Notes under the pieces: model-generated
What the model was told of the DNA's origin: nothing
The model's database searches: none
The model's input: the letters and a program-made list of their open reading frames with translations, nothing else
Shown here: positions 1 through 64,000 of the stretch, in pieces
Layout of the letters: each line of letters opens with the position of its first letter
How positions within the stretch are numbered: the first letter of the stretch is position 1
Made by a program: the position numbers and the translations under genes
Origin: a phage
DNA: 64,000 nucleotides
Assembly: GCA_012813795.1 (NCBI GenBank)
Contig: GCA_012813795.1_4087.1
Reading direction: 5' to 3' (one strand)

Positions 1-176
1 ATATAACGTTGTGTCTTTGTTGTATTGAACTTTGTCAGGTCATTTAACAGTAAAGAGAGTACATGGGCTACATCGCGACCCCTAACATACATCGTGCGTT
101 CACTCATGACCTTTTCATAGCCACGAATGTTATCAAATTCAGATATACCCACGTATTCAATCACGTATCTGTTCAT
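1..176 (-). CDS. hypothetical protein (3' end cut by window edge)
   Basis: ATG at 176-174 overlaps stop of upstream ORF (ATGA coupling); frame stays open to position 1. Confidence 0.35.
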   Translation of the reverse strand, partial: MNRYVIEYVGISEFDNIRGYEKVMSERTMYVRGRDVAHVLSLLLNDLTKFNTTKTQRY

Positions 177-679
177 TTATCATCCACTTGTATGTCAAAG
201 GCTTTACAGAAATTATCTACTCTTTTACCAGGAACTGACATGTATATGTTATATGGCAATTCACATACCTTATTGGAAATTGCCAGTACTTTAGGAATAT
301 CAGGATCGTGTAGTTCAAAGTTGTATAGCAATGAACTTTGGAATACACCCTCTTCAGTACTGTAATCTACAATGAACAGTTCGTGTGATGATGGTATATC
401 ATATTCTACAATGTTTTTGTGATTCGGTCTATTATGAAAGTGAATTTCATATGTATCACGCACCGTTGGTTTAGATAGATAAACCGCAGATTCAAAAAGA
501 TCACCAATACCGAATGTAACATCACACAGCTTATCACCGTTTGTATCATACAAATAGAACATTGTACTATCAAATACTTTATCAGATACAATATTCATAG
601 TATTGTACGTACCATTGTAGCTCTCATTGAAGTTGATAAACTCTATGAACTTTACAAACTTATCAGTACTAAGATTCAC
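173..679 (-). CDS. EE-x-FFQ motif family protein (hypothetical)
   Basis: 168-aa ORF; C-terminal STEEGVFQSSLL matches the family motif. Confidence 0.5.
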   Translation of the reverse strand: MNLSTDKFVKFIEFINFNESYNGTYNTMNIVSDKVFDSTMFYLYDTNGDKLCDVTFGIGDLFESAVYLSKPTVRDTYEIHFHNRPNHKNIVEYDIPSSHELFIVDYSTEEGVFQSSLLYNFELHDPDIPKVLAISNKVCELPYNIYMSVPGKRVDNFCKAFDIQVDDK

Positions 680-879
680 TACTTCACCTCAATGACCTTA
701 AGGTTAACAAAGTCACCTTTGACCTTCATACATTTGTATTCGGTACGAGTTTCTTCACCAGCATCACGAGGCCAGTGTGTCGCAGAATAACACTGCTCAG
801 GTGTTTTATATACACCGTCACCGAATGTATGTGTGATTTCACCATTTGTTAGTACTACGGCTAGATATAAAGTAAACAT
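679..879 (-). CDS. hypothetical small protein
   Basis: 66-aa ORF in co-oriented array, coupled to neighbours. Confidence 0.35.
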   Translation of the reverse strand: MFTLYLAVVLTNGEITHTFGDGVYKTPEQCYSATHWPRDAGEETRTEYKCMKVKGDFVNLKVIEVK

Positions 880-1036
880 GTGTATTCCTCAAAAAAACTT
901 ATTAATGATAACTGCAAACAGTCCCAGTACTGCAATAATTACAGATACCCACATTACCGCATTCACTGTACCAGTTAGTTCTTTATCAAACTCCCTGCAC
1001 TTCTTGCGGTACTCTTCCCATTCTTTGTTGTTCACC

Positions 1037-1246
1037 TTATGCTCCCAATAAATCAGTTGCTTTCTTGAGAACAACGTCAATTGTTTCCAGTACTGCACCT
1101 TTGTGTTCAATTGATACAATATTATTATAAGTATCAAGGTCCAAGTATTCCATGTATTCAGTTTTGAATACACGAACATCAGTACTAGTGATTTTAAGAT
1201 CACAACCTTTATTCCAGATAACCTGCATCATTTCATTGGTAGTCAT
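1037..1246 (-). CDS. hypothetical protein
   Basis: 69-aa ORF; ATG overlaps upstream stop (TAATG). Confidence 0.4.
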   Translation of the reverse strand: MTTNEMMQVIWNKGCDLKITSTDVRVFKTEYMEYLDLDTYNNIVSIEHKGAVLETIDVVLKKATDLLGA

Positions 1247-1521
1247 TATTCAACCTTATCATAAACAAGTTTGTGAGTGCTTATTACTTTGTTGAGTTGC
1301 CCAGGACATTCATATACGTATAATCTCTCCTGACGTTTTTCCCAACCACCACAAATACGTCCTGCTTGTGTACATATTTCATATTCGTTAATAAAAGACT
1401 TACCTGTGAATGTACAATCATAACGAACTAAGTCTTTTGCACTAAACCTGCCGTAATCATTACATGCTGTAAGAAACATTGTACAGAATACAACAAACAC
1501 AGTCAATAGTTTTTTAATCAT
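1246..1521 (-). CDS. putative lipoprotein
   Basis: N-terminal signal peptide with lipobox FLTAC. Confidence 0.5.
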   Translation of the reverse strand: MIKKLLTVFVVFCTMFLTACNDYGRFSAKDLVRYDCTFTGKSFINEYEICTQAGRICGGWEKRQERLYVYECPGQLNKVISTHKLVYDKVE

Positions 1522-1886
1522 TTAAGATCTCCCCAACGGCAACCCTTCATATGATTCAAATTCACCTCAACTATTTCATGTGTGTCAGTGCACAATATCG
1601 ACAGTTTTTTTGTAAAATCACCTGGTGAACTTTCATATTTCACACAATAGCCCTCGATACGGAGAACCGAGTGGGTCCATGATTCCCACTCAATCCAAAT
1701 TTCATTTGGGTGATATACAATATCTTCGTTTAACTTGTGATATTCATCCAGTGGAAGCTGTGTAGTGATATCAATATATTTTACATTTCGACTGAGTTTT
1801 TCAAGCTGATATCGTGTATTAGCTAGATATTCTTCGTCATTCAAACGTTTTAAGATATTTGCCGAACGAGTAGTATCAAGACTCAT
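1518..1886 (-). CDS. hypothetical protein
   Basis: 122-aa ORF, 4-nt overlap with upstream gene. Confidence 0.5.
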   Translation of the reverse strand: MSLDTTRSANILKRLNDEEYLANTRYQLEKLSRNVKYIDITTQLPLDEYHKLNEDIVYHPNEIWIEWESWTHSVLRIEGYCVKYESSPGDFTKKLSILCTDTHEIVEVNLNHMKGCRWGDLK

Positions 1887-1888
1887 TG

Positions 1889-2134
1889 TTATTCTCCATG
1901 AACCACAGATGTATCCACGCGAACTTTACCACTCATATAAGACGTAGTAGTGTTTGCATTAGGACAGTACACAGTGTACAAAGATGCACCAGCACCGTCT
2001 TGTTGCATACGATAAATCTTACACCCTGCTTCTTTGAGTTCAGTTGGTAAAACAAACTCACTAGTTCGTTCTTTGGTTGAAGCATCACATGCAGTGAGTA
2101 GGAAAGCAATTAGTACTGCTACAATATATTTCAT
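1889..2134 (-). CDS. putative lipoprotein
   Basis: Signal peptide with lipobox LLTAC. Confidence 0.5.
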   Translation of the reverse strand: MKYIVAVLIAFLLTACDASTKERTSEFVLPTELKEAGCKIYRMQQDGAGASLYTVYCPNANTTTSYMSGKVRVDTSVVHGE

Positions 2135-2442
2135 TAACGAACCTCCACTTCTTGAGAAAGAGCATGAGTCAGTGCATTTGAATTCGAACCATTCATTTCA
2201 CGCTGACATACAAACATAATGGCATCTTGTACTGAACCTGCGATTTCATACTCACGACCTTCTGGATCAGTTACCAGATGTTCAACGATACAACCACCAC
2301 GCAGTACAGAAGCACCAGTACTTACACTAATCCTGTAACCTAAAAAATCAAACTGCATACATGCGTCAGTAGGTTTCATCCAATAACCGCTGTTTTGATT
2401 CAAATCGATGATTACAAAACCTTGAGTGTTAGTTTGAAACAT
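2134..2442 (-). CDS. hypothetical protein
   Basis: 102-aa ORF; N-terminus MFQTNT resembles ORF 3011..3211; early promoter upstream. Confidence 0.5.
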   Translation of the reverse strand: MFQTNTQGFVIIDLNQNSGYWMKPTDACMQFDFLGYRISVSTGASVLRGGCIVEHLVTDPEGREYEIAGSVQDAIMFVCQREMNGSNSNALTHALSQEVEVR

Positions 2443-2535
2443 AGTTAATTCCTCATTTAATTTAAAAGGGTGGAAACGCAGTGACGAGTACGATTATGCT
2501 GTCTTTCCTTTCACTGCATTCCCTTTGATATAAAC

Positions 2536-2564
2536 ATTATACTGCTATTATTCAGTACTGTCAA
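2536..2564 (-). promoter_or_regulatory. sigma70-type early promoter (TTGACA-N17-TATAAT)
   Basis: Minus strand reads TTGACAGTACTGAATAATAGCAGTATAAT followed by GTTTATATCAAAG. Confidence 0.6.
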
Positions 2565-2839
2565 TCGATATAAGTACCTTTTTTAACATCACAGACTTCT
2601 TCCATCCAATGTGGATTTTCGTTTTTATCAGTGAAGATTTGTTCTGCTTCTTCTTTTGTTTCAGCTAGGACGATACGGTCCCCATCATCCAAAACACGGA
2701 TACGATAAACTTTCAGTTCTTGTTTCTGCTCAAGGATATTACACAGTTCACGTGCTTTTTCTTCATCGCACTCCCCTTCATTAGCATAAAACCAGATTGC
2801 TTTTTTAATAAGGTCACGTTCTTCTTTGGTAAAAGACAT
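2561..2839 (-). CDS. hypothetical protein
   Basis: 92-aa acidic ORF downstream of promoter 2885..2912. Confidence 0.5.
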   Translation of the reverse strand: MSFTKEERDLIKKAIWFYANEGECDEEKARELCNILEQKQELKVYRIRVLDDGDRIVLAETKEEAEQIFTDKNENPHWMEEVCDVKKGTYID

Positions 2840-2884
2840 AATATTTCCTATTATTTGTTAAAGTGGGTGTCGTTTGATATAAAC

Positions 2885-2912
2885 ATTATACAGTACTGAT
2901 ATCTTCTGTCAA
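2885..2912 (-). promoter_or_regulatory. sigma70-type early promoter
   Basis: TTGACA-N16-TATAAT then GTTTATATCAAACG on minus strand. Confidence 0.55.
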
Positions 2913-3010
2913 GTATTAATCACCAAAAATCATCATATACCCAAACCAACAAACACAGATGACTAAAACTAACAATACCAACGATAATCTCTAAAGTCAC
3001 GTTTGCATCC

Positions 3011-3211
3011 TTAATCAATGATTTTATATTCACGATGACCATAGAAGCCAGCCTCAAGGATGTGATTACCATCAGCATCTTCCAAGTCCCAGCCACGGGA
3101 TGTTTCGGCAATAATAGTCATGATGTGACCTTTAGTGAAGGTTCCACTCATAGTAGATACGTCTTCAAGTAATTGAACCTGCTTACCAACATTTGTATTC
3201 GATTGAAACAT
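3011..3211 (-). CDS. hypothetical protein
   Basis: 66-aa ORF, N-terminus MFQSNT paralogous to 2134..2442. Confidence 0.4.
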   Translation of the reverse strand: MFQSNTNVGKQVQLLEDVSTMSGTFTKGHIMTIIAETSRGWDLEDADGNHILEAGFYGHREYKIID

Positions 3212-3299
3212 TTATTTTTCCTTTAAGGTTGGATATATGCCAGTGCACCAATACCGATAACAACTACAGTGAATACAACCAGAAATATATTAAGTTTCA

Positions 3300-3467
3300 T
3301 CATTGTTTAATCACCTCGATTACTTTATCGATCTTAGTTCCAATACTTTCAGTACTTTCAGTTTTAGATGTACAGTAATCTGGACGGGTGTCAGGAAACT
3401 TCTCAGTTACCCATGAATGTCCATAGATGCCTAAACCGATACCAACGATTAAGATAATGATTTGCAT
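3300..3467 (-). CDS. possible small membrane protein (55 aa)
   Basis: ATG with GAGGA RBS about 7 nt upstream; hydrophobic N-terminus MQIIILIVGIGLGIY; below ORF-track size cutoff. Confidence 0.3.
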   Translation of the reverse strand: MQIIILIVGIGLGIYGHSWVTEKFPDTRPDYCTSKTESTESIGTKIDKVIEVIKQ

Positions 3468-3481
3468 GATAGTTCCTCTAA

Positions 3482-4294
3482 TTAAATTACATAGGGTTTA
3501 TAGTAATGAATCTCATTTGCTATTGCAGTGAAAACTTTCTTATTAAATCTTTCACCATAATCACGAAGTGATTCACCTTCTACGCTTTCAATAAAGTAAT
3601 TATATACTGGTAGTCGTGCACTGTCAATACCTATAAACGATTTCATGTAAATTTGTACTAAACGATTCATACCTGAATTTAAACATTCAACATCAAAGTG
3701 CTTGATACCTTTGTCTAAGTGCTTGAATGCATTGATGATACCACGCTTGAAATCACGCTCCATAGTACTGAATAGATTCTCAGGAAACACTGTAATCGGA
3801 GACATGGATTTAAGAATGTATGTATCTTTTGCATTCTTGATGTACTCAATGAAGCAGTAGTTTACATTAGGCTCAATTGAACGGTCTGCATTATGATACC
3901 AGTACTTAAACTCGCTGTACTCTGCGAACTTATGCTGGCGTAAGGCATTACAATCCTCACACAGTGCAGTCATGTTCTCTTTATCATTACCACCCTGAAG
4001 ACAGTCAAGTACATTATGGTCTAACGTCATGCGTACAAGGCGTTTCCCTTTAAGTACATAAGGTCTGAATTTATAACGGTCTTTAGTACTGTGCTTATGT
4101 AAAGTGAATACTACATTGGATTCACCACAACAATCACATTTAAAGCCGTCACGAGACATTACATGAATGAGTTTGCGAGTATTAGGTCCAAACTCAGATT
4201 TAGTAATATTATCCACAATTTCTGATGGTTGGTAATATTTTGAATTCAGTCGAATCAATTCATCGATAGTACTCATTTTAGATTTCCTCTTCAC
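3482..4294 (-). CDS. HNH-family endonuclease (putative homing endonuclease)
   Basis: CxxC ... DHNVLDCLQGGNDKENMTALCEDCN resembles the HNH zinc-binding core. Confidence 0.6.
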   Translation of the reverse strand: MKRKSKMSTIDELIRLNSKYYQPSEIVDNITKSEFGPNTRKLIHVMSRDGFKCDCCGESNVVFTLHKHSTKDRYKFRPYVLKGKRLVRMTLDHNVLDCLQGGNDKENMTALCEDCNALRQHKFAEYSEFKYWYHNADRSIEPNVNYCFIEYIKNAKDTYILKSMSPITVFPENLFSTMERDFKRGIINAFKHLDKGIKHFDVECLNSGMNRLVQIYMKSFIGIDSARLPVYNYFIESVEGESLRDYGERFNKKVFTAIANEIHYYKPYVI

Positions 4295-4502
4295 TGCATT
4301 CGGTGATTACTTTTTTAACCTCTATAACTCTTACTAAATGATACCCGCACCTATGGTTGAAATTAAACATGTTTACTAATGCATCAGCTTCTGTTTTTGC
4401 CCTAAATTGGAGATTATATATGTGCATAGTTTCATCGAGTGAGGCTTCACCTTTGCTATTGAAAACAATTTTACAAACTTCAAACCTTACTCGATAAATC
4501 AT
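4278..4502 (-). CDS. hypothetical protein
   Basis: 74-aa ORF. Confidence 0.4.
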   Translation of the reverse strand: MIYRVRFEVCKIVFNSKGEASLDETMHIYNLQFRAKTEADALVNMFNFNHRCGYHLVRVIEVKKVITECSEEEI

Positions 4503-4708
4503 TGAGTTTGTCCTACAATAAATTTCGCTTTAATATCACTTTTGTAACACCACATTTGTTCTTCACTAACTGTCATCCAAGAATTTTTGTTTACTTGTTC
4601 GTATGTACTATCACGTACAGAAAAACATTGGTTTAATGAATTCATAGGGGTAATTTGTACACCGGATTGCATTGAAAGAGCAACAATTAAAAAGATTGTA
4701 GTATTCAT
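4499..4708 (-). CDS. hypothetical secreted or membrane protein
   Basis: 69-aa ORF with hydrophobic N-terminus. Confidence 0.4.
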   Translation of the reverse strand: MNTTIFLIVALSMQSGVQITPMNSLNQCFSVRDSTYEQVNKNSWMTVSEEQMWCYKSDIKAKFIVGQTQ

Positions 4709-5323
4709 TGAATGTTCCTTAATAGTTAGTCATCCATCTCTTCGAGATGTCTGTTCGCTTCTAATACTACGTATTCTACGCGAATGATTAATAACTGTCA
4801 AGGACTTTTAATATTGACGGGATTTGAGGAAGGGATTTTTCTTCCCCCCGCTGGGAGGGGAATTTGACGCTGATGGTATCAGAGCTATTGCATTGAAGAT
4901 TACTCTTAATGAGTACGAAAGCGGGTCATCCTGTTTCTCTCTACTTCAGTTTCATATGACGGTCTACACTTTTAAACATAGTGTATCTTCATTAAGTATC
5001 TATGCAATCAAATACTTAATGTGAGTACTCAAATTTTGGACGCAACTTTCCTGTACAAAATTTGATAACTCTCCCTTAGATAATTCGTAAGGTGTTATCC
5101 TTATATGTCTATCTAGGAACCACCAGCCATCCTAACGTGGTTCTTTATAGTGCCGCATTGCCGTGAGGGGTTCATAATATGCCCACATCTGACGGGTTTC
5201 TTCTGCACTTCGCACTGCTGGACTGCTCAACTGCCCTCTACATTTTCGAGTGGATCAGGTTCATGTCATCCATGCCAACAGAATTGTACAATATCATTGT
5301 ATCATGAACATCCATTTTGTCCC

Positions 5324-5352
5324 ATAAAAAAAGGGCTGACCTAAGTCAACCC
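5324..5352 (-). terminator. rho-independent terminator after sigma gene
   Basis: GGGUUGAC/GUCAGCCC hairpin (one G-U pair) followed by U7 on minus-strand RNA; A/T runs on both sides. Confidence 0.55.
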
Positions 5353-5359
5353 TTTTTCT

Positions 5360-6322
5360 TTAGAAATCTTCGTATTCGTACCCTTTTTCAAGTACTATTT
5401 TTTTAAGCTTTTGAATAGCTTCACTATATTTTCGGTGCACAGATGAACGGGACTTAACAATGTTTCCTTTATCATCAACATATCCATTATCAGAAATTTC
5501 ACGAAGGGTTTCTGCTTTGTAATCCCCAAGACCATGAACACGCATGATAATTTCTCGTTCTTTAGTACTCAATTCGTCAATGATTTCTGTGATTGCATAA
5601 CGTAATGGATTACAAATGCTATCAACATTAAGGTTATAATCACGAGCAGATGAACTCAGAATATCCCCAAGGGTTCCGTCTGAATCTGAACCCAGTTGTG
5701 CATCAAGAGTCGTATATGCATTCTGGTATAACAAACAGTTCTTAACGTGCTGAAGCTCGATACCAGTACTCTCAGAGATTAATTCTGGTGTTGGTCGCTT
5801 ACCGTGTTCACGTTGATATGATTCATTAAATCGACGTACTTGGATGTTATGAACGCTCATATAACGTGGTAAGTACACCATGTAATTTGCATCTGAACTT
5901 TCATTATACATAGTCATATAAACGGACGTTGTTGCATATGTAATGAATTTGACATTCTTACTAAGATCAAAGGTTTTAAGTGCTCGCATAAAACCTTCTA
6001 CGCCATATGCAATTTTATCTTCAAACGGAATATAACATGTACACTTTGAAGCAACGTCAACAATCATACCATAGTTGTAACGAAGTAATAGGTCAGTATT
6101 CTTTTTTACATTAATCCCAGCACGAATCTCTTCTATGATAGATTCATTAGTTACACCTGCTGGACGTTTAATACTGATATTACTTTTACTACGAACTTTA
6201 TGTGGAATATCATCTTCAATAACTTCTGATGGTTCAATTGCTTCCAATGGATTGACTTCTTCATTCGCAAAACATTCATCCAGTACTTCTTCGGAAATTG
6301 CGTTTAAGTCTAGTTTCTTCAC
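5360..6322 (-). CDS. sigma-70 family RNA polymerase sigma factor
   Basis: 320 aa; region-2-like segment and C-terminal region-4 HTH (LSTKEREIIMRVHGLGDYKAETLREISD...RSSVHRKYSEAIQKL). Confidence 0.7.
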   Translation of the reverse strand: MKKLDLNAISEEVLDECFANEEVNPLEAIEPSEVIEDDIPHKVRSKSNISIKRPAGVTNESIIEEIRAGINVKKNTDLLLRYNYGMIVDVASKCTCYIPFEDKIAYGVEGFMRALKTFDLSKNVKFITYATTSVYMTMYNESSDANYMVYLPRYMSVHNIQVRRFNESYQREHGKRPTPELISESTGIELQHVKNCLLYQNAYTTLDAQLGSDSDGTLGDILSSSARDYNLNVDSICNPLRYAITEIIDELSTKEREIIMRVHGLGDYKAETLREISDNGYVDDKGNIVKSRSSVHRKYSEAIQKLKKIVLEKGYEYEDF

Positions 6323-6343
6323 TTACTTCTCCTAATGAAAAAA

Positions 6344-6841
6344 TCAAAATTGGTATACATTAATATTGTCGTCAGTATATTCATCGTGGTTTTTTACCTC
6401 TTTGAAAGTACTGAATATTTTTTGAAGTAGTGTGTCTTGGTTCTCATGCACAGCAGCATCAACCATGTACTCTCCACCACTTCCCATGAAGAATACATAT
6501 TCCTCATGCATGAACTCAAGGTACTTAAAAAACTTCCCGTTCTTTGTTCCTAAGTGAATACAATAATCTTTGGACAACAAGACACAATGGCAGTTCTCTT
6601 TTCTACTGGGCAGTACTATATCACCATATATCAAATACATCAAGACTTTATTGATTTCATTCACTGAACCTGCTGCACTAAACAGACGATCATGAATGTA
6701 TAATGATTTTTGAGTAACTACACCATATTGTTTTTTTGGTTTTAACGGGAATAATCCGAGAAAGTACCTCTCTGTAGAGGTTGTTACTCTTGAATCAGTG
6801 AGCAATAATCCAACACGCTTGTCAACATATACTGTAGTCAT
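6344..6841 (-). CDS. possible HslV/proteasome-beta-like Ntn peptidase
   Basis: 165 aa; N-terminal MTTVYV (Thr after Met) and GSGGEY motif about 120 aa in, similar in spacing to HslV TTIVSV ... GSGGPYA. Confidence 0.4.
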   Translation of the reverse strand: MTTVYVDKRVGLLLTDSRVTTSTERYFLGLFPLKPKKQYGVVTQKSLYIHDRLFSAAGSVNEINKVLMYLIYGDIVLPSRKENCHCVLLSKDYCIHLGTKNGKFFKYLEFMHEEYVFFMGSGGEYMVDAAVHENQDTLLQKIFSTFKEVKNHDEYTDDNINVYQF

Positions 6842-6842
6842 T

Positions 6843-7268
6843 CTACACCTTATCTAAGAATGCGGAATATATATCAATTTCTCTTCCTTTCAATACCTTA
6901 TCAAATGGGAAGGGATCTTTACTTCCAGTTAATATACCAAGTTTTGTGAAAAAATACAAGGCAATGAATTCAGTTATTTTGATGTTTTTCTTACTCTTAA
7001 CCAATTCTGCATAAGCAGAATTATAATCAAATTTTGTAGATGAACCATCAAATCCAAAATAGTGAATGTTGTAATTTTTTGAAAAGTTACTAACTGTCAT
7101 TCTTTCACATATCAAATCAATGGCTACTTTGGACCTACAATGCTTATTGAGTAAATCATAATTACAATTATTCAATGCCTCGTATATATCAAAAGACTCT
7201 TGAGCCAGTGTATGTACTTTAGGCTTAATTAGTTTACTTAGTAAGTACCTTATCTTTTTCAGAATCAT
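6843..7268 (-). CDS. hypothetical protein
   Basis: 141-aa ORF. Confidence 0.5.
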   Translation of the reverse strand: MILKKIRYLLSKLIKPKVHTLAQESFDIYEALNNCNYDLLNKHCRSKVAIDLICERMTVSNFSKNYNIHYFGFDGSSTKFDYNSAYAELVKSKKNIKITEFIALYFFTKLGILTGSKDPFPFDKVLKGREIDIYSAFLDKV

Positions 7269-7701
7269 AATAGTACTGCATCTCCGAAAGTAACATTACC
7301 TTATCAATATCAGGGAATGAATCAATAAGTAATGCTTTGATTTCATCCTTTAGCTCTTTGGCTTTTACAGACCATCCTTTGTAATAAGCTTGGAGGATGG
7401 GATCTTTCTTATGCATAGTATCTAATGCATTAACAGCGTAATCCACATGAAATGCAAGTACACCACATAGTTCTTCAATGTACTTCATCTTCATGTTATG
7501 AATATCGCGTTTAGCAGCGTTTGCAAGCACTGTGAACGCAGAATGCATATCACTAAGAGTATGTACTTCAAGTTTATAAAGGTCTTCACAAATGGCTACA
7601 ACGCGTTTTTCTGCCTTGGCTTGCTTAGAGTCTGCTTGGAAAAACAATTCAGACGGTGGATAGACCTTAGTTTTTTCTACCCATTGAACTAATTTATTCA
7701 C
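7234..7701 (-). CDS. hypothetical protein
   Basis: 155-aa ORF. Confidence 0.5.
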   Translation of the reverse strand: MNKLVQWVEKTKVYPPSELFFQADSKQAKAEKRVVAICEDLYKLEVHTLSDMHSAFTVLANAAKRDIHNMKMKYIEELCGVLAFHVDYAVNALDTMHKKDPILQAYYKGWSVKAKELKDEIKALLIDSFPDIDKVMLLSEMQYYYDSEKDKVLTK

Positions 7702-7973
7702 AGTACACCCTCTTCAAAAGATTCAGAAATGATCAGAGCATCATCGTAGTCGTCAGCAACAGAACGTACTACATCTAAATTAGTTTTACCTTGAACACTC
7801 TTAACATCGTTCATGAGATAATTAAGATCTACTTTAGTAACTTTTTCAGAATCGAATACACAAAAAGTAAGTTCAGTATCAGGGCAAATGTTTTTAAGAT
7901 TATTAGAAATAACTTTTTTAAAATCAAAAGACGGAGAAGCAACCAGGTTTACTGCTACTAGAATAGAGTTCAT
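7698..7973 (-). CDS. hypothetical protein
   Basis: 91-aa ORF downstream of promoter 8014..8042. Confidence 0.45.
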   Translation of the reverse strand: MNSILVAVNLVASPSFDFKKVISNNLKNICPDTELTFCVFDSEKVTKVDLNYLMNDVKSVQGKTNLDVVRSVADDYDDALIISESFEEGVL

Positions 7974-8013
7974 TGTGTTTTTCCTTTTTGGTTTTCAATT
8001 AAAGTAGGAGTAC

Positions 8014-8042
8014 ATTGTACTCCTATATTTCAGTACTGTCAA
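8014..8042 (-). promoter_or_regulatory. sigma70-type early promoter
   Basis: TTGACAGTACTGAAATATAGGAGTACAAT on minus strand (17-bp spacer). Confidence 0.5.
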
Positions 8043-8046
8043 GTAC

Positions 8047-8298
8047 TTAGATACCTAAAACTGCATTTAGTTCTTTGCGTTTGTTAAAAGAATCTGATTC
8101 AATCTTACTTTTCTTATTGAACATTGATTCGATATCTTTGTAGATACCTTCGATGCTTTTAGTAACTACCCATTCTGATTCTTGTAACATACCTTGAAGT
8201 CTAGCGTATTCAACCTTAATAGTGTCACGTAGTTCTTGACATTGGACTTCATTTTTCTGTAAAGCTTCAGTTAATGATTTCACCACATCGAGATTCAT
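8047..8298 (-). CDS. hypothetical protein
   Basis: 83-aa ORF, helical/coiled-coil-like. Confidence 0.45.
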   Translation of the reverse strand: MNLDVVKSLTEALQKNEVQCQELRDTIKVEYARLQGMLQESEWVVTKSIEGIYKDIESMFNKKSKIESDSFNKRKELNAVLGI

Positions 8299-8352
8299 AT
8301 GTGTCCCTCCTTTGTTTTGATAAAATAATTATATCCCTTAACACATTTTATG

Positions 8353-8778
8353 TCAAGATGTTTTTGTTCCTTCCCTTGCCTCTCGTTCAAGAAACTCTTG
8401 GATTATTGAATTTTGTCGTGAACGAACAACTATTGTCATTAACAAAAGTATTGATGATGCAACACCAGGAATGATCTCACCCATTTGAATGAAATAAACT
8501 GTCAGTAATGCAAATGGTACAATAGTTACTGAACTGATCGTTTTCCACCCAAAGTCATTCGCAAAGTTGTTTTTATCTTTCTCGTCATTATCCATTGCAA
8601 TTGTTAGTAACGTAATAAGAGCAGCCAAACCCGCACACAGGCAGTATCCAACAATAGCAATAGTAAACCACGCTGGATTAAGTACTGTACCAATCGAATA
8701 CTTTGTGCATAATACGTCAATTAGACATAAAATACCAAATGAAAAGGGAGCGAGTAATAGTTTATAGTATGTTCTCAT
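8353..8778 (-). CDS. hypothetical membrane protein
   Basis: 141 aa with several hydrophobic segments. Confidence 0.5.
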   Translation of the reverse strand: MRTYYKLLLAPFSFGILCLIDVLCTKYSIGTVLNPAWFTIAIVGYCLCAGLAALITLLTIAMDNDEKDKNNFANDFGWKTISSVTIVPFALLTVYFIQMGEIIPGVASSILLLMTIVVRSRQNSIIQEFLEREAREGTKTS

Positions 8779-9233
8779 TATAAATCTACCTTTGTTGTTG
8801 GAATTGACTTCCTACGTATCTCTTCCGCAGTTTGCATGTCTTCGTACTCCTGTGCAAACTTGTTTTGAACCGTTCGCATACGTTCAAGGACAATAAACAA
8901 AATCATTGCCATGCCCATATATGAATAGTATTCATAGTTCAAAGCATAAATGATACATGGAATGAACGGGAGTGTTAGATACCACCCATAGTGTTTAAAT
9001 TCAAAAACTACTGCATAGAAACGTCTTGCATCGTCTTCATCACTAAAGATCATAAAAGCACTAGAAAAAAAGACACCAAGAAAAAATAAAAGTGAAAACA
9101 CTGAAACTACTGTTTGGTACTTGTTATCATCTGTGACTTGAAAGAAGTCCAGTACTGGTAATGAAAACCAAGACAAAATACCAAGAAGATAAATGTATTT
9201 TACGGATTTGATAGAAATCATTTTAAACCCCAT
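8778..9233 (-). CDS. hypothetical membrane protein
   Basis: 151 aa with several hydrophobic segments; abuts downstream gene. Confidence 0.5.
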   Translation of the reverse strand: MGFKMISIKSVKYIYLLGILSWFSLPVLDFFQVTDDNKYQTVVSVFSLLFFLGVFFSSAFMIFSDEDDARRFYAVVFEFKHYGWYLTLPFIPCIIYALNYEYYSYMGMAMILFIVLERMRTVQNKFAQEYEDMQTAEEIRRKSIPTTKVDL

Positions 9234-9676
9234 GCTTGTTTGATTAAGTTAATTTGACTTTGATTTACAACTTCTTTTTTAGCTGCCGCTTTTTCTACCT
9301 TATCCATCACATAAACTTGTGCATCTTTATCCAACATAAACTTACCATCAATCAAGTTACCAAATACTTTAGAATTTCGTGCTGGGTAAGGACCAATCTC
9401 ATCAATGGTTCGTACTTGTTTATCTACAATGGTCGCTTTAATGAATCCAGTTTCCAGTACTGTTGTCATTACTGTCATTTCAATTGCAACAGGTGAATCT
9501 TCCCAGTAAGCCACCCACTTGGTAAAGCCACGATCTTTATCAGATTTTGTCGCTTTTAATTTAATAGAAGCATTGAAAATGTACTGTTTGAAGTTTCCTT
9601 CAACCACTTCACTGATACTCAAGTACCCTTCACGTTGCTCGGTATTGCGTTTAAATTGGGTAGCTAATACTGTCAT
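9218..9676 (-). CDS. hypothetical protein
   Basis: 152-aa ORF. Confidence 0.5.
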   Translation of the reverse strand: MTVLATQFKRNTEQREGYLSISEVVEGNFKQYIFNASIKLKATKSDKDRGFTKWVAYWEDSPVAIEMTVMTTVLETGFIKATIVDKQVRTIDEIGPYPARNSKVFGNLIDGKFMLDKDAQVYVMDKVEKAAAKKEVVNQSQINLIKQAWGLK

Positions 9677-9740
9677 GGTTGGTTCCTCATTAGATTATAA
9701 ATTAGTGTTGTGTTTCATTGGTAGTATCTTATCACTTCAC

Positions 9741-10205
9741 CTATAGCCTGTCAAGAACATCTGTAGTTTTATTTTGTAGTGCTTTTAGGATCAAACGAAT
9801 ATAGTACGGTGGTAAAACGAATCTTTCCATTGAGTTATATGAAAGATACATATCACTAAGTTTTAGTTCAGAACTGCTGTTACCTGGTTCTATAAAATGG
9901 ATCACCCCAGGATTTTTCATCACAACTTTGTATCCATTAACATTGTTGATAGCATTTCGACAAACCAGTTCAATGTTTGCTAAATCACTAATACTATAGT
10001 TTAGATTATATGATGAATGATATGAAGACACAACTAAAAATTCTTTGGGTAACAAATATGTCCAAAATAATGATTTAAAAAAAGCAAGATTTCCCTCAAA
10101 CTTAGATATAGATTTACTATATGCAATATGTTCAACATCATCAATGATAGAAAAAATCAATTGATATACAATAACAAATAGACTAATACATATCAGTGCT
10201 GTCAT
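9741..10205 (-). CDS. hypothetical protein with N-terminal TM segment
   Basis: 154-aa ORF. Confidence 0.5.
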   Translation of the reverse strand: MTALICISLFVIVYQLIFSIIDDVEHIAYSKSISKFEGNLAFFKSLFWTYLLPKEFLVVSSYHSSYNLNYSISDLANIELVCRNAINNVNGYKVVMKNPGVIHFIEPGNSSSELKLSDMYLSYNSMERFVLPPYYIRLILKALQNKTTDVLDRL

Positions 10206-10528
10206 TCATCAAACCCTCGTATGTAATTAAAAACTTCTACGCATTCTAATGTTTTTTCATCATCATTCATGTCATAGCCTTGAAGGAAATCTTCACGATC
10301 AACTCTCTTTGCCATCAAGTCAGTTTCTGAAATCATGGAATTGTAAAATGAAAACATATCCTTATAGTACTGCTTATTGTGTTGTTCATCCTTTACCTTA
10401 GCATAACCAGCACAATATGATGGGGATTTAACATCCTTCCATCGCACTTTATCAGCATAAACTGGATTGATGAAGCACGTAGTTAAGAATAGTACTGCTA
10501 CTATAGCCATGAAGCTCTTTAGCATCAT
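10202..10528 (-). CDS. hypothetical secreted protein
   Basis: 108 aa with signal-peptide-like N-terminus. Confidence 0.5.
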   Translation of the reverse strand: MMLKSFMAIVAVLFLTTCFINPVYADKVRWKDVKSPSYCAGYAKVKDEQHNKQYYKDMFSFYNSMISETDLMAKRVDREDFLQGYDMNDDEKTLECVEVFNYIRGFDE

Positions 10529-10767
10529 TATACCTCTTCGACAATAATATAGATTTCAACATCTTCACTGGAACTAAGATTTACTCTGTACTCAATATCA
10601 AGGATCTCGTACTGGGTATCATATGTATTTGTGATTGTCAGTACTGAACCAATAGATGGAAGTACTGGGAAATTCAATACATGTTGTACTGAACTAAATG
10701 AAAACTCTTTCTCACCGTTATATTGATTAGTAGTGTATTCATTTACTTCAATGTTACATTTAATCAT
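10528..10767 (-). CDS. hypothetical protein
   Basis: 79-aa ORF. Confidence 0.45.
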   Translation of the reverse strand: MIKCNIEVNEYTTNQYNGEKEFSFSSVQHVLNFPVLPSIGSVLTITNTYDTQYEILDIEYRVNLSSSEDVEIYIIVEEV

Positions 10768-11429
10768 AGTGGTAGCTCCTGTAGTGGTTTAAGAATACTC
10801 ATAACTGGATGGTTCTCAATTAATGGACGACCTGGTACACCTGTTAATACTACTGGAATAGAACTAATGTCTTTTACGTAATTGAATCCCTCAAACGTAA
10901 ATTCTTGTTTTTTCTCATTATACAAGACCCACAGAATAACATCAGCTTTTTTCTGAATGTTTTTCAATTGTCTAGTACTGACACATGGACCAAAGTCTTT
11001 CCATGATTTATACTTAATACCTTTTACTTCTATACGCAACCCATTTACTTTAATGTCACATTCACCATCACGTCCATCACATTGGAATGCTGGATCAATG
11101 TTTAACTTAATACCAGTACTGGCTTCAATTTCAGAGAACAATACAAACGATGCGTGTTCACAAACCATTCCAACAAAATGACTATGAGCGTGATTAAACC
11201 CATAAGGTGATTTGTTTTCAGGTGCAAGAACTTGATATCGCTCAGACTTTTCGATTGCCTTCGCCATGAAAGAATCTGCTTCATCAGAGTATAGTTTCAC
11301 AGTCATCTTGCCATTTTTAACAATTAAACGATTTTCTAATACATTCATAAAATACTCCTTTTCACTATTAATGTACATTATACTCAAAAATACAGGTCTG
11401 TCAAGGCCGATTTTCACCCTCATTATCAT
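10764..11429 (-). CDS. hypothetical protein
   Basis: 221-aa ORF; true start may be an internal Met. Confidence 0.5.
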   Translation of the reverse strand: MIMRVKIGLDRPVFLSIMYINSEKEYFMNVLENRLIVKNGKMTVKLYSDEADSFMAKAIEKSERYQVLAPENKSPYGFNHAHSHFVGMVCEHASFVLFSEIEASTGIKLNIDPAFQCDGRDGECDIKVNGLRIEVKGIKYKSWKDFGPCVSTRQLKNIQKKADVILWVLYNEKKQEFTFEGFNYVKDISSIPVVLTGVPGRPLIENHPVMSILKPLQELPL

Positions 11430-11469
11430 AAATATTTTATAAGCATTTCAACAATGAGGGGTTTGTTTT

Positions 11470-12627
11470 ATGTCTAGAACCATAGCTGATACCGGTGAAT
11501 ACAAGTTCGGTGAATGTGGTTATATCGTGGATGGTGCTTTACTAATCGATGGAACCAAATTAAAAAATATAAGAATTTACAGGCAGCGTAGTTATAAACT
11601 ATTTGATATTATAGATCCTGTAACAAACAAAATATATAGACGCGTACAAATTACTTCTTATGATAAGGTAGGAAATTTACTTAACTATAAAAAATCCGAT
11701 GATGAATTATTGGATGTTATTGCAAAGAATACTTTCTTTGTTCGTGGATACACTAATCATTTGAAACCTACAGATCCAACAGGGTTTGTAACTAAATTCC
11801 AATTACACAAAACGATATTTGGAAACTCCGATGTTACTTTTGATATGTACACACCAACTTGTTCAATTATTGATCGTGATATAGATAATATTTTAGTTAA
11901 TCCAGTTCATGTTGGGGATACTGAAATATCGGGTAAACTGTTCAATGCTGGACAAACCATCAACACAACAGGAATGACAATTACTGTAAAATTTTCAGAT
12001 GGGTCCGAGTATTCAACGAGTACAATAGTCAATGATGAATTCATTATAACAGTACCGGAAATTATGTCAACCGGAACTGCAACTATAACTCTTACGTCTG
12101 ATTTTTATAATACAAAAAGCGTTGATTTTAATATATTAGATGTTGGTGAGGATGACGGCTTAACCACTACTGTATCAGTAACTACATTCAGTACTGGGCC
12201 TGGTGATGTGTATAGTGCAAGAATCCCTGCTGATGTACATGGGCGTGGTAATAACTTAGCTATTCAGGTATATGATAATCATAATAATTTGGTATCTGCT
12301 GGCATTAATGTTAGCTCTACTGGTGATATTACAGTAACAATATATGATAATACACCTATAAAACTAAGTATATTGGGTAGTACATTACAAACATCTCCAT
12401 ATGTACAAAATGTCTCTTCTTCTGAATGGACACGCAATGGTGAAATGTATGAAATTAATATATCCAGTACTGGACACTTAAAAGAATTTGTTTTTGTTCA
12501 AGTATATGATAATAACAATGATGCAGTTCAATGTGAAATTCAGCTTGATGATGATGAGAATGTTACAATTACTTCTGTCGAAGCATTTGATGCAAAGATT
12601 GTAGTGTTTGGTTATAACAAACAATAA
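11470..12627 (+). CDS. hypothetical beta-rich repeat protein (possible virion or surface protein)
   Basis: 385 aa, the only substantial plus-strand gene; GAGGGG RBS; Thr/Ser-rich repeated beta-like segments; hairpin terminator right after stop. Confidence 0.55.
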   Translation: MSRTIADTGEYKFGECGYIVDGALLIDGTKLKNIRIYRQRSYKLFDIIDPVTNKIYRRVQITSYDKVGNLLNYKKSDDELLDVIAKNTFFVRGYTNHLKPTDPTGFVTKFQLHKTIFGNSDVTFDMYTPTCSIIDRDIDNILVNPVHVGDTEISGKLFNAGQTINTTGMTITVKFSDGSEYSTSTIVNDEFIITVPEIMSTGTATITLTSDFYNTKSVDFNILDVGEDDGLTTTVSVTTFSTGPGDVYSARIPADVHGRGNNLAIQVYDNHNNLVSAGINVSSTGDITVTIYDNTPIKLSILGSTLQTSPYVQNVSSSEWTRNGEMYEINISSTGHLKEFVFVQVYDNNNDAVQCEIQLDDDENVTITSVEAFDAKIVVFGYNKQ

Positions 12628-12656
12628 AAAAAAGCCTCCATATGGAGGCTTTTTCG
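12627..12656. terminator. bidirectional rho-independent terminator
   Basis: A8-GCCTCC-ATAT-GGAGGC-T5 between convergent genes. Confidence 0.7.
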
Positions 12657-12662
12657 TTCTCA

Positions 12663-13505
12663 TTACATAAAGTAATTGCGAATCACATATTCTAATGTTT
12701 TATCTTGGTGCTGCACTGCAACGGAATAAATTAGATTTTTAAATCCATCAATAGCAGCTTTCGATTCTTCTTCACCAAAATTCTTACTGATACTTTCGAA
12801 CATATCTTGTGCACGTTCAGAACTAACAACACTGTCAACGAATGCTGAAATTTCAGCACGCAACTGACGATCAAGCATATCACCAATCAGAATATCATCT
12901 GACTGTGAATCATCGTCGGTTTGTGCTGTGGTATCAGAATATCCAAAGATATCTTCAGATAGACCAAATTTCTTTTTAGCACCAGTAAATGCGGATTTCA
13001 CTTTAGATTTTACATCTTCTTTTTTGGAAGGTTGTTCTTGGGATTCAGGTTCTTCAGTTTCATATTCTTTTGTGAACATATGAGACAGCACTTGGTCAAG
13101 ATTATTAATCATACCATTTAACTTAGATTCTGCTGCGGCCCCCACGACTTTAAATGCTTCTTCATAAAGCTTATCTTCAGCCTTAGATTTTGCAGTACTA
13201 ACAGTTTCAGTGATTTTATCAGTACAATTTTTAAGAAGTTCAACAATTTCAGAAGATTTGCCATTTAGGATCTTATTGACCAACATATCCAACCCATCAG
13301 TTGGTTTGGATTTGTTTACTGGTTCACCATTTAATACCATTGCTAGTTCTTTTAGTGCAGCGTTAGATTCAAGACTAGAATCGAATTCTACCGATAACGT
13401 TGCCCCATTTGTCAACTCAATGACGAGATTATTGATAGACACATAAGAATGAGAATAAAGATCTTTATTGAATGATACAGTTTTGAATACGATAATGTTT
13501 GACAT
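12663..13505 (-). CDS. hypothetical acidic protein
   Basis: Start set at ATG 13505 (MSNIIVF) with GGAG RBS, not the upstream track start. Confidence 0.5.
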   Translation of the reverse strand: MSNIIVFKTVSFNKDLYSHSYVSINNLVIELTNGATLSVEFDSSLESNAALKELAMVLNGEPVNKSKPTDGLDMLVNKILNGKSSEIVELLKNCTDKITETVSTAKSKAEDKLYEEAFKVVGAAAESKLNGMINNLDQVLSHMFTKEYETEEPESQEQPSKKEDVKSKVKSAFTGAKKKFGLSEDIFGYSDTTAQTDDDSQSDDILIGDMLDRQLRAEISAFVDSVVSSERAQDMFESISKNFGEEESKAAIDGFKNLIYSVAVQHQDKTLEYVIRNYFM

Positions 13506-13515
13506 TTGAACTCCA

Positions 13516-13905
13516 TTAATTCCCAGACGCGGGAAAGTTTTTAAACATATAGTGACATTGTACCAGATTTTCGAAAGTAAGTCCAAAATCTAGAGTAACC
13601 ATCAGAGTTTGATATAAGTAATGACCAATCTCATTAGTTTCCGCATCTTTAAGATAGATTCCGAATTCAGTACAGCAAAATTGAACAACTTCATTATAAT
13701 CGATAAATTGTGATATTACAAGTACTTGGTCATATGAATTTGCATCAAAGCGAACCATGAACATTTCATTTGTTACAGGGTGGATAATAATACCACCCCT
13801 TGATATGACCTTTTCGTAATTATCACTCAAAAAATTAATTGTTGAGCTTAAATCCATATTATGCCTCGTTATAGAGTTTTCGTCCCGTGAGATGCTCATC
13901 TGCAC
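13516..13905 (-). CDS. hypothetical protein
   Basis: 129-aa ORF; C-terminal region weakly resembles the EE-x-FFQ family tail. Confidence 0.45.
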   Translation of the reverse strand: MQMSISRDENSITRHNMDLSSTINFLSDNYEKVISRGGIIIHPVTNEMFMVRFDANSYDQVLVISQFIDYNEVVQFCCTEFGIYLKDAETNEIGHYLYQTLMVTLDFGLTFENLVQCHYMFKNFPASGN

Positions 13906-14071
13906 AGAACTTCATTAAAAATGCTTTTTGTGAAAATCTCTGAAGCATTGAAACAGTTTCTTTTTTCATGTAAGCAATCTTATTGTCTACATCTAGCATT
14001 ATATCATGCTTTACGTTTAATTCCTGAATTGTTTTGTAAATTTCAAAATTTCGTTCTTTCATAGCCACCAA
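13859..14071 (-). CDS. hypothetical protein
   Basis: 70-aa ORF. Confidence 0.4.
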   Translation of the reverse strand: MVAMKERNFEIYKTIQELNVKHDIMLDVDNKIAYMKKETVSMLQRFSQKAFLMKFCADEHLTGRKLYNEA

Positions 14072-14372
14072 GATCCTCTAGTTCCCAAACAAGTTCTTTT
14101 GCTTCATCAATGTTATGGATGATTTGATAATGTCCAGAACTTGATGTTAGACGACTACCGTTTTGAGTAATGCAATAACCCCATGTTTTTGACTCATTAT
14201 GCATATCTCTCTGAAGTTTATATGGAGATTGTGGTTTCTTTTCTGCTATGTTTTCAGTATATAGGTCTTTTTCAATTTCCATACCACGAATGTGTGCATT
14301 CTTTTCAATACAACGGCAGATGATTATAGTAGCACAACATATTACAGTGATAATTATAGCATACATTTTCAA
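14043..14372 (-). CDS. hypothetical membrane protein
   Basis: 109 aa with hydrophobic N-terminal segment. Confidence 0.45.
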   Translation of the reverse strand: MKMYAIIITVICCATIIICRCIEKNAHIRGMEIEKDLYTENIAEKKPQSPYKLQRDMHNESKTWGYCITQNGSRLTSSSGHYQIIHNIDEAKELVWELEDLGGYERTKF

Positions 14373-14797
14373 TAACCTCTACTCTTACTAGTATGTTCAT
14401 TTATTGCATCTACCAGGTCATAACCCTGATAGTTAATACCATCAATTATAACTTTGTACTTATTACGTACCTTTGTGCCATCAGTTTTGGTCCAAATTGT
14501 GTTGTCTGGTGTAATAGATACAGTGTGATTTAAAATGAAATCAAACATCTGTTCCTTTGATAGTACTGTGACATTTTCAGTAATCATATCTACATTGATA
14601 CATTCACGAGTATGCTCAACACCTTCAAAAATGGCAACACCTTCGGTTTCTTTCAGTTTCTGTGCTTGAGCTTTAGCCGTTCCCATATCATCGGCATGAA
14701 CTGTTTCTGTACTGTATTCTACATTTAGTACGTTACCAGTATCTACGTCTTTCCATGTGTCACGAAAATGAACTTTAATCTTTGCTGTATTAGACAC
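14369..14797 (-). CDS. hypothetical protein
   Basis: 142-aa ORF. Confidence 0.5.
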   Translation of the reverse strand: MSNTAKIKVHFRDTWKDVDTGNVLNVEYSTETVHADDMGTAKAQAQKLKETEGVAIFEGVEHTRECINVDMITENVTVLSKEQMFDFILNHTVSITPDNTIWTKTDGTKVRNKYKVIIDGINYQGYDLVDAINEHTSKSRGY

Positions 14798-15254
14798 GAC
14801 CGCTTACCTCATTTTCTTTCAATTTAGAACATACATAGAGAATAGCACCCAATTCGTCACGTGTCAAGTCCTGTAGGTCATATGCCACCTGCATCTGAAA
14901 GTAACTTTCATCACTAAGGTCAGTGAATTGGTCAACATTTTCTACATGCACAAAGAAGTTTTTGGGATCATCATTGTAATGTGAATTATAAGGTCTTATT
15001 GAAAACCCATGACTGTATATATCCAATACGAATTTAGCATTTAAATAGCCCTCTAAATCAAGAGATGCAAGAATCGAATTGGATCTTTCAAAAATGTCCA
15101 TGAAATTATTACGATAAGATCTTGCACAAATCAGTACATCACCGAGTTGGATATCAACTTTCTGTCCAGTCTTGGATTCAGCTAACCCAATGATGTACTC
15201 CATAAACCCAGGAAAATATTTCCTGGATTTAATATCTTTCAGTACTGGACGCAT
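14790..15254 (-). CDS. EE-x-FFQ motif family protein
   Basis: C-terminal DESYFQMQVAYDLQDLTRDEL. Confidence 0.55.
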   Translation of the reverse strand: MRPVLKDIKSRKYFPGFMEYIIGLAESKTGQKVDIQLGDVLICARSYRNNFMDIFERSNSILASLDLEGYLNAKFVLDIYSHGFSIRPYNSHYNDDPKNFFVHVENVDQFTDLSDESYFQMQVAYDLQDLTRDELGAILYVCSKLKENEVSGRV

Positions 15255-15769
15255 TACATGTACCTCGCAAAAGAATCAATCTCTTCTGCATCAATCTTAA
15301 TCATATCTTCTGTACTGCTTGTGAAGATGATATGTCCATCAGGTGTAAATTGCAACCTCTGATTGATTGAGTACTGCATATTACATGAATCATATTCACC
15401 CCAGTCAATGACATATGATGCCATTTTGTCATTTGCACCGAAGAACACAACATGAGTAACATCACGCTCTGACAGGCGATCTACCAATGAAGTTCCGTTG
15501 TAAAAATCAGCCTCCGTGTCTTTCTTAAAGACAATAGCAAACTTCTTCAGTACTGATTCAATTGACAAACCATTAGCATAACGATATGCACGTTGCGATT
15601 CATCACCAACATACATGTACAGAATGTCAGTGAACTTGAAGTTTTGAACTTCACAGTTTTCAAATACTAGTTGTACTTCTTCAATGTTACCAAATGCCAT
15701 TTTATATCTCCGTGTACTCATATGTAATTCGATTACATATAGAAACAATTTAAATGTCAACCCATTCAA
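15254..15769 (-). CDS. hypothetical protein
   Basis: 171-aa ORF inside the paralog array, motif not evident. Confidence 0.5.
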   Translation of the reverse strand: MNGLTFKLFLYVIELHMSTRRYKMAFGNIEEVQLVFENCEVQNFKFTDILYMYVGDESQRAYRYANGLSIESVLKKFAIVFKKDTEADFYNGTSLVDRLSERDVTHVVFFGANDKMASYVIDWGEYDSCNMQYSINQRLQFTPDGHIIFTSSTEDMIKIDAEEIDSFARYM

Positions 15770-15790
15770 ATCAGACAGTTATGTGGTCGT

Positions 15791-16258
15791 TCACACTGTA
15801 CCCTTATTTGGAATCATTGCACTTAATCTTATTAAATCACGAATTTCTTCATATGTCAAGTCATGGATATCATGTAGAGTTTGAATCTGGAAGTACTGTT
15901 CTTCGGTTAATGGATGATAATTAGCACCAACTTCAATGTGACAGATTTCTGTGCTCTCAATAACTGAACTTAAATCCAAATTAACAGCATTAAATGGTGT
16001 TAAATGTAATGTAACACCACCGGAATTCACAATTACAGTGTATGTACGTTCGGTTCCCCTGTACATGTGTAGCCTCAGTGAGTGAATTTTCTCAAATGAA
16101 GTTGCAGCCCCATGAAGTTTATATGCATATATCTCAATGCTATATGAAGCATTCCATTGTGATGGATGATAACGGCACATCTTTTTTACCATCATGTCAA
16201 TTGCAGCACCCACCATACGACCCAAGTACTCACGATTAACTACTTGATCAAATCGCAT
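15791..16258 (-). CDS. EE-x-FFQ motif family protein
   Basis: C-terminal TEEQYFQIQTLHDIHDLTYEEI. Confidence 0.55.
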   Translation of the reverse strand: MRFDQVVNREYLGRMVGAAIDMMVKKMCRYHPSQWNASYSIEIYAYKLHGAATSFEKIHSLRLHMYRGTERTYTVIVNSGGVTLHLTPFNAVNLDLSSVIESTEICHIEVGANYHPLTEEQYFQIQTLHDIHDLTYEEIRDLIRLSAMIPNKGTV

Positions 16259-16659
16259 CTGAAATCCTCAATAAATTTCTGTACTGAAACCATCAACTCA
16301 TAAGGAATTCGCATATCTTTCACAGTGCTATCCTGAAAGTACTCTTCTTCAGTAGTATACAACTTACTAGCTGCCATTTTAACATCTTCAAAATCATCAT
16401 GAAAGAATTCGTTCTCATTGACAATAACATTAATACGTGCGTCATTAACCAATGTACCAGGAACTAGGTGAATTCCAAATGATAGACCACTTTTAATATC
16501 CTGAATATGGATAGTCAGAACACCATTATTCAGATAGCACCAGTTTTCATCTCCGAAGTAAACGTTCAATCCTTCACCTGGATAACGAAACTCACCATGA
16601 TTATCAAGTGCATTGATGATCATTTCATTGTATTCTGTACTTAACTTATAATTTTTCAT
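16240..16659 (-). CDS. EE-x-FFQ motif family protein
   Basis: C-terminal TEEEYFQDSTVKD. Confidence 0.55.
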   Translation of the reverse strand: MKNYKLSTEYNEMIINALDNHGEFRYPGEGLNVYFGDENWCYLNNGVLTIHIQDIKSGLSFGIHLVPGTLVNDARINVIVNENEFFHDDFEDVKMAASKLYTTEEEYFQDSTVKDMRIPYELMVSVQKFIEDFRCDLIK

Positions 16660-17129
16660 TCGTCCTCTTCCTCATATAGTTTGATACATTCAACGAAGTT
16701 TTTTGATAGTGCTTTATAAAAGTTATAATCAAAAACTAAATCATTGATTAAACTTTCCTGAAAGTATTCTTCTTCTGATTTATAATCTAACTTTAAATTA
16801 TCATCAGATGACAAAACTCGAACAAAGTGTGAGGCTCCATCTTCAGTACTAATATCGTAATAGATATTAATACTAATCACTATCTTGTTCTTGGTTCTTG
16901 GTTTCGTTAACTCAATTGTACAGTGCCATCCTTTGAGTTTGATTTCTTCAATGATAACATATTCATCCATGTATTCAAAGTAAATTAATGAACAGGAACG
17001 ATTAATATAAACACCCGGATAATGGTGTCTATCAAACATAAATTCTATCTTAGAGTTTTTAATAATTTCATCTGAAAGCATTTCAGTACTGATACCGTAC
17101 TGCATTAATACATCACGTATATTTGTCAT
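16656..17129 (-). CDS. EE-x-FFQ motif family protein
   Basis: C-terminal SEEEYFQESLINDL; 4-nt overlap with neighbours. Confidence 0.55.
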   Translation of the reverse strand: MTNIRDVLMQYGISTEMLSDEIIKNSKIEFMFDRHHYPGVYINRSCSLIYFEYMDEYVIIEEIKLKGWHCTIELTKPRTKNKIVISINIYYDISTEDGASHFVRVLSSDDNLKLDYKSEEEYFQESLINDLVFDYNFYKALSKNFVECIKLYEEEDE

Positions 17130-17521
17130 AACTTACCTACGACGTAACAGATTCTGCGTAAGTCAAAGAATGAAATTTTACTCAAATCATACACAAAGCA
17201 TAATTGCTCATACATTTCTTCTTGTAACTCATACATTACAGGATCAATATCGATGGCAATCATCTTGTCTATATCAATTTCAATATGATCTTTGAATAAA
17301 TCAATGGATATGTCATTAGTCGTAGTGATGTTATCAATGGTTATAAAAATGTTATCACAATTGTAAAACTCGGTTAAGTATCCATTATTGTATGCACCAA
17401 CAGTAATAATCCCATCCTTATGTGTCAATGTATGACGTTGTACAAATTCATTAAGTCTAACAAGATTGTACATATACTCAATAGCATCGGAAAAGATATC
17501 GTCTTCTACAACCAAATTCAT
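17126..17521 (-). CDS. EE-x-FFQ motif family protein (divergent)
   Basis: Start moved to ATG 17521 (MNLVVEDD) with AAGGAG RBS; track start overlaps the terminator; C-terminal ELQEEMYEQL. Confidence 0.5.
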   Translation of the reverse strand: MNLVVEDDIFSDAIEYMYNLVRLNEFVQRHTLTHKDGIITVGAYNNGYLTEFYNCDNIFITIDNITTTNDISIDLFKDHIEIDIDKMIAIDIDPVMYELQEEMYEQLCFVYDLSKISFFDLRRICYVVGKL

Positions 17522-17533
17522 GGTGTTCTCCTT

Positions 17534-17570
17534 AAAAAGAAAAAAGGCCGATTCAATTTGAATCAGCCTT
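17534..17570 (-). terminator. rho-independent terminator
   Basis: 13-bp stem AAGGCUGAUUCAA/UUGAAUCGGCCUU then U6CU5 on minus-strand RNA. Confidence 0.6.
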
Positions 17571-17571
17571 A

Positions 17572-17600
17572 AGTATAACATTTGTGGCATTGAAAGTCAA
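17572..17600 (-). promoter_or_regulatory. sigma70-type promoter overlapping terminator
   Basis: TTGACT-N17-TATACT on minus strand; predicted start site falls inside the terminator stem. Confidence 0.45.
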
Positions 17601-17850
17601 TACCAAAATCAAAAGTAATAACCTAGAGGGAGGGTAGTTATTACTCGTTTAGTGACATATATAATGATAAACAGGAGGTAAAAAACATTATACATGTTAT
17701 ATCTCTCCAGAACTACAATGATAGGTACTGGACCTGGAGAGAATGGAAAGACAAACCACTCACAGTACCATTTTACGACAAAATATGTGATAGCTTCTGA
17801 AAGAAAAAGGAGGATTCAGTACTGCTCCAGAAGCTATCGGTATAACATTT

Positions 17851-18129
17851 TCAGTACTGAATGTTTAGTTTAGGATGAGTATGTCCATCTTCGATTTGTT
17901 TTAGAATCGAGTCACGAATTTCTACTGCCCCTTGATAACTATATTTATCTCGTGGGATCACCCATGTATATTCACCATCAGTGGTTTTAAAATCAATACA
18001 CGGGTTATCTTTATATTCAGATGCAACCATTGCAATTACATGAATAGAATTCAAAGAATGATTAGAATACGGATAATTATCTTTGAACTTAAAGGTCTTG
18101 AGTTCTTCAGGAGCTACAATGAATTCCAT
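17851..18129 (-). CDS. hypothetical protein
   Basis: 92-aa ORF. Confidence 0.45.
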   Translation of the reverse strand: MEFIVAPEELKTFKFKDNYPYSNHSLNSIHVIAMVASEYKDNPCIDFKTTDGEYTWVIPRDKYSYQGAVEIRDSILKQIEDGHTHPKLNIQY

Positions 18130-18344
18130 TATTCATCCTCGTACTTCTTAAATGGTGGTACTGTTACATTGAAGTCTTTGCACATTTTAGTGGAACGAAC
18201 TTCAGTGTTGTTGTGGTAATTCTTCTTAAATTCATAAGAAACAAAATTACGAATACCTGGTGTATGAATAATTGCAAGAACAAAGGTACGACCAAAAAGA
18301 CATAACAAATTCCAGAACATATTAATCTCCAAATTAGTAGGCAT
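18129..18344 (-). CDS. hypothetical small membrane protein
   Basis: 71 aa with hydrophobic segment. Confidence 0.4.
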   Translation of the reverse strand: MPTNLEINMFWNLLCLFGRTFVLAIIHTPGIRNFVSYEFKKNYHNNTEVRSTKMCKDFNVTVPPFKKYEDE

Positions 18345-18688
18345 TAATCAAACGTGATACATCTAGTATAGCGTTAATCTCTTCTAATGTCAAGTCACCA
18401 ATGTCATTTATCATTGAGTACTGAAACAGTGATTCTTCAGTGTAATTGCATTCTGGTACAGCGATAAGGATAGGCTGCTTGGATACGTCCAAAGTTATTT
18501 TAGCCATTGTGCTATATATATCAAATTGATATAATTGATTTTTGGAAGTATATGATATGTATATATTATTTGATTCAGATGGATGTACCAAGGTAAAACC
18601 ATCGTAACATAATAGTTTAATGTTCGGATCGTCAAAATTGCCTGTATAAAGGTTCTTTCGAACATCTTGTATTATACGTACTATTAGA

Positions 18689-18696
<8 letters not shown>
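18334..18696 (-). CDS. EE-x-FFQ motif family protein
   Basis: C-terminal TEESLFQYSMINDIGDLTLEEI. Confidence 0.55.
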
Positions 18697-19465
<769 letters not shown>

Positions 19466-19468
19466 ACA

Positions 19469-19601
<133 letters not shown>

Positions 19602-19602
19602 A

Positions 19603-19702
<100 letters not shown>

Positions 19703-19746
19703 ATAGGCACATACGGGTCTGCTTTTAAGCTACTGATTCGGGAATC

Positions 19747-19792
<46 letters not shown>

Positions 19793-19799
19793 CGTTCTT

Positions 19800-20018
<219 letters not shown>

Positions 20019-20027
20019 TAATACCCT

Positions 20028-20429
20028 TTAGTAGTTTAAGTCAGCGGCGTTGAACACACCGAGTGAAGTCTTACCACGTAGTTTAGGGGAAATGACATAT
20101 TTTGTCAATGTCTTTTTACCGTACCAGTACTCGAAATCTTTTTCTTCTACATACGGATTAGGGAAATCCCATTTGCGTTCTTTATGAATTTGCTTGGCCT
20201 GGACTTGAAGCTTTTCAACTTCATCTGGTGGTACAGTATCTACATTATTAAACTGCATGTACATACCTTTTAACCCATCAAGAATTAATTTTTCAGTTTC
20301 TTTAACTAATGTAATCTTTTCGATTCCAGTACTGATATTCATGTAGTCATCTACATAACCATTCCAGATAACAATCTCTGGATTACCTTCGATTCCCTGA
20401 AGCATCTTGATCAAGTCATTCTTTTTCAT
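20028..20429 (-). CDS. hypothetical protein
   Basis: 133-aa ORF. Confidence 0.5.
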   Translation of the reverse strand: MKKNDLIKMLQGIEGNPEIVIWNGYVDDYMNISTGIEKITLVKETEKLILDGLKGMYMQFNNVDTVPPDEVEKLQVQAKQIHKERKWDFPNPYVEEKDFEYWYGKKTLTKYVISPKLRGKTSLGVFNAADLNY

Positions 20430-20437
20430 TTGAATTC

Positions 20438-22078
<1,641 letters not shown>

Positions 22079-22263
22079 ATCACCAACTTTAATTAAAAAA
22101 ATGGATGGTGACGCTTTTAAACGCCGCTGTTAATTCAGCTTTATAACCACCCGTTTTAACTTGCCTTTCGGCTACCTTGACGTGGGGCGTACAGGCTACT
22201 AAAAGCAACTTCTGTAAACATATTTCCACGCCTTACCATTTTCATTATATCAGTACTTTTATC

Positions 22264-23385
<1,122 letters not shown>

Positions 23386-23386
23386 C

Positions 23387-23570
<184 letters not shown>

Positions 23571-23574
<4 letters not shown>

Positions 23575-24074
23575 TTACGTTGCATCCAATGTGAGCCAGT
23601 CCATACTTTTTTCTTTTCACGTTCTATCTGTCGTTTTTTTAATTCTTCATCCCACAGGATATTGTCATTCAAGAAATAGTCATATAGTTCTTTTAATTTC
23701 AAATTATCAGAAAATGCGGGAAAGTACTTATTATCGCATACCAAGCTCTCTTGGAAATGTGCATCTTCATCTGTGATGTATCGATATGTAAAAATTCTAT
23801 TCGGGTTTGGATAGATACCATTTGTTTCAGAGAAACATTTTCTAAGTAGACTTTTACCAAAATCACAGATAATAGTGTCTTTACGAACAAAATTCCAGCG
23901 AGTAACCATTGTAATTGTTAGAGTTTGATAATTCTGATCTAAGCTTATTCGATGTTCACCATCTTTGTGCTTATAGTGATAAGTGCCCTGTTTTCGAACT
24001 GTTCGTTCAAACTCATTAATATTAATTTTACTTAAAATTTCAGTAATACTTTCCGGTACATGCGTAATGAGCAT
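23571..24074 (-). CDS. hypothetical protein, possible EE-x-FFQ family relative
   Basis: 167 aa; internal DEDAHFQESLVCDNKYF resembles the family motif. Confidence 0.5.
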
Positions 24075-24119
24075 TATTGATCTCCTGTTTAAAACAAAAG
24101 AATAGCATATATATCAGTA

Positions 24120-24302
24120 CTAGTCAATTTTTTTACCTCTAACCGCAAGCTCATAGATGAACCAGCGATTACTATCCTCATCCAAGACAAATGATTTGAA
24201 CTTGTTCTTATCTTTTAAAATATCATAATGACCCTGGCGTACACCAAAGCCAAAATGATCATGTTTGAATTTTAATTCATCTAACCATTCTTGATGTGTC
24301 AT
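24120..24302 (-). CDS. MTHEEW-family small protein
   Basis: Start set at MTHQEWLDELKFKHDHFGFG, ATGA-coupled to upstream paralog. Confidence 0.4.
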   Translation of the reverse strand: MTHQEWLDELKFKHDHFGFGVRQGHYDILKDKNKFKSFVLDEDSNRWFIYELAVRGKKID

Positions 24303-24484
24303 GTGTAACATCCAGTTGTTCGTGCTATAGCGTACATAGTCCCATAGCAATCATAATAGCTAATGATCGAATTGAAATAATCATCACTATCACGTAAAAT
24401 ACTTCCAAGACCACCGAATGCGAAGAAGAAAATATCATTTTCATACAGTTTATCGTTTCTTTTATGCCATTCATCTAGTGTCAT
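24299..24484 (-). CDS. MTHEEW-family small protein (variant MTLDEW)
   Basis: 61-aa ORF MTLDEWHKRNDKLYEND. Confidence 0.35.
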   Translation of the reverse strand: MTLDEWHKRNDKLYENDIFFFAFGGLGSILRDSDDYFNSIISYYDCYGTMYAIARTTGCYT

Positions 24485-24485
24485 T

Positions 24486-24776
24486 TTATTTGTCCAGTAC
24501 TATCAAGTGTTTCATCTCTTCTTCGGTAAAGAATGCACTGTCGTGTACAATAGAACCATTTTCATCTATTACATAGTACAGGTTGCCATATCGTTGGACT
24601 TCAATTCCGTCGATTTCAATTCGTGGAAAATTATGCACAATACTGTCTGCACCGAAAACCTCACCAAAAAAGTTTGATGCTGGATTAATAATAACTTTCA
24701 TATGTACCTCGGAGTAAAAAAAATGAGTACTGCAAGCAGTACTCATAAATAGTTTTATTTTTTGTAAAACAACCAA
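24486..24776 (-). CDS. hypothetical protein
   Basis: 96-aa ORF. Confidence 0.4.
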   Translation of the reverse strand: MVVLQKIKLFMSTACSTHFFYSEVHMKVIINPASNFFGEVFGADSIVHNFPRIEIDGIEVQRYGNLYYVIDENGSIVHDSAFFTEEEMKHLIVLDK

Positions 24777-25105
24777 CCGAATGCACGAACACCAGCATAC
24801 ATAATCATACTACGTGGCTTACCAACTTCAGTAGTACGTAGAGCCTGTAGTAGCACCTTATCACTATCTTTACGGGATAGCATACCAGTACTATACAAGT
24901 AGTCATGTATTGTTGCTGCGGCGTGACCCATATTACCGACTAGTTCAAATATACCACGAATACGTGGGACGCTTGCAAAATCAGTTTTGAAACCTGCGGG
25001 AACAACAATTTTAATACCGTTATACTCGTATTCTAGATCTTCTAGAACTTTCCAACGTTGACCTTCGTTATTAATTAATTCTACTTTAAGATTACTTTTA
25101 AACAT
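24755..25105 (-). CDS. hypothetical protein (DUF1353-like motif)
   Basis: GFKTDFASVPR ... HDYLY resembles a phage-associated domain of unknown function. Confidence 0.4.
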   Translation of the reverse strand: MFKSNLKVELINNEGQRWKVLEDLEYEYNGIKIVVPAGFKTDFASVPRIRGIFELVGNMGHAAATIHDYLYSTGMLSRKDSDKVLLQALRTTEVGKPRSMIMYAGVRAFGWLFYKK

Positions 25106-25156
25106 AGTTACTCCTTAGATTAATCTATAGGTAACTATTTATTTTTTTTGAGAGTA

Positions 25157-25726
25157 TTAATATTCCTCAATTACTTCTAAGAAGGTATCCCATCCAGTAT
25201 AAGTAAAGTGGTCAAAATATTGTTTCTCACCACCGACCATATAAACTTCAATTGTACCATGATCAAATGCATCTTTTGGTTTACGTACAGCAGTTACAAT
25301 TGCTTTATGAGTGAAGTTATTGTAATCAGTGTACAGTACAATATCATTTACTTTAATCGTATCAGGTGTATAGATGGAAGCATTACGATTTAGGTTGTGC
25401 AGATAATGCTCAGCATACTCTTTGTTCTCAATAACACCATATACGTTACCAGGGAAAACCCTGCTACCATTACGTGTTAAGGCCCAGCCAGCCCCAACTT
25501 CTTGCAGTTCGTACACAAAATGTGTACACACTTTATCAACTTCGTGCAGTTCCCAAAAGTCACCATCGAGGTTTGAGAATTTGTAGATAGTATTAAGTTT
25601 TTCTCCTTCAAACGCAAGAAGAGCCACACCAATTTGAACTGTACCATCGTTTAACATAATGTTAAAGAGGTTGTTTGTGTTGAACATACGTTCAGCATTT
25701 TTTGGATTAAACTTCACTAAATTCAT
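25157..25726 (-). CDS. hypothetical protein
   Basis: 189-aa ORF downstream of promoter 25754..25782. Confidence 0.5.
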   Translation of the reverse strand: MNLVKFNPKNAERMFNTNNLFNIMLNDGTVQIGVALLAFEGEKLNTIYKFSNLDGDFWELHEVDKVCTHFVYELQEVGAGWALTRNGSRVFPGNVYGVIENKEYAEHYLHNLNRNASIYTPDTIKVNDIVLYTDYNNFTHKAIVTAVRKPKDAFDHGTIEVYMVGGEKQYFDHFTYTGWDTFLEVIEEY

Positions 25727-25753
25727 TTTATATTCTCCAGTGTTATTGGAACT

Positions 25754-25782
25754 ATTATATCAGTACTGGATAGTACTGTCAA
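25754..25782 (-). promoter_or_regulatory. sigma70-type early promoter
   Basis: TTGACAGTACTATCCAGTACTGATATAAT on minus strand (17-bp spacer). Confidence 0.55.
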
Positions 25783-26171
25783 ATGTTTTTCATAACTTCT
25801 ACAATGAAATCAATTTTATCTTTGAGTTTATAAGGGATACATCCCGCATCACGCTCTAAAGAAGTAATTTTTTGGAACTCGTCTTCGTCTGATTCGGATA
25901 CATAGAATGGACTAGGTATAAATGATTCATCATCTGGAAGCTTCTTTGTTCGGTCAAACAATACTGCTGGGTTCACAAAATAAAATGCATTGATATCTGG
26001 GCGATAATACACACAATCAACCTTATAGTACTGATGTAACCACAAAGACAAAGAATATGTCCTTACATTTCCAATTGGTTTTGAGCCGGAAGCTATGTAA
26101 TTTATATTGTTTTTATCTTGAACCATTTCATAGATGTAATCAATGAGTTTTTGTAAGTCAGTATCAGACAT
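25779..26171 (-). CDS. hypothetical protein
   Basis: 130-aa ORF. Confidence 0.5.
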   Translation of the reverse strand: MSDTDLQKLIDYIYEMVQDKNNINYIASGSKPIGNVRTYSLSLWLHQYYKVDCVYYRPDINAFYFVNPAVLFDRTKKLPDDESFIPSPFYVSESDEDEFQKITSLERDAGCIPYKLKDKIDFIVEVMKNI

Positions 26172-26223
26172 GAATTTTCCTTAAAAAAATACCCAGTATC
26201 TAATTACTGGGTAATATATTTTA

Positions 26224-26367
26224 TTTCTTTTCTGCTTCAGCAAACACTACTAAAATAGATGCACTGAGGTCGTCTACCATTTTAGTACTTTTTTCATCGA
26301 GATTTTTTGCAAGTGCTTGAATCTCTTGAAGTTTTAAAACCAAATCAACTTTCTGTGAACTCATTTT
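26224..26367 (-). CDS. possible small protein (47 aa)
   Basis: Manually translated MSSQKVDLVLKLQEIQALAKNL..., ATGA-coupled to upstream gene. Confidence 0.3.
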
Positions 26368-26663
26368 TAATCTCCTAAGTCTAGATTGATATCACTAATA
26401 TCAAGGATTGTTTTTTGTTTAACAACTTGTGTTACCTGAACTTCTTCAGGGATTTCTCGTTCTTCTGTTACATCTTTCTTCAGAACTTCAGGGATAATTC
26501 CGTGTTGAACATCACAATACATCGAGACTACGGTTTCAGCACAAGAAAGCATTTCGCGAACCTTGTACTGATATCCTTGTGGTAAATCTTTTACTGCGTC
26601 CATTACGTGTAGAAGTCGATTTTGAACTTCAACGAGGACTTTACTTGCTTCATCTGGTAACAT
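26367..26663 (-). CDS. hypothetical protein
   Basis: 98-aa ORF. Confidence 0.45.
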   Translation of the reverse strand: MLPDEASKVLVEVQNRLLHVMDAVKDLPQGYQYKVREMLSCAETVVSMYCDVQHGIIPEVLKKDVTEEREIPEEVQVTQVVKQKTILDISDINLDLGD

Positions 26664-27241
26664 TATAACTCCACGATATCACTATCACGCTTATGCACAT
26701 GATTTGGTGCTGCGTTTTCTGAACTTGGTTTCTTTAACTCGTGTTCAAGTTTTAGAATACGTTTAAATGTATTTAAACTTGGACGTTTCTTATAAAATTC
26801 TTCCTTTCGTTGACCGTAGTAACGATGGATATATCCATAAGCATAGTATTTAGAACCAATCCAGATTTCACCTTCTGAATTAAGAACTTTAACATAACGT
26901 GGATCTGCATGACTAGTGCGATATTGATTTGCTACAAGTGTTGTTTCTTCATCGTTAGGATTGACAAACATAATCGTGTCATCAGATGGTGATAATTTCG
27001 CAATAAGTATTCCAGCTTCAGTCTTATCTAGTAATAGATTAATGGCTGTATCAGCTTCTTTATTATATGACATAGCTGACATAAGAAACTGGAAAGAACG
27101 AAAATATTTAGAACCACTTATGCATGTATTAATAATTAATCCTACCGTTATCAACACCAGAACACTAAGGCATCCAAATAAAAAATAATATTCTACACCC
27201 ATTTTCTTTTTTCCTCTATACTTTTGATTAAAAAGCCCCAT
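26663..27241 (-). CDS. hypothetical membrane protein
   Basis: 192 aa with N-terminal TM segment. Confidence 0.5.
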   Translation of the reverse strand: MGLFNQKYRGKKKMGVEYYFLFGCLSVLVLITVGLIINTCISGSKYFRSFQFLMSAMSYNKEADTAINLLLDKTEAGILIAKLSPSDDTIMFVNPNDEETTLVANQYRTSHADPRYVKVLNSEGEIWIGSKYYAYGYIHRYYGQRKEEFYKKRPSLNTFKRILKLEHELKKPSSENAAPNHVHKRDSDIVEL

Positions 27242-27267
27242 CCATATGGACAGGGCATAAACCCTAA

Positions 27268-27477
27268 TTACTTACGATTTGCTTTACGCAGTTCGTGTAG
27301 TTCTTCTTGGAGATTTTTCTTCCAAGTGATGAGATGAGCGAACATGATTGGCTTAGCACCAGTACCGTGGAATTGAGCAAGTGCTTCTTCCGCTTGGTGA
27401 ATTTGGAACTGAATGTAGTTTACAGTGCGGTCAAAATCAGTTACGTCTAGTACTTGTGCTTTAATTTCTTGTGCCAT
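27268..27477 (-). CDS. hypothetical protein
   Basis: 69-aa helical ORF. Confidence 0.4.
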   Translation of the reverse strand: MAQEIKAQVLDVTDFDRTVNYIQFQIHQAEEALAQFHGTGAKPIMFAHLITWKKNLQEELHELRKANRK

Positions 27478-27596
27478 TGTTAATACCCTTTTATTTCTTT
27501 TTTATAGAACCCTCAATCATTGAGGAAGTGATTTGCATTTTAACATCTGCCGATGAAAACATTATATCATTGGATTCGAAATTGTTCCACAACTTC

Positions 27597-27893
27597 TTAA
27601 GAATTTTTTAGAACAATCTCAACTACAGGTAAATCAGTGTTATTTGATTCTTGTTCATTGTAACCGTTACTGATAAGAACGTCAATAACTTTTTTAGAAT
27701 CAATTGTGAAACTTTCCAACTCAGTATAACGGTAATACCCGATAGTCTGGCTGAACTCGTACTCACCTGGACGTTGACGGCAACACGTTTGGGTTGCTGA
27801 CATGATATTATTAATTAGATAATATGATTCAGTACTTTCACATGTTGGTACATAGAACTTATTATCAAAAACTAGAACTTCATGTTTATTCAT
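27597..27893 (-). CDS. hypothetical protein
   Basis: 98-aa ORF. Confidence 0.45.
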   Translation of the reverse strand: MNKHEVLVFDNKFYVPTCESTESYYLINNIMSATQTCCRQRPGEYEFSQTIGYYRYTELESFTIDSKKVIDVLISNGYNEQESNNTDLPVVEIVLKNS

Positions 27894-28161
27894 ACATTGA
27901 TCTCAGTTCAGATAGTAAACGCTCAGTGATTTCTTTTTGAATTCCAGTAATCTCACTATTCAGACATGATAGACGCTTGGACAGTGCTGAAAATTGTTTA
28001 GCATCTTCTTTAGAACGTTCGTTACGAACTTTATCTGAACTCCAGTTGGCATAGGATTGTTCATCCTTGCGGTTAAGAATATCCCAATCCAGACGAACAA
28101 TGCGGCGTTCTTCACGGAGTTTAGATAGGCGTTCTTTCAGTACTTCTGTTGATTCGGTCAT
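27886..28161 (-). CDS. hypothetical coiled-coil protein
   Basis: Start set at internal Met MTESTEVLKERL to avoid overlap with 28172..28435. Confidence 0.4.
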   Translation of the reverse strand: MTESTEVLKERLSKLREERRIVRLDWDILNRKDEQSYANWSSDKVRNERSKEDAKQFSALSKRLSCLNSEITGIQKEITERLLSELRSMYE

Positions 28162-28171
28162 TCGCTTTCCC

Positions 28172-28435
28172 TTATTGAAGATTGACGATGTGAGGATTAT
28201 ACTCAACATAACCATTCTTTGCAAGAAGTTTTTTAATATCAGCATCTGTGGTAATATATTCTTCTGGATTGCGTGATTGAACGTCAACACGCTTAACAAA
28301 CGGTTCCTTAGTACTGATATCTCTCTTCAACCCTTGAATGCGTTGTAACATATCCAGAGGGTCTGGACTGAATTCATTACCAACATAAAGAGTGCTTTGA
28401 TGTTCACTGCCATATACGTATTCTAAAATTTTCAT
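28172..28435 (-). CDS. hypothetical protein
   Basis: 87-aa ORF. Confidence 0.45.
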   Translation of the reverse strand: MKILEYVYGSEHQSTLYVGNEFSPDPLDMLQRIQGLKRDISTKEPFVKRVDVQSRNPEEYITTDADIKKLLAKNGYVEYNPHIVNLQ

Positions 28436-29250
28436 CGCTTATCCTCGTCAGTTACACCTTGTACTGGGAAGTACAAATCACAGTCATCTTTAGGGTTGAT
28501 TACTCTATATTGTTTAACGAGTATATCATTTACACCGCTGTTGTCAATGATTAAATCCATCACCTGATTCCATTTCTGTAGATCAACCACTGATATGTTT
28601 TTACGGTACAAATCATGCCCTTTACAATGAACAAACCCAATAACTTCACTGTTGTATTTGATACATACTGTGATTTCACCTTCAACTATGTTATTAAAAT
28701 TATAATACGATTTATCATATATAAGGTAACTTTCAAGGGCCGTACATTCAGATACAGCATCAGCAAGCATGTCTGCTATTTCAATTGAAATCTCACGATC
28801 CAAATGTTCTTCTACACAGTACTGTATTGTACCAAATACATCCTCCCCGACAGATGGTGCATTGATAGCGACTTTAAGTGGTGCTGGCTTTATATAAAGT
28901 TTTGGAAACTCATCAGTACTAATGAATACAGCATCACATATGTTATGTACAATCTCTGCATATGGAGTATACAGATAGAAAACATTAGTCTCATGTACAT
29001 CTGTTTCAATCCATACGTCCGAATCAGACAATTCACTTTTATTCAGTACACGATTTGTGAATCCAATGTGAAGACAATCGTGTTCTTCCTCGTTATTAAT
29101 TTTAATAGGACAAAACATGATGTAAGGATAACGTTTTAAGTACCCGTTAAATTTACGGCGTACATCACGGTCGCAATTCATCAAGTACTTTGTTAAGTTA
29201 TCTTTTAATATCTTTTCAATACTCATTATCCGATTTCTCATCTTGCTCAT
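28432..29250 (-). CDS. hypothetical protein
   Basis: 272-aa ORF. Confidence 0.5.
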   Translation of the reverse strand: MSKMRNRIMSIEKILKDNLTKYLMNCDRDVRRKFNGYLKRYPYIMFCPIKINNEEEHDCLHIGFTNRVLNKSELSDSDVWIETDVHETNVFYLYTPYAEIVHNICDAVFISTDEFPKLYIKPAPLKVAINAPSVGEDVFGTIQYCVEEHLDREISIEIADMLADAVSECTALESYLIYDKSYYNFNNIVEGEITVCIKYNSEVIGFVHCKGHDLYRKNISVVDLQKWNQVMDLIIDNSGVNDILVKQYRVINPKDDCDLYFPVQGVTDEDKR

Positions 29251-29470
29251 ATGGACTTTTGCGGTTCATCACCCAAACAACAAATAGTAACCAAATCACA
29301 AAACCTAATATACGCAATGCAAAGTCAATATCAGTGTTAGTTCCACCATTATATTGGTAAATGATGGATGGAATCAAAGCAACTACAATTGTGATTAAGG
29401 TCATAAGAGCGAATACAACACCTTCAACGATGATTTTCACTTGTTCCCATATAGTTTTAAGATGTTCCAT
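29216..29470 (-). CDS. hypothetical membrane protein
   Basis: 84 aa with two hydrophobic helices. Confidence 0.45.
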   Translation of the reverse strand: MEHLKTIWEQVKIIVEGVVFALMTLITIVVALIPSIIYQYNGGTNTDIDFALRILGFVIWLLFVVWVMNRKSPYEQDEKSDNEY

Positions 29471-30036
29471 TACATGTCCTCTGAACCGATTCTAACCAAT
29501 TTCTGTTCATTATAGAAATCGCAGAAATCACCTTTCATGTATTTGATTTTAAGATTGCGTGTGCCTACCAGACGACGCAAACGACGCTTAACTGCACTCA
29601 GATCAGTTGAGAAGTTAAGATACATACCACCGACTTTACCTGGTACATCTGGTACGTACAGGTAATATGCATATTCCATTACCAGTCGTTGCTGGAACTG
29701 TTTCAGTGCAGCTTTGTATTCATCGAGGTTTTCAAAAAACACAGCATAGCATTCGGATTTACCCCACGGTGTACGTTTAAACATGCGGAAGTATTCATAA
29801 TTATCCCAATTCTCTTCTGTTGGATTGGGATTCACACATTCCAATGATGCGTCGGATTGACCACCTGATTTCCAAACTTCTTTCAAACCATTTTCAAAAA
29901 CAAAAAGAGTTGCCTCTTTACCACGGAAATGTTTTCTGTGCTTAGATAGTACTTGAATATGATTGCGTTTATGGTGATACATTTCATGTCCAATGTATTC
30001 ATCACTGTATTCACAAATCTTTTCACATCCAGCCAT
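29470..30036 (-). CDS. hypothetical protein
   Basis: 188-aa ORF. Confidence 0.5.
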   Translation of the reverse strand: MAGCEKICEYSDEYIGHEMYHHKRNHIQVLSKHRKHFRGKEATLFVFENGLKEVWKSGGQSDASLECVNPNPTEENWDNYEYFRMFKRTPWGKSECYAVFFENLDEYKAALKQFQQRLVMEYAYYLYVPDVPGKVGGMYLNFSTDLSAVKRRLRRLVGTRNLKIKYMKGDFCDFYNEQKLVRIGSEDM

Positions 30037-30059
30037 TTTTATTTTACCTTTTTGTTTAA

Positions 30060-30260
30060 TTAAAAGACGAGAGTATTATCACACACTCTCGATATATTGT
30101 CAATCTTCTTTTTTGACTTCTTCATGTAACCCGTATCGTGGGTCATATCGGTCATAAGTAGTACCGTTAGTACTGGCCTTAATGCTTTCAGTACGATTGA
30201 TTGGTTCAATCGATACACCACGATAACCAATCTCTTCTTTGAACTGTTTCCAGGATTCAC
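30060..30260 (-). CDS. hypothetical protein
   Basis: 66-aa ORF. Confidence 0.35.
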   Translation of the reverse strand: MNPGNSSKKRLVIVVYRLNQSIVLKALRPVLTVLLMTDMTHDTGYMKKSKKKIDNISRVCDNTLVF

Positions 30261-30428
30261 TCAGACTCATTTTGTCCCCTTATTATTTCATACACTCGCG
30301 TAGATCAATCTTTTCAACTGAACCACCAAGTACTAGATAGTAAAAATTAGAATCTTTATTAGCCATATTCAGAAGATCTGCTTTCTGTTGAAGTGTAAAG
30401 CGTGATGTACTGTTACGCACTGGCATAG

Positions 30429-30868
30429 TTACTCCTTAAAGTAGATATCACGAATTTGTTTAATCATCTCTAACTCTTGAAGTCCTATCATACCAAAGTC
30501 TTCTTGTATTGTCAACTGCTGAAAGTACATTTCTTCTAAATTATTGTACGGAATCCCAACAAGATTCAAAGGCTCACTTTCCACACGATATATTGTATCT
30601 TCTACGTCATGCTTTTCAATGTGAATACTAAATGTATCTTTTTGAATTCTAAATTTATAAAATGTTTGATTTGATGTAAACAATCCAACTTTAGGATGGA
30701 ATCCCATTTGAATACACAAACAATCTTCATCGTTATATTTCAGGTATATAGTTTTTGACGTTGCCAGTACTTTAGACTTTGGGTAGTAAAAGTCCCCCAT
30801 CTCCTTCTGGCGTAGCCAATCATTATAAACTACCGGATGTTTAACTTTCTTTAATTGGTGCAGTACTG

Positions 30869-30884
<16 letters not shown>
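30429..30884 (-). CDS. EE-x-FFQ motif family protein
   Basis: C-terminal NLEEMYFQQLTIQEDFGMIGLQEL. Confidence 0.5.
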
Positions 30885-32257
<1,373 letters not shown>

Positions 32258-32272
32258 TTGTGCCTCTGATGG

Positions 32273-34171
32273 TTAAAAGAATATATCACGTAGTAAATGT
32301 TCTATAACAGGTGCTGTCCAGCCATTACCAAGCATTTTGTACGCTTGTGTTGAACTACTAACTTTGAAGTAGTTTACATCAATTCCTTGCAACATGCAAC
32401 ACTCTTGTACTGTTAAATGACGATAGTCCACATTTCGTTTACCCTTCTCAATCAGGAAGTTCCTGTTGATATCAGGGTCTTTGAAAACGATTTGTCTTCT
32501 TGACTTATTGAAGTACTGATTCGGATCTCCACCCTTGAAGTAGTTTGCGTCAATGCAATATGATTTATCACGATCAGTATACCAATTACCAGTTAGTATA
32601 TCTTGTAATTTTGGTGCTAAAATAAGAGGTTTTGGAATAAACAACTTATCCGAGCTATACCAGTAGTAACGTTGGCGATAATGTGCTGTATAATTTTGTG
32701 AATTTATCAAAATTGGTGTCATTTCCAACACGCCATTGATATAATCCTTGAAATCTTCCTTCATCTTAACATTCTCAAAAAGAACTTTCAAGTTAGGATT
32801 GAGACTTTTTATGTGCTGGTAAATATCAACCATTGTATGGAATAACATACCACGAGGATCATTCACACCGCCTTGTTTCCCAGCAACTGACCACGCTTGG
32901 CAGTTATGAACTACAATATTGTTCGCCGTATATGTGTTATCTACTGCAACTTCAATATTGTAAACGGTTTTCCATTCTCCGGTTGTGGTGTTCGATTTAA
33001 CACCTTTTACCCATGAATATGACCCATCATCATAGAATGCTTCATCTTTTCGGTGCTTTTCTTTTTTGTATGTTAATACGTAATACGGCTTCTGATTAAC
33101 AACACGTTCTTCTATAACTTTTGTTTCAGACGGTTTAAAGTATGTTATGTTAGAATGACGACCATACACATTCATAATTAGTTGTTGTATACCAAGAATA
33201 ACATTCTTTGATGTTGATGTAAATTTTAAACAATCATCTTTCTTGTCATGGTGACCATCTGCGTCAAAATAACCATCAATGAATGCTTTCTGATTAGCGA
33301 TACTTTCAGTGAAAAGTGTGGGGTGTACTTGTTTATTTGAAGCACCCTTACCCATTTGTTCACAAAATTCAACTAGTTCTTTTGAACAAATATAGAATTT
33401 ATAAGATGTTCTTTCTTTAACAAAATTATATTTCATATTCATACCATCAAAACATGAAACCAATTCATCAAATTCATCATGAGCACAGCAAATAAAAACA
33501 CGATATTGATAACTATTTTTTCTATTTTGTCGTTTTACTTTGTAAGTCCATCCATCACCCATAAATCTACCCATGAAATACCAAAAGCTTTCACTCTTGT
33601 TATGTTGAAAATTCACATTACAACGAACATTACATATAGCATGTTCTTCTGTGAGTTCATGTGCATCGATCCATGTAGGTTCTGTATATTCACGAACATA
33701 TTGTCGTTTTTCATTATCCCACTTCTTGCTCATTTTTCTCGCATAAAATGGATGATTATCAGTGCATTCAATTGGTATATGTCCCTGACCTGTGATGATT
33801 CTTGTTGGTGCAATCTTGCTACCAATACTCAATACTTTTTGGTATTGTCCAGTGTGTGTAAGAACCATATCACCAATTTTTATATCTTTTATATCTTTAT
33901 GACCTTCATTTGTCATGATCATGGTTCCTGCTGGGAAGCAAGGAAAACCACCCATCAGAAGATCTATCTTGTCCCATTCGATATCCCATTCTTTCCATCT
34001 AGTTACATCACCCAATTGGATGATATCAGGAAAGTTAGCCTGGGATTCAGCTATAGCAAATTTATCAATTTCAGATGAGTAGTACTTTTCAACTGGTATT
34101 CCTGCACTTTGCAAGGCCATATACCCAACACTCATCCCATTGAATAGTGATAGTACACGTATCGGTTCCAT
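32273..34171 (-). CDS. DNA (cytosine-5)-methyltransferase interrupted by an in-frame intein
   Basis: Motif I LFNGMSVG, then GGFP | intein | CQAWSVAG restores the catalytic PCQ motif; ENV motif follows. Confidence 0.85.
   Translation of the reverse strand: MEPIRVLSLFNGMSVGYMALQSAGIPVEKYYSSEIDKFAIAESQANFPDIIQLGDVTRWKEWDIEWDKIDLLMGGFPCFPAGTMIMTNEGHKDIKDIKIGDMVLTHTGQYQKVLSIGSKIAPTRIITGQGHIPIECTDNHPFYARKMSKKWDNEKRQYVREYTEPTWIDAHELTEEHAICNVRCNVNFQHNKSESFWYFMGRFMGDGWTYKVKRQNRKNSYQYRVFICCAHDEFDELVSCFDGMNMKYNFVKERTSYKFYICSKELVEFCEQMGKGASNKQVHPTLFTESIANQKAFIDGYFDADGHHDKKDDCLKFTSTSKNVILGIQQLIMNVYGRHSNITYFKPSETKVIEERVVNQKPYYVLTYKKEKHRKDEAFYDDGSYSWVKGVKSNTTTGEWKTVYNIEVAVDNTYTANNIVVHNCQAWSVAGKQGGVNDPRGMLFHTMVDIYQHIKSLNPNLKVLFENVKMKEDFKDYINGVLEMTPILINSQNYTAHYRQRYYWYSSDKLFIPKPLILAPKLQDILTGNWYTDRDKSYCIDANYFKGGDPNQYFNKSRRQIVFKDPDINRNFLIEKGKRNVDYRHLTVQECCMLQGIDVNYFKVSSSTQAYKMLGNGWTAPVIEHLLRDIFF
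32903..33940 (-). mobile_element. intein with LAGLIDADG homing-endonuclease domain (residues 78-423 of the methyltransferase ORF)
   Basis: Starts with Cys (CFPAGTMIM), TDNHPF block, two LAGLIDADG-like motifs (FMGRFMGDGW, AFIDGYFDADGH), ends VVHN then extein Cys. Confidence 0.8.
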
Positions 34172-34370
34172 CTATAATCCTTTATAAAATAAAATACTGG
34201 ACGAATATTCGCCCAGTATTGTCCTTTTTAATACTATTTAAAACTTATGTGGATTTCTCTTTTTAAGACCATCCAGTACATCAGTAGGTAGAATTTCACG
34301 GAATGACCCCACTGGGATAAGGATCATTACATATTTCAATTGGAGTTTCCTCGTTGTATAAGATTGATTA

Positions 34371-34399
34371 ATTGTATAATATTATTGCTCCATTGTCAA
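34371..34399 (-). promoter_or_regulatory. sigma70-type promoter upstream of methyltransferase gene
   Basis: TTGACA-N17-TACAAT on minus strand; a second TTGACG-N17-TATAAT lies at 34443..34471. Confidence 0.45.
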
Positions 34400-34457
34400 G
34401 CAAAATATAATTCCTTATACATTCTTTCTCTCTGATACAAACATTATATCTCCTAAT

Positions 34458-34748
34458 TTAGAAATCGTCAATACTTTTTTCTTGACACCATCGGGCAGTA
34501 CAGATGATTGCCGATGCAAGGATTGAAGCACTAGCACGACCACCGCCTAATATGTACTGACTGACCACACCAATCATATTGAACACTTTATCACTCTCGG
34601 ACAGTTGTTCAAAATCCTTTTTCCAAAATTCATATTCTTCGTCTGAAACTTCAAATTCACTACCCATATCATTTAAAATCTTTTTTAGTACTGCACTATG
34701 TTCACTCATCTTTATCACCATAACGTTCGTCGTAGTAATCATCATCAC
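34458..34748 (-). CDS. hypothetical protein
   Basis: 96-aa ORF. Confidence 0.45.
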   Translation of the reverse strand: MMMITTTNVMVIKMSEHSAVLKKILNDMGSEFEVSDEEYEFWKKDFEQLSESDKVFNMIGVVSQYILGGGRASASILASAIICTARWCQEKSIDDF

Positions 34749-34785
34749 GGTCTAATGGTTCTTTTGGTTTTTCGCTCATATTTCC

Positions 34786-35046
34786 TCACATGGTAAACGT
34801 GTTATCACCATCCATGTCTTCATCAGTTGCTTCTGCTAAGGTCTTGATAGTTAATAATCCACGCTTCACATACAACATGAAAACCTTTTCATAATTACCA
34901 AACATGATTTCCGGTGACATGTAATTTTCTGTTACAATGACAATTGGTCGCCCCTGTGTCAGCATACGAAACATAGTGCGATATTTGTCAAATGTACGGA
35001 ATTCATCCATGTTCATCATGTGGCGTTTACGAACTACTGTAGTCAC
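34786..35046 (-). CDS. hypothetical protein
   Basis: 86-aa ORF. Confidence 0.45.
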   Translation of the reverse strand: MTTVVRKRHMMNMDEFRTFDKYRTMFRMLTQGRPIVIVTENYMSPEIMFGNYEKVFMLYVKRGLLTIKTLAEATDEDMDGDNTFTM

Positions 35047-35050
35047 TGTG

Positions 35051-35473
35051 TTACCCTTTCAATTGTTTCTCGATATGGAATGTATTGTATATCTTGTTGT
35101 ACACAGTGTCAATAATTTTCTTAACGTCTGCTAACTCTTCGACAGTTGTGCACACATCACTGATAGTACTTAACTGAAACAACTCTTCTTCAGTACTGTA
35201 CAGTGTTATATCAAATTTGTTGCGAAGTTCATCTTCGATAACGTATTGATTTGTGACAGTATATGATGCAATTTCAACATCCAACAACTTATCACCTTCA
35301 AAAACATTATAAATGAACACAAATGTTAGTTCTTCACTCTCATCATCACTGTAGCTTATATATACATTGTAATTTTCACCATGAAAATCAAGATTGTGCT
35401 CAAACCTATTATCAGGTACTAGTGAATCTATAGGCATTCCCTTTAACAAATCAAAACAATCTCTTGGGTTCAT
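35051..35473 (-). CDS. EE-x-FFQ motif family protein
   Basis: C-terminal STEEELFQLSTISD. Confidence 0.55.
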   Translation of the reverse strand: MNPRDCFDLLKGMPIDSLVPDNRFEHNLDFHGENYNVYISYSDDESEELTFVFIYNVFEGDKLLDVEIASYTVTNQYVIEDELRNKFDITLYSTEEELFQLSTISDVCTTVEELADVKKIIDTVYNKIYNTFHIEKQLKG

Positions 35474-35910
35474 TTTACATCCATTTGTCGCTGTTCATCA
35501 ATAAAAAAGATGTTAAAGATAGCTGAACGCATTTTTGTTAGCGTACTCATGAGATATTTTAAATCCTTGAAATCAATATTAAATGTTTGAACCAGTGATT
35601 CCTGGAAATACCCCTCTTCAGTAGTGCATTCACTTACATTTTGTACCTGATATATTTTGATAATATTATCATCACGAAGCATAATTTCTAAGTTATTGTT
35701 ATTAACATTGTGCACGATATACATCTGATCACCATATACCAGATTATTAACTGATAATGATAATACATTATTTTCAATAATAATCTTAAAGCAATTCTGA
35801 CCTACGTATGTGGTATTTTTAATTTGTTCTTCAGGATCAGTCAAACCATCGTTGATAAATTTAATTTTATTAAAAGTACTGATATATTTTTTAACTAATT
35901 TAATGTTCAT
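35470..35910 (-). CDS. EE-x-FFQ motif family protein
   Basis: C-terminal TTEEGYFQESLVQTF. Confidence 0.55.
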   Translation of the reverse strand: MNIKLVKKYISTFNKIKFINDGLTDPEEQIKNTTYVGQNCFKIIIENNVLSLSVNNLVYGDQMYIVHNVNNNNLEIMLRDDNIIKIYQVQNVSECTTEEGYFQESLVQTFNIDFKDLKYLMSTLTKMRSAIFNIFFIDEQRQMDVK

Positions 35911-36287
35911 TGCTTTACCTTAGATAGAGCATAATTCATTATTGACTTGATTTTTTGTAAATTGTCATATGACATTACATGTTTTTCAATTAATGATAGT
36001 TGAAATAATTCTTCTTCAGTTGAATTCAAGTAAACTTCTGAACCATCATAATTTTCAAAATCATAAAGGTATGAAAGACGGTCATCTATATACCAACCAA
36101 TCCATTCAATGGTGTTTCTTTCTTTGAAAACACAAGTATATGGATTATCTCTTGAATCTAAGGTTATGGTTAAACGTAAACATGAATTTGATTGTTGTAC
36201 ACTCTGTCTCCCATAATATACAGTAACCTCATCGGTTTCAATTGATTTATACAAAGCATCAATTTTTCTATCCAATTCATCTACCAT
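35907..36287 (-). CDS. EE-x-FFQ motif family protein
   Basis: C-terminal STEEELFQLSLIEKH. Confidence 0.55.
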   Translation of the reverse strand: MVDELDRKIDALYKSIETDEVTVYYGRQSVQQSNSCLRLTITLDSRDNPYTCVFKERNTIEWIGWYIDDRLSYLYDFENYDGSEVYLNSTEEELFQLSLIEKHVMSYDNLQKIKSIMNYALSKVKQ

Positions 36288-36691
36288 AATCTTACCCTTT
36301 TCAATGCTTTAACTTCGTCAGTGCACGGGAACACAACGAATCCAGTTAATGTTAGACCATCAAAATGGTTGAATCCATAATCATGAATCTTAGTTGCAGT
36401 GAATCCTTCAGCTTTCACTTTATCGAATAGATTAAGCATCTGTTCTTCAGATTTAGCCTTTAAGATAATCTTGCGGCGACCGTCCTGTACCCAAGTACTG
36501 AAATCGTTCAGGATCTTTTCATCTTCATCTCTTGGGTTCTCACCAACAGCATTACAACCACGAATTGATGTACCAGCAACTGTAACCGTGGACCAGATAG
36601 AATCAACCGCATGACCCGCCTGAGCAGCAAGCTTCCCAACTGGCATATCTAAGTCTTCACGAATGATTATGTAACATTTACTTACTGTCAT
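36281..36691 (-). CDS. pth2: peptidyl-tRNA hydrolase, PTH2 family
   Basis: IIREDLDMPVGKLAAQAGHAV and KIILKAKSEEQMLNLFDKVKAEGF match remembered PTH2 core motifs. Confidence 0.75.
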   Translation of the reverse strand: MTVSKCYIIIREDLDMPVGKLAAQAGHAVDSIWSTVTVAGTSIRGCNAVGENPRDEDEKILNDFSTWVQDGRRKIILKAKSEEQMLNLFDKVKAEGFTATKIHDYGFNHFDGLTLTGFVVFPCTDEVKALKRVRLW

Positions 36692-37103
36692 CTACAATCT
36701 CCTTTTCATATTGCTCAAGTATCGAATAGATCTTATTGGAAATGTCCAATGTTTTAACATAATCACAGTACCTGATACACCCAAAATCATACAAAGTACT
36801 AACCATAAAGAATTCTTCTTCAGAGTACTTCTTTTCATTGAATGTAATGGTATTTGTAATTTTTCCAGATTCTGAATATTTTACATAGATAATACTACCA
36901 TTACTTATGTAATCTAATGTCTCTGAATACTTTTCAATACTAGAACTATGTCTAAATTGAATTCCTACAGATTTATCATACCAAAGAGATTTATTTCCGT
37001 CAGTAAGTATAGCATAATCAATCTTACGTTTATCATTGACACACATACCACAATCGGTAATTTTTAGTTTAGTGATATCAATATTCAACAGATCACTTAT
37101 CAT
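36678..37103 (-). CDS. EE-x-FFQ motif family protein
   Basis: C-terminal SEEEFFMVSTLYDFG. Confidence 0.5.
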   Translation of the reverse strand: MISDLLNIDITKLKITDCGMCVNDKRKIDYAILTDGNKSLWYDKSVGIQFRHSSSIEKYSETLDYISNGSIIYVKYSESGKITNTITFNEKKYSEEEFFMVSTLYDFGCIRYCDYVKTLDISNKIYSILEQYEKEIVDDSK

Positions 37104-37527
37104 CCAATTCTCCGAATTTGGTTAGAGCAAACACTTTTGCCTCATCATGCAGTTTGTGAATTAGTATGATATTATCATATGTTAAATCTAGTACATTGTC
37201 AACAAGTGAACGTTGAAATAGTATCTCTTCAGATGTGATTTCATGGATGTTTTCTATCTTAATTTCATTGAATGTATCAGTTTCATTTTCTCGCGTACTC
37301 ATGATCAACGTACCACTCGTTGAAATGTATGATATCTTGGTATCCACACCATCAATGGTTGCGTACAGGCGAATTATTTCATATGAATCAGTTAATCTTA
37401 CATTAACCTTAATTTCATCCTCTGTACAAAACCACACACTTTTAGCAAAGAAATTGACACGTACTTTCATATCTTTAAGTTTATTATTTTGGAAATATTT
37501 TAGTACTTTTTTGAATGATATAATCAT
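37093..37527 (-). CDS. EE-x-FFQ motif family protein
   Basis: C-terminal TSEEILFQRSLVDNVLDLTYDNI. Confidence 0.55.
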   Translation of the reverse strand: MIISFKKVLKYFQNNKLKDMKVRVNFFAKSVWFCTEDEIKVNVRLTDSYEIIRLYATIDGVDTKISYISTSGTLIMSTRENETDTFNEIKIENIHEITSEEILFQRSLVDNVLDLTYDNIILIHKLHDEAKVFALTKFGELDDK

Positions 37528-37544
37528 ATGTATCTCCTTTAGTA

Positions 37545-37940
37545 CTATATCGCATAGTACTTAAATAATGTTTTTAGATCATCAATAGTGAATGGTAAAT
37601 CCTCCAAAAGCAACTGTTGAAAGTAATGCTCTTCGTCAAGATACTTATGTATATTGATGAATGATTTTCTATGATAATCCGCTTTCCATGTAGGTCTTGT
37701 ACCCTTAGTATATTCAGTGAATACAATTTTGTCCATACCATAATCATACACGAATTCATTCTTTTCTGCAACCCCCTGATACTTTAGTTTTACCGGTTCT
37801 TTGCTGATAGAAAATTTATGCTCAGATGATTCATAATAGAATGATGATTGCTGATATTTTGATAAATCAATCTTTGAAAAATCATTTAGATAATAAGAAA
37901 GTTTAATTGTGACGATGCTGCCTATTCGACGACCCAACAT
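37545..37940 (-). CDS. EE-x-FFQ motif family protein
   Basis: C-terminal DEEHYFQQLLLEDLPFTIDDL. Confidence 0.55.
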   Translation of the reverse strand: MLGRRIGSIVTIKLSYYLNDFSKIDLSKYQQSSFYYESSEHKFSISKEPVKLKYQGVAEKNEFVYDYGMDKIVFTEYTKGTRPTWKADYHRKSFINIHKYLDEEHYFQQLLLEDLPFTIDDLKTLFKYYAI

Positions 37941-38089
37941 ACTTTTATCCTAATATAAAAAATGCCCCTGGGAGGGGCAGTACGAAAAGATATAAAATGT
38001 ACAATAAGAAATGGAAAATATAATAAATTAATTTTATTATAGAAGGGAGGAAAAATAACATAATAATATGTTAGCCATTACTGGCATAA

Positions 38090-38641
38090 TTATTTATCAT
38101 TAAGCTCTTTTAATTTAGTCTGAACATCTAGTGTTAATTTTCTTAGTTTCTTAAAGACAAAAGCACTGTCATCTAGTTCAAGTTTCATACCATGTGTAAT
38201 GGCATAAAGAACTTCAGCTTTAGCCAAATCATGACGCATCCAATTACCATTCTTATAGAGAGTCATTACACAAAAAGGGCAAACACTTTCAGATGTTTGA
38301 TGACCAATAAAAACGGATTGTATCGTATCATGTTGGAAATTAATAAATGACTCGTTAATTTTTTGAATTTCTGCAATTACATCAAGTTTAGCATCCGTAT
38401 TAATAGCAAAAATATTGTTCCCGTTGTCATCAGTATTGATGTTTAGCTCTATATCAGAACCTATTTTGCGTACTGCCATTGTATAAAGCAATAACTCATA
38501 CATGTCATATGACGTTACATCACCGCTTGGTGCAGTAACGTTAAGGTTAACACCGTGATGTGTAACTTCAGTACTGAATCCTTCTTTATCTGCTAGGAAA
38601 TTTACAATTTGGTTCGTGAATTTTTGAATTTGTTCGATCAT
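38090..38641 (-). CDS. hypothetical protein
   Basis: 183-aa ORF. Confidence 0.5.
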   Translation of the reverse strand: MIEQIQKFTNQIVNFLADKEGFSTEVTHHGVNLNVTAPSGDVTSYDMYELLLYTMAVRKIGSDIELNINTDDNGNNIFAINTDAKLDVIAEIQKINESFINFQHDTIQSVFIGHQTSESVCPFCVMTLYKNGNWMRHDLAKAEVLYAITHGMKLELDDSAFVFKKLRKLTLDVQTKLKELNDK

Positions 38642-38718
38642 ATTAAGTACTCCTTTACTTTGTCTTATTTAACAAATGAATATAAGGCTCCCGATTGAGA
38701 GCCTTATTTCTTTTTATA

Positions 38719-39156
38719 TTATGCGGTTTCTTCTTCGAACTTAGCGACGATATCAACCATTTCATTGATTAGTTTGATATGGTCATAAGTTACTGAACGG
38801 AAATCTACAACAAGTGACTGTTGGAAGAATTCTTCTTCTGGCAACCCACCATCAAAGTTGAGATCAACATTCTCATCATCATTAGTTGGTGCAACCTTGA
38901 TGTTGAAACTATTTTCATCAACAACCAGTTTAACTACACAACCCAAGCAGATAGATAGTACATATGCTGGTTTCTTAGCTGCTTCTTTACGGAAAGGTGC
39001 ACGAAGAGCACATACTACGCTACTAATTTCATCACCTTCTTCTTTATATTTGACGGTAATCATTAGCTCTTCAACTTTAATCGCTTCAATTACACGAGAA
39101 GGGTTTTCTGCGAAGAATGGGTTGTTACGGATTACTTGTTCAAGATTCATATTCAT
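38719..39156 (-). CDS. EE-x-FFQ motif family protein
   Basis: C-terminal PEEEFFQQSLVVDFRSVTYDHI. Confidence 0.55.
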   Translation of the reverse strand: MNMNLEQVIRNNPFFAENPSRVIEAIKVEELMITVKYKEEGDEISSVVCALRAPFRKEAAKKPAYVLSICLGCVVKLVVDENSFNIKVAPTNDDENVDLNFDGGLPEEEFFQQSLVVDFRSVTYDHIKLINEMVDIVAKFEEETA

Positions 39157-39347
39157 TCCTTATTCATATCACTAAAGTTACGGAGATTGCGATTAGCTTT
39201 GAATTGTTTCAAATCACTGAATCGGTCATCAACCAAAAATGTTGCTGTTTCTGTTGCCTGACATGTTGTACAAACTAACATACCTTGTATTGTATACGCT
39301 GTATTGCAATTTGTACAGTACTTTTTTTCAATCAACTCGACGTTCAT
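39153..39347 (-). CDS. small zinc-ribbon protein
   Basis: CTNCN ... CTTCQ (two CxxC pairs). Confidence 0.45.
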   Translation of the reverse strand: MNVELIEKKYCTNCNTAYTIQGMLVCTTCQATETATFLVDDRFSDLKQFKANRNLRNFSDMNKE

Positions 39348-39679
39348 AAAACCTTCACATCACTACGTTTATTTCGTGCGTCTTTCTTTTCCTCATCAGT
39401 TCGTGTATCATCTAATTGTAACACAACTTCTTTAAGAATGTCAACATCAATTTCAGCTTCTACGTAATGAAAGTCATTGCGACCAAAAACATACTTCACT
39501 GCAACCCATACACGCTTGTACCATTTAAGAAAAGGATTCAAACGCATACTGACTGTACATTGACCAAGTTTATCATCACCGTGTTCTTCTGTCAAGTCAA
39601 ATTGTGCAATGTGAACACAATGTTCATTTTTATCACCACAAGTACAACGCAACATAAACTCTTTGCTATCTTTACTCAT
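39344..39679 (-). CDS. hypothetical Cys-rich protein
   Basis: 111-aa ORF. Confidence 0.45.
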   Translation of the reverse strand: MSKDSKEFMLRCTCGDKNEHCVHIAQFDLTEEHGDDKLGQCTVSMRLNPFLKWYKRVWVAVKYVFGRNDFHYVEAEIDVDILKEVVLQLDDTRTDEEKKDARNKRSDVKVL

Positions 39680-40137
39680 ACTGGATATGCCTTTTCAAAC
39701 GATTTCAGAACACCAAACTTAGCAGCATCGTAATCAAATTGATAACTCAATTCACGATTTTCATTCATACGATATACCATATGAAAGTTTGGATAACCAA
39801 TTCTAACAGGTTTATTAGAATTAGCAAGGAGAATTGCCCATTCTTTTACAGGGAACACATTTTCCTGTAACATTTTAAGATTACGTTCAAAGTACTTCAT
39901 AGCTTGTGTGCCAATCTTGTATTCTTGTTCAGTAATCTCATCAATCTCTACACTTTTGGATTCTAAATCAAAAACCCAATTGTTATCTTCGTAGTATAAA
40001 TCTTTTACATCATCGATGGTATATGAATCTGGAAGATCATAAAAAATCCACGCTGATGCCCCTGAACTGGTAATGATACGAATTTTATAATACTTCATCA
40101 CGATCCTCATTACTGTTAATGTAATAGTAACAGACAA
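39676..40137 (-). CDS. hypothetical protein
   Basis: 153-aa ORF; likely start at MKYYKIRI; promoter 40221..40249 upstream. Confidence 0.5.
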   Translation of the reverse strand: MSVTITLTVMRIVMKYYKIRIITSSGASAWIFYDLPDSYTIDDVKDLYYEDNNWVFDLESKSVEIDEITEQEYKIGTQAMKYFERNLKMLQENVFPVKEWAILLANSNKPVRIGYPNFHMVYRMNENRELSYQFDYDAAKFGVLKSFEKAYPV

Positions 40138-40220
40138 TACAGTGTATTACCAATAAAATTAGTTCTATGATGTTAAGCATAACCACATGTGATTGTGGGA
40201 ACACCAGAGCCAATATCAAC

Positions 40221-40249
40221 ATTATAGTTGGAATGACGAATATTGTCAA
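40221..40249 (-). promoter_or_regulatory. sigma70-type early promoter
   Basis: TTGACAATATTCGTCATTCCAACTATAAT on minus strand (17-bp spacer). Confidence 0.5.
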
Positions 40250-40263
40250 CTCTTTTTTCATGT

Positions 40264-40545
40264 TTATTCCTTAATATATGCATACGGCATAAAAACAACT
40301 TCAGCACCATCTACAGTATCAGCTATCACCTTAACAATACTTTCATTTTTGTTACATTGCCATACTTTTGTTATTTTATGCCTGAATACATTTCCATCTT
40401 TGACAATCCAGTACATGTTCATTTTAACAGTGCTTTCTTCACTTGGCACTAAAAGTTCATTTATTGGGGTTGCATCAAATGTTAGTTTGTTCATTTTTAT
40501 ATAAATCCAAAACATATTGTCCAAAATAAAGCTCAATAGCATCAT
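40264..40545 (-). CDS. hypothetical protein
   Basis: 93-aa ORF. Confidence 0.45.
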   Translation of the reverse strand: MMLLSFILDNMFWIYIKMNKLTFDATPINELLVPSEESTVKMNMYWIVKDGNVFRHKITKVWQCNKNESIVKVIADTVDGAEVVFMPYAYIKE

Positions 40546-40822
40546 TTACCATTTGAACCTCATTGCGATATATACCATTTCCACCACACACAGAACACAA
40601 ACACTGATACTGTGGTGTTTTTATTATAACACGACCAGCAGAAAATGACCTTATATCTTTTGCATAGTTCATCTCCATATATTCAAGTTCAAGAGTATGA
40701 TCTACATCCTTATTGTAACATATCCAACAAGTTCTTGAATGATTCATATCAGTTGAACCCCCATAAATGTGCAAATGAACTGTCATTTCTAACCAATTCT
40801 TTTGCATACGAACTAATTGCAT
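40475..40822 (-). CDS. small Cys-rich (zinc-ribbon-like) protein
   Basis: CWIC ... CSVCGG pairs; overlaps neighbouring ORFs so start is uncertain. Confidence 0.4.
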   Translation of the reverse strand: MQLVRMQKNWLEMTVHLHIYGGSTDMNHSRTCWICYNKDVDHTLELEYMEMNYAKDIRSFSAGRVIIKTPQYQCLCSVCGGNGIYRNEVQMVNDAIELYFGQYVLDLYKNEQTNI

Positions 40823-41024
40823 TCACAACCATAATATTAACACAATTCAACTCATGAAGAACAAGTTCATTACCACATAATGAACAAGATGTACTATAAA
40901 ATGGTGTTGGTAATTTTATATAGCCACCTCTTAATGGAAAGACTTGTTCCTCTATTGTCAACATTGTATCAGACGGAGTGACAAACATCTCACATTCAAG
41001 ACAACAAATTTTCACTTTATCCAT
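40749..41024 (-). CDS. small Cys-rich (zinc-ribbon-like) protein
   Basis: CCLEC ... CSLCGN pairs. Confidence 0.4.
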   Translation of the reverse strand: MDKVKICCLECEMFVTPSDTMLTIEEQVFPLRGGYIKLPTPFYSTSCSLCGNELVLHELNCVNIMVVNAISSYAKELVRNDSSFAHLWGFN

Positions 41025-41511
41025 TATTCATCTCCTTCAGTACAGTTCTGATATCCTCAAAGGTCTGAACAAACCAGCGGTGTTCATCACTAACATCAAT
41101 GATCTTACCACTATACAAATAATAATGCTCAAACTTCAGAGTACTTTTACGCAATCGTTCAGCAAGTTCAGGATTCTGCATTATTTTAGCACATATCGCA
41201 TCCTGGATTACATTTAATCGCTCAGGTGTCATCTCTATACGGTCATGCATATATGTGTTTGCAGCGGCTTTCGCTGCGGCTCCTGACACCTTTCTAAGTT
41301 CTTCATGCTGTTGTCCAGTGAGGAACCAGAAATAAAAAGACTCAACCGAAGGAAACCATCCATATGGTTCTAGTGTAAAGCTATGGGGAGAAAAATTAGA
41401 TAAATCTCTCCCTAGCTTAGTTTTCCCTTTACTGTAGATATTGATATGCGTGTATCCATCTTCAGTACAGTCAATGTAGTTTTTTGGTTGTTCATCAGGA
41501 AATTCAAACAT
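41017..41511 (-). CDS. NADAR/YbiA-like protein (possible ADP-ribose-processing enzyme)
   Basis: INIYSKGKTKLGRDLSNFSP ... PSVESFYFW resembles the remembered N-terminal core of E. coli YbiA. Confidence 0.55.
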   Translation of the reverse strand: MFEFPDEQPKNYIDCTEDGYTHINIYSKGKTKLGRDLSNFSPHSFTLEPYGWFPSVESFYFWFLTGQQHEELRKVSGAAAKAAANTYMHDRIEMTPERLNVIQDAICAKIMQNPELAERLRKSTLKFEHYYLYSGKIIDVSDEHRWFVQTFEDIRTVLKEMNNG

Positions 41512-41864
41512 TATTCTTCATCACCTGATGGTGTTCCGCGTAGTTTATCAAAATCTACCCAAATACCATGCTCATTTTTAAAACGACACTTACCATAGTA
41601 CCAGCTATAGTCAGTTTCGACACCTTGTGAATATGAGCGAACGCTACAATCATACATACCATAGAGATGGCCTTTTACACAGTATGTTCCAAATAACATA
41701 ACAACAAAAACAACGGCTGCACTGATTTTAGGAAAATCCATAACTAAATCGATAACAGAATTTTCTTGATGATTATCAATTTTAGAACGAATAGTTGAAA
41801 TAGTTTTCAGTACTAATACTGCTACAACCAATGAAACCAAAAGCACACATAAGTAAATCAACAT
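41511..41864 (-). CDS. hypothetical membrane protein
   Basis: 117 aa with two TM segments. Confidence 0.5.
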   Translation of the reverse strand: MLIYLCVLLVSLVVAVLVLKTISTIRSKIDNHQENSVIDLVMDFPKISAAVVFVVMLFGTYCVKGHLYGMYDCSVRSYSQGVETDYSWYYGKCRFKNEHGIWVDFDKLRGTPSGDEE

Positions 41865-41865
41865 A

Positions 41866-42414
41866 TTATTCTCCTAACATTCTTAATACATTAGAAATAA
41901 AGAACACATCAAATGGTTCTTTTGGATTTGCTACAGAATGCTGAAATGCATATTCATGAAAATTTTCACGGTCTAACCAATCTTCATTATTAACTAACAT
42001 TTTTTTCTCACCAAGAATCACACTATGTATAGATGTGAAAGATTCTGTTGATATGGTATATCCAACCAATGTACCTTTTTTAGTGAAATCGAAAGTACCA
42101 AAATAATTTCGGGTATATTGTCTTGTTCTATTTTCAAACATTCTTGCAATATTTTCTTTGTATGGATCAGAATATGGCTGACGATATATGGGGTCTAAAG
42201 ATCCAAACATTTCTATTTTAGATTGCAGGGTTATTAAATTATCCGTGATAAAAAAATGAACGCCTTTATATTCGAAATCCTTCTTACGATTATATGAAAA
42301 TACTGATACATCCCACTCTGATATTACCTGAACGAACTCATTAACACCTCTTTCCAGATCGGGGAGATATGGTAGATCTTTATTATCGTATTGCATGTTT
42401 ATAATCCTTTTCAA
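41866..42414 (-). CDS. hypothetical protein
   Basis: 182-aa ORF. Confidence 0.5.
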   Translation of the reverse strand: MKRIINMQYDNKDLPYLPDLERGVNEFVQVISEWDVSVFSYNRKKDFEYKGVHFFITDNLITLQSKIEMFGSLDPIYRQPYSDPYKENIARMFENRTRQYTRNYFGTFDFTKKGTLVGYTISTESFTSIHSVILGEKKMLVNNEDWLDRENFHEYAFQHSVANPKEPFDVFFISNVLRMLGE

Positions 42415-42964
42415 GATTTAATACTTCTAAAATACTAAATTTATTGGAACCCTCAATGTCTTTAATAAATGCATCTGGATTGTCTTCTAATGAATATATT
42501 TCACCATTGATAAGCGTTTTTTCATGTAGAATCATAGCTGACATAATCTTATTACCCATAGATTCTTTCTCAGGCGTTGTACCATTACTATTGGTGAAGT
42601 AAATGAAGTTACTTGGTAGTTCACTCCACTCAACTGATATGATATTTTTCATAGCTGTTGTTGTACAAACTTTAATATAACGCTCAATAATCGTATTGGA
42701 TGAAGTTGCCGCAATTGTCATTGGATGACCGTGGGCAATATTTACACCGCTTGGAACTGCGATAGATGATGATATATTTGGAACATTGGATTCAATTTTA
42801 GGTTCTTTTATCCCTAAAATAAATTCATAATGACGAGCATGATGCTTCATTTTAAAAATTATAGTATCTGATTCAAAACTATAAGGAAGAATTATATTAT
42901 CATATGCACGCTTTTTGATTTCTGCTATACGCTCGAACAACTTAAGAGTTTCATTATAAAACAT
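42383..42964 (-). CDS. hypothetical protein
   Basis: 193-aa ORF. Confidence 0.5.
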   Translation of the reverse strand: MFYNETLKLFERIAEIKKRAYDNIILPYSFESDTIIFKMKHHARHYEFILGIKEPKIESNVPNISSSIAVPSGVNIAHGHPMTIAATSSNTIIERYIKVCTTTAMKNIISVEWSELPSNFIYFTNSNGTTPEKESMGNKIMSAMILHEKTLINGEIYSLEDNPDAFIKDIEGSNKFSILEVLNLEKDYKHAIR

Positions 42965-43013
42965 AGTTTATATCCTATTAAAAAGGGAGTACATTATTGT
43001 ACTCCCCAAATAC

Positions 43014-43568
43014 TTACAATTTAATTACTTCCTGAATACCAGTTTCCATTGCTTTCTTAGTGCGAGTATCAGAAACGACAGTACACAAATGTTCAATATC
43101 TTTACTTGGGAATGTATTAGAATCGATGATTTTTGAGTTCCAGAATCCTTTACGGAATTTCTCATAATCAGTACATTGTTCAATTTTCATTTTCTGCAAG
43201 TTATTGAACTTCTCACGCCCTGCATCAATTGTAACCATCAACTCTTGATAAATCTTAGGATCAAGATTTGGAACTTGTTGTTGAATCTGTGACATTACAA
43301 ATTTCTGATCAACTCCTTCACGTCCCTTAAAGTACGCTTCGATTGTCTCTTTCAATGCATCCTTATATTTGTCCGATACTTGAACCTTTTCTTGAATAGT
43401 TAGTGTATAACTACTCAGTTGACTTTCAGATGCATCGTAGTACTTTTTAATATTACCTTCAAAATTCACTGCACTATCATGTACTGAACTATACATACTT
43501 ACAGTTGCAAACACACCAATAACAAAAATCACCAACATACCAACCAACAAAATCATAGGCTTATTCAT
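43014..43568 (-). CDS. membrane-anchored helical protein (possibly LemA-like)
   Basis: 184 aa; N-terminal TM helix then helical domain; LemA resemblance is weak. Confidence 0.35.
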   Translation of the reverse strand: MNKPMILLVGMLVIFVIGVFATVSMYSSVHDSAVNFEGNIKKYYDASESQLSSYTLTIQEKVQVSDKYKDALKETIEAYFKGREGVDQKFVMSQIQQQVPNLDPKIYQELMVTIDAGREKFNNLQKMKIEQCTDYEKFRKGFWNSKIIDSNTFPSKDIEHLCTVVSDTRTKKAMETGIQEVIKL

Positions 43569-44701
43569 ACATTATTTTCCTTCATATAAAGACCAACAAC
43601 AATCGACAGTACAATGAGAATCAAAGATGCAGCAATCATAACATCTTTTCGTGGTTCCATTTTAACTGCCATGTATTCAAACTCTTTATTAGACAGACGT
43701 TCAAACTTAGTCTGTATATTATGAACCTGAACTTTAAGTAAGTCAAGTGTTAATACTTCATTTAACGCATCCATTCGCATTTTAGAATGCAATTCTTCAT
43801 TATTCATACCTTTAGCGAATGACGTACTATTGAATGATTTAACGACACCATCATTACTGATACCAAAGAACATAATCACATCGTTCTTCTTGCCACCACG
43901 CCAGATTGAGGTTACTGCATCAACAAAATTCACGTCATGATAATCATATACTAGTACTTGAATGTTTACTTGCTTTTGTGCACCTAATGTTTTTAACACT
44001 TCACGTAAATATTCATCATACCCACTCACATCGTAATCAGTTTTATTAATAACGTGGTGTGTTTTATAATAATCACTAATACTTGGATATTCAGGTAAAG
44101 ATTCCAGATATTCTTTATCATACATAGAAATCAAATCTTCAGTACTGAATAATGAGTGTTTATCTGCAAATAGATAATTTATGTATGTGTTTTCTGCTGC
44201 TGCATAATCACCATTTTTCACTTCTTGCCAGCGTGGTGGAGTTTGTGTTCCTTGTCTATTGACCCTTTCAATCTCAAACTTACCAACAGTGCTTTTAACG
44301 TACCAATCAATCTCATACGGATAGTCGAATACCTTATAAGATTCACATTCACGTTGTGAGCGACCTTTAGAATCATAGGTAGTCCAGCAACGCTCATGCC
44401 AAGTATAGTGTTTACAAGAACTTGATTGTGATGTGCAGTTCTCACGTTGGCTGTATTTCTCTGTAACCTGACCATTTAGAATTTCAACATCACGAAGTTG
44501 GCTGTAGTTTATCAAGTATGATGTTCCCAATACCAACACCGCTGCAAGAAAGCAAATTCCAGTATGAATTAGCAATTCCTTTGTTGTTATGGCAGTATGG
44601 TATTTGAACTTCATGATTAGAACAACTATCAAACTTGGTATTAGAAGAATTGCTAAGTTCATTGTGTTACCTTTAATAGTTCCCGCGTTCGTTGATTGCA
44701 T
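43565..44701 (-). CDS. hypothetical membrane protein
   Basis: 378 aa with N-terminal and C-terminal TM segments and a Cys-rich middle. Confidence 0.5.
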   Translation of the reverse strand: MQSTNAGTIKGNTMNLAILLIPSLIVVLIMKFKYHTAITTKELLIHTGICFLAAVLVLGTSYLINYSQLRDVEILNGQVTEKYSQRENCTSQSSSCKHYTWHERCWTTYDSKGRSQRECESYKVFDYPYEIDWYVKSTVGKFEIERVNRQGTQTPPRWQEVKNGDYAAAENTYINYLFADKHSLFSTEDLISMYDKEYLESLPEYPSISDYYKTHHVINKTDYDVSGYDEYLREVLKTLGAQKQVNIQVLVYDYHDVNFVDAVTSIWRGGKKNDVIMFFGISNDGVVKSFNSTSFAKGMNNEELHSKMRMDALNEVLTLDLLKVQVHNIQTKFERLSNKEFEYMAVKMEPRKDVMIAASLILIVLSIVVGLYMKENNV

Positions 44702-45374
44702 TTAAGCAATATGAAACCTGGATAGCTTCACGTGCTGCATCGAATAATGGGTGGTGAAGTTCTAGACCATAAAGACCATGATCAGCAACCATCTCCACAA
44801 ACTTTTTCAATTGTACATCAACAATGGAATCCATGTCAAATTTTTCATCTTCAGTTAGGCGATTCTTAACACTTCGGGCATTCTGTGGTGCATTATATTT
44901 CCACAATTCGCCCACACCAAACATTTTACGATGGTTTGCTTGAAGAATACTACAATCGAAGTGGCAGCCATTACCCCAAATTTCAATATTGTTCTCATTT
45001 CCATTAAGATCATAACGAAGTGAATTCCACAAATCAAGTACATTTTTTGTTTTATACAAATTGTTCTGACTACCGGAAATAATCTCAGGATCTGTCAACG
45101 TGAGTGTGCTAACTACTTCTTCATATGCACCTTTATGATCATTTTGACACATATTCATCCAAAAGTTCATTGAACCTGCATCAACTTTAAGACCAGCATC
45201 AATTTGTTTTTGGAATGGTAGTTTAACATATGCATAACGTGAGATATCTTTCATTGGGTTAGTTGGAACTAAAACAATTGCGTAATTTGGAATGATAATA
45301 TCATAACCACTACGTTCTGGAGTTCCGAAAGATTCAATATCAACTGCATAGTGTGTAACTTTATCTGCCATCAT
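44673..45374 (-). CDS. DEDDh 3'-5' exonuclease (T4 DexA-like)
   Basis: Exo motifs AVDIESFG, WGNGCHFDCSIL, HHPLFDAAREA; size about that of T4 exonuclease A. Confidence 0.65.
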   Translation of the reverse strand: MMADKVTHYAVDIESFGTPERSGYDIIIPNYAIVLVPTNPMKDISRYAYVKLPFQKQIDAGLKVDAGSMNFWMNMCQNDHKGAYEEVVSTLTLTDPEIISGSQNNLYKTKNVLDLWNSLRYDLNGNENNIEIWGNGCHFDCSILQANHRKMFGVGELWKYNAPQNARSVKNRLTEDEKFDMDSIVDVQLKKFVEMVADHGLYGLELHHPLFDAAREAIQVSYCLNAINERGNY

Positions 45375-45439
45375 ATTATCCTTAGATAATTAATAAAATA
45401 TGTGCCCATTATACAATGGGCACATTTATATGTCAACTA

Positions 45440-46567
45440 TTACTTGTTAGCTTTGTCAGCAATTTCGCGAAGAGTTTCTTCAAGTTCGTAGGACAACTGT
45501 GCAATTTCATGTTTAGCACGTTCACGTTCTTCCTTACCTTTCTTCTCTTCAATCAGTACTGCTTCGATGCTATCAATCATTGTTTTGTGTACGTTACGCA
45601 ATGTTTTAATATCCACAATACCACGGTTATTAGCTTTAGCAGCATCTAACATATTAGTTGCTACCATTTTGGAGTTCACTTCAAGTAAACGGTTAGTTTC
45701 ATTATCAATCAAATTACCCAACTCGTTATCTTTGCGTTGGCGTTCAGAAATCAATTGTTCTGCTAGTTGTGATTTCCATGCAGGGATGACAACAGATTTC
45801 AGATCTTCAAATTTAGATACAGTGTTTAGATTCACTTTCTTCATACTCATCAGACGAGGGCCACTAAGCTCACACATCATGATAAGACGGCGAATCTTAT
45901 CTTCCTGTTTAGACAATGCTTCACAAATCATCTTCTGCTCTTGGATTGCGAAAGAATCCACATCAGGGTTCGCTTGCATTTCTTCCAGTTTAGCATCTTG
46001 AGTTTTTGTGACTTGTTCCAATTCAACCAGCGTATCGCGTAATTCAAATAGATAGGCTTTATTCTCATTGTAAGCAGTATCCAACCACTCACATTCACTA
46101 TGTTGGCGATTGATACCAACCTGGAGTGTGTTCATGATTTCATCAATCTGCTCTTTACTATTCTTGTACTGATCACCAACTTTCTGTTTTGCATTGACAA
46201 AGAGTTTTTTGACCCAACCTACAATTGATTTATCATCTTGTAGACTGTCAATATCAACAGCACGGGTTAGGGATAAAATTGTGGTAATTGATTTACCAAA
46301 TTCAGTATTGTCATCAGTGACGTTCACTTTTGACATGATTTCATCAGCCAAACGTCCTACACCTGCACCAGCAGTTGTTCCAATGGTGTTAATGTTCTGA
46401 ACAGTTAAAGACATAGTGTTACCTTTTGTATCTTTCAGTACAGGTAACGTTTTAGCCTGTTGGTCGAAAATATCACTCGCATCAAAAGTATTACCTTTGG
46501 TTTTGGTTGTAGTACGCTTAGTAGTTTTGGTAGTTGCTTTTTTTGGGTTGATTTCTTTCTCGGACAT
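45440..46567 (-). CDS. hypothetical coiled-coil protein
   Basis: 375-aa ORF; Thr/Lys-rich N-terminus. Confidence 0.5.
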   Translation of the reverse strand: MSEKEINPKKATTKTTKRTTTKTKGNTFDASDIFDQQAKTLPVLKDTKGNTMSLTVQNINTIGTTAGAGVGRLADEIMSKVNVTDDNTEFGKSITTILSLTRAVDIDSLQDDKSIVGWVKKLFVNAKQKVGDQYKNSKEQIDEIMNTLQVGINRQHSECEWLDTAYNENKAYLFELRDTLVELEQVTKTQDAKLEEMQANPDVDSFAIQEQKMICEALSKQEDKIRRLIMMCELSGPRLMSMKKVNLNTVSKFEDLKSVVIPAWKSQLAEQLISERQRKDNELGNLIDNETNRLLEVNSKMVATNMLDAAKANNRGIVDIKTLRNVHKTMIDSIEAVLIEEKKGKEERERAKHEIAQLSYELEETLREIADKANK

Positions 46568-46615
46568 TAGGTTAATTCCTCATTTAATTTAAGATAGTGT
46601 TGCTCTGTGATAAAC

Positions 46616-46644
46616 ATTATACGAGCAACACACATTCATGTCAA
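46616..46644 (-). promoter_or_regulatory. sigma70-type early promoter
   Basis: TTGACATGAATGTGTGTTGCTCGTATAAT then GTTTATCA on minus strand. Confidence 0.55.
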
Positions 46645-46653
46645 CAACTATTT

Positions 46654-47775
46654 TTACTCTTTATCACCGTAAGCTAAGTTGCGAATGATAGCTGCGGTAT
46701 CAGCGTCTACTGCTTTTCCAACTTGTGTCTGTAATCGATTGATAATCAACGGAATAGTAATAGTTTGGATATCTACCATTCTATTCATGTCAATCTGATA
46801 CTGTTTACTCACATTAACTATACTAGCTTCAGTCATTGCGGCGGTAATGCTCATTTTCATGATACGTTCAAGAGTCAGTTCATATTCAAATGCATCATCC
46901 AAACGACGAATAGCATACTCACACCCAATTTTTCCGTATTCTAATTCATCTTTAATATCACGAACTTCAGTTCGAATTTCATTAAACAATGAAGTTAAAC
47001 CACTAAACTTATTCGTATCATATTTCACTGCATCATTCAATGCTTTCATTACTTTCGGTAAATCGGCCTGTTGAACCTTTATATCCGCTTTACCAAACAG
47101 TTTTTGTGTAAATGTTGGTTTCAATGGGAATAACGATTCAAGTGCAGTGGTTAAGTTATTCATTAATGTTCTAACATAATCACTATGCTTATGTAATGCA
47201 TCATTAAGATCCAATTGACGCTCTGAAATTTTTTGAATCTTCACACCAACTTCCTGTGCACATACTGGTAAGTTTACGAACCAATCCAGTACTTTTACAG
47301 AATCCTTTTTAATAGTTTCAGGAAATTCCATCCATTGTTCGATATCCGCAATGCGTTCATCTTCTGGATCAATTGGTGTTTTAGTCAGAACAATTGGTGC
47401 TGGCACTTCAACCACTGCAAGTTCTGGACGTGGTTTAAGACGACCTTCTTTCCATGCTTCGTATTCACGCTCAAGTGGAGGTACTGGCAAATCACGAATC
47501 TGAATATTTTTAAAATGAATTTCATCTTTCATGAGATCTAACATATTCAAACGTGTGTTTGAATAGTAAATTTTTGATAGTTCTAAATTACGAACATCAA
47601 ATTCGGGATTTCCCATTGAATCATAAGTACGTTTTACGATTACATTATAAAAGTACTTTTTATTGTCGCGACGATCATACTTTTTCAGTAATGAATTCAA
47701 CACAAACTGGTAATCAAACTCTTGGATTTCAATTTCTTGTTTGTTCTCAATGAAAAAATATTTTCCTTTCATCAT
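46654..47775 (-). CDS. hypothetical protein
   Basis: 373-aa ORF. Confidence 0.5.
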   Translation of the reverse strand: MMKGKYFFIENKQEIEIQEFDYQFVLNSLLKKYDRRDNKKYFYNVIVKRTYDSMGNPEFDVRNLELSKIYYSNTRLNMLDLMKDEIHFKNIQIRDLPVPPLEREYEAWKEGRLKPRPELAVVEVPAPIVLTKTPIDPEDERIADIEQWMEFPETIKKDSVKVLDWFVNLPVCAQEVGVKIQKISERQLDLNDALHKHSDYVRTLMNNLTTALESLFPLKPTFTQKLFGKADIKVQQADLPKVMKALNDAVKYDTNKFSGLTSLFNEIRTEVRDIKDELEYGKIGCEYAIRRLDDAFEYELTLERIMKMSITAAMTEASIVNVSKQYQIDMNRMVDIQTITIPLIINRLQTQVGKAVDADTAAIIRNLAYGDKE

Positions 47776-47866
47776 CAGCCTCTTTTTAATTAATAGTAAA
47801 TCAATAATGCTATTCTATCTAACTTGATTAGTATTGTCAACACCTAAATGAAAAAAAGGACGCACC

Positions 47867-48685
47867 TTAGCACGTCCCTTTGTTGTTCTTCTCTCTGTAC
47901 CAGTTGAAACCCTTAACTGGTGGGTACTTCTCATCTTTAGGTGGCTCCGGCATATCATACACCGTTGCATTCCTAAATTTTAAAATGTAAACTTCCATAA
48001 GACGTATGATAGCATAGTTTAAACATTTCTGTGCTCTTTCTTTCCAAAAATGTTTATATGGTTCTGGACAGTTTAGATAGTCCAGTTTATACATACCCAT
48101 TGCTGCTTGTACAAATCTCTGTGCTGAAAATTTACGTTTGTCAACCTTACTGGCTCTGTACTGATCAGATGTCCAGCTTTGTACCCCAGGTAAATGACAA
48201 AACAAATCAAACTCTACCATAGAACTAAAATATTCATTATGACCGTGTAGTTCACCATAGAACAATGCCTCATTGACAGTCTCATATAATGAAAAATTCA
48301 TATGTATATGTTCATTATCAAAGATGTTCTTTAGTTCTTTGTACGTCTCTGGTACTGGTGGTTCAGGTAACAACTCACCAAATGTCTCAATGCACCAGAT
48401 TTTCCACAATCCTTTTGTGAATTGTACTTCACGTTCTCTATCACTGTCAATATAAAATGTTTTTTCATTAATGAAAACCTTTCGTGCCATATATGCTTTA
48501 AAGATTGCATCGGGATCGATATCATCACGTTTAATGTCATCCCATCCCTTACCAATCCTTGAAATCTCAAATCTACGCATATACATTCTACAAGCTAAAT
48601 CTTTTGTAGTACTGCGACGATACTTTTCATCCTGAACCAATTTAGTACTTTCATGTAGAGATTTCAACATATTTAAAATTCTCAT
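47867..48685 (-). CDS. hypothetical protein
   Basis: 272-aa ORF. Confidence 0.5.
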   Translation of the reverse strand: MRILNMLKSLHESTKLVQDEKYRRSTTKDLACRMYMRRFEISRIGKGWDDIKRDDIDPDAIFKAYMARKVFINEKTFYIDSDREREVQFTKGLWKIWCIETFGELLPEPPVPETYKELKNIFDNEHIHMNFSLYETVNEALFYGELHGHNEYFSSMVEFDLFCHLPGVQSWTSDQYRASKVDKRKFSAQRFVQAAMGMYKLDYLNCPEPYKHFWKERAQKCLNYAIIRLMEVYILKFRNATVYDMPEPPKDEKYPPVKGFNWYREKNNKGTC

Positions 48686-49362
48686 CTTAGCACCAGATAC
48701 TTCCCATCTCTACCAACTATATACTGATTACCACTACGTAGTACTGTATAGTTTTCACCTAATATAGAACTAAGTCTTGATGTATCTAATTTGGTTTCAG
48801 TTTTCAGCATAGATTTGATGTATTCCTCAGATGCAAAACCACTACCAGTGCTATAACATAAATCACCATACACGGTTTGTAGTTTTAGGTTATTACCCTC
48901 TTTGAGTACAGTTATACCAGCATAATCCAAAAACTCGCTTAGTGCATCTGGAGTTCCTAATTCTACACGTTGTTGAACTTCATCAAAGTCTACATCAATT
49001 GGATCATTAACACCATAAAGCTGAATTTTCCATCCAGGATTTGGACAAATGTTTTCAATAGTCTTAATTAGAGTTAGTAATTTTTCTGGAAACTCTGCAT
49101 TACGTTCCATTTCAACAAATACTTGATATCTACCATCTAGGTTAGGTGTTTCAGCAGCTTCAGTATCTACCGCAGTGATTGGTGATTTCTCAATGAAAGA
49201 GGACAAATCATATGCAGCATCAAAATTATTCAATACCTGAAACATAACAACGATATTACCATCTTCAATCTTGGGTGTATATTCATCAACACTGATAATA
49301 GGGTAAATCAGATCTTTAAGTACTTCAGGACGTAATCCCTGTTCATTTAATTGTTTAGACAT
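48682..49362 (-). CDS. hypothetical acidic protein
   Basis: 226-aa ORF; sliding-clamp-like size but no sequence support. Confidence 0.5.
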   Translation of the reverse strand: MSKQLNEQGLRPEVLKDLIYPIISVDEYTPKIEDGNIVVMFQVLNNFDAAYDLSSFIEKSPITAVDTEAAETPNLDGRYQVFVEMERNAEFPEKLLTLIKTIENICPNPGWKIQLYGVNDPIDVDFDEVQQRVELGTPDALSEFLDYAGITVLKEGNNLKLQTVYGDLCYSTGSGFASEEYIKSMLKTETKLDTSRLSSILGENYTVLRSGNQYIVGRDGKYLVLR

Positions 49363-50066
49363 TACATTCCTCCTTTTTGTTCATCAGGTGCACCAAATTC
49401 TGCATCTAATTCTTGAACATCCTGCTCATCTTCCATACTCATATCAGGTGTATTTTGATCTAAGTTCATTGGATTACTATTAAATTCAGATGCCATTAGT
49501 TTGTATTCATCAAAGCTTTCTGGATTAATTAGATTTCGAGGTATTTGAAAACGAACTAGTAGTACTGGTACTCTTTCGGTTCTTGGTACATTCACTGATC
49601 CATGTTGAGTTGCTTGTGTTTTCATATCATTACGACTACGAGGCTTCGCAATTGGTCGTATTTCGTAATCAGCTTTAACTTGAACTTTAGTGCCGTGTTT
49701 TTCTAAAACTGTGAATGCTGTTGGATCTGGAAAGTTTTCTCTATAATATTTGAATGTAACAGTACACCAGTACTTAGTAACATTTGGTCCCTCAACTAGT
49801 TCACCTTCAATTACACCAGTATAGGCATATAAATCATTGTCATCAAAATATTTTTCAACCGCCAGAAGAATGTCTAATATTCCAGAATTATCATATAATT
49901 GCTGGATAGCATTGTCTGTTGTATTCATATCTTCCATGTTTTTTATTCCCTTAAAAACTTGAACATTTATATTATTTACTACTTTGAAAACAATGAAAGG
50001 GGAATCAAGTTCCCCTATTGTTATTTTTTCATTAGTTCGTAAATTTTTAGACGAAGTTCGCTCCAA
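49362..50066 (-). CDS. hypothetical protein with acidic C-terminal tail
   Basis: 234 aa ending DEQDVQELDAEFGAPDEQ. Confidence 0.5.
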   Translation of the reverse strand: MERTSSKNLRTNEKITIGELDSPFIVFKVVNNINVQVFKGIKNMEDMNTTDNAIQQLYDNSGILDILLAVEKYFDDNDLYAYTGVIEGELVEGPNVTKYWCTVTFKYYRENFPDPTAFTVLEKHGTKVQVKADYEIRPIAKPRSRNDMKTQATQHGSVNVPRTERVPVLLVRFQIPRNLINPESFDEYKLMASEFNSNPMNLDQNTPDMSMEDEQDVQELDAEFGAPDEQKGGM

Positions 50067-50659
50067 TTATTAACATAATCAAAGCCGTTGTTATGCTTGT
50101 ATTCATGGTTATGACACGCACACATCATAACAGCAGGTATATCCAACTCTATAGCCGTTTCTATATTTTTAATATAATCGTCAATCAAAAATTTAACGTC
50201 ATATTGAGCTTTTAATTTCATTAGTGCTGATTTTTTGGATTCATACATTTCAATGATAATGATATCATCAAAAATACCCTCACCAAAGACATTAATGAGA
50301 TTCACATTACGGAGAACTTCTCCGTGTCCGAATGTACCCGATTTAGTCAGTACTACAAATTTATCATATGGGAACTTATCACGTAATTCTTGCATAATTC
50401 CAACCGTGTTATGTTCTACTGGGTCAAGTAGACCAAACTCATAAGAACGATGGTTGAAGTGTTTTAGAATCTCTTGCACTTCAGGTTGAGTAATTCCACC
50501 CAACCACTGACACAAATCATATTTTTCTGGATATGGTGTTTCTGGATGAATATCATAATGTTCTTTAACAAAATTATATAGACCACCAATGTGGTCCAAT
50601 AGCACTTCATCACAATCCCATACTACACAACGTTGTTTCATTACATATTTCCTGAACAA
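50021..50659 (-). CDS. HAD-superfamily hydrolase, likely 5'(3')-deoxyribonucleotidase-like
   Basis: VVWDCDEVLLD has the DxDx(V/T) phospho-acceptor motif. Confidence 0.55.
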   Translation of the reverse strand: MFRKYVMKQRCVVWDCDEVLLDHIGGLYNFVKEHYDIHPETPYPEKYDLCQWLGGITQPEVQEILKHFNHRSYEFGLLDPVEHNTVGIMQELRDKFPYDKFVVLTKSGTFGHGEVLRNVNLINVFGEGIFDDIIIIEMYESKKSALMKLKAQYDVKFLIDDYIKNIETAIELDIPAVMMCACHNHEYKHNNGFDYVNNWSELRLKIYELMKK

Positions 50660-51594
50660 ATCAAGTCAATTTCACATAGTAATGCACTCAGGTTCATCTC
50701 ACGATCAGAAACTGTTGATTGTTTGACAACTGCATCACGGATTTTAACCTTGATTTTCATTAGTGTGATTTCATCAGTACTGAACATTTCTGCATTACGA
50801 TACAGATACGAGAAAAACGCATCCATTTCGTCATCAGGGATATTTTGAACAATCTGCTCACGCATCTGACGAATGTTTCCCGCCTTTAATGCATCAACGA
50901 TTGCCGTGCGATACCCAGCAGAATTCTCAATACTGTCTTCTAGTTTTACTAGTTTACCATCAACTACTGAACTCTGCAATACGTTTAATGTTTTGCGGAA
51001 GTCAGGGTACGATGCATTGATGTATTGCTGCACTTGATCAATACTTTCTTCTGATGATAAATCTACACCCTCAGCTAACAGTACGTTGATGATACGGGTC
51101 ATAAACTGTTCCATATCATGCTTCTCGATTGTAATTACTTGCACACGAGAAATAATAGGTTTCAAAATTTTATGTGGCTCATTACTGGTTAGAATAAAAC
51201 GAGCATTCTCGTGATAATCTTCCATGACACGCTTCAGGCTACCTTGTGCTTTGTGGTTCATCTGTTCCATTTCTTCCAGAACAAATACACGATAACGTCC
51301 AAAACATGATAGTTTTGCGGCAGCGTCAATCTTATCACGCACAGCATCAATACCCTCATCTGACATGTTTAGAGTTGTTACATCACTTGGGTCCAGGTGA
51401 CCATTAGCTTCAAGTCCATTTAGTAGTACTTTAATCGCTGAAGTTTTTCCTGTACCAGCGGGACCAAAGAATCCAATATGTGGAATATTGCCAGTACAAA
51501 TCCATTCTTCCATCTTTTTACGAAGAGCATCATTTTTGAAAACGTAATCTTCTAGGGTTTGTGGGCGATATTTTTCAGTCCATAGTGTAGTCAT
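50641..51594 (-). CDS. gp44: clamp loader ATPase subunit (T4 gp44-like, RFC family)
   Basis: N-terminal EKYRP, Walker A GPAGTGKTS, SYPDFRKT motif; 317 aa vs T4 gp44 about 319. Confidence 0.8.
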   Translation of the reverse strand: MTTLWTEKYRPQTLEDYVFKNDALRKKMEEWICTGNIPHIGFFGPAGTGKTSAIKVLLNGLEANGHLDPSDVTTLNMSDEGIDAVRDKIDAAAKLSCFGRYRVFVLEEMEQMNHKAQGSLKRVMEDYHENARFILTSNEPHKILKPIISRVQVITIEKHDMEQFMTRIINVLLAEGVDLSSEESIDQVQQYINASYPDFRKTLNVLQSSVVDGKLVKLEDSIENSAGYRTAIVDALKAGNIRQMREQIVQNIPDDEMDAFFSYLYRNAEMFSTDEITLMKIKVKIRDAVVKQSTVSDREMNLSALLCEIDLICSGNM

Positions 51595-51613
51595 TTATTA
51601 TTCCTCATGTAAA

Positions 51614-51883
51614 TTAGTGAGTCCAATCTGATAGATGGTATAGTAGTGCGGTGAATAGGTCTTCTGTCATCTCCAACTGATTAAAGAGATAGTCAAAAGA
51701 ATTTACTTTATTGTCAATGCCCCTGGCTTTTGCATTCGCAGCAACCACAAGTAAGTGCTTAAATACATCGTGAGATACTTCATAAACATATTTGGTATTC
51801 TTCCTATCTTCAAACAAAAATCTATTATTCTTTGAAACAAGTTGAACATCCGAAAAGCTAAACTTATCATTATCTGTAATCAT
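51614..51883 (-). CDS. hypothetical protein
   Basis: 89-aa ORF. Confidence 0.45.
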   Translation of the reverse strand: MITDNDKFSFSDVQLVSKNNRFLFEDRKNTKYVYEVSHDVFKHLLVVAANAKARGIDNKVNSFDYLFNQLEMTEDLFTALLYHLSDWTH

Positions 51884-51937
51884 ATTATATAACCAAATAA
51901 AAAGCCCAGAATATATATTCCGAGCTTACTTTTATAA

Positions 51938-52261
51938 TTAACGTCCAAATGTTTGTACTGAAGTACGTGGGTCTTCATCGGAAACCAAAGATACTGCGGC
52001 TGGGTAATCAACTAAGTTTAATTGAACACCATCAACCTCAATAGTTCTGGACCAGCGACCGTGGTCAATAAGAATCCATTGACCTTCTTTGATATCAGTT
52101 ATATCTTCACCAACTGAATAAACTTTAGCCCAACGACAACGAATACCACGAATTTTACCGTCATCATTTGTTAAAACAATTCCACCAGCAGTTTTTCGTT
52201 CGCCATGTTCTAAATCAGTAACCAGTACTTTTCCCTTACATGCTGTCATAACTTTAGACAT
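51938..52261 (-). CDS. GroES/Cpn10-like co-chaperonin
   Basis: KTAGGIVLT mobile-loop motif and VGEDITDIKEGQWILI resemble GroES; 107 aa. Confidence 0.6.
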   Translation of the reverse strand: MSKVMTACKGKVLVTDLEHGERKTAGGIVLTNDDGKIRGIRCRWAKVYSVGEDITDIKEGQWILIDHGRWSRTIEVDGVQLNLVDYPAAVSLVSDEDPRTSVQTFGR

Positions 52262-52266
52262 TTGTA

Positions 52267-52629
52267 TTACTCCTGATCTTTAGTTTTTGCTCTGCGTGGT
52301 GCTTTCTTCTCTTCAGGTGAAACTGAAGGATCAACTGTTTCTTCGTTTTGTACAACGACATGCTCAACTTCAAAGCTTGCATCATCCCAACCATCATCAG
52401 AATAATCAGTGCTTTGTGCCTGATGTTCTGGAATATAGTCAGGAATTTGCATTTCACGTTCTTTCTCTTGAAGTAGTTCTTCACGAGTTTTAATTACAGT
52501 TCCACCAGAACCAATTTTATCACCACGAGCATTTAGTTTAGCATTACCCAATGCAACCTGATGTTGGTTCTGATATTTTAGCATATCCATATCAATGATA
52601 GTGCCACGATAAGTAGTATGTTTTGACAT
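52267..52629 (-). CDS. hypothetical protein
   Basis: 120-aa ORF with acidic C-terminal half. Confidence 0.5.
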   Translation of the reverse strand: MSKHTTYRGTIIDMDMLKYQNQHQVALGNAKLNARGDKIGSGGTVIKTREELLQEKEREMQIPDYIPEHQAQSTDYSDDGWDDASFEVEHVVVQNEETVDPSVSPEEKKAPRRAKTKDQE

Positions 52630-52688
52630 ATAAAAATCCCTTTTCTAAGTGCTATAACGTCACAACAACCATTATATCACATGTTTCG

Positions 52689-53231
52689 TTACCATTTCAG
52701 AAATTCGTTCACATCGAGATCATACTTCAATGAGTCAACCATATGCAAACCAATCAGAAACAGACAATATGAGGCTACAGAACTACCACGCCCTAAGCCC
52801 CAGAAGATGTTGTGCTCTTCCATATAATCTACCAACCATATCATACAACGCAATAGCTTTGTCATATTATATTGTTCGTATAAATCAATTTCGTATTCCA
52901 CACGCTGTTTTGCTTCAGGTGTGGAACACTTTTGTAAAAAGAATTCTCTTAGATTGATATTGTCATACATTGGATCATAACGCCATAACTCATGATTACT
53001 ATCATGGTCAATTGTATAATCCAACATACGTTGCTCTAGTCCAAATTTTTTACAGTTATCGTTAAACTTCAAACGCTCTTGTTCATCTATATCTTGTAAT
53101 TGTAAGTACTGAATATCTGAACCACAATTCATAGCATAAACTACAGCATTTAAATTACATTTAACATCACCATTGGGACTTATATATCTGTTTCCTTGAA
53201 CTTTCATTTGTCTTTTTACTATCCTCTTCAT
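52689..53231 (-). CDS. hypothetical protein
   Basis: 180-aa ORF; 65-nt overlap with upstream ORF, so the start may be an internal Met. Confidence 0.45.
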   Translation of the reverse strand: MKRIVKRQMKVQGNRYISPNGDVKCNLNAVVYAMNCGSDIQYLQLQDIDEQERLKFNDNCKKFGLEQRMLDYTIDHDSNHELWRYDPMYDNINLREFFLQKCSTPEAKQRVEYEIDLYEQYNMTKLLRCMIWLVDYMEEHNIFWGLGRGSSVASYCLFLIGLHMVDSLKYDLDVNEFLKW

Positions 53232-53475
53232 CTGATAGATAAGAATTCATATCAAAAATACATGGATCAGCTTCCTCGTATGTATCTTTCTCTTTTCTAC
53301 CTTGTCGTAAAGTCATTTCTTCATAGCACTGATTCAGTACTATCTGCATGTTACCAATGATAGAATCACTCATACCAGCGGCACGAGCGGAACTAATACG
53401 TAAACTTTGATCATTAATCTTTTGTTGGAGTTCTTTATCACTCATACCAGAAGGGTCATAAAATGGATTAAACAT
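53167..53475 (-). CDS. hypothetical protein
   Basis: 102-aa ORF. Confidence 0.45.
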   Translation of the reverse strand: MFNPFYDPSGMSDKELQQKINDQSLRISSARAAGMSDSIIGNMQIVLNQCYEEMTLRQGRKEKDTYEEADPCIFDMNSYLSDEEDSKKTNESSRKQIYKSQW

Positions 53476-53487
53476 ATTTTTCTCCTA

Positions 53488-55875
53488 TTATATTATGTCA
53501 TTCTGTAAAGCAATTCTAAATGTATCATGTACATAACGTTCATGGTCCTGTGCAAAGTATCCAAATTCAACAGCAGTTACTTCGAATTCAGTACTAACCA
53601 TAGAACTATGCTCATTGTTTTGTAACAACATTTGGAAAAATGCTTCACCCTTACCAGGCAAACAGTATGCTACTGGAATGATAGGCATGAATTTCTTCTC
53701 AATACCATCTTCGATATATGGATGGTTCATGAAGCGTGGAACTGTGTCAATCATCTCATCACTTATGCCTGGTATAGCATCCACATATAGACCACGATTG
53801 ACTAAATCAGTTGGGTCTTTAACCAAGTTTGTTGTATCTTCACCAACAGCCTTATAGATGTTTTGGCGTAAACCAAACAACTCAGCAAGTAAACCATTAT
53901 CTACATTAGTGTAAATTCGAGGGTTGGTGGATACTACAACTTGTGTTCCTTCTGGATGAAGTTCTCTAAACACCAAATCATACAGAAGATTCCCTTTGTT
54001 GTCAAGTGCTGACATGATTTTATAATTACCAATAACCATCTTGAATTTACCATTGGGAATAGTAGCCCCTGATGGATCTATAATATTCTCACGGAGAACT
54101 TTTTTCAAATCACTTAAGTTGGTGTAATTATAGTTCTGATTTACAAAGTTTTCTTTCAATAGAATTCTAGGAACTTTCTGTAACCCATATCTATCATCAG
54201 ATTGACGATGGAATCCAAAATTAGCAAATGTTTGAGTACTGATGCATTTAAACCAATCACGCTCAAACTGTACCGATGGTACAATATGTGAACTCAAATG
54301 ATTTTGTCCCAACCCACGAACGATTTTTAATTTGAAATCACCAATAACACTACTACCCTCGGTGTCATACACTTCAACCTTGAAATTCAATTTTATATCA
54401 TCATTGGCACTAAAATCAGTACTTAATGCATATGCAGTTCCTACAAGATAACCGTCAGGGGTAAGGTCCAATCCATATTTAGTTATATCATCACCACCTG
54501 CCAATACACAAGATACTTGATTCTTACTATTAGTGAGTATTCGTGGGTATACCGTATGTCCGAAATATTCACCAACATGGATGGTTCCCAAGTCTGGATC
54601 GGTGATTATCTGTATAGATGAACCTTCTGCGGCGTTTTCCAAAAATCGGAACATACGTTTCTCACCAATAATACCACTACCTAAAGATACGTCATAATAA
54701 CCTAAATCATTCCAATCTGAACTTTTGAATAATGGTTTTATCATACCTTCATCATATTCACCACTAATAACATATGGATAAACAACGTTATCCCTTAACT
54801 GGTATAAATGGTTAGGTTTGGGTTTTTCATCAGTTGCAGCAATAGTAGATACATCATTTGGACATACCCACATTTGATATGCTTTGAAACGTTGGTCGAT
54901 TGCAAAACGTTCAGCGAGTGTAATGTATGTTTTAAGAATATCTACAATTTCAATCTTAAAGTAAACATCCGTTGGTTCGGATTCATGTAAGAATGTTTGT
55001 AAGAATTGCCCATTAGGGTTAAAGGAAAGACCACTTTTTGTTATCTTCCCAGTGTCATCAACTATGTTAACTTTAACTTCTTTATTAATTCCATCAACTG
55101 GAAATGCTAAATCATCAGGGCGTAGGTAAGCTGCTTTACCTGTAACGTGTCTTGTTGGTAAATCCTGTTCAGTTATATCCAGTAGGCGATACGCTGGAAA
55201 GAACACACGAGGACTAGTATCGGTCGCACTATCTACATTTGGCTGGTATGGACGTTTACGACCGAAGCCTTGAATGAACAAAGTACTGTCAGAACCATAT
55301 TCAATATCACCAATGCAATATAATCGATCGTCATCTGTGATAGTTAATCCAGGGGTTACCCATATTTCTTTACTATCAAAAGTTACTGTTGCTTTGTTTG
55401 CACGCAACAAACCAGATGGTGAAATGTTCCCAAAATGCATAACATTAACTGCCTGTAAATTGAAAACAACACTCTCAACGTTGTTAAATGTACCATCACG
55501 CTTACAATGCAACTTTAGATAATAAACATCTTCACTGATTATAGTACTTGGAAGATAAAAATTATTCTTTTGTATTCTACACTTATGTCTTCCATTTAAA
55601 AACTGGTTTCCAGTGGTTCCGTCCGATAGTGGGACTAAATTTCGTGGGTCATTACCAACAAATAATGAATAATGGTTTTCAGCGTTAAAAACATTACCAA
55701 CATTATCTAAACATTGTATAGTGAAAATCATCTCTAAGTATTCGTTTTCACTTAGTGTATAGCTATCACCTGTAGTTCCTTCTTTATTGATACTTAATCT
55801 AATAAGAATGTCAGATCCTTCTTGAATATATTGAGTATCAGCCTTTAAATCCCAATACGGGGTAAAAGATGCCAT
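53488..55875 (-). CDS. large hypothetical protein
   Basis: 795 aa; no Walker or GHKL motif seen. Confidence 0.6.
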   Translation of the reverse strand: MASFTPYWDLKADTQYIQEGSDILIRLSINKEGTTGDSYTLSENEYLEMIFTIQCLDNVGNVFNAENHYSLFVGNDPRNLVPLSDGTTGNQFLNGRHKCRIQKNNFYLPSTIISEDVYYLKLHCKRDGTFNNVESVVFNLQAVNVMHFGNISPSGLLRANKATVTFDSKEIWVTPGLTITDDDRLYCIGDIEYGSDSTLFIQGFGRKRPYQPNVDSATDTSPRVFFPAYRLLDITEQDLPTRHVTGKAAYLRPDDLAFPVDGINKEVKVNIVDDTGKITKSGLSFNPNGQFLQTFLHESEPTDVYFKIEIVDILKTYITLAERFAIDQRFKAYQMWVCPNDVSTIAATDEKPKPNHLYQLRDNVVYPYVISGEYDEGMIKPLFKSSDWNDLGYYDVSLGSGIIGEKRMFRFLENAAEGSSIQIITDPDLGTIHVGEYFGHTVYPRILTNSKNQVSCVLAGGDDITKYGLDLTPDGYLVGTAYALSTDFSANDDIKLNFKVEVYDTEGSSVIGDFKLKIVRGLGQNHLSSHIVPSVQFERDWFKCISTQTFANFGFHRQSDDRYGLQKVPRILLKENFVNQNYNYTNLSDLKKVLRENIIDPSGATIPNGKFKMVIGNYKIMSALDNKGNLLYDLVFRELHPEGTQVVVSTNPRIYTNVDNGLLAELFGLRQNIYKAVGEDTTNLVKDPTDLVNRGLYVDAIPGISDEMIDTVPRFMNHPYIEDGIEKKFMPIIPVAYCLPGKGEAFFQMLLQNNEHSSMVSTEFEVTAVEFGYFAQDHERYVHDTFRIALQNDII

Positions 55876-55956
55876 TTTATTTCTCCATAGCTACTAATAT
55901 CTATAGATTATTTATATAAAGGAGGAAGGAAGACCCATAGGGTCTTCCATTATATA

Positions 55957-57369
55957 TTAATCTTCAGACTTAGGTGTAAAGTCCATTTTTAGTAATTCTT
56001 GTAGTTCTTCTTTATAGATATTCCAGATTTTATCTTGGTTATTAAGTAAATCATTATAACTATCCATTAGATCTAGATTATCTTGAATGTCTTTCAGTAC
56101 TACATCGTAATTATCTTTCGTCCAGCGATAAGATGGGAAGTTTACAATACTCTGGATATTCTCAGATGTAGCTTCGATTTCAGTATTAAGCGAAGTTACA
56201 AATTCAACCATTTCAGCACGGTTTGCAAAGCCTTTTACTTTACCAATCATGTCATTATCAAAACACTCTTTGATGAGAATCTTATAACGAACTTCGGCTG
56301 CACAGTCTTCCAGTTTCTTCTCATATCGCTTCACATAGTATTTGAAACGGAAATTTACGAAATCTTTAATCAGGTCAAGTGTACTGTCATATACACGAAC
56401 TTTACCATTTTCACCAAGAACAGTTAACAATTGAGTCATTTTCTTATTCAATCCAAAATACTCAATTACATCAGCTTCGGTCCATTTTTGAGAAATTCCG
56501 CGTGGTAGTTTGATCGTGATATCAATAACATCAGTACTATCATTATCGTAATCACGAATATCACCATCATCACTCATCTTGATTAGTTTTTCGATAAACT
56601 TTTCAATACTATAATTGGGTGGAAGACCTGTCACTTTAACAGTACTTGCGTCAATTACCTGTGCTTTACCATAAAATTCATATTTGTTTTCGTCTAGTTT
56701 AGTTACTATATCACTAGCACCAACCGATGCATAATATGGTGTCATTTCTTTAAGGGGTTTCCCTTCAATTGCACGAATACAGTTCTTTATTACATCCTCA
56801 ATCTTATGTGGAAGAATTGTACTCTTATACCCTACTGACATACTATCATTACCAAACAATGCTAATGGGATGATAGGTAGGAAGTGTACTGGTTCCATTG
56901 TAGTACCATCATAGTTCTCTTTCATTGGAATTATATCCATATCACGTAGAACTAATGCTTCAGTCGTTTTTGTCTTTTTGACGTAGGTATAACGAGCAGA
57001 TGCCGGAGTACTGTTAACTTGTGTCCCGAAACCACCACGCTTACCAATCAGTGGGTAGTTGTTAGCAACTGGACTAGCTAGGTTTTGTAATGTTCCTGAT
57101 GCAGATGTGTCACCATGAACGTAAATCCCATCACTGATCATACGACCTGCACATGAAACAGTTTTAATCTCCCCACTGATTTTGGATAATGTGAAGATTG
57201 CTTTACGTTGAGAACTCTTGAGTCCGTCAATCCCTGGGATAGCACGGTCAAGTGTGTACATTGAGTATTCTAATGATGTAGTATTGACATAATCTGAACT
57301 TTTATAATCAAGTAAAGTTAGAGTTAATTCATCAACATTTGTATTAGTGTTTTTCTTACTTTTAGCCAT
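55957..57369 (-). CDS. gp52: DNA topoisomerase II medium subunit (T4 gp52-like, GyrA-type)
   Basis: RAIPGIDGLKSSQRKAIF and active-site region SARYTYV. Confidence 0.85.
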   Translation of the reverse strand: MAKSKKNTNTNVDELTLTLLDYKSSDYVNTTSLEYSMYTLDRAIPGIDGLKSSQRKAIFTLSKISGEIKTVSCAGRMISDGIYVHGDTSASGTLQNLASPVANNYPLIGKRGGFGTQVNSTPASARYTYVKKTKTTEALVLRDMDIIPMKENYDGTTMEPVHFLPIIPLALFGNDSMSVGYKSTILPHKIEDVIKNCIRAIEGKPLKEMTPYYASVGASDIVTKLDENKYEFYGKAQVIDASTVKVTGLPPNYSIEKFIEKLIKMSDDGDIRDYDNDSTDVIDITIKLPRGISQKWTEADVIEYFGLNKKMTQLLTVLGENGKVRVYDSTLDLIKDFVNFRFKYYVKRYEKKLEDCAAEVRYKILIKECFDNDMIGKVKGFANRAEMVEFVTSLNTEIEATSENIQSIVNFPSYRWTKDNYDVVLKDIQDNLDLMDSYNDLLNNQDKIWNIYKEELQELLKMDFTPKSED

Positions 57370-57417
57370 TCCATTGTCTCTTTGTTAAGCGGGGAACACC
57401 ATGTCCCCCTTATTACA

Positions 57418-59382
57418 TTATTCCATCCAGTTTTTACGATCATCAGCACGTTTCTTGTTGAAAATCAAATCTAATGTTTCACCAAGACGACCGTCATCAG
57501 TAATTGCTACTGCAACACTATTCGTAAATGCATCGCGGAAGTTACTTTTTTCGAGTGTTCCTAAACCTTTCGCACGAGTTGCTTTCCACCCTTTCCAATC
57601 TTCAGGAATATATTCATGGACGTTATGACCATAAAAATACTTAGATTCCTTACCTTTCTCCAAGATAATAAATGGAGTTTTGAATACGTATACAAACGGA
57701 TTATCAGGATCTTGGAATAATTCGGGCCAGAATTTGTACAAGAAGTTACAAACTAGTGCACCAATGTTCTTACCATCCTCATCTTCGTCCGCACAGATAT
57801 ATAGCTTACCGTAATTCAAATCAGCACGGTCAGCTTTAACTCCAGGGACCAAGTTGATGCTTGCCATTATATCATGCAATGCCATAGAATCCATTAATTC
57901 TTTGGTTTTCTCATTCCCACTAACGTTCATAATCTTACCACGCAATGGGAGGATACCATGAATACTAGGAATACGAGCACTTGCCATGTTGGAAATAGCA
58001 GAGTCACCTTCCGCAACCAATAGAATACATTGTGAACGGTCAGTTCCAGTACTATCAAGTAGTTTTGCAACTTTACCTTTCAAAAGTTTCTTGGCAAGGC
58101 GACGGTCTTCTTCTGCGTCTTTCTTATTAGTACGGGCAGCACAACGTTCAAAAATCTCATCAACCCATTCTTTATTTTTCTTGACCAATTCATCAAACCA
58201 GTCAGTACTCATAGCTTGCTGAATAGGACGAATTACATTTTCATTAGTCAACTTAGATTTAATCTGTGAGTTGAATGATGGTGCTTTCATTGTAGTTACA
58301 TTGTAAATCAACAAACCTTCTTCAATATCAGAACGGTTTGGTTTCATCTTACGCTTCTTCGCTTCTTTCTCTAATGCAGTTCCTACCCCTAAAGAGAAGA
58401 ATTTCTTGAAGGTATCTAGATGTGTACCACCATCAAATGCTGGAGCATTATTCACAAGACCATGCATATGGAAGTTTGTGTTCATACCAGATACAGCATT
58501 AGGTACAATATAAAACGTACTATTGAAATTGAATGATTCATCTTTAACATTCAATGACATTAGTTTTGAAGCATTAAAGAGTGCCTTTTCTGTGCTTCCT
58601 TTAATTGCAATACGTTTACCATTCAAGAAGATTTTGTATGTTGGGTTCGCTGCTGCCATTTCTTTTAGAATACTATAAAGTAATTCAGTTGGTAGCTTGC
58701 GATTAGGAAATACTTCTTTACTTAGGGTAAAGCGAATAGTTGTACCAGTTTTATCGGATTGTACTTTTCGAATAGTTGGTTCATGTACATGAAGTTCAGG
58801 GAACATAATTGTACCTTCTTCAAACTTCTGTGTATATTTGTACATACCATCATAACCGTCATTACTGGATTGCGTTTTATATGGACGTCCGGTTCGGTGA
58901 ATTTCAAGTTCTGCTTTAGAGCTAACAATCATAGCCACAGAACCACCTAGACCGTTTTGACCGATTGTTTCATCACGCTTAGAATCATCAAAGTTACGAC
59001 CAGTTTTAGTTTCAGTCATTACCATCGTACAGAGGTTTTTCTCATACTCTGGGACATAATCAATCGGAATACCACGACCATTATCACTGATTTCGAAGGA
59101 AAGGTCTTCTTCATTGAAATCAACTTTCAGTACTGGTTCTTTCGTACCAGCTTTTTTGAATTCATCAAGACTGTTATCAATAATTTCACGAGTTGCAGTA
59201 AGAATTGCAGGAACCCATTCCATATTTTTTACAGCATAATCATTTTCACCAAAAATCAGTACTTGACTTTCGTGAATAGAACGAGAACCAAGATACATCT
59301 CAGTACGTAGACGAGCATGTTGATAATCGTTTAGACGTTGAACGTCATGTTCTTGTAGAACAGCACTTTCTTTCTTAGCCAT
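57418..59382 (-). CDS. gp39: DNA topoisomerase II large subunit (T4 gp39 + gp60 equivalent, GyrB-type)
   Basis: GHKL motif ISDNGRGIP; Toprim motifs LLVAEGDSA and ICADEDEDG; 654 aa is consistent with an unsplit 39/60 gene. Confidence 0.85.
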   Translation of the reverse strand: MAKKESAVLQEHDVQRLNDYQHARLRTEMYLGSRSIHESQVLIFGENDYAVKNMEWVPAILTATREIIDNSLDEFKKAGTKEPVLKVDFNEEDLSFEISDNGRGIPIDYVPEYEKNLCTMVMTETKTGRNFDDSKRDETIGQNGLGGSVAMIVSSKAELEIHRTGRPYKTQSSNDGYDGMYKYTQKFEEGTIMFPELHVHEPTIRKVQSDKTGTTIRFTLSKEVFPNRKLPTELLYSILKEMAAANPTYKIFLNGKRIAIKGSTEKALFNASKLMSLNVKDESFNFNSTFYIVPNAVSGMNTNFHMHGLVNNAPAFDGGTHLDTFKKFFSLGVGTALEKEAKKRKMKPNRSDIEEGLLIYNVTTMKAPSFNSQIKSKLTNENVIRPIQQAMSTDWFDELVKKNKEWVDEIFERCAARTNKKDAEEDRRLAKKLLKGKVAKLLDSTGTDRSQCILLVAEGDSAISNMASARIPSIHGILPLRGKIMNVSGNEKTKELMDSMALHDIMASINLVPGVKADRADLNYGKLYICADEDEDGKNIGALVCNFLYKFWPELFQDPDNPFVYVFKTPFIILEKGKESKYFYGHNVHEYIPEDWKGWKATRAKGLGTLEKSNFRDAFTNSVAVAITDDGRLGETLDLIFNKKRADDRKNWME

Positions 59383-59482
59383 TTTAATTCCTTTTAGTGT
59401 CTCTGTGTCTTGTGATATTGTATCACGAAAAGTTTATTTGTCTCAAAAAGAATTCGGAGAGCATAAAGCCCCCCGAATATAA

Positions 59483-59869
59483 TTACAAAAGAAGTAATCC
59501 AAAAATGATAACATAATGGGTAAAATGATGAATCATTTGATCATACCCTAACCACCACCAAAATTCAGCATCTTGTGGTGTGTGTTGTTTAGAGCCAACA
59601 ACTTTAACTCGGTCCATTACAAAATGAACAACTGCATCAATTGCAAGAAGCATGAAAAACACCTTCCACGTTGTTCCAATATAACAAGCAAAAATTGCAA
59701 TAATTATTGCAGTTCCTAATACATGAACAGCAACGTGTGCTGCCAATGGTAGAAACCACCCATGCTCTTTAAATTTACCAAGCATGTATTTGCCTTGGAA
59801 TATATAATCACACAGAAAATGTTTTATTTGAAATAATGCCAATAGCCCAAAAACTAAAAGTATACTCAT
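59483..59869 (-). CDS. hypothetical membrane protein
   Basis: 128 aa with several TM helices. Confidence 0.5.
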   Translation of the reverse strand: MSILLVFGLLALFQIKHFLCDYIFQGKYMLGKFKEHGWFLPLAAHVAVHVLGTAIIIAIFACYIGTTWKVFFMLLAIDAVVHFVMDRVKVVGSKQHTPQDAEFWWWLGYDQMIHHFTHYVIIFGLLLL

Positions 59870-59878
59870 ATAGTATCC

Positions 59879-60733
59879 TTATTTAACAAGGAGTAATTGT
59901 AACTCAGCACTTGGGCTTGTCTCATCATCACTCCAATATTTGTGAACTTTTTCTGGTGTTGCCTTTGCTAAAACTTCACCACCACCAACAATGTACACTT
60001 GATGTGATCCAATTAGTCTAGTCCAAAATTTAATTGCATCATCAGTGTGTAAACTATCACTAAGTATAGCGTAGCCGTGCTTTAGCATATCCATAAAGAT
60101 AGTGTAAATGATACCTTTTGTGCCTGTTTTAGATGCAGTTGCTGCGATTTCGAAAACATTCTGAACACCTAGTACTGCATCATTAGAAGTATAACCACTA
60201 ACAATAGCTAGTTGTTTACCGCTCTTATCATATGCGATAAAACCAGTACCATTCTTATTCTGATAAACGTCATAATCATTGTGCTTAGCAAAGATTACCA
60301 TGTTATGCTTACCTGTCATTTCTGCTGTCTTATCTACAAACTCATCACGGTCTTGGCCCTGAAAACTATCAAAGCGTTGTGGCATTTCTTCCAACTTCTC
60401 AGTATTTTCATAGAAGTGATGTTCTTTATTTTGACAACACTGTTCACACTCACAATCATCTGCGTGTACATCCATTGTATCATCAATTTCAGGATTGTCC
60501 TGTGCAATTTCTGCATCTTGAATGATATCCACCCAACCTTTCATTGAAGATTCAGTAGTTTTCTTTTTAACGTGTTGGGGCAACTTCGCCCCCTTTTTAA
60601 GATTTCCAGCTTTTTCATCAGCATGATTCCATTCCTTAGCAGTATCTGTTGATACACCATGTGATTTTGCAATCTCTGGGTCATGTGCCATAGCAGCAAA
60701 TAGTCTTGCTTGACTCTTAGATTTAGATGGCAT
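59879..60733 (-). CDS. hypothetical protein
   Basis: 284-aa ORF. Confidence 0.5.
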   Translation of the reverse strand: MPSKSKSQARLFAAMAHDPEIAKSHGVSTDTAKEWNHADEKAGNLKKGAKLPQHVKKKTTESSMKGWVDIIQDAEIAQDNPEIDDTMDVHADDCECEQCCQNKEHHFYENTEKLEEMPQRFDSFQGQDRDEFVDKTAEMTGKHNMVIFAKHNDYDVYQNKNGTGFIAYDKSGKQLAIVSGYTSNDAVLGVQNVFEIAATASKTGTKGIIYTIFMDMLKHGYAILSDSLHTDDAIKFWTRLIGSHQVYIVGGGEVLAKATPEKVHKYWSDDETSPSAELQLLLVK

Positions 60734-61658
60734 TTTTAATATCTCCTATTAAGTTCTCTAATATAGTTCGGTGATTTTGTTTATAATTTATTCGTATCAA
60801 ATTGATATTGTTAATATTACAAAAATTAGTTTTTATCAAATCACGTTTTTTAATATTAATCAATTCGTCAACACCACCCCAATGTTCCTTTTCGACGTAA
60901 TGCTGTTCACCATCATATTCTATACATATATTATAATCTGGTAAATAAAAATCAAAAGGTAATGGGTTTATATTCTTACAATCATCAAACTTATATTCTG
61001 TTATGTATTTAATTTTATTAATAGTGAGTATGTGACTAATATCTTGAACAGCTTTGGATATTTTATTATTACATAAGGAACAACCTTTTCCAGCTTGATG
61101 GTCAGAAAGTCTTTGGAAATAATAACCATGATTTGGGCAACCAATTTCAACAATATCATTCATATATTCATAATCTAATTTAGAATAATCATACTTATTA
61201 TTATGTATAAAATTACATTTATTAATAACTTTTTCTTTAGATTTTTTTCTTTTATTACCAATTACCACATTAGCACATTTTTTACATCCCTTCCCATCCA
61301 AATGAGAATTAACGGTTTGATAAAACATACCATGATTTTCACATGGACAAAATATTTTGATGGTTGTGGAATGTGATATTTTTTCGCAATATTCATATAT
61401 ATACTTATTGTTATGTATAACATTTGAACGTTCTATAAATTTATCATATGTTAATTTCGCATTACCTGAACACTCTGGACAACCGCCACCATTTCTATGA
61501 TAATAAGCATCTTGTACAAATTCACCATGAAAAGGACATATTATAATTATATTTGATTTTATTTTTATCAAATCAGTTTGAGTGTAATCATAAAAGAAAT
61601 TATGTTTTAAATGACATGAAATTATATATTCTTTCAATGTTATTTTAGGTCGCCCCAT
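60723..61658 (-). CDS. putative homing endonuclease (zinc-finger repeats plus Vsr-like nuclease domain)
   Basis: Three repeats of HNNKY...C..HG.F...H..G.GC..C; C-terminal FDFYLPDYNICIEYDGEQH resembles PD-(D/E)xK; gene is much more AT-rich than flanks. Confidence 0.5.
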   Translation of the reverse strand: MGRPKITLKEYIISCHLKHNFFYDYTQTDLIKIKSNIIIICPFHGEFVQDAYYHRNGGGCPECSGNAKLTYDKFIERSNVIHNNKYIYEYCEKISHSTTIKIFCPCENHGMFYQTVNSHLDGKGCKKCANVVIGNKRKKSKEKVINKCNFIHNNKYDYSKLDYEYMNDIVEIGCPNHGYYFQRLSDHQAGKGCSLCNNKISKAVQDISHILTINKIKYITEYKFDDCKNINPLPFDFYLPDYNICIEYDGEQHYVEKEHWGGVDELINIKKRDLIKTNFCNINNINLIRINYKQNHRTILENLIGDIKNAI

Positions 61659-61661
61659 GAA

Positions 61662-64000
<2,339 letters not shown>

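Follow-up and report, generated by a model that had tools for sequence, protein, structure and literature searches.

The junction at positions 17534 to 17850 of the window is probably a composite of an intrinsic terminator and a sigma-70 promoter, located at an operon junction in an early-type ORFan region, as judged from sequence comparison and folding models. The window, i.e., the whole stretch of 64,000 nucleotides that was analyzed, belongs to an Asteriusvirus, a Rak2/121Q-like jumbo coliphage with 98.7% identity to phage A4. Its G+C content is 34.5% (A+T, 65.5%). The coding strand at the junction is the minus strand, and all coordinates of the original prediction hold on that strand. The genes flanking the junction are without assigned function in comparison with Pfam and PHROG. 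The features, listed from the upstream to the downstream gene, are as follows:

17851-18129, minus strand: upstream gene, 92-aa ORFan (phrog_30132), last gene of the conserved block
17850-17861, no strand: palindrome copy 1, TTCAGTACTGAA (core CAGTACTG, 17852-17859), invariant in relatives
17817-17824, no strand: palindrome copy 2, CAGTACTG, in the loop of hairpin A
17789-17838, minus strand: hairpin A, from folding and alignment; 14-bp stem GAUAGCUUCUGGAG / UUUCAGAAGCUAUC, loop with palindrome copy 2 and UCCUCCUU
17697-17783, minus strand: insertion of about 87 nt, present in just this phage and A4, that holds a third GGTACTG and the 10-bp hairpin I (17702-17742)
17655-17697, minus strand: hairpin X, 12-bp stem ACAUGUAUAAUG / CAUUAUAUAUGU, loop containing ACCUCCU (helix 3, 98% paired)
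17613-17646, minus strand: hairpin B, 11-bp stem with a U-rich run after it, loop ACCCUCCCUCUA (2 compensatory pairs in helix 4)
17585-17605, minus strand: hairpin P, 9-bp stem with the TTGA of the -35 box in its 5' arm (helix 1, 81% paired; both partners replaced in 4 pairs from lineage to lineage)
17572-17600, minus strand: predicted sigma-70-type promoter, -35 box TTGACT (17600-17595), 17-nt spacer, -10 box TATACT (17577-17572)
17534-17570, minus strand: predicted intrinsic terminator, hairpin C, 12-bp stem 17570-17559 / 17555-17544, loop AAU, U-tract 17543-17534
17519-17533, minus strand: SD AAGGAG (17533-17528) and ATG (17521-17519) of the downstream gene; the same start is annotated in A4 (A4_157)
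17126-17521, minus strand: downstream gene, 131-aa ORFan (phrog_35192), first of a tandem array

Predicted terminator hairpin and overlapping promoter

The strong hairpin with a U-tract, which had been proposed from the letters of the DNA alone, was borne out. Its stem arms, AAGGCUGAUUCA and UGAAUCGGCCUU, include five G-C pairs and one U.G pair and enclose a 3-nt loop, and the U-tract UUUUCUUUUU (9 U in 10 nt) lies directly 3' of the hairpin. Compared with 200 shuffles, the folding z score of hairpin C was -5.4. A strict terminator test demanded a perfect stem of 11 bp or more with 5 or more G-C pairs and 8 or more T among the 10 bases that follow. Hairpin C was the sole match on both strands of the 64-kb window, and 0 matches were obtained in 30 Markov-1 simulated windows. 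The terminator is considered unidirectional because its plus-strand version has no T-tract. In the GenBank records of G17, UE-S1, and Muenster, ARNold or other annotators have marked the homologous hairpin as a terminator. Two Klebsiella phages of the genus Alcyoneusvirus, RaK2 and Muenster, also retain the stem, which there heads the homologous gene array. Covariation comprised one compensatory pair (U-A to A-U in JNE01) and a change from U.G to U-A in ph0011; it is thin, with 7 of 12 pairs never varying, which counts against the composite reading. A metagenome scan for the stem yielded 41 loci, one from an Asteriusvirus (L041) and the rest from unrelated terminators, often located after tRNA genes. 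The stem sequence is therefore convergent and not mobile. Scanning IMG/VR for further homologues returned just RaK2 and 121Q genomes, together with chance matches in high-GC contigs.

The predicted promoter, TTGACT-N17-TATACT, also withstood comparison with relatives. It matches the consensus at 10 of 12 positions, and its -10 box is extended by a TG at 17580-17579 (TGtTATACT, 17580-17572). The 25 nt upstream of the -35 box are T-rich, overlap the tail of hairpin B, and contain 76% A+T compared with 65.5% for the window. It should be noted that 38 of the 60 strong sigma-70-like matches in the window lie in coding sequence and that, the DNA being AT-rich, promoter-like matches are about as frequent as expected by chance (31 found versus 28.4 expected). 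The evidence for the promoter is thus its conservation and not its match to the consensus. Across 10 Asteriusvirus sequences, TGTTATACT was invariant and TTGAC was kept in 8, and the spacer between them varied freely. Weakening of the -35 box in UE-S1 and ph0011 counts against the composite reading. Since the -10 box ends 1 nt before the stem of hairpin C, a canonical start site would fall within the 5' arm of the stem; from the position of the hexamer, +1 is predicted at 17565 ± 1 (17564-17566).

RNA that reads through from upstream folds into the full hairpin C, with about -16 kcal/mol. RNA beginning at the predicted +1 keeps 6 to 8 stem pairs, with -4.7 to -6.9 kcal/mol, and these are displaced 4 to 6 nt from the U-tract; with so few pairs left, it should escape termination. 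We propose that host RNA polymerase would arrive from the upstream unit, consisting of tRNA-Thr and the genes at 19114-17851, and would transcribe a highly folded untranslated tail of roughly 280 nt. The full 12-bp hairpin would then form beside the U-tract, and the transcript would be released at about 17535-17540. A new polymerase would bind TTGACT-N17-TGtTATACT immediately upstream and initiate within the 5' arm, near 17565. Because RNA started at the cassette would lack the G+C-rich base of the stem, it would read through, and its leader, a 5' untranslated region of about 43 nt with AAGGAG, would allow expression of the downstream ORFan array. In this manner, the cassette would insulate the array from upstream transcription and supply it with a promoter of its own; over evolutionary time, it may mark a constant site where a conserved gene block meets one that turns over quickly. 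Related jumbo phages employ host RNA polymerase, TTGAC/TATAAT promoters, and stem-loop terminators (PMC7318152, PMC5259590). The earlier proposal that upstream transcripts stop while new ones start within the stem is supported by the invariance of the segment, the compensatory pair, and the energies of the full versus the truncated stem.

Alternatively, the hairpin might do nothing but end the upstream unit, the promoter-like hexamers being idle and the array being transcribed by partial read-through or from a phage-specific promoter. Promoter-like matches at chance frequency would agree with this explanation; conservation of the two elements across Asteriusvirus with a free spacer would not. 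Also in its favor, the phage encodes its own sigma-70-family factors. However, the middle (TGAAACG) and late (ATAAATA) promoter motifs described for phage CBB (PMC5259590) were not seen in the region on reading by eye. In RaK2 and Muenster, the hairpin was kept without a credible -10 box (TTTACT and TTTATA, respectively), and a terminator can therefore exist without the promoter. Yet in the window, a terminator of -16 kcal/mol located 10 nt before the SD would otherwise silence an array of roughly 5 kb. As hairpin C abuts the SD of a multi-gene array and the next strong minus-strand terminator follows only at 12655-12628, the array needs its own promoter. On this balance, a terminator acting by itself is quite unlikely, and the composite of terminator and promoter is preferred. 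A literature search returned no description of Asteriusvirus promoters or terminators and nothing relevant on Asteriusvirus transcription.

Conservation of the junction and gene turnover

The data show that the predicted operon boundary coincides with a boundary of gene turnover. Nucleotide identity to 121Q is 77-98% at 17800-20000 and 45-65% at 14000-17500, with an island of 82% at 17500-17599; proteins encoded upstream of the junction are 75-90% identical, and those encoded downstream are 25-50% identical or absent. The 92-aa upstream protein exhibits 81-88% aa identity to 121Q-type phages, and its gene is missing from JNE01 and Turkey5. For the 131-aa downstream protein, relatives show 25-50% aa identity or no match. 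It is followed by fast-evolving tandem paralogous ORFans of roughly 130-160 aa each, reaching about 14000. Gene presence differs among relatives on both sides of the junction, and homology with 121Q breaks at 17766, about 170 nt from the cassette.

The segment TGTTATACTTA-stem-U-tract was invariant across ten Asteriusvirus sequences, with flanks that are just 45-65% identical on one side. The pattern TGTTATACTTA(A)GGCUGA(U/A)UC...GA(A/U)UC(G/A)GCCUUUUU was kept in A4, 121Q, G17, WPEC3, UE-S1, CMSTMSU, ph0011, JNE01, and BF17. Among these nine relatives, the loop of hairpin C varied, as did the promoter spacer. A boundary between expression classes, as originally suggested, was not supported: sigma-70-type promoters and paralogous small ORFans that are presumed to be early (early region, PMC5259590) are found on both sides.

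Allowing up to 3 mismatches, the cassette was single-copy in the window, and it occupied one place per genome in 43 of 43 matching phage records. The idea of a repeated cassette was rejected, as its exact sequence occurs once in the window and once in each of the related genomes. The same terminator/promoter architecture was found in the window at 45436, 30103, 8042, 46644, 11451, 47840, 59446, 42981, and 19524, and these composites have just the promoter hexamers in common with the junction cassette. In a crude scan, perfect stems of at least 8 bp showed no clear enrichment at intergenic promoters (7/22) versus in-gene promoter-like sites (10/38). A recurring architecture is hence claimed on the basis of individual examples and not of a statistic.

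As a separate observation, the (C)AGTACT(G) palindrome was 9- to 45-fold over-represented, and two copies are located in the junction region. The density of AGTACT in these genomes is about one per 440 bp, presumably as a result of selection. The TGA stop codon of the upstream gene (17853-17851) sits within palindrome copy 1, and this copy was kept in JNE01, where the overlapping gene is missing. A literature search on CAGTACTG returned nothing relevant.

The island could also act at the level of DNA, with the cassette as a linker for homologous recombination, a role ascribed to the promoter-early stem-loop (PeSL) cassettes of T4-like phages (Arbiol et al. 2010, PMC2839356; Comeau et al. 2014, PMC4122927), and the two CAGTACTG palindromes as operator-like candidate sites for a phage DNA-binding protein. 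The conserved island coincides exactly with the point where conserved gene blocks give way to replaced ones, and relatives differ in their genes on either side of it; the homology break with 121Q, however, is offset from the cassette by the distance given above, and a single-copy cassette would permit no intra-genome exchange or mini-circles as in PeSLs. At several promoters, the palindrome, which is over-represented 45-fold and whose full site spans 14 bp (ATTCAGTACTGAAT), overlaps the -35 box or lies directly against the -10 box. Against a role as DNA, one-sided changes in the stems that lead to G.U only argue for selection on RNA. Overall, we regard this explanation as unlikely.

Folded region upstream of the promoter

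The 270 bp adjacent to the terminator had been taken for a noncoding leader. Its place upstream of the promoter means that it is no leader; it must be either a 3' untranslated tail belonging to the upstream operon or an RNA in its own right. The inverted repeats reported for 17575-17850 are real and numerous, and the stretch from 17571 to 17865 forms a chain of stem-loops with covariation on the sense strand. In hairpin A, a G-C pair of this phage is A-U in other phages, and one-sided changes in UE-S1 and JNE01 lead to U.G on the sense strand. This helix was 100% paired across relatives, and the hairpin is absent in ph0011. In 121Q-type phages, the homologue of hairpin X is the GUAUAAUGA / UCAUUAUAU hairpin, and hairpin B is conserved in position, its stem sequence being replaced between lineages. 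Two further candidates were discarded. A conserved TAnAATGnTA block resulted from MAFFT misalignment of the window row, the homologue of the 121Q GTATAATGA arm being 17693-17686 in hairpin X. The 87-nt insertion was considered as a small mobile repeat, but no second copy was present in the window, and in the phage collection A4 alone has it. ARAGORN and Rfam detected no tRNA or RNA family in the gap at gathering score or E <= 10. With Rfam 15, the best score in 17400-17950 was 21 bits versus a threshold of 57 bits, and the 5 tRNAs passing in the window are all outside the gap.

The stretch 17571-17865 may be a functional structured RNA that ends at hairpin C, be it a stabilizing or processed 3' untranslated region, a noncoding RNA derived from it, or an independent noncoding RNA. 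We put this forward tentatively; it is compatible with the composite terminator and promoter. Sense-strand folding gave z scores of -6.7 (window) and -7.0 (121Q), compared with -4.5 for the antisense strand. In an alignment of 8 relatives, pairing held in 95.6% of the cells, compared with 29-51% in slid controls. Four compensatory pairs were counted versus 0.7 ± 0.8 in shuffles, with the relatives amounting to just about 5 independent lineages and the shuffle control ignoring their kinship. All one-sided changes were G.U on the sense strand and would be A.C on the other strand. Moreover, the positions of hairpins B and P were kept while their stem sequences were replaced, and ORF-less regions of 236-619 nt are transcribed in the related jumbo phage PA5oct (PMC7318152). 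Less favorable to a functional RNA are the lack of a match in Rfam and of a credible promoter of its own, the conserved TATAAT being an arm of hairpin X without a -35 box. The region also tolerates change, with the 87-nt insertion in the window and A4, hairpin A missing from ph0011, and the C-rich loops gone from UE-S1.

A more specific version, which we consider rather doubtful, is that Rak2-like jumbo phages share a conserved structured RNA of modular build, namely, the roughly 280 nt between the upstream stop codon and the terminator, bracketed by copies of the lineage-wide palindrome ATTCAGTACTGAAT that pair or bind a phage factor. It would then consist of stem-loops A, X, B, and P, several displaying CCUCC(UU) anti-Shine-Dalgarno-like loops. 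The palindrome copies could pair, forming a pseudoknot with hairpin A and, in the 19574-19799 gap, a 15-bp stem. Alternatively, by binding a phage factor, they might designate places where early transcripts are processed or insulated, or else operators of early promoters.

A long, structured, ORF-less region in front of a terminator and an SD might also suggest a regulated leader of the attenuator or riboswitch type, in which the upstream transcript is the downstream mRNA and the 270-nt region decides on termination at hairpin C. However, no complement of at least 8 nt to either arm of hairpin C was present in the window or in 121Q, and the best complements of 6 to 7 nt occurred at nonhomologous positions. 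Given also that the length and sequence of the region vary greatly, that it matches no Rfam family, and that a conserved promoter separates it from the terminator, regulation of this type is very improbable. The same degree of doubt applies to a small protein encoded in the region. Consistent with the original prediction, the minus strand of 17575-17850 was devoid of ORFs of at least 30 aa; the candidates it holds are a 28-codon ORF (17695-17609) and an ATG at 17590 that lacks an RBS and is in frame with the downstream gene. The 59-aa plus-strand ORF proposed earlier does exist (17694-17873), but the AGGAGG assigned to it (17673-17678) is 15 nt from the ATG, which is too far, and the ORF is not conserved. 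Both ORFs are open in this phage and in A4, and the 28-aa product is hydrophobic, with a GGAG 9 to 12 nt upstream. Outside A4, however, the latter has no counterpart. The 59-aa frame is antisense to all neighboring genes and contains stop codons in 121Q, G17, and UE-S1; its alignment is limited to the part over hairpin A, and its N-terminal half falls within the insertion confined to this phage and A4. With neither ORF conserved or matching a Pfam or PHROG family, coding potential of the region was rejected.

Comparison with known systems

The junction offers a testable transcription-unit boundary in 350-kb coliphages, with a stop/restart design that has already been described in T4-like phages. 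It suggests that placing a terminator inside a promoter, as in the hyperplastic regions of T4-like phages, may be a more general solution by which large lytic phages insulate fast-evolving ORFan arrays. The cassette is also a short candidate part for phage and synthetic biology, with a core of about 47 bp from the extended -10 box to the U-tract and about 67 bp when counted from the -35 box. Such a part should halt incoming transcription and restart it at a defined level.

Like a canonical intrinsic terminator, hairpin C combines a 12-bp G+C-containing stem, a 3-nt loop, and an immediate U-run in sense orientation. It differs in having a -10 box in place of the A-rich 5' flank and in a stem sequence that is unusually conserved, across two phage genera. 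In lambdoid morons, a promoter and a terminator similarly give a gene block transcriptional autonomy and insulation from its neighbors (PMC2839356). A moron is, however, a single inserted gene, often in the opposite orientation, in a late operon, whereas the junction precedes a co-oriented multi-gene array in an early-type region and has its signals fused into one cassette. The folded region resembles ncRNA001-004 of PA5oct, ORF-less intergenic transcripts of 236-619 nt in a related giant phage that depends on host RNA polymerase (PMC7318152). They set a precedent for a stable RNA from 17571-17865, and no sequence similarity to them was detected.

The closest known kind is the PeSL promoter/terminator composites of T4-like phages, whose promoter and terminator activities were shown experimentally (PMC2839356). 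In both cases, an early promoter of sigma-70 consensus is fused to a stable stem-loop, predicted here to terminate upstream transcription, and the composite occupies the gap from a stop codon to the SD/ATG of the gene that follows. The setting is also alike: both lie in hyperplastic regions rich in ORFans, at the edge of a replacement or indel that distinguishes related phages. PeSL promoters have a 16- to 18-nt spacer, which is 17 nt in TTGACT-N17-TATACT, and their stem-loops overlap or abut the promoter, as does the stem here, starting 1 nt after the -10 box. PeSLs also have an AT-rich (UP-like) tract upstream of the -35 box; in the junction, the 25 nt at that place are T-rich (76% A+T) and coincide in part with the tail of hairpin B. 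One of the five PeSL subclasses has the stem-loop downstream of the -10 box (PMC2839356), and the junction matches that subclass. In contrast to PeSLs, the junction is located in an Asteriusvirus and not in a T4-like phage, and its stem is not poly-G/poly-C. PeSLs are dispersed repeats conserved over about 100 bp within a genome, whereas the junction is single-copy; exchange between copies within the genome is therefore precluded, and exchange between genomes would still be possible. Furthermore, a structured spacer of about 280 nt precedes the junction, which does not directly follow the upstream stop codon: this codon lies about 250 nt before the -35 box, with five further stem-loops between them, and the SD and ATG directly follow the cassette (17533-17519). 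The junction would thus work like a PeSL without being a member of that repeat family.

Genomic setting and elements of the cassette

The window belongs to an Asteriusvirus, a Rak2/121Q-like jumbo myovirus of E. coli. Between 17000 and 18400, it is 98.7% identical to Escherichia phage A4; the match to ~33 further Asteriusvirus genomes starts only at 17766 and extends rightwards at ~86% identity. Nearly all window genes are carried by the minus strand, so that "upstream" refers to higher coordinates. In the annotation of A4, small hypothetical genes, tRNAs, and two genes for sigma-70-family sigma factors form a long array on one strand. In the related phage CBB, such a layout was proposed to be an early region transcribed by host RNA polymerase (PMC5259590). 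The window also encodes a 632-aa C5-cytosine DNA methyltransferase (32273-34171, minus strand) that is split by an intein with Hint and LAGLIDADG homing-endonuclease domains (roughly residues 77-423), inserted at the site of the catalytic PC motif. Similarity to methyltransferases ends at about residue 81 and picks up again near residue 423, the aligned counterpart of approximately residue 81 in HhaI and residues 70-71 in HaeIII.

The original prediction of a terminator overlapped by a promoter was confirmed: the elements are present, hairpin C of the terminator is far more stable than shuffled controls (z = -5.4), and the arrangement is conserved.

Elements between the 92-aa and 131-aa ORFan genes, in order of transcription (all minus strand)
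17853-17851: stop codon of the 92-aa ORFan
~250 nt: gap without credible ORF, between this stop codon and the -35 box
17600-17572: putative promoter; -35 box TTGACT (17600-17595), 17-nt spacer, TGtTATACT (17580-17572)
17570-17544: stem AAGGCUGAUUCA-AAU-UGAAUCGGCCUU (hairpin C), beginning one base past the -10 box
17543-17534: tract UUUUCUUUUU, directly 3' of the stem
17533-17528: AAGGAG, followed by ATG (17521-17519), the start of the 131-aa ORFan; the identical start codon is annotated in A4

Under strict criteria, hairpin C was the sole terminator-like site in 64 kb; no match turned up in thirty simulated windows. The homologous hairpin has been marked independently as a terminator by the annotators of G17, UE-S1, and Muenster. 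The promoter match is not significant on its own, because 31 promoter-like sites were found in the window versus 28.4 expected; the case for a promoter comes from conservation. When A4, 121Q, G17, WPEC3, UE-S1, CMSTMSU, ph0011, JNE01, and BF17 were aligned to the window, an essentially invariant block emerged, TGTTATACTTA(A)GGCTGA(T/A)TC...GA(A/T)TC(G/A)GCCTTTTT, with variation in the hairpin loop (3-6 nt), the promoter spacer, and the SD region. The -35 sequence TTGAC was present in 8 of the 10 sequences. The stem carries a compensatory swap in JNE01 (U-A to A-U) and a change from a U.G to a U-A pair in ph0011. Every genome examined contains one copy of the cassette. RaK2 and Muenster, Klebsiella phages of another genus, retain the stem alone; it is located ahead of a homologue of one downstream array gene, and the -10 box is not preserved beside it.

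The stem sequence as such is not special, since a metagenome scan returned it in many terminators that are not related. Among the metagenome loci L034-L074, AGGCTGATTC-loop-GAATCGGCCTTTT occurred in ~20 unrelated contig families of varied G+C content, often right after tRNA genes, and this recurrence looks like a convergent terminator sequence rather than homology.

Predicted termination and restart of transcription

The predicted transcription start, 17565 ± 1, lies at the canonical distance from the -10 hexamer (17577-17572) and falls within the 5' arm of the stem. In computed folds, read-through RNA arriving from upstream forms the full stem (about -16 kcal/mol), flush with the U-tract, whereas RNAs starting at 17566, 17565, and 17564 retain 8, 7, and 6 pairs (-6.9, -4.7, and -4.7 kcal/mol, respectively). 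Cassette-initiated RNA loses every G-C pair at the stem base, and its remnant stem stops 4 to 6 nt short of the U-tract. Incoming polymerases would be halted at the complete hairpin and U-tract; given the established requirements of intrinsic termination, RNA begun inside the 5' arm should escape, and new polymerases would be launched from the cassette promoter into the downstream genes. The next comparably strong minus-strand terminator is at 12655-12628. Conservation and energetics support the original proposal that the cassette stops incoming transcription and restarts it, with the start site and both activities inferred from sequence and modeled folds.

Structured spacer upstream of the promoter

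The noncoding stretch described originally as a 270-bp leader lies upstream of the promoter and therefore cannot be the leader of that promoter's transcript, whose own 5' UTR would be ~43 nt. The spacer is nevertheless highly structured. Its sense strand folds at -93 kcal/mol, compared to -62 ± 4.6 kcal/mol for controls (z = -6.7); z was -4.5 for the antisense strand and -7.0 for the shorter 121Q version.

Stem-loops of the spacer (all minus strand; hairpin C, the terminator, is the last of the chain)
17789-17838: hairpin A; loop (17802-17824) with CCUCC-type tract
17702-17742: hairpin I, within an ~87-nt insertion present only in the window and A4
17655-17697: hairpin X; loop (17667-17685) with CCUCC-type tract
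17613-17646: hairpin B; loop (17624-17635) with CCUCC-type tract
17585-17605: hairpin P, holding TTGA of the -35 box

Pairing was found for 95.6% of cells across eight relatives (29 to 51% in slid controls), and 4 compensatory pairs were found versus 0.7 ± 0.8 in shuffles. All one-sided changes give G.U on the sense strand. Between the window and 121Q lineages, the places of hairpins B and P are unchanged and their stem sequences differ. Together, these patterns argue for selection acting on RNA made in the direction of the genes. The spacer is also plastic, with hairpin A absent in ph0011 and the C-rich loops absent in UE-S1. JNE01 (L008, positions 1484-1743) and Turkey5 (L031) lack a homologue of the 92-aa upstream gene and keep the palindrome pair described below, hairpin A, a hairpin B analogue, and the promoter/terminator cassette; the noncoding module is therefore, by this comparison, inherited independently of the gene that precedes it in the window.

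Most economically, the spacer can be read as the upstream operon's structured 3' tail. It is possible that it represents a separate or processed noncoding RNA, for which there is precedent in PA5oct (PMC7318152), but a promoter for such an RNA was looked for and not found. An attenuator or riboswitch was rejected, because no antiterminator pairing with hairpin C and no Rfam family match were found for the spacer. Coding alternatives fared no better: the proposed 59-aa plus-strand ORF, with 15 nt between its AGGAGG and ATG, and a 28-aa minus-strand ORF were both discarded, as they are not conserved, contain stops in relatives, and have no protein-family match.

The tracts in the three successive loops (UCCUCCUU, ACCUCCU, and CCCUCCCUC) are similar to the end of 16S rRNA that carries the anti-Shine-Dalgarno sequence. 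Eight of 14 sense-strand CCTCC copies lie in the noncoding 10.7% of the window by the gene map, and 3 more under ORFs judged spurious. In UE-S1, hairpins X and B are without such tracts.

The spacer region also contains two copies of CAGTACTG, one over the upstream stop codon and the other in the hairpin A loop, both kept in relatives, including JNE01. RNAalifold paired them, and this pairing, which includes one compensatory pair and three changes to U.G, would give a pseudoknot with hairpin A. (C)AGTACT(G) words are by far the most overrepresented in the window (e.g., 17852-17859, 17817-17824, 19766-19773, and 19646-19653; further examples at 2553, 8031, 2891, 21681, 22542, and 25761). CAGTACTG occurs 34 times (about 0.6 to 0.75 expected), AGTACT 146 times (about 16 expected), and CAGTACTGAA 16 times (0.1 expected). 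No 8-kb bin is without the palindrome; it falls in all three coding frames and is also present in relatives, RaK2 among them. At strong sigma-70-like promoters, some copies either overlap the -35 box (TTGACAGTACTG) or adjoin the -10 box, and at two places the full palindrome is the 14-bp ATTCAGTACTGAAT. The palindrome may act as an RNA element or bind a protein, or it may be a DNA signature running through the whole genome. Another long gap without ORFs (19574-19799, minus strand; 90 to 98% identical to 121Q) contains two perfect 14-nt copies of ATTCAGTACTGAAT, 120 nt apart, predicted to pair with each other as a 15-bp stem (z = -3.0). After these copies come a stem-loop and T-run adjoining a 12/12 promoter, TTGACA-N16-TATAAT (19524-19497).

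Nature of the boundary and comparison with known composites

Proteins encoded upstream of the junction (17851-19114) are 75 to 90% identical to those of 121Q-type phages, whereas those downstream (14000-17521) are 25 to 50% identical or absent. Nucleotide identity to 121Q likewise changes from 77 to 98% (17800-20000) to 45 to 65% (14000-17500), with the cassette forming an island of 82% identity (17500-17599). Tandem ORFans of ~120 to 160 aa (14000-19114, minus strand) flank the junction on both sides. A weak motif at the C terminus (around EEEYFQ / LT.EE) is common to several of them on each side and indicates one old paralogous family, fast-evolving downstream of the cassette. Sigma-70-type promoters are also found on both sides (18393 and 19524). 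Given the identity break and these shared features, the junction separates two operons and also two blocks that differ in gene turnover; nothing pointed to different temporal classes of expression, and the suggested boundary between expression classes is not supported.

Other promoter/stem-loop composites are present in the window.

Further composites (all minus strand)
45436-45408, 30103-30075, 8042-8014, 46644-46616: -10 box/hexamer in the loop of a stable hairpin
11451-11422: whole promoter within a stem
47881/47840, 59478/59446, 43007/42981: terminator directly 5' of the -35 box

By a crude statistic, stems showed no clear enrichment at window promoters relative to promoter-like sites inside genes.

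Among described kinds, the closest is the promoter-early stem-loop (PeSL) known from T4-like phages, a sigma-70 promoter fused to a stem-loop terminator in ORFan-rich hyperplastic regions. PeSLs fall into five subclasses by stem-loop position, their promoter and terminator activities were shown by experiment, and they were proposed as recombination linkers at indel/replacement junctions (PMC2839356, PMC4122927). The cassette would share their working logic, and its genomic setting agrees. However, it lies outside any dispersed repeat family, fills only part of the intergenic gap, and occurs in a phage lineage that is not T4-like. It is therefore classed as a composite terminator/promoter rather than a PeSL family member; it is of an ordinary kind, and its novelty is confined to this group of phages.

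Follow-up and report, generated by a model that had tools for sequence, protein, structure and literature searches.

An unannotated intein with a LAGLIDADG endonuclease domain at the predicted catalytic cysteine of a C5 methyltransferase in Escherichia phage A4

The gene A4_120 of Escherichia phage A4 (Asteriusvirus, 355 kb), for which GenBank gives only the label 'DNA-cytosine-methyltransferase', contains a genuine intein that is not annotated there. The reading that we hold with high confidence is that a class-1 intein, with a LAGLIDADG homing endonuclease inside it, interrupts the host enzyme between Pro77 and the catalytic cysteine (GGFP/CQ), and that it would be spliced out of the protein and would be mobile by homing. 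The window analyzed is a stretch of 64,000 nucleotides of this phage. The 632-aa open reading frame lies on its minus strand, a placement absent from the initial annotation, and is composed of the following elements.

32273..34171, minus strand: precursor ORF A4_120, with an ATG start, 632 aa plus stop, 73.8 kDa; N-extein, intein, and C-extein
33941..34171, minus strand: N-extein, aa 1-77, with C5-methyltransferase motif I (LFNGMSVG) and, at its end, GGFP, the first half of motif IV
32903..33940, minus strand: intein, aa 78-423, 346 aa, 40.5 kDa, of class-1 type, with an embedded LAGLIDADG homing endonuclease
33737..33940, minus strand: N-terminal splicing region, blocks A and B, with the putative nucleophile Cys78 and T137-D-N-H140 (TxxH; codons 33752-33763)
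33062..33604, minus strand: LAGLIDADG homing-endonuclease domain (LAGLIDADG_3), approximately aa 190-370, with motif 1 (FMGRFMGDGW) at 33548-33577 and motif 2 (AFIDGYFDADGH) at 33251-33286
32903..32980, minus strand: C-terminal splicing region, blocks F and G, VYNIEVAVDNTYTANNIVVHN, with the terminal His422-Asn423
32273..32902, minus strand: C-extein, aa 424-632 plus stop, 209 aa, beginning with Cys424 (codon 32900-32902) and containing ENV, RQR, and GNGW

The initial annotation had divided this frame into GGFP, a 346-aa insert starting with Cys and ending VVHN, and a continuation restoring a PCQ motif, and the division holds to the residue: aa 77 is the last residue of GGFP, Cys78 and Asn423 bound the insert, and C424-QAWSVAGKQ follows. 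The two LAGLIDADG-like motifs named there were located at aa 199-208 and 296-307. The mature enzyme had been expected at about 286 aa; the predicted spliced product has 286 aa (33.3 kDa), and the orthologue of phage 121Q is equally long. No anomaly in composition marks the insert: the GC content of the intein is 0.33, compared with 0.37 for the exteins and 0.345 for the window. A search of the six-frame translation of the window with an HMM built from 31 homologues found only A4_120, and no further inteins of the same family.

The intein is present only in five Asteriusvirus phages (A4, JNE01, TH47, UE-S1, and ph0011), and a contiguous 286-aa orthologue at approximately 80% identity occurs in 121Q, PBECO4, and about 30 other phages. 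In 121Q (gp91), PBECO4, phAPEC6, and RaK2 (ORF194), the locus is syntenic with A4_120 and lacks the 1038-bp insertion, as is expected for an empty homing site. These orthologues have 286 aa (297 aa in RaK2) and are 80% identical to the A4 exteins (66% in RaK2). The junction peptide of 121Q, GGFP-CQAWSVAGKQGG, is identical to that of the A4 exteins, and RaK2 ORF194 reads GGSPCTDVSFAGKQ without interruption. When the comparison with intein-less homologues that had been proposed as a check was made, the insert proved to be precisely absent from the orthologues, and when each of the five loci that carry the intein was aligned to 121Q with blastn, the alignment broke at 3231-3234/3232, which is the boundary between the Pro and Cys codons. 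It is implausible that the intein-less allele is an artefact, because it is found in more than 30 independent genomes.

The same comparison bears on whether the insert could be an accessory or target-recognition domain, or else a homing-endonuclease gene of its own or a group I intron that was wrongly included in the ORF. All that speaks for this is the size of the insertion and its LAGLIDADG domain, and we give it next to no probability, as the insert has HINT splicing blocks at both ends, is in frame with neither a stop codon nor an internal start signal, has a fold that matches complete inteins, and is missing from more than 30 orthologues. The target-recognition domain, which the initial annotation had named as the alternative that would refute it, is ruled out because the insert lies within motif IV, away from the variable region that separates motifs VIII and IX, and because the orthologues do without it.

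The ends of the insert are those of an intein. In the domain-profile check, Hint_2 (aa 77-133, 36.7 bits against a cut-off of 28.4) and LAGLIDADG_3 (33.8 bits against 22.5) exceeded their Pfam cut-offs and, together with Intein_splicing, were nested within a split match to the methyltransferase family PF00145. Intein_splicing itself scored 24.6 bits, under its cut-off of 35.8, and both Hom_end_hint and a weak match to TIGR01443 (intein_Cterm, aa 403-424) were likewise under their curated cut-offs. Given the shortfall of these other profiles, the insert is placed among the inteins by Hint_2 and LAGLIDADG_3, together with its motifs, its fold, and the comparative evidence. Cys1, TxxH, HN, and Cys+1 are all present in A4_120. 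Among 31 homologues, N423 and C424 are invariant, and C78, T137, H140, and the block-F residue D411 are nearly so, while the penultimate His of the intein is replaced by F or Y in some relatives. The N-terminal splicing region also matches the gp41-1 intein, the PHROG match covers the intein-bearing NrdD family, and relatives down to E=5e-73 were retrieved with the intein alone as query. Scores such as these, and those of PF00145, Hint_2, and LAGLIDADG_3, lie well outside what chance would produce.

The AF2 model has a pLDDT of about 85-95 across most of the intein, with low confidence at the junction residues 75-77 and 425-442 and at residues 529-582 of the C-extein. Its best Foldseek matches in the PDB are the TliVMA intein (E=2e-17), PI-SceI, PI-PfuI, PI-PkoII, I-DmoI, and DNMT3A; TliVMA, PI-SceI, and PI-PfuI were each matched with a probability of 1.00.

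By its motifs and profiles, the host is a predicted C5 DNA methyltransferase, small and of Dnmt3-like or phage type. In the precursor, PF00145 is matched in three stretches (E=4.9e-29, 102.2 bits, cut-off 22); splicing the protein in silico lifts the score from 102.2 to 123.6 bits, and a single stretch then spans the junction, as in 121Q. TIGR00675 scores 96.4 bits on the unspliced protein, slightly below its cut-off of 100.65. The motifs of the family are found at F10-x-G12 (I), P77/C424 (IV), E466-N467-V468 (VI), R499/R501 (VIII), and G615-N616-G617 (X), with ENV at aa 466-468, RQR at aa 499-501, and GNGW at aa 615-618 as the landmarks of the C-extein. The PDB matches of the exteins are DNMT3A/B, M.HhaI, and M.HaeIII: the N-extein aligns with DNMT3A/B up to the PC motif, and the C-extein with M.HhaI from residue 81 and with M.HaeIII from residue 70-71. 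Cys424 is therefore predicted to be both the +1 nucleophile of splicing and the catalytic cysteine of motif IV (PCQ). The proposal of an intein with a LAGLIDADG endonuclease at the catalytic Cys is thus supported by the absence of the insert from orthologues, the splice residues, the HINT and LAGLIDADG domains with their folds, and the restored PF00145 match.

It is very improbable that the insert is instead a splicing-dead relic, leaving a 74-kDa protein whose catalytic loop stays interrupted and a methyltransferase that is effectively a pseudogene. Some Pfam and TIGRFAM intein models do score under their cut-offs, as would suit such a relic; however, all the residues that class-1 splicing requires (C1, TxxH, the block-F Asp, HN, and C+1) are not only present but conserved, no stop codon breaks the frame in any of the five phages despite an identity of just 55-77% among the inteins, the methyltransferase motifs are all intact, and the exteins are under purifying selection, with dN/dS of 0.07-0.11.

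Turning to the endonuclease of the intact intein, the acidic residue is kept in both motifs (FMGRFMGD206G and YFDAD305G); across the 31 homologues K280 never varies, and D206, G207, D305, and G306 hardly do. In the AF2 model the domain consists of two alpha-beta-beta-alpha-beta-beta-alpha halves, and Foldseek matches it to I-DmoI with TMt of 0.63-0.70. Substitution rates point to purifying selection on the domain, with dN/dS of about 0.05-0.09: the value is 0.05 for JNE01-TH47, where dS is unsaturated, and 0.07-0.09 for A4 against JNE01/TH47, which is a rough estimate because dS is near saturation. The value of approximately 0.73 obtained for A4 against UE-S1 was not read as positive or relaxed selection, because the two domains share about 40% identity and the figure is not reliable.

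The alleles are mosaic. The intein of A4 is chimeric, with ends nearly identical to those of UE-S1 (100% at the nucleotide level in the C-terminal splicing region) and an endonuclease core like that of JNE01/TH47; for P0002, the closest relative of this core, the contig look-up found no encoding contig on record. Compared with 121Q, the extein DNA of TH47 and UE-S1 is 75-87% identical around the insertion point and 93-98% identical in most other windows of the gene, the dip in UE-S1 falling chiefly at nt 421-600. Such dips are suggestive of co-conversion tracts and not conclusive, because the whole region is diverged (70-91% nt). In P0003, a close relative of this allele with Asteriusvirus-like exteins, the intein has only 264 aa, the first LAGLIDADG half is lost, and the second motif lacks its acidic residue; decay of the endonuclease therefore occurs in this lineage.

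Such decay, and the existence of mini-inteins (P0039 and P0040), would fit an intein in which splicing is intact and the endonuclease inactive, so that it is a fixed, vertically inherited passenger of the five phages with no active homing. We regard this as unlikely for A4, since D206, D305, and the invariant K280 are all retained, strong purifying selection acts on the endonuclease domain, the distribution is sporadic with mosaic flanks, and one endonuclease core has recently passed between alleles.

By the canonical class-1 pathway, an N-S acyl shift at Cys78 would be followed by attack of Cys424, the +1 residue, on the thioester. Asn423 would then cyclise, assisted by His422, to free the 40.5-kDa intein, and an S-N shift would link Pro77 to Cys424, rebuilding the PCQ catalytic loop in a 33.3-kDa methyltransferase collinear with its intein-free orthologues. 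One and the same cysteine would therefore serve first as the nucleophile of splicing and afterwards as the nucleophile toward cytosine C6, and the unspliced precursor would be expected to have no methyltransferase activity. The endonuclease, whether freed or still borne by the precursor, is expected to cleave alleles that lack the intein, for instance in 121Q or PBECO4, during co-infection, with a target that spans the empty site ...GGTGGTTTCCCA/TGCCAAGCCTGGTCAGTT...; recombinational repair would copy the intein in, with co-conversion of flanking extein DNA. Since the catalytic thiol doubles as the +1 nucleophile, and in the precursor Cys1 and Cys+1 lie next to each other, splicing could be conditional, for example by way of a redox-sensitive disulfide between Cys1 and Cys+1 or of a step that depends on temperature or time. 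That the intein thereby acts as a post-translational switch timing C5 methylation of the phage DNA seems to us quite improbable.

The Pro/Cys site is not peculiar to these phages. Related inteins occupy it in Mannheimia phage 587AP2, Lactobacillus phage Nyseid, EBPR siphovirus 2 (gp44), the P1-like dmt gene (RCS47, OP279344), Propionibacterium phage B22 (gp50), and Pseudomonas phage Lana, and the site is also used in at least 33 of 40 metagenomic matches. In the first five of these genes the insertion point is as in A4, P/C[Q/T]. The inteins of such phage C5 methyltransferases and of dozens of metagenomic proteins are homologous to that of A4, at 27-40% identity over the full length, and have similar ends (CF[PTV]AG... 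...[IV]VHN), whereas their exteins belong to quite different C5-methyltransferase subfamilies, including 'PPC/SPDC' enzymes of about 220 aa. In GenBank these genes are labelled as methylases only, and that of 587AP2 is split into two CDSs. Better supported than the switch, though less novel, is the impression that one intein lineage has specialised on Pro-Cys catalytic codons and moved among divergent C5-methyltransferase subfamilies, with its endonuclease cores swapped as modules.

Inteins of known structure have the same architecture. As in A4, PI-SceI (Sce VMA1), TliVMA (7QSU/7QSS), PI-PfuI, and PI-PkoII have a HINT domain split by a two-motif LAGLIDADG endonuclease, and they share Cys1, TxxH, HN, and Cys+1 with it. 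They match A4 with Foldseek E values of 2e-17 to 1e-8, yet at only 10-18% identity. Their hosts are a V-ATPase, RNR, or polymerase, unlike the C5 methyltransferase invaded in A4, and the A4 intein, with 346 aa, is shorter and has no counterpart of the large additional DNA-recognition region seen in PI-SceI.

Inteins in phage DNA methylases, C-5 methylases included, are already in the literature, and the A4 element belongs to a well-known kind. The DNA methylase inteins of actinobacteriophages are sporadic, carry LAGLIDADG endonucleases, and give evidence of horizontal transfer (Kelley et al. 2016, PMC5050341; bioRxiv 10.1101/2025.01.02.630785; PMC9957025), and so resemble that of A4 in being phage-borne, sporadic, and endonuclease-bearing residents of DNA methyltransferases. 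A 2025 survey by the Gogarten laboratory lists the C-5 methylase (IPR001525) among the invaded proteins (bioRxiv 10.1101/2025.01.02.630785), while the characterised DNMT-1/2 inteins have N6/N4 methylases (PF01555) as hosts (PMC5050341). The actinobacteriophage inteins reside in phages of Actinobacteria, in contrast to the jumbo coliphage A4, and no description of insertion at the catalytic Cys was found in the accessible parts of that literature (PMC5050341; bioRxiv 10.1101/2025.01.02.630785; PMC9957025). Our literature search found nothing specific on an intein in Asteriusvirus or jumbo coliphages, or at the catalytic Cys of C5 methyltransferases: in the ICP1, CB7, BASEL, and BMBphi papers, inteins come up for other genes alone or solely in the reference lists, and the UE-S1 genome paper mentions no intein.

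Motif IV Pro/Cys is a widely used point of intein insertion across C5 methyltransferases, for which we found no earlier description. Within one phage genus, this single site offers a compact natural series for the homing cycle and for modular endonuclease exchange, comprising empty sites, two types of endonuclease on near-identical splicing ends, the chimeric A4, and the decayed P0003. For engineering, the A4 element may be of use as a Cys+1 intein or as a LAGLIDADG nuclease. The deposited records of A4_120 and of the corresponding genes in JNE01, TH47, UE-S1, and ph0011 say just 'methyltransferase' or 'hypothetical protein', while the predicted true product is a 286-aa enzyme together with a free homing endonuclease, a caveat for the reading of phage anti-restriction methylation off gene lists.

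The window corresponds, in reverse orientation, to Escherichia phage A4 (ON286972.1; megablast), a 355-kb Asteriusvirus jumbo phage whose isolation host is E. coli LF82. The minus-strand stretch 32273–34171 is one ORF of 632 aa with an ATG start, deposited as A4_120, 'DNA-cytosine-methyltransferase', in a record that does not mention an intein. The initial annotation had read it as a C5 methyltransferase interrupted at its catalytic cysteine by an intein with a LAGLIDADG endonuclease, and all the elements on which that reading relied were found in the sequence: GGFP, a 346-aa insert running from Cys to VVHN, CQAWSVAGKQ, and two LAGLIDADG-like motifs within the insert. Without the insert, the exteins total exactly 286 aa, the size that had been estimated for the mature enzyme. 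The parts of the gene are:

aa 1–77, minus strand: N-extein, with C-terminal GGFP
32903–33940, minus strand: intein, 346 aa, Cys78 to His422-Asn423
aa 199–208: LAGLIDADG motif 1, FMGRFMGDGW
aa 296–307: LAGLIDADG motif 2, AFIDGYFDADGH
209 aa, minus strand: C-extein, beginning Cys424-QAWSVAGKQ

Comparison with intein-less homologues, as proposed in the initial annotation, was made by using the in-silico spliced A4_120 as a tblastn query. A contiguous 286-aa orthologue, ~80% identical, was found in 121Q, PBECO4, phAPEC6, SP27, slurp01, and ~30 other Asteriusvirus-like phages, and the 121Q junction peptide, DLLMGGFP-CQAWSVAGKQGG, is identical to the A4 junction. At the syntenic position, ORF194 (297 aa) of Klebsiella phage RaK2 reads uninterrupted GGSPCTDVSFAGKQ. 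The insert is sporadic, being restricted to five phages (A4, JNE01, TH47, UE-S1, and ph0011). By blastn, each occupied locus matched the 121Q locus in two alignments that break and restart at 121Q 3231–3234 and 3232, the Pro-Cys codon boundary, with a 3-nt overlap because the intein and the C-extein each start with a Cys codon. In-silico splicing also raised the score of the methylase profile PF00145 from 102.2 to 123.6 bits and gave one stretch over the junction (aa 4–125, profile 1–114), the same as in 121Q. This empty-site comparison is the decisive comparative evidence. Together with the restored PF00145 stretch, it excludes the alternative that the insert is a normal target-recognition domain.

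In the precursor, the PF00145 match (E = 4.9e-29; Pfam) is split into separate stretches, the first of which stops at aa 79. Inside the gap, the family-database scan that had been suggested for the insert placed Hint_2 (36.7 bits, cut-off 28.4) and LAGLIDADG_3 (33.8 bits, cut-off 22.5), while matches to Intein_splicing, Hom_end_hint, and Hom_end were sub-threshold. NCBIfam returned dcm, with weak matches to an intein C-terminal model and to intein-bearing archaeal proteins, and PHROGs matched the two ends to methyltransferase families and aa 78–435 to an NrdD family that contains an intein. Among PDB sequences, aa 2–81 align to the start of the DNMT3A/B catalytic domain as far as the PC motif, and the alignments resume at residue 424, to M.HhaI from residue 81 and to M.HaeIII from residue 70–71. 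Since Cys424 is aligned with M.HhaI Cys81, the catalytic nucleophile of that enzyme, it is the predicted catalytic cysteine. The insertion thus separates Pro from Cys precisely within motif IV, the catalytic loop. The full class-1 set of splicing residues is present (Cys1, block B T137-D-N-H140, block F Asp D411, His422-Asn423, and Cys+1). Across 31 aligned homologues, conservation reaches at least 90% for C78, T137, H140, D206/G207, D305/G306, and D411, whereas K280, N423, and C424 are invariant.

The whole precursor was modeled with AlphaFold2 on the 31-homologue alignment (mean pLDDT 78; ~85–95 over most of the intein, with low values for the junctions and some of the C-extein). In the model, the insert has a HINT plus LAGLIDADG fold: the HINT module is rich in beta strands, and there are two halves of alpha-beta-beta-alpha-beta-beta-alpha type. 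Foldseek searches of the PDB matched the precursor to the endonuclease-associated TliVMA intein (E = 2e-17, target-normalised TM-score 0.68), and also to PI-SceI (many crystal forms), PI-PfuI, and PI-PkoII. The endonuclease domain matched I-DmoI (target-normalised TM-score 0.63–0.70), and the exteins matched DNMT3A.

Full-length homologues of the A4 intein, 27–31% identical, occupy the same Pro-Cys position in several other phages: Mannheimia phage 587AP2 (GGTP/...HN/CQ), Lactobacillus phage Nyseid, EBPR siphovirus 2 (gp44), the P1-like dmt genes of RCS47 and OP279344, Propionibacterium phage B22 (gp50), and Pseudomonas phage Lana (SPD/.../CTHFS). Other family members sit in NrdD, helicase, thymidylate synthase, and mycobacteriophage methylases. 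A search of a 5.8-billion-protein metagenomic collection (E ≤ 1e-10) listed 40 matches, at least 33 of which combine PF00145 with Hint or intein domains, and in every sequence inspected the intein splits motif IV after P (or D) and before C[Q/T/E/S]. Four matches had no precomputed PF00145; three of these, enzymes of a ~220-aa 'PPC/SPDC ... ENP' type, rose above its cut-off once spliced in silico. Motif IV Pro-Cys is thus a recurrent insertion point of one intein lineage across several C5 methyltransferase subfamilies.

Some of these loci had further features. The methyltransferase of Mannheimia phage vB_MhS_587AP2 (L006 1264–3100) is annotated as two separate, overlapping CDSs, 'hypothetical protein' and 'cytosine-specific DNA methyltransferase', with a stop codon ~20 codons past the intein C-terminal junction (...VVHN/CQSDKGGTVKASGGGFEWRE-stop), which suggests that the extein is frameshifted or has decayed, or that the sequence contains an error; directly downstream is an HNH homing-endonuclease gene. 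The dmt of Escherichia phage P1 isolate OP279344 (L009 2270–5311) has a 341-aa intein at GGTP/CQAFSIAG, as also seen in RCS47 and Ro157c2YLVW, and the 1013-aa product is annotated plainly as Dmt. Many same-site metagenomic inteins (among P0009–P0035) have Phe or Tyr for the penultimate His (...VFN/C, ...TYN/C), and their exteins have, right after motif IV, an insertion resembling a Cys4 zinc ribbon (CxxC...CPxC).

The five Asteriusvirus inteins are mutually 55–95% identical, and all five keep an open frame. Purifying selection was evident: for JNE01 versus TH47, with dS unsaturated, the overall dN/dS was 0.08 and that of the endonuclease domain 0.05; for A4 versus JNE01 or TH47 the ratio was 0.07–0.09, with dS near saturation; and the exteins are likewise constrained (0.07–0.11). 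Open frames and low ratios argue against a decaying relic. The extein DNA of TH47 is 93–98% identical to 121Q, but 75–82% at nt 181–420 around the insertion point (nt 231), and UE-S1 shows a similar dip. Such dips are suggestive of flank co-conversion during homing, in a region generally diverged among these phages.

By nucleotide identity, the A4 allele is itself mosaic. A4 and UE-S1 are 88–100% identical on both sides of the two splice junctions (~110 nt of N-extein, ~70 nt of intein at each end, and ~100 nt of C-extein), whereas the A4 endonuclease core (alignment nt 601–840) is 85–92% identical to JNE01/TH47 and just 42–65% to UE-S1. At the protein level, this core is 54% identical to that of P0002, an unrelated metagenomic C5 methyltransferase intein, versus ~40% to UE-S1. 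Endonuclease cores have therefore been swapped between alleles with common splicing ends. In the orthologue P0003 (L016 4001–5656), on a metagenome contig (SRR22973663_58642) with small phage-like ORFs, exteins of Asteriusvirus-like sequence flank a 264-aa same-site intein with a degenerate endonuclease, which has lost its first LAGLIDADG half and whose second motif, FLCGLFSSKC, is without an acidic residue. Its sequence marks it as a natural decay intermediate; along with the mini-inteins P0039 and P0040, it represents stages expected of a homing cycle.

The A4 extein DNA (32273–32902 and 33941–34171) is also strongly mosaic when compared with the loci L003, L004, L012, and L013. It is 100% identical to UE-S1 at spliced-gene nt 721–780 and 58–67% at nt 421–600, where UE-S1 and TH47 are 95–98% identical to 121Q. 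Because this variable block corresponds approximately to the region between motifs VI–VIII and IX, the target-recognition region of A4, and hence its methylation specificity, may differ.

Upstream of the methyltransferase start is a 286-nt unannotated gap (34172–34457, minus strand), whereas the corresponding gap in 121Q is ~50 nt. Two strong sigma-70-like promoter matches (11/12 each; 34471–34443 and 34399–34371), a possible 29-codon ORF (ATGATCCTTATCCCA...TAA), and, just ~20 nt before the ATG, a terminator-like hairpin with a 12-bp stem (34220–34193) were observed there. Elsewhere in the window, five tRNA genes (Thr-TGT, Asn-GTT, Met-CAT, Ser-ACT, and Ser-TGA) are clustered at 19131–23260 on the minus strand, as expected for a jumbo phage.

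Taken with the empty site, the splicing residues, the domains, and the fold, the initial reading is supported: in A4_120 a C5 methyltransferase is very probably interrupted at its catalytic Cys by a genuine intein that can splice and that includes a LAGLIDADG endonuclease, and the endonuclease is likely to be still active. By the established class-1 pathway, Cys78 would undergo an N-S shift, Cys424 trans-thioesterification, and Asn423 cyclisation, and an S-N shift would then form the Pro77-Cys424 bond and the PCQ loop, yielding a 33.3-kDa methyltransferase and a 40.5-kDa endonuclease. The unspliced precursor should be catalytically inactive, because its motif IV loop is interrupted. In co-infection, the endonuclease would cut empty alleles, and repair would copy the intein in.

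Conserved catalytic motifs are well known as preferred targets of inteins, and a residue with a function in the host protein can double as the +1 residue. Phage DNA methylases are documented intein hosts: Kelley et al. (2016) list DNMT-1/2, both of the N6/N4 type, whereas the host of the A4 intein is of the C5 type, and an analysis exists of one methylase family that contains an intein plus two further insertions (PMC9957025). The accessible part of a 2025 actinophage survey counts C-5 methylase (IPR001525) among intein-invaded proteins, and no description of the catalytic-Cys site was found in that part. Our literature search found no paper on an intein in Asteriusvirus or in the five carrier genomes, and the UE-S1 paper mentions UES1_76 solely as a methyltransferase. 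Because methylase inteins are documented and catalytic-motif insertion is textbook, the A4 intein is new and unannotated but of a known type. It would be unsurprising to specialists and is a useful annotation correction, and the Asteriusvirus locus is a neat natural setting in which to follow how inteins home and exchange modules.

Follow-up and report, generated by a model that had tools for sequence, protein, structure and literature searches.

A PTH2-family gene shared by RaK2-like jumbo phages and its probable role as an accessory peptidyl-tRNA hydrolase

Introduction

Why might a bacteriophage whose host uses Pth1 carry a peptidyl-tRNA hydrolase of the second type, PTH2? The question is raised by a short gene, pth2, in a 64,000-nucleotide stretch of phage DNA that is referred to here, in its entirety, as the window. 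The original prediction for this locus took its product to be a PTH2-family hydrolase, considered such an enzyme unexpected in a bacteriophage, and suggested that it could recycle peptidyl-tRNA during infection or counter host responses that stall translation.

One part of this has to be abandoned at the outset. Taken together, GenBank annotation, papers on jumbo phages and matches in BFVD make it clear that the premise of an unexpected phage PTH2 was wrong. The ortholog A4_114 is already annotated in ON286972.1 and other orthologs have been in print since 2013. In that year the description of phage RaK2 singled out ORF188 as a type-2 Pth and noted the archaeal/eukaryotic distribution of such enzymes (PMC3622015). 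The papers on CBB (2017) and XacN1 (2018) then listed PTH2 among tRNA-related genes, and a 2021 review of jumbo phages proposed a role for PTH2 in releasing peptidyl-tRNA during ribosome rescue and speculated about an ancient origin (PMC7824862). Both of the suggested roles are plausible, and the same ideas already stand in this literature. No experimental work on a phage PTH2 turned up in searches of the literature. The discovery value of the locus is small, because the gene, its family and the presence of an archaeo-eukaryotic Pth in a bacterial phage are all in GenBank and in papers; pth2 is already known from annotation and published comparative genomics. What is added here are modest details: the accessory status of the gene, the apparent restriction of its subfamily to phages and a fixed Thr-to-Asn change.

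The pth2 gene and its surroundings

The predicted reading frame was correct. The ORF and the motifs quoted for it match exactly in sequence and translation, with GKLAAQAGHA at residues 19-28 of the product and KIILKAKSEEQM...AEGF at residues 74-97 (positions of all features are given in Table 1). The Shine-Dalgarno sequence is located within the 3' end of the upstream gene. The coding sequence shares 14 nt with the gene before it and 7 nt with the gene after it, which makes pth2 part of a tightly packed co-directional cluster. A terminator-like hairpin with a T-run lies on each side of the cluster, although these come from a consensus-based scan in which the total count was not above that of shuffled sequences.

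Table 1. Positions of pth2 and other features of the window, with counterparts in related phages
Feature	Position	Strand	Remarks
pth2 coding sequence	36281..36691	-	ATG-to-stop ORF, 136 aa, coordinates include stop; PTH2 family; = RaK2_188, 121Q counterpart absent
Shine-Dalgarno sequence AAGGAG of pth2	36699..36704	-	7-nt spacer to the ATG; read from the sequence
K20 codon (GK motif)	36632..36634	-	= S. solfataricus K18 by alignment
D104-Y-G-F-N108 codons	36368..36382	-	PTH2 DxGxT loop
Codons of residues 31-64	36500..36601	-	lengthened alpha1-alpha2 helical hairpin
Nine-gene co-directional cluster including pth2	34458..37940	-	small genes, tightly packed/overlapping
Terminator-like hairpin and T-run, upstream of cluster	37963..37979	-	consensus scan; possible transcription-unit boundary
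Terminator-like hairpin and T-run, downstream of cluster	34193..34220	-	consensus scan; before the DNA methyltransferase gene
Genes of the six small flanking proteins, whole span	35051..37940	-	on both sides of pth2
Paralog ORF	35051-35473	-	
Paralog ORF	35470-35910	-	A4 35470 gene = RaK2_191, 121Q_87
Paralog ORF	35907-36287	-	A4 35907 gene = 121Q_86
Paralog ORF	36678-37103	-	A4 36678 gene = RaK2_187, 121Q_85
Paralog ORF	37093-37527	-	A4 37093 gene = RaK2_186, 121Q_84
Paralog ORF	37545-37940	-	
A4 38090 gene			= RaK2_185, 121Q_81
A4 34786 gene			= RaK2_192, 121Q_89
DNA-cytosine methyltransferase gene	32273..34171	-	632 aa here and in A4
tRNA-Ser, anticodon ACT	20972..21063	-	ARAGORN call; Rfam supports a tRNA at the site
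tRNA-Met(CAT)	20890..20964	-	encoded CCA
Two sigma-70 family RNA polymerase sigma factor genes	~3655..3933, 5919..6881	-	A4 322885-323163, 319937-320899
TelA-like protein gene	45440..46567		A4 annotation
Partial IF3, 'protease adapter protein' and KTSC-domain genes	~62819..64000	-	A4 annotation, A4 262644-263999

Six small proteins of 126-146 aa flank pth2 on both sides, and they have in common a C-terminal (S/T)EEE(L/F)FQxS motif and weak pairwise similarity. Judged by these features, their genes are a diverged tandem paralog array, which is also found in RaK2 and 121Q. No Pfam matches were obtained for the six proteins and each belongs to a different PHROG of unknown function.

What of the base composition? 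The GC content of pth2 is 0.409, compared with 0.27-0.33 for its immediate neighbors and 0.345 for the window, which could point to recent horizontal transfer. This was rejected: GC at third codon positions (GC3) is average (0.343 in pth2, window mean 0.345) and the gene keeps its slot across genera. The raised GC probably reflects amino-acid composition.

A few other features of the window deserve mention in their own right. In 121Q and RaK2 the DNA-cytosine methyltransferase has just 286 aa (861 nt) and 297 aa (894 nt), respectively, so the much longer A4 version may carry an extra domain or be a fusion. A GroES-like co-chaperone and a 3'-5' exoribonuclease are also encoded, according to the A4 annotation. 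There are five tRNA genes; one of them, a predicted tRNA-Ser(ACT), would have A as its wobble base, an unusual choice in bacteria and phages.

Family assignment and fold

The assignment to PTH2 has been borne out. On Pfam profile PF01981 (PTH2), whose gathering cutoff is 23 bits, the pth2 product scores 66.7 bits (E 2.6e-18) over profile positions 2-103 of 115. A phmmer search of PDB sequences matched seven PTH2 chains at E values from 3e-13 to 5e-5. These are the Pth2 enzymes of M. jannaschii, A. fulgidus, P. horikoshii, T. acidophilum and S. solfataricus, human Bit1/PTRH2, and a chain named peptidyl-tRNA hydrolase (24bt). The last is a recent deposit, a 127-aa PTH2-family chain that reaches E 1.5e-10 with a profile of the phage clade described below and is absent from the Foldseek matches.

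The predicted structure agrees. An AlphaFold2 monomer model built on an alignment of 120 homologs (pLDDT 97.5, pTM 0.89) has the PTH2 alpha/beta fold, a mixed beta-sheet with flanking helices. When it was compared with the PDB by Foldseek there were 14 matches at E<=1e-3, every one of them a PTH2 structure (E 2e-8 to 1e-4, target-normalised TM-score 0.72-0.86), and the next match had an E value of 0.37. With the profile match, the phmmer matches, the model and the Foldseek matches all in agreement, membership of the PTH2 homologous family is secure.

Family membership is one thing and equivalence to the archaeal enzyme is another. The cutoffs of the two NCBIfam models for the archaeal Pth2 equivalog, NF003314 and TIGR00283, were both missed (64.9 against a cutoff of 126 and 62.7 against 82). 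By NCBI criteria the pth2 product is a divergent subfamily and not an archaeal Pth2 equivalog. The viral family that it matches best, PHROG 1866 (phrog_1866, E 6.7e-30), is labeled 'unknown function'.

A subfamily of jumbo phages

Where else is this subfamily found? Escherichia phage A4 (ON286972.1), an Asteriusvirus of 355,528 bp whose host is E. coli LF82, shows 99.2% identity over the 5-kb stretch around pth2. Its A4_114 protein (USL83781.1), annotated 'peptidyl-tRNA hydrolase', has 99.3% amino-acid identity to the pth2 product, a single difference. A 100% identical protein is present in NCBI as 'aminoacyl-tRNA hydrolase [Escherichia coli]', encoded on a contig of 357,761 bp. Going by these identities, the window probably derives from the genome of an A4-like jumbo phage that was filed under E. 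coli or assembled along with it. An integrated or resident copy in E. coli was considered and rejected, as a search of complete RefSeq E. coli genomes gave no match to the region.

Further afield, tblastn found homologs in 40 phage records, nearly all of them jumbo phages of 310-460 kb that infect enterobacteria, Erwinia, Serratia, Yersinia and Xanthomonas. Many of these homologs are annotated as peptidyl-tRNA hydrolase. Orthologs occupy a syntenic slot in RaK2, GAP32, CBB and related phages of 345-380 kb. RaK2 ORF188 (AFA44461.1, 137 aa) is 60% identical to the pth2 product and lies in the same slot, and the orthologs of the GAP32/CBB group are 40-45% identical. Orthologs are also known from K64-1, Muenster, Serratia phage BF and the Erwinia pEa_SNUABM phages, in addition to GAP32 and CBB (CBB_392). 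In a rough neighbor-joining tree, the clade that contains the query is monophyletic and has 45 tips. Its motifs (DLxMPxGK, GRRKI, DYGFNxF and KRxRxW) are all present in the query, and A4, RaK2 and related orthologs share with it an Asn at position 108 (N108) and a C-terminus of the form KR(V/L)R(L/C)(W/Y).

Does the subfamily extend beyond phages? An exhaustive profile search of 1.84 billion representative proteins returned 2,448 PTH2 relatives at E<=1e-3, of which just three representatives reached E<=1e-29. The nearest relatives outside the clade are all metagenomic proteins. A scan for the clade motifs in 185,579 species-representative bacterial and archaeal genomes produced one distant relative (32% identity). 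The same scan of IMG/VR produced 12 loci, mostly on contigs of 345-378 kb. From the two motif scans, the RaK2-like subfamily looks restricted to jumbo phages. The family at large is not: bacteria also carry PTH2 proteins, one example being P0051, which is among these nearest relatives outside the clade and whose contig looks cellular, encoding NDK, a sigma-70 factor and a peptidase M3.

A side issue concerns the number of PTH2 genes per phage. BFVD contains a RaK2 protein (H6X423, 107 aa, 'peptidyl-tRNA hydrolase' in UniProt) that matches the model with 13% identity and differs in length from ORF188. Either a further protein with the PTH2 fold or an alternative gene model could account for it. 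The second paralog that this might suggest was rejected for the present locus. A profile scan of all six-frame ORFs in the window found one PTH2 homolog, pth2 itself, and RaK2 ORF188 is its true ortholog.

Active-site residues and the helical hairpin

Is the phage protein equipped to be an enzyme? In 262 PTH2 sequences aligned to one profile, the near-invariant positions are K20 (261/262), Q24 (260), H27 (262), K74 (260), D104 (258) and T116 (256), and the query retains every one of them. K18, D86 and T90 of S. solfataricus Pth2 are reportedly important for activity, and T90 is said to be a possible nucleophile. Aligning query residues 5-125 with residues 3-107 of the 1xty chain equates these three with K20, D104 and N108. 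Therefore, the Lys and the Asp are kept, whereas the Thr four residues past the Asp is replaced by Asn.

How much does this replacement matter? All solved PTH2 structures have Thr at position 108; of the 262 sequences, 202 have Thr there and 52 have Asn. The Asn is concentrated in the phage clade, where 44 of the 45 members have it, including the query. Outside the clade 201 of 217 sequences have Thr, with Asn in eight scattered lineages. One could argue that the clade has a changed function and that its members are inactive binders of tRNA or the ribosome, or act on a different ester substrate. The near fixation of N108 and the scores below the equivalog cutoffs would fit this, and so would the length of the segment discussed next. 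Against it, all of the other near-invariant residues are in place and the exchange itself seems to be tolerated. P0003, a close relative within the clade (66% identical to the query), has Thr, and Asn has appeared in the eight non-clade lineages, so Thr and Asn look interchangeable at this position. Their codons differ by a single base. It is more likely, judging from this pattern of substitution, that the residue at position 108 acts via hydrogen bonding rather than as an obligatory nucleophile. On balance, a changed function has a slim chance of being correct.

The second unusual aspect is the alpha1-alpha2 helical hairpin. In the query, H27 and W67 are separated by a segment of 39 aa compared with a family median of 25. 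The secondary structure of the model places the two helices at residues 18-48 and 55-69, with helix alpha1 predicted to be about 15 residues longer. The PTH2 dimer is reportedly formed through this helix. Could the segment be a unique insertion? That was rejected, and the argument for a changed function is weakened with it, since 39 aa is inside the 10th-90th percentile range of the family (16-39 aa). PTH2 itself is a homodimer (PMC11994314).

Synteny and accessory status

The order of genes is the same in A4 and RaK2: the TelA-like gene, then others up to phrog_15745, small genes, pth2, small genes, phrog_4868 and the DNA methyltransferase gene, with a tRNA cluster ~13-17 kb beyond the latter. 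In IMG/VR contigs of the GAP32, CBB and fHe-Yen9-04 types, phrog_15745 and phrog_4868 again lie upstream and downstream of pth2. All-against-all BLASTP of A4, RaK2 and 121Q allowed the neighbors to be mapped one to one (Table 1). Homologs at 40-60% identity in the same slot, between homologs of the A4 38090 and 34786 genes, argue for long purifying selection on pth2.

The exception is 121Q. No PTH2 signal was found at the slot in this phage, where genes 85 and 86 directly adjoin. Gene 84, which also encodes 136 aa, was considered as a diverged pth2 and rejected; its PTH2 E value is 0.33 and it is homologous to the A4 37093 gene. Around thirty other E. coli Asteriusvirus records gave no tblastn match to pth2, and they share just 12% of the 5-kb region. 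The simplest reading of these distributions is that the ancestor of the RaK2-like supergroup already had pth2 and that the 121Q lineage has since lost it. On this view pth2 would be an accessory gene, conserved and yet dispensable. Since 121Q-type Asteriusviruses are able to infect E. coli in its absence, any benefit it brings must be conditional.

Possible roles during infection

The reading we prefer, at a probability of about 0.6, is that pth2 encodes an active PTH2-type hydrolase that frees tRNA from dropped-off or N-blocked aminoacyl-tRNA and supplements host Pth1. We infer activity and a role in infection from the homology, fold and residue conservation described above. Peptidyl-tRNA and other N-blocked aminoacyl-tRNAs that have come off the ribosome would be hydrolysed at their ester bond, which would make the tRNAs of host and phage available again and add to the work of the unrelated Pth1. 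The gene would then be one part of a phage translation toolkit with IF3, the KTSC-domain protein and the phage's own tRNAs, and an accessory part rather than an essential one. The context fits, with five tRNA genes, a partial IF3 gene and a KTSC-domain gene in the window. The strong Shine-Dalgarno sequence and operon-like packing of pth2 also support an active hydrolase; the genome as a whole consists of hundreds of short overlapping ORFs. Counting against it are N108, the scores under both NCBIfam equivalog cutoffs and the absence of the gene from 121Q-type phages.

Would a PTH2 enzyme be of any use in a bacterium? Archaeal Pth2 enzymes reportedly complement E. coli pth mutants, which would mean that the fold works on bacterial peptidyl-tRNA. 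In addition, the growth of phage lambda depends on host Pth activity (the rap/bar minigene phenomenon). Together these suggest that such an activity is feasible in the host and relevant to phage growth.

What if the same chemistry serves a different purpose? Pth detoxifies acetylated aminoacyl-tRNA. In a counter-defence role, the enzyme would act on tRNAs that abortive-infection systems of the host have damaged, stripping off N-acetyl or peptidyl groups to allow recycling or repair. Candidate systems are GNAT toxins of the TacT, AtaT and ItaT kind, whose target for acetylation is aminoacyl-tRNA, and anticodon nucleases, whose action leaves ribosomes with cleaved peptidyl-tRNA. A tRNA-acetylating toxin and a detoxifying enzyme have been reported in M. 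tuberculosis. The 2021 review groups PTH2 with tRNA repair and proposes that it hydrolyses peptidyl linkages on cleaved tRNAs (PMC7824862), and RaK2 and CBB do also encode RNA ligase, PNK and CCA-adding enzymes. Furthermore, conflict genes typically show the kind of accessory, lineage-variable distribution seen here, with its loss in 121Q-type phages. However, the neighbors of pth2 are uncharacterised paralogs rather than known anti-defence genes, PADLOC gave no match for the pth2 product, and host Pth1 already has such an activity. Homology of the product to a defence system was likewise rejected on the PADLOC result. We consider a counter-defence role unlikely.

A more exotic idea is that the enzyme takes over initiation. 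S. solfataricus Pth2 is said to hydrolyse fMet-tRNAfMet in vitro, unlike E. coli Pth1, and in concert with the IF3 encoded in the same window such an activity could perhaps bias initiation. This is purely speculative. We know of no report that archaeal Pth2 is toxic when it complements E. coli. Furthermore, the phage tRNA-Met(CAT) has a paired 1:72 position and is without the initiator-type G-C run in the anticodon stem. By these features it is of the elongator Met or tRNA-Ile2 (lysidine) type and not an initiator, so the phage would bring no replacement initiator. An initiation take-over is thus highly improbable.

There is also a bolder version of these ideas, in which the clade is not a simple back-up for Pth1 at all. 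Its members would be specialised conflict enzymes that preferentially deblock tRNAs modified by host abortive-infection toxins (e.g., GNAT-made N-acetyl-aminoacyl-tRNA) or act on initiator tRNA. The basis for this is the fixed Asn and the extended acidic helical hairpin. If true, it would explain why pth2 is carried in some lineages and cleanly lost from others. We regard it as quite doubtful.

Returning to the preferred reading of a supplementary hydrolase, nature has provided a useful pair of E. coli-infecting phages: A4, with pth2, and the 121Q type, without it and otherwise syntenic. Comparing the two could show if additional peptidyl-tRNA hydrolase capacity is required by a phage, and in the face of which host defences. 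The proposed PTH2 mechanism could in turn be probed by simple mutation at the site of the fixed Thr-to-Asn change.

Comparison with known systems

PTH2-fold proteins are widespread among viruses, and BFVD matches include many other phages, giant viruses and fowlpox virus. Those of Agrobacterium phage Atu_ph07, Mycobacterium phage Myrna, Vibrio phage VH7D, Klosneuvirus, Pithovirus and fowlpox virus are annotated as peptidyl-tRNA hydrolase. They have 11-28% identity and belong to lineages separate from the RaK2-like clade.

Archaeal Pth2 (2ZV3 of M. jannaschii, 1XTY of S. solfataricus, 1WN2 of P. horikoshii and 3ERJ of A. fulgidus) and human PTRH2/Bit1 (1Q7S) have the same alpha/beta fold as the phage model. 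They also have in common with the phage protein the GK...AQ..HA motif, a conserved Trp and Lys, and a DxG loop, with the Lys and Asp that are candidates for catalysis. Identity, however, is only 22-28%, the Thr of DxGxT is Asn in the phage, the alpha1-alpha2 hairpin is ~20 residues longer and the C-terminus ends in KRVRLW rather than LKL(L). The setting differs too, as the phage protein finds itself in a host that uses Pth1.

E. coli Pth and the phage PTH2 presumably catalyze the same reaction on the same substrates, the hydrolysis of peptidyl-tRNA. However, the fold and active site are unrelated and the sizes differ (~190 aa for Pth1 and 136 aa for the phage protein; PMC11202043), which makes the host enzyme an analog of the phage protein and not a homolog.

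Follow-up and report, generated by a model that had tools for sequence, protein, structure and literature searches.

The window, a 64,000-nucleotide stretch of DNA from a jumbo coliphage, is AT-rich (34.5% GC) and carries nearly all of its open reading frames (ORFs) on the minus strand. Between positions 39000 and 44000 it shares 98.3% identity with Escherichia phage A4, an Asteriusvirus of 355 kb, and the 121Q/PBECO4/phAPEC6 group comprises its more distant kin; the host of the phage is E. coli. The gene that concerns us here (Table 1) is one whose product the first-pass annotation had described as NADAR/YbiA-like, quoting from it the strings INIYSKGKTKLGRDLSNFSP... and PSVESFYFW, both of which are indeed encoded by the ORF. 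Its orthologues include A4_101 of phage A4, which is annotated as a "hypothetical protein," and gp139c of phAPEC6. We found 16 close homologues of the protein, and a deep profile search with HMMER against 1.84 billion proteins recovered 2,056 cluster representatives that match the family. The gene is under purifying selection, with an omega (dN/dS) of 0.044 between the phAPEC6 and ph0011 orthologues, while comparisons with the 121Q-like and K64-1 orthologues gave a dN of about 0.15 to 0.17 and a saturated dS. Together, the annotated orthologue in A4, the homologues, and the purifying selection indicate that the ORF is a real gene. The window protein differs from its A4 orthologue at two residues only, T86 being one of them, and a search for paralogues of the gene within the window found none.

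Table 1. Features of the NADAR-fold gene and its surroundings (window coordinates)
Feature	Coordinates	Strand	Description
NADAR-fold gene, gp30.3/AdfN type	41017..41511	minus	164 aa + stop; ATG start
Possible transcription-unit start	42953..43007	minus	Terminator-like hairpin 43007-42984, then sigma-70-like promoter 42981-42953 (10/12)
Glu57 codon	41341..41343	minus	Predicted catalytic Glu contacting the distal ribose (PnNADAR E43, C7 E88, T4 AdfN E36)
Leu64 codon	41320..41322	minus	At the position of the canonical phosphate/adenine Lys (PnNADAR K50, C7 K95, T4 K43)
Lys81 codon	41269..41271	minus	Equivalent of PnNADAR K75 and E. coli C7 NADAR K115
Ala84-Asn85-Thr86 codons	41254..41262	minus	At the position of the PnNADAR G78-R79 pyrophosphate loop
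His129 codon	41125..41127	minus	H-Y-Y motif in the last beta-strand; phage type

The gene belongs to a compact block, reaching from 42964 to about 40475, whose members lie close together or overlap. It begins on the last base of the stop codon of the upstream ORF (TAATG), and at its 3' end it has 8 nt in common with the beginning of the next ORF. The immediate neighbors are of unknown function, two of them falling into PHROGs labelled "virion structural protein," and no ART domain was found among them. Likewise, no ART, Macro, Nudix, SLOG, or riboflavin genes appear in the Pfam census of the window, among the 25 of its 30 families that are listed, and since ART, Macro, and Nudix are missing from these, the local context holds no pointer to ADP-ribose. 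In addition to the possible transcription-unit start noted above (Table 1), sigma-70-like promoters of perfect consensus occur at 45436-45408 and 40249-40221. This pattern in the sequence hints weakly at early transcription by the host RNAP; promoter-like sites as a whole number 40 versus 40.8 in shuffles, which is no excess. The published virion proteome of phAPEC6 lists 62 proteins, and the orthologue gp139c is not one of them; on this basis we assume that the cell is where the enzyme is produced.

The upstream overlapping ORF (41511 to 41864, 117 aa) bears the name "WWE domain-containing protein" in the ph0011 and K64-1 records. We rejected an identity as an ADP-ribose-binding WWE domain, as searches with three copies of the protein returned no WWE match at an E value of ≤10. 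The product resembles a membrane protein with two TM segments and a conserved Cys-bearing C-terminal segment, and its gene adjoins the NADAR gene in A4, in 121Q-like and RaK2/K64-1 phages, and in Erwinia phages. The whole neighborhood is, however, collinear across these jumbo phages, so that the adjacency is not independent evidence that the two are functionally linked.

Searches with a single sequence are uninformative at the divergence that separates this protein from curated NADARs. The Pfam-A models PF08719 (NADAR) and PF08010 (Phage_30_3) gave no match to it even at an E value of ≤10, the NCBIfam model TIGR02464 (YbiA family) reached 16 bits (E = 0.011) versus a cutoff of 73.7, and phmmer against the PDB retrieved nothing relevant. 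PADLOC found no match either, which carries no information, since it misses T4 AdfN too. In contrast, a profile of 17 family sequences run against all PDB sequences recovered three chains only, all of them NADARs, namely, YbiA (2b3w; E = 9.5e-4), the P. nicotianae NADAR (PnNADAR; 8bau; E = 1.4e-3), and the G. lovleyi NADAR (8bat; E = 0.43). With a profile of 40 sequences trimmed to the domain, just 8bau and 2b3w fell below an E value of 1, with two lytic-transglycosylase chains also appearing at E > 1. Residues ~15 to 123 are the part that the HMMs align with YbiA and PnNADAR, at an E of only about 1e-3. A profile from a full-length alignment of 80 proteins yielded noise against the PDB because fused domains dominated it, and the domain-only alignment was used in its place.

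Profile-profile comparison with hhalign of 166 domains of the window family against 108 proteins of the gp30.3 family, which were gathered by a search seeded with T4 gp30.3 (PF08010 being present in all matches listed), returned a probability of 98.2% and an E value of 3.9e-14 over 108 columns; the same comparison against the single YbiA sequence gave 92.2% and 5.8e-7. The window protein and T4 gp30.3 also have phrog_652 in common (E = 1e-42 and 9.2e-51, respectively); YbiA defines phrog_1017, which the window protein matches at 4e-4. An AF2 model of the window protein (pLDDT 89; pTM 0.82) used as a Foldseek query retrieved only the same three NADAR structures, each with a probability of 1.00 and TM scores of 0.52 to 0.62, and the structural alignment covers nearly the entire protein. 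In light of the fold, the profile-profile comparison, and the PHROG common to the protein and T4 gp30.3/AdfN, we place it in the NADAR superfamily with near certainty. The first-pass annotation, made from the sequence alone, had thus recognized the superfamily correctly. It had looked to the NADAR HMM as the check on this, and although that check came back empty, discarding the assignment for want of a curated-profile hit would have been a mistake, given what the more sensitive comparisons and the fold show.

The type is another matter: "YbiA-like" holds for the superfamily but not within it, as the protein goes with the gp30.3/AdfN enzymes (His) and not with those of the YbiA type (Glu), with His129 standing where YbiA has Glu. 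Similarly, the resemblance noted in the N-terminal 100 aa holds up, yet at the sequence level it is fainter than was supposed and structurally it reaches further, with the fold spanning nearly the whole protein. The C-terminal part, which had been thought to diverge from the family, is rather the last beta-strand and helix of the NADAR fold and contributes His129.

Work on other NADARs provides a guide to the predicted active site (equivalent residues in Table 1). The catalytic Glu binds the distal ribose, the Lys seven residues beyond it binds the phosphate and adenine, and the G78-R79 loop of PnNADAR binds the pyrophosphate (PMC11543638, PMC11125620, PMC11825919). In the C7 NADAR, the Lys at the position equivalent to L64 is essential for efficient hydrolysis, and K115 is dispensable in vitro but required for the rescue of cells from DarT1 (PMC11543638). 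The residue in the last strand is Glu in YbiA, Asp in BC4488 (DarG1), and His in the gp30.3 phage NADARs (PMC11825919, PMC11125620).

In the window family, E57 (codon ctc on the plus strand, hence GAG) is invariant across all 166 domains and aligns with the Glu of the YbiA, P. nicotianae, and T4 proteins. H129 is conserved in 164 of the 166, aligns with the His of the "KH" motif of the gp30.3 family, and replaces the Glu of the YbiA family and the Asp of the BC4488 family. K81 is again found in every domain (166/166), in the register AKxxG(K/R) versus AKKLGR in PnNADAR. By comparison, the canonical Lys at Glu+7 is absent from the window protein, which has L64; across the 166 domains, this position is occupied by S in 43, G in 33, L in 28, and K in 26, and A also occurs. 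The G-R pyrophosphate loop is absent as well, A84-N85-T86 providing no basic residue. The consensus of the family at these positions is closer to the canonical loop, with G84 in 152/166, R or K at 85 in 116/166, and a basic residue at 85 or 86 in 145/166, and the window protein is one of 19 members out of 166 that lack a basic residue at 64, 85, and 86 alike. T86 is a change private to it, K86 being found in A4 and the other close relatives, and P126K is rare as well (3/166). As read from the sequence, the ribose-facing catalytic residues and the Lys linked to in vivo function are intact and the usual pyrophosphate clamps are missing. Since the canonical Lys and the G-R loop are absent, we infer activity on guanine-linked ADP-ribose (ADPr) but do not regard it as assured.

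The nearest characterized counterpart is T4 gp30.3 (AdfN-T4, PF08010, phrog_652), a DNA ADP-ribosylglycohydrolase that counters DarTG1. Like it, the window protein is a stand-alone protein of ~150 to 165 aa with a NADAR fold, a catalytic Glu, and a His in the place of the YbiA-family Glu, and it is likewise encoded by a large virulent E. coli myovirus. The two are only ~22% identical, and the PF08010 HMM does not match the window protein, which further differs in having L64 for K43 and the invariant Lys81 where T4 has Gln. The window family is also distinguished by an N-terminal motif, D18-G19-x2-H22-x-N24-x-Y26-S27, and by the frequent fusion of its members to DUF4326, SLOG, or Macro domains. 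With YbiA and PnNADAR (PF08719, TIGR02464), the protein shares the region alignable over residues ~15 to 123, an LSNF motif, the catalytic Glu, and the "AKxxG" helix, but it falls below all curated cutoffs, has the last-strand His for Glu, and lacks the equivalents of K50 and R79.

The DarG1/DarT1-associated NADARs (BC4488 family, including G. lovleyi 8bat and E. coli C7) have in common with the window protein the Glu and the Lys equivalent to K115 (K81), and their N-terminal motif is locally similar ("LEISSKSKTTLGVDLSAF" versus "INIYSKGKTKLGRDLSNF"). Unlike them, the window protein has no adjacent DarT gene, has His and not Asp in the last strand, and has no long N-terminal extension, just ~17 residues preceding its core. 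The similarity to this class is not significant (E = 0.43 for 8bat with the 17-sequence profile), and a special affinity to it, suggested by the motif match to the G. lovleyi protein, was not upheld by the broader 40-sequence profile, in which 8bat is absent. [quoted passage not shown] They are described as belonging to archaeal-like and bacterial non-YbiA clades, as found by DELTA-BLAST via their NADAR domain, and as not clustering with gp30.3, which sets them apart from the window protein, with its likeness to gp30.3 and its invisibility to the Pfam NADAR model.

The family is widespread in phages, with tblastn detecting it in 531 phage records. The carriers include Asteriusvirus, RaK2/K64-1, Erwinia and Xanthomonas jumbo phages, Ackermannviridae (such as Cba120 and Det7), and Vibrio, Pseudomonas, and Ralstonia phages. 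Among the best 60 of the 531 matches, those that are annotated are almost all called "hypothetical protein," and not one match is named for a function. A Pfam domain scan of the window protein together with 79 longer relatives (n = 80) revealed fusions to DUF4326 (30/80), YAcAr SLOG (21/80), DprA-like SLOG (13/80), DUF488-N3a (5/80), Macro (3/80), and an Rv2179c-like 3'-5' exoribonuclease (1/80); Phage_30_3 matched 2 of these 80 proteins, and NADAR (PF08719) matched 1. The same architectures have been given for viral NADARs by Iyer, Burroughs, Anantharaman, and Aravind, and the clade was very probably known to that group, though it has no Pfam model.

We propose that the window protein is an AdfN-like ADP-ribosyl N-glycohydrolase that counters DNA ADP-ribosylation of the DarT1 type, a chain of steps to which, taken in full, our analysis assigns a probability of roughly one-half. 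Made inside the infected cell from the tightly packed block of small genes, the enzyme would bind the ADP-ribosyl adduct in a cleft between E57 and H129 and would cut the N-glycosidic bond that links C1'' of the distal ribose to the nucleobase, most probably N2 of guanine in the phage DNA. The marks placed by DarT1-type (DarTG1) toxins would thereby be erased, and phage replication would continue. K81, as the equivalent of the C7 Lys needed for rescue in vivo, may help engage the nucleic acid substrate. As the Lys and Arg that normally bind pyrophosphate are absent, we further suggest that ADP-ribose might be held by other conserved basic residues, with R35, K28, R73, and K109 as candidates, or that the substrate preference might differ from that of canonical NADARs.

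Several precedents bear on this proposal. All four NADAR subtypes tested, T4 gp30.3 included, hydrolyze guanine-ADPr in vitro (PMC11125620), three unrelated phage NADARs counter DarTG1 in vivo (PMC11825919), and DarTG1 is present in strains of E. coli (PMC11543638). The hedged suggestion of the first-pass annotation that the gene might counter DarT toxins accordingly fits the literature on phage NADARs (PMC11825919, PMC11543638, PMC11125620), with guanine-ADPr activity still a prediction for this protein. Several observations also count against an AdfN-like role. The curated NADAR profiles miss the protein; L64, A84-N85-T86, and the private K86T change depart from the canonical site; and the fusions of its relatives to DUF4326, SLOG, and Macro domains are read by Iyer et al. 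as pointing to the processing of soluble ADPr. Moreover, activity in vitro is no guarantee of protection in vivo: neither T4 gp30.3 nor YbiA protects cells against the toxicity of DarT1, and AdfN-T4 depends on additional T-even factors (PMC11125620, PMC11825919).

These fusions raise the alternative, which we view as less likely but as the most serious of the rivals, that the protein hydrolyzes soluble ADP-ribose derivatives and so blunts NAD-derived signaling defenses, its substrates being cyclic or linear ADPr immune signals or toxic ADPr metabolites from TIR, SIR2, or ART effectors. DUF4326, SLOG, and Macro are modules tied to low-molecular-weight ADPr derivatives (Iyer et al. 2021, 2022); one distant homologue has a cREC gene ~4 kb away and a Metallophos gene nearby, and another has genes for a nucleoside hydrolase and a nucleoside deoxyribosyltransferase nearby, neighbors that would be in keeping with such a function; and the altered phosphate-binding residues could reflect a different ligand. 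No ART toxin was found next to either of two distant homologues, P0014 and P0015. However, the NADAR activities demonstrated in the work cited here are all on base-linked ADPr or riboflavin intermediates, the closest tested relative, T4 AdfN, which falls in the same PHROG, acts on DNA (PMC11825919), and K81, a residue tied to in vivo rescue from DarT1 in the C7 NADAR, is invariant. The substrate could instead be ADP-ribosylated RNA or a DNA base other than guanine, such as cytidine-ADPr or the mRNA marks of CmdTAC-like systems, which we consider improbable; the protein would then serve in counterdefense against another target. Some NADARs, including those of the YbiA type, do remove cytidine-ADPr (PMC12945103), and other DNA- or RNA-ADP-ribosylating systems may be detoxified by some phage counterdefenses (Johannesman et al.), yet when three phage NADARs were assayed against DarTG1 (guanine) and DarTG2 (thymidine), all three countered DarTG1 and none countered DarTG2 (PMC11825919). 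The Rv2179c-like exoribonuclease that is fused to one relative, and whose like is encoded 3 kb upstream of the NADAR gene in the window, would suit action on RNA, but this link amounts to 1 fusion in 80 proteins plus inherited synteny.

We give little credence to a role as a noncatalytic binder of ADP-ribose that inhibits an NAD-consuming defense effector, in the manner reported of a phage NADAR directed against Retron-Eco1. Johannesman et al. credit Carabias et al. 2024 with a phage NADAR whose antidefense role is independent of enzymatic activity. That the window protein has lost the canonical Lys and Arg could mean reduced catalysis, but these are binding residues, which makes a pure binder no likelier than a hydrolase, and virtually every family member retains the catalytic Glu and His, which argues for chemistry. 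The NADAR studied by Carabias and colleagues in 2024, U56, which is directed against Retron-Eco1, reportedly binds ADPr. Highly improbable, in our estimate, is a YbiA-like N-glycosidase acting on intermediates of the riboflavin pathway, or a regulator of ADP-ribosyltransferases of the phage itself. The weak matches to TIGR02464 (E = 0.011) and phrog_1017 (4e-4) are set against a TIGR02464 score far under the cutoff and the replacement of the YbiA-type Glu by His, and the location of T4 gene 30.3 near alt is set against the lack of riboflavin or ART genes among the 25 of 30 census families listed for the window. An AdfN-like enzyme acting on guanine-linked ADPr in phage DNA remains our preferred reading of the window protein.

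Going by its sequence features, this gene product is a previously unannotated phage NADAR of the gp30.3/AdfN type with an atypical substrate-binding site; the idea that phage NADARs undo ADP-ribosylation imposed as a defense has itself already been published. The present analysis offers a testable function for a gene that is unnamed or called "hypothetical protein" in those records that were inspected among the 531 phage records carrying it. Several of the carrier groups are of potential use in phage therapy, a setting in which resistance to defenses of the DarTG type affects the host range. As a large branch of the superfamily escapes the standard NADAR models of Pfam and NCBIfam, surveys of phage counterdefense that rely on them will undercount NADARs. 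The natural variants of the family, namely, K versus L, S, or G at position 64, G-R versus A-N at positions 84 and 85, and K86 (A4) versus T86, could be used to probe NADAR specificity. Considering that most members of the branch lack the phosphate-binding Lys and that many carry fused DUF4326, SLOG, or Macro domains, we also raise, as an unlikely but consequential conjecture, that this Pfam-invisible, His-type branch as a whole may act on a substrate other than guanine-ADP-ribosylated DNA, such as a soluble NAD-derived immune signal or ADP-ribosylated RNA. If that were true, the branch, with its 2,056 cluster representatives and 531 phage records, would constitute a new class of phage counterdefense with an unrecognized target.

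The NADAR-like protein differs from its orthologue in Escherichia phage A4 at only two positions, namely, P9 versus Q and T86 versus K. Because all eight closest homologues retain K86, and because this residue adjoins the pyrophosphate-loop position, the allele in the window may be a weakened natural variant.

The start codon of the NADAR-like gene overlaps the stop codon of an upstream gene coding for a 117-aa protein, in which two segments are hydrophobic and the last 50 aa or so, which include Cys, are conserved. This membrane-protein gene was found in 70 jumbo-phage records, mostly adjoining the NADAR-like gene, but the entire region is collinear. Its counterparts are labeled "WWE domain-containing protein" in the databases (GenBank for ph0011 and RefSeq for K64-1), but the three copies checked gave no WWE match in Pfam at an E value of ≤10. 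In the related phage phAPEC6, tblastn and translation recovered an intact 117-aa gene at a locus where only a 50-aa ORF (gp140c) is annotated; the latter is probably a misannotation of the former.

The window is strongly strand biased, with about 110 genes on the minus strand versus one long plus-strand ORF of 385 aa, the product of which has no Pfam match at an E value of ≤1e-4; two further plus-strand ORFs are each shorter than 70 aa. In addition to the genes listed in the table, a window-wide Pfam census retrieved intein/Hint/LAGLIDADG, NUMOD4/HNH, sigma-70 region 2/3, Cpn10, and DNA polymerase III alpha matches. Two perfect sigma-70 consensus promoters (TTGACA-17-TATAAT), both on the coding strand, may be strong, early promoters within the small-gene block.

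Coordinates of features in the window and in two other sequences
Feature	Sequence	Position	Strand	Remark
385-aa ORF	window	11470-12627	+	sole long plus-strand ORF
C5 cytosine DNA methyltransferase	window	32273-34171	-	
PTH2 peptidyl-tRNA hydrolase	window	36281-36691	-	
Sigma-70 promoter	window	40221-40249	-	
Residue 86 codon (T86)	window	41254-41256	-	K in phage A4
117-aa ORF	window	41511-41864	-	TAATG overlap
Rv2179c-like 3'-5' exoribonuclease	window	44673-45374	-	3 kb upstream of NADAR-like gene
Sigma-70 promoter	window	45408-45436	-	overlaps 11-bp-stem hairpin
TelA-like protein	window	45440-46567	-	
Clamp-loader-like AAA+ protein	window	50641-51594	-	
Topoisomerase II subunit	window	55957-57369	-	
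Topoisomerase II subunit	window	57418-59382	-	
117-aa gene	L008 (phAPEC6)	2904-3254	-	
P0015 neighborhood (cREC_REC, Metallophos)	L004	12276-12608; 9379-10479		

P0015, a distant homologue of the NADAR-like protein, is encoded on a 952-kb metagenome contig (L004), most of whose ORFs are without a Pfam match. A cREC_REC gene lies about 4 kb and a Metallophos gene about 1 kb from the P0015 gene; Iyer et al. assigned the cREC domain a predicted role in the processing of cyclic ADPr and phosphate.

Among 80 longer relatives of the NADAR-like protein, one is fused to an Rv2179c-like domain (E = 2.6e-47). Together with the nearby Rv2179c-like exoribonuclease gene in the window, this fusion may provide a weak Rosetta-stone hint that the NADAR-like family is connected with RNA.

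Follow-up and report, generated by a model that had tools for sequence, protein, structure and literature searches.

The LemA and TPM families of prokaryotic membrane proteins are very widespread, and their molecular roles are still unsettled. For TPM domains, a chaperone-like action on membrane-linked complexes and a partnership with PspA have been proposed (PMC11237479), the TPM subunits of a respiratory supercomplex have an adapter role (PMC13456599), and the phosphatase role of these domains has been doubted in the literature. Furthermore, an sppA mutant under envelope stress induces lemA as well as a TPM gene (PMC13236525). The two families also meet in gene order. In Thermotoga, a gene for a TPM_phosphatase overlaps the end of lemA, whose product is known as PDB entry 2ETD, and in Thermincola (L031/L032, positions 4001..7812) lemA is followed by genes for a TPM-motif protein, NfeD, and the flotillin-like FloA, which constitutes a membrane-microdomain context.

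Here, we analyzed two overlapping phage genes, A and B, which very probably represent a divergent LemA-TPM pair of fused architecture, organized as a conserved early-type cassette. The pair is not a new kind of system, as B is already named LemA in a few GenBank records and one relative of A has a precomputed, stored match to the Pfam TPM family (PF04536). A full-text literature search found no paper describing the phage pair. What is new here is the recognition of both proteins together as a viral LemA-TPM cassette that has a distinct architecture and is widely and strictly conserved.

Two coupled membrane-protein genes of a jumbo coliphage

The window, i.e., the whole stretch of 64,000 nucleotides (nt) that was analyzed, belongs to an Asteriusvirus-type jumbo coliphage. 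Across positions 42900-45400, it shares 97.6% identity with Escherichia phage A4 and 72% with Klebsiella phage RaK2, and the records of these two phages likewise annotate both genes of the pair. A previous sequence-only reading had described a coupled pair of membrane-protein genes next to an exonuclease gene, and this arrangement was found as claimed. The negative strand carries open reading frames of 378 (43565..44701) and 184 (43014..43568) amino acids, and the stop codon of A and the start codon of B share the ATGA within GTATGAAT, which accounts for the 4-nt overlap. The adjoining upstream gene on the same strand (44673..45374, 233 amino acids) encodes an Rv2179c-like 3′-5′ exoribonuclease domain (Pfam PF16473, E value of 1.6e-8; PHROG 255, exonuclease).

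The true start of gene A is probably the ATG at position 44662, yielding a protein of 365 amino acids with three transmembrane (TM) segments and a TPM domain (43565..44662, negative strand; PHROG 2087, E value of 3e-127), and not the start of the longest frame at 44701. In support of this, an AAAGGT Shine-Dalgarno sequence is located 6 nt upstream of this ATG, aligned homologues start at the same position, and the A4 and RaK2 genes are annotated with a length of 1098 bp. The ATG lies 10 nt beyond the exonuclease stop codon, and the 13 additional residues of the 378-residue frame overlap the exonuclease gene. Gene B (43014..43568, negative strand) encodes a bitopic LemA-like protein of 184 residues (PHROG 1383, E value of 1.4e-65) with 776 representative homologues. 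Both A and B are real genes and not chance reading frames, as evidenced by the PHROG matches, the hundreds of homologues, and the mostly synonymous differences between the B genes of the window and phage A4. While gene A differs from its A4 counterpart in only 4 of 366 codons, gene B differs in 43 of 185, 33 of them synonymously and 10 nonsynonymously. An approximately 300-bp patch inside gene B (43200..43500) is only 82-88% identical to A4, compared with 98.9% in the surrounding 18.5 kb, and looks like a local recombinational allele swap within the LemA-like gene.

The sequence-only reading placed TM segments at both ends of the larger protein and a Cys-rich region in its middle. Hydropathy analysis of the 378-residue frame bore out the first part, with helices at residues 11-36, 40-67, and 350-376, i.e., two at the N terminus and one at the C terminus. 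The cysteine cluster was present as well (residues 89, 96, 105, and 119 of the longer frame); however, it occupies an N-proximal position within the ectodomain and not the exact middle, and one further cysteine lies within TM2. In the numbering of the 365-residue protein, with all coordinates on the negative strand, an N-terminal TM hairpin (residues 2-20 and 27-54; 44501..44659), supported by hydropathy, AF2 helices, and family charge statistics, contains a short basic loop that is predicted to be cytoplasmic. It is followed by a beta-rich ectodomain (residues 57-161; 44180..44494) containing Cys 76, 83, 92, and 106, a TPM domain (residues about 204-320; 43703..44053) with the motif W-x-GGKKNDV, and a C-terminal TM helix (residues 339-362; 43577..43648) defined by hydropathy, AF2, and family charge statistics. 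Sequence profiles assigned the ectodomain of about 105 residues to no recognized family and detected no relatives of it. Family members mostly contain 7 or 5 cysteines, compared with 4 in the motif of the window protein, and the notion of disulfide parity in the ectodomain was therefore dropped.

A check for TPM had been suggested along with LemA, and the larger protein does contain a TPM domain. It shows the alpha/beta/alpha sandwich fold of TPM domains, and its AF2 model has a mean pLDDT of 92.8. The window protein itself did not match the Pfam family TPM_phosphatase (PF04536; gathering score of 22.1 bits), and the consensus of the A family reached 17 bits, which is below that score. Nevertheless, 9 of 48 relatives of A matched PF04536 singly, the best with an E value of 1.7e-6. 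The A1 profile built for gene A yielded zero matches to PDB sequences.

The smaller protein was correctly described as a mostly helical single-pass membrane protein, since hydropathy revealed one helix (residues 1-30) and the AF2 model is nearly all helix. Hydropathy, AF2, and family charge statistics place the N-terminal TM anchor at residues about 3-26 (43491..43562, negative strand), and 133 of 134 relatives of B have a single TM segment. The LemA-homologous helical domain, delineated by hhalign and hmmsearch, spans residues 21-157 (43098..43508, negative strand). The loose resemblance to LemA that had been noticed proved to be a remote similarity detectable by profile methods, whereas the window protein on its own had no Pfam LemA match at an E value of <0.1. 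Alignment of the B family with 34 LemA proteins by hhalign gave a probability of 98.0% and an E value of 2.8e-13 over 138 columns, and an hmmsearch with the B family profile matched the 2ETD sequence with an E value of 3.5e-7 (residues 29-158). The consensus of the B family scored 20.2 bits (E value of 5.4e-4) against Pfam LemA (PF04011), thus not reaching the gathering score of 26.2 bits, and 19 of 134 relatives matched PF04011 individually (best E value of 2.9e-6). Cysteines are absent from 70 members of the B family, while 49 members have two and 13 have one. It should be noted that searches of Pfam, NCBIfam, and PDB with both proteins as single sequences, and of PDB with the close-relative profile A2, returned nothing useful; the match to 2ETD required the broader family profile, built from a search of 1.84 billion proteins. 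Collectively, these profile comparisons make us confident that the product of gene B is a homologue of LemA and that the two genes form a divergent viral LemA-TPM pair.

Conservation of the pair as a phage cassette

Of 50,697 phage records searched with tblastn, 483 contained A and 482 contained B, with near-identical counts per genus. The cassette is thus carried by about 1% of sequenced phage genomes, belonging to at least eight unrelated lineages, and its carriers are large virulent phages. A and B adjoin each other, in the order A then B, in ICP1, Det7, RAY, Acibel004, phiAS5, the T5-like phage pVp-1, phiN3, and CBB. When the ±5-kb neighborhoods of the window and of all these phages except CBB were compared all against all, only A and B were common to the eight loci. 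B was the immediate neighbor of A in 21 of 27 loci with A, once with the order reversed; the order B then A was seen in one contig from a metagenome-assembled genome (MAG; L017, 356..1995). The pairwise distance matrices of A and B correlate with a Mantel r of 0.71 (0 of 5000 permutations), which shows co-inheritance of the two proteins, not necessarily contact between them.

When 185,579 species genomes were scanned in a pattern-limited manner, only 18 loci emerged, mostly on MAG contigs, and the family is therefore essentially viral. Among isolate genomes, the cassette was found only in Achromobacter anxifer (L018, 3338..6687) and Variovorax sp. WDL1 (L015). In Achromobacter, the cassette directly follows a full-length RecA gene and lies near a YqaJ-like recombinase gene and an MscS-like gene, and we suspect that it resides on a prophage or another mobile element. 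Three high-GC MAG contigs labeled Kofleriaceae, Enterobacteriaceae, and Deltaproteobacteria (L022, L024, and L025) have a homologue of A without an adjoining homologue of B.

The exonuclease gene and a TelA-like gene accompany the pair only in RaK2-like phages. The exoribonuclease gene is the first gene of the inferred operon; nevertheless, it is absent from the neighborhoods of the pair in other lineages and hence represents context and not a conserved partner. TelA was likewise dropped as a candidate third partner, since the distribution of TelA-like genes among phages differs from that of the pair and TelA is absent near the pair outside the RaK2-like phages. Upstream of the TelA-like gene (45440..46567, negative strand) lies an open reading frame of 373 codons (46654..47775, negative strand; PHROG 13312) without a Pfam match. 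A4, RaK2, and CBB, the three relatives examined for it, have the same arrangement. Each of the two genes has its own consensus promoter. The idea that the 373-residue protein is a paralogue of TelA was rejected, as BLASTP revealed no similarity. Three genes downstream of the pair, a 117-residue reading frame (41511..41864, negative strand; PHROG 8041) with hydrophobic N-terminal and central segments encodes another predicted small membrane protein within the early-type region.

Gene context also bears on a role of the pair in the timing of lysis, in which A and B would act as a holin/antiholin pair with a large ectodomain or regulate lysis from the periplasm in some other way. The T4 proteins T and RI combine a membrane protein that has a big periplasmic domain with a small bitopic helical partner, and A and B superficially resemble them in this respect. 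RaK2 lacks homologues of T and RI, and no holin has been identified in CBA120. The orthologue of A in Salmonella phage Vi01 (Vi01_203; L033, 2501..3610) even bears the gene name 'host lysis protein', a name given without evidence; the product line of the same entry instead reads 'conserved uncharacterised protein'. However, neither homology nor gene context backs a lysis role. No lipobox-containing reading frame was found in or after B, Pfam and PHROG revealed no lysis genes within ±5 kb of the pair, and the family profiles of A and B matched no holin or antiholin chains in PDB. The spanin, holin, and defense-system readings of the pair were dropped, and we regard control of lysis timing by A and B as most unlikely.

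Predicted expression, topology, and role

A perfect sigma-70 consensus promoter (TTGACA-17-TATAAT; 45408..45436, negative strand) lies upstream of the exoribonuclease/A/B unit, and an intrinsic terminator with a 10-bp stem and a T-run (42984..43007, negative strand) ends this transcription unit 7 nt past the stop codon of B. That the unit is bracketed in this manner suggests that it is expressed early. Within the window, 11 perfect TTGACA-N16-18-TATAAT promoters (2536..46644) were found, all on the negative, i.e., coding, strand, while 0.14 were expected. This excess argues that they are real and of the type used by the host polymerase early in infection, and they probably represent the early-promoter set of this genome region. 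In addition, a second promoter-like site inside the exonuclease gene (TTGACA-18-TACAAT; 44810..44839, negative strand), which matches the consensus at 11 of 12 positions, could drive A and B alone; its assignment relies on the consensus match. Terminator and promoter overlap after TelA, where the loop of the terminator hairpin (45400..45425) contains the TATAAT −10 element of the promoter that follows. In other phages, the pair adjoins genes of nucleotide metabolism and other early-type genes, not structural modules.

The window is also rich in the palindrome AGTACT, which occurs 146 times in 64 kb (e.g., at 2553, 2891, 8031, 22542, 25761, 44140, and 45554), compared with a rough composition-based expectation of about 22, and the octamer CAGTACTG occurs 34 times versus 0.59 in shuffled sequences. 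The palindromes are mostly intragenic, and some of them fall between the −35 and −10 elements of consensus promoters. The excess is common to RaK2-like relatives (30 in 18.5 kb of A4, 23 in 13.3 kb of RaK2, and 26 in 8 kb of CBB) and absent from the other phage loci compared.

The orientation of both proteins was predicted from the distribution of charges in their families. Among 45 members of the A family, the N terminus is uncharged, the loop between TM1 and TM2 is basic, the 15 residues past TM2 are acidic, and the tail after the C-terminal TM helix is basic (mean of +3.6 K/R versus 1.5 D/E). Among 133 members of the B family, the N terminus is basic (mean of +1.4 K/R versus 0.1 D/E). Following the positive-inside rule, we infer that A adopts an N-out, loop-in, ectodomain-out, C-in topology and B an N-in, C-out topology, and the soluble parts of both proteins would accordingly face the periplasm. 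Predicted topology, translational coupling of the two genes, and their strict co-occurrence support the envelope-associated two-protein module that had been proposed from the letters alone, but lend no direct support to the specific role suggested for it, superinfection exclusion. We consider it likely that A and B act together as an inner-membrane pair, even though the high-GC MAG loci that carry A without B count against this model.

The Imm and Sp proteins of T4, a virulent phage, are made early, reside in the inner membrane, act at its periplasmic side, and exclude superinfection. A and B could likewise form an early inner-membrane pair whose periplasmic domains block the entry of a second phage's genome or its penetration of the cell wall. 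Both the predicted early promoter and the predicted inner-membrane location with periplasm-facing domains are consistent with such a function, as is the presence of the cassette in virulent phages at moron-like positions among early genes. That two nearly identical phages differ by what looks like a local allele swap in B would fit conflict-driven turnover; however, the divergent patch is mostly synonymous (33:10). Moreover, the pair has no match to known exclusion or defense families in Pfam, NCBIfam, or PADLOC, descends from a ubiquitous cellular pair, and is kept at 25-40% identity across very different hosts and entry machineries, in myoviruses as well as in a T5-like siphovirus. Cellular ancestry of a housekeeping type, combined with conservation across unrelated lineages, is unlike the usual pattern of exclusion genes and suggests a generic cellular target instead of a phage-specific block. 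Superinfection exclusion is therefore, in our view, an unlikely function of the pair.

Many GenBank records and PHROG 1383 label B as a 'virion structural protein'. If this label were accurate, B could travel with the virion, at its surface or in its interior, and reach the host membrane at infection, and A could be its membrane-bound partner in assembly or reception. Indeed, 2 peptides covering 11.4% of the B homologue gp175 were detected by tandem mass spectrometry of CsCl-purified RaK2 (PMC3622015, Table S3), and 10 peptides covering 54.6% of ORF020 in Acibel004 (PMC4128745, Table S6A). The labels in Kuttervirus records probably come from the particle proteome of ViI, while the label in RAY is due to annotation transfer only. 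On the other hand, the orthologue gp143 is not among the 62 virion proteins listed for phAPEC6, the closest relative with a proteome, and the Acibel004 preparation also held proteins that are clearly nonstructural, namely an RNA ligase, a phosphoribosyltransferase, and a PspA/IM30 protein. In phAPEC6, contracted particles have a piece of host membrane on the tip of the tail, and membrane proteins could plausibly reach particle preparations in this way. Furthermore, B lies outside the structural modules and behind an early-type promoter, and it combines an N-terminal TM anchor with cellular LemA ancestry. The evidence behind the database label is thus thin, we correct the label here, and genuine association of B with the particle appears improbable. 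It should be noted that Acibel004 carries, along with the A-B pair, the PspA/IM30 family protein ORF066, which turned up alongside ORF020 in the particle preparation.

The explanation that we favor is that the phage LemA-TPM pair constitutes an early, periplasm-facing inner-membrane complex that preserves the envelope. An early promoter of the host sigma-70 type would drive A and B along with the exoribonuclease gene, and, by analogy with the cellular proteins, the two products might assemble into a complex at the periplasmic surface of the host inner membrane at an early stage of infection. If cellular LemA and TPM proteins are assumed to act together nonenzymatically on membrane-linked complexes when the envelope is stressed, in the manner of a chaperone or a scaffold, the phage pair could keep the membrane of the infected cell intact and energized while a large phage completes its long infection cycle. 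This role is favored on account of the literature on TPM adapters, on TPM proteins as PspA partners, and on the co-induction of lemA and a TPM gene. The particle preparations of RaK2 and Acibel004 yielded homologues of B and not of A, which counts against a stoichiometric inner-membrane complex. Taken as a whole, we judge this explanation to stand at slightly less than an even chance, and the envelope-maintenance function by itself, drawn from analogy, is put forward tentatively.

We also considered a reading in which B is carried with the particle, and B or the early-made pair seals or guards the channel left by genome injection, working at the entry site on the periplasmic side of the inner membrane. 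It seems to us very unlikely; if true, it would describe a phage device for membrane repair and exclusion built on a LemA/TPM scaffold and would provide the first mechanistic function for the LemA and TPM families. Beyond the choice among these roles, the carriers of the cassette include the tractable models ICP1, Det7/CBA120-type phages, and the T5-like pVp-1, as well as jumbo phages, and the compactness of the phage cassette makes the function of the pair accessible to simple deletions.

Comparison with phage and cellular systems

Among phage proteins, T4 Imm and Sp resemble A and B in predicted timing and location. However, the two systems share no sequence or profile similarity, and A and B are far more widely conserved and have cellular homologues. 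Among bacterial systems, the PspA systems of the Bacillus subtilis ydjFGHL type contain the TPM protein YdjH and the zinc-ribbon membrane protein YdjG (PMC11237479). They share with A a TPM domain, a Cys-rich membrane-anchored element, and a context of envelope stress, where the likeness to YdjG is drawn from its published description only (PMC11237479). In contrast to these systems, the phage pair has no linked PspA, band-7, or AAA+ gene in the window or in the other lineages, and the Cys motif of A comprises 7 cysteines in most family members and 4 in the window protein.

In comparison with the TPM-domain proteins of the PF04536 family, namely AtTLP18.3, Psb32, BA41/BA42, PG_0361, and Rhom172_1776, protein A has an extra N-terminal TM hairpin and the Cys-containing beta-rich domain of about 105 residues, and the window protein stays below the threshold of the Pfam TPM model. 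For B, the comparison is with the LemA family (PF04011), represented by Thermotoga maritima TM0961 (PDB 2ETD). LemA proteins of 186-208 residues, compared with 184 in B, likewise consist of one N-terminal TM anchor and a helical domain behind it, and both share the motifs Y-N-x-x-V-x-x-E near the membrane, E-N-(Y)-P-N-L, and F-P near the C terminus. B differs in that its stretch between helices 2 and 3 is shorter by about 15 residues and its C terminus longer by about 27; it also scores under the Pfam gathering threshold and belongs to a viral family. The phage genes overlap like lemA and the TPM gene of Thermotoga, with the order inverted to TPM then LemA. Together, the gene arrangements in Thermotoga and Thermincola show that the phage cassette mirrors a coupled cellular pair.
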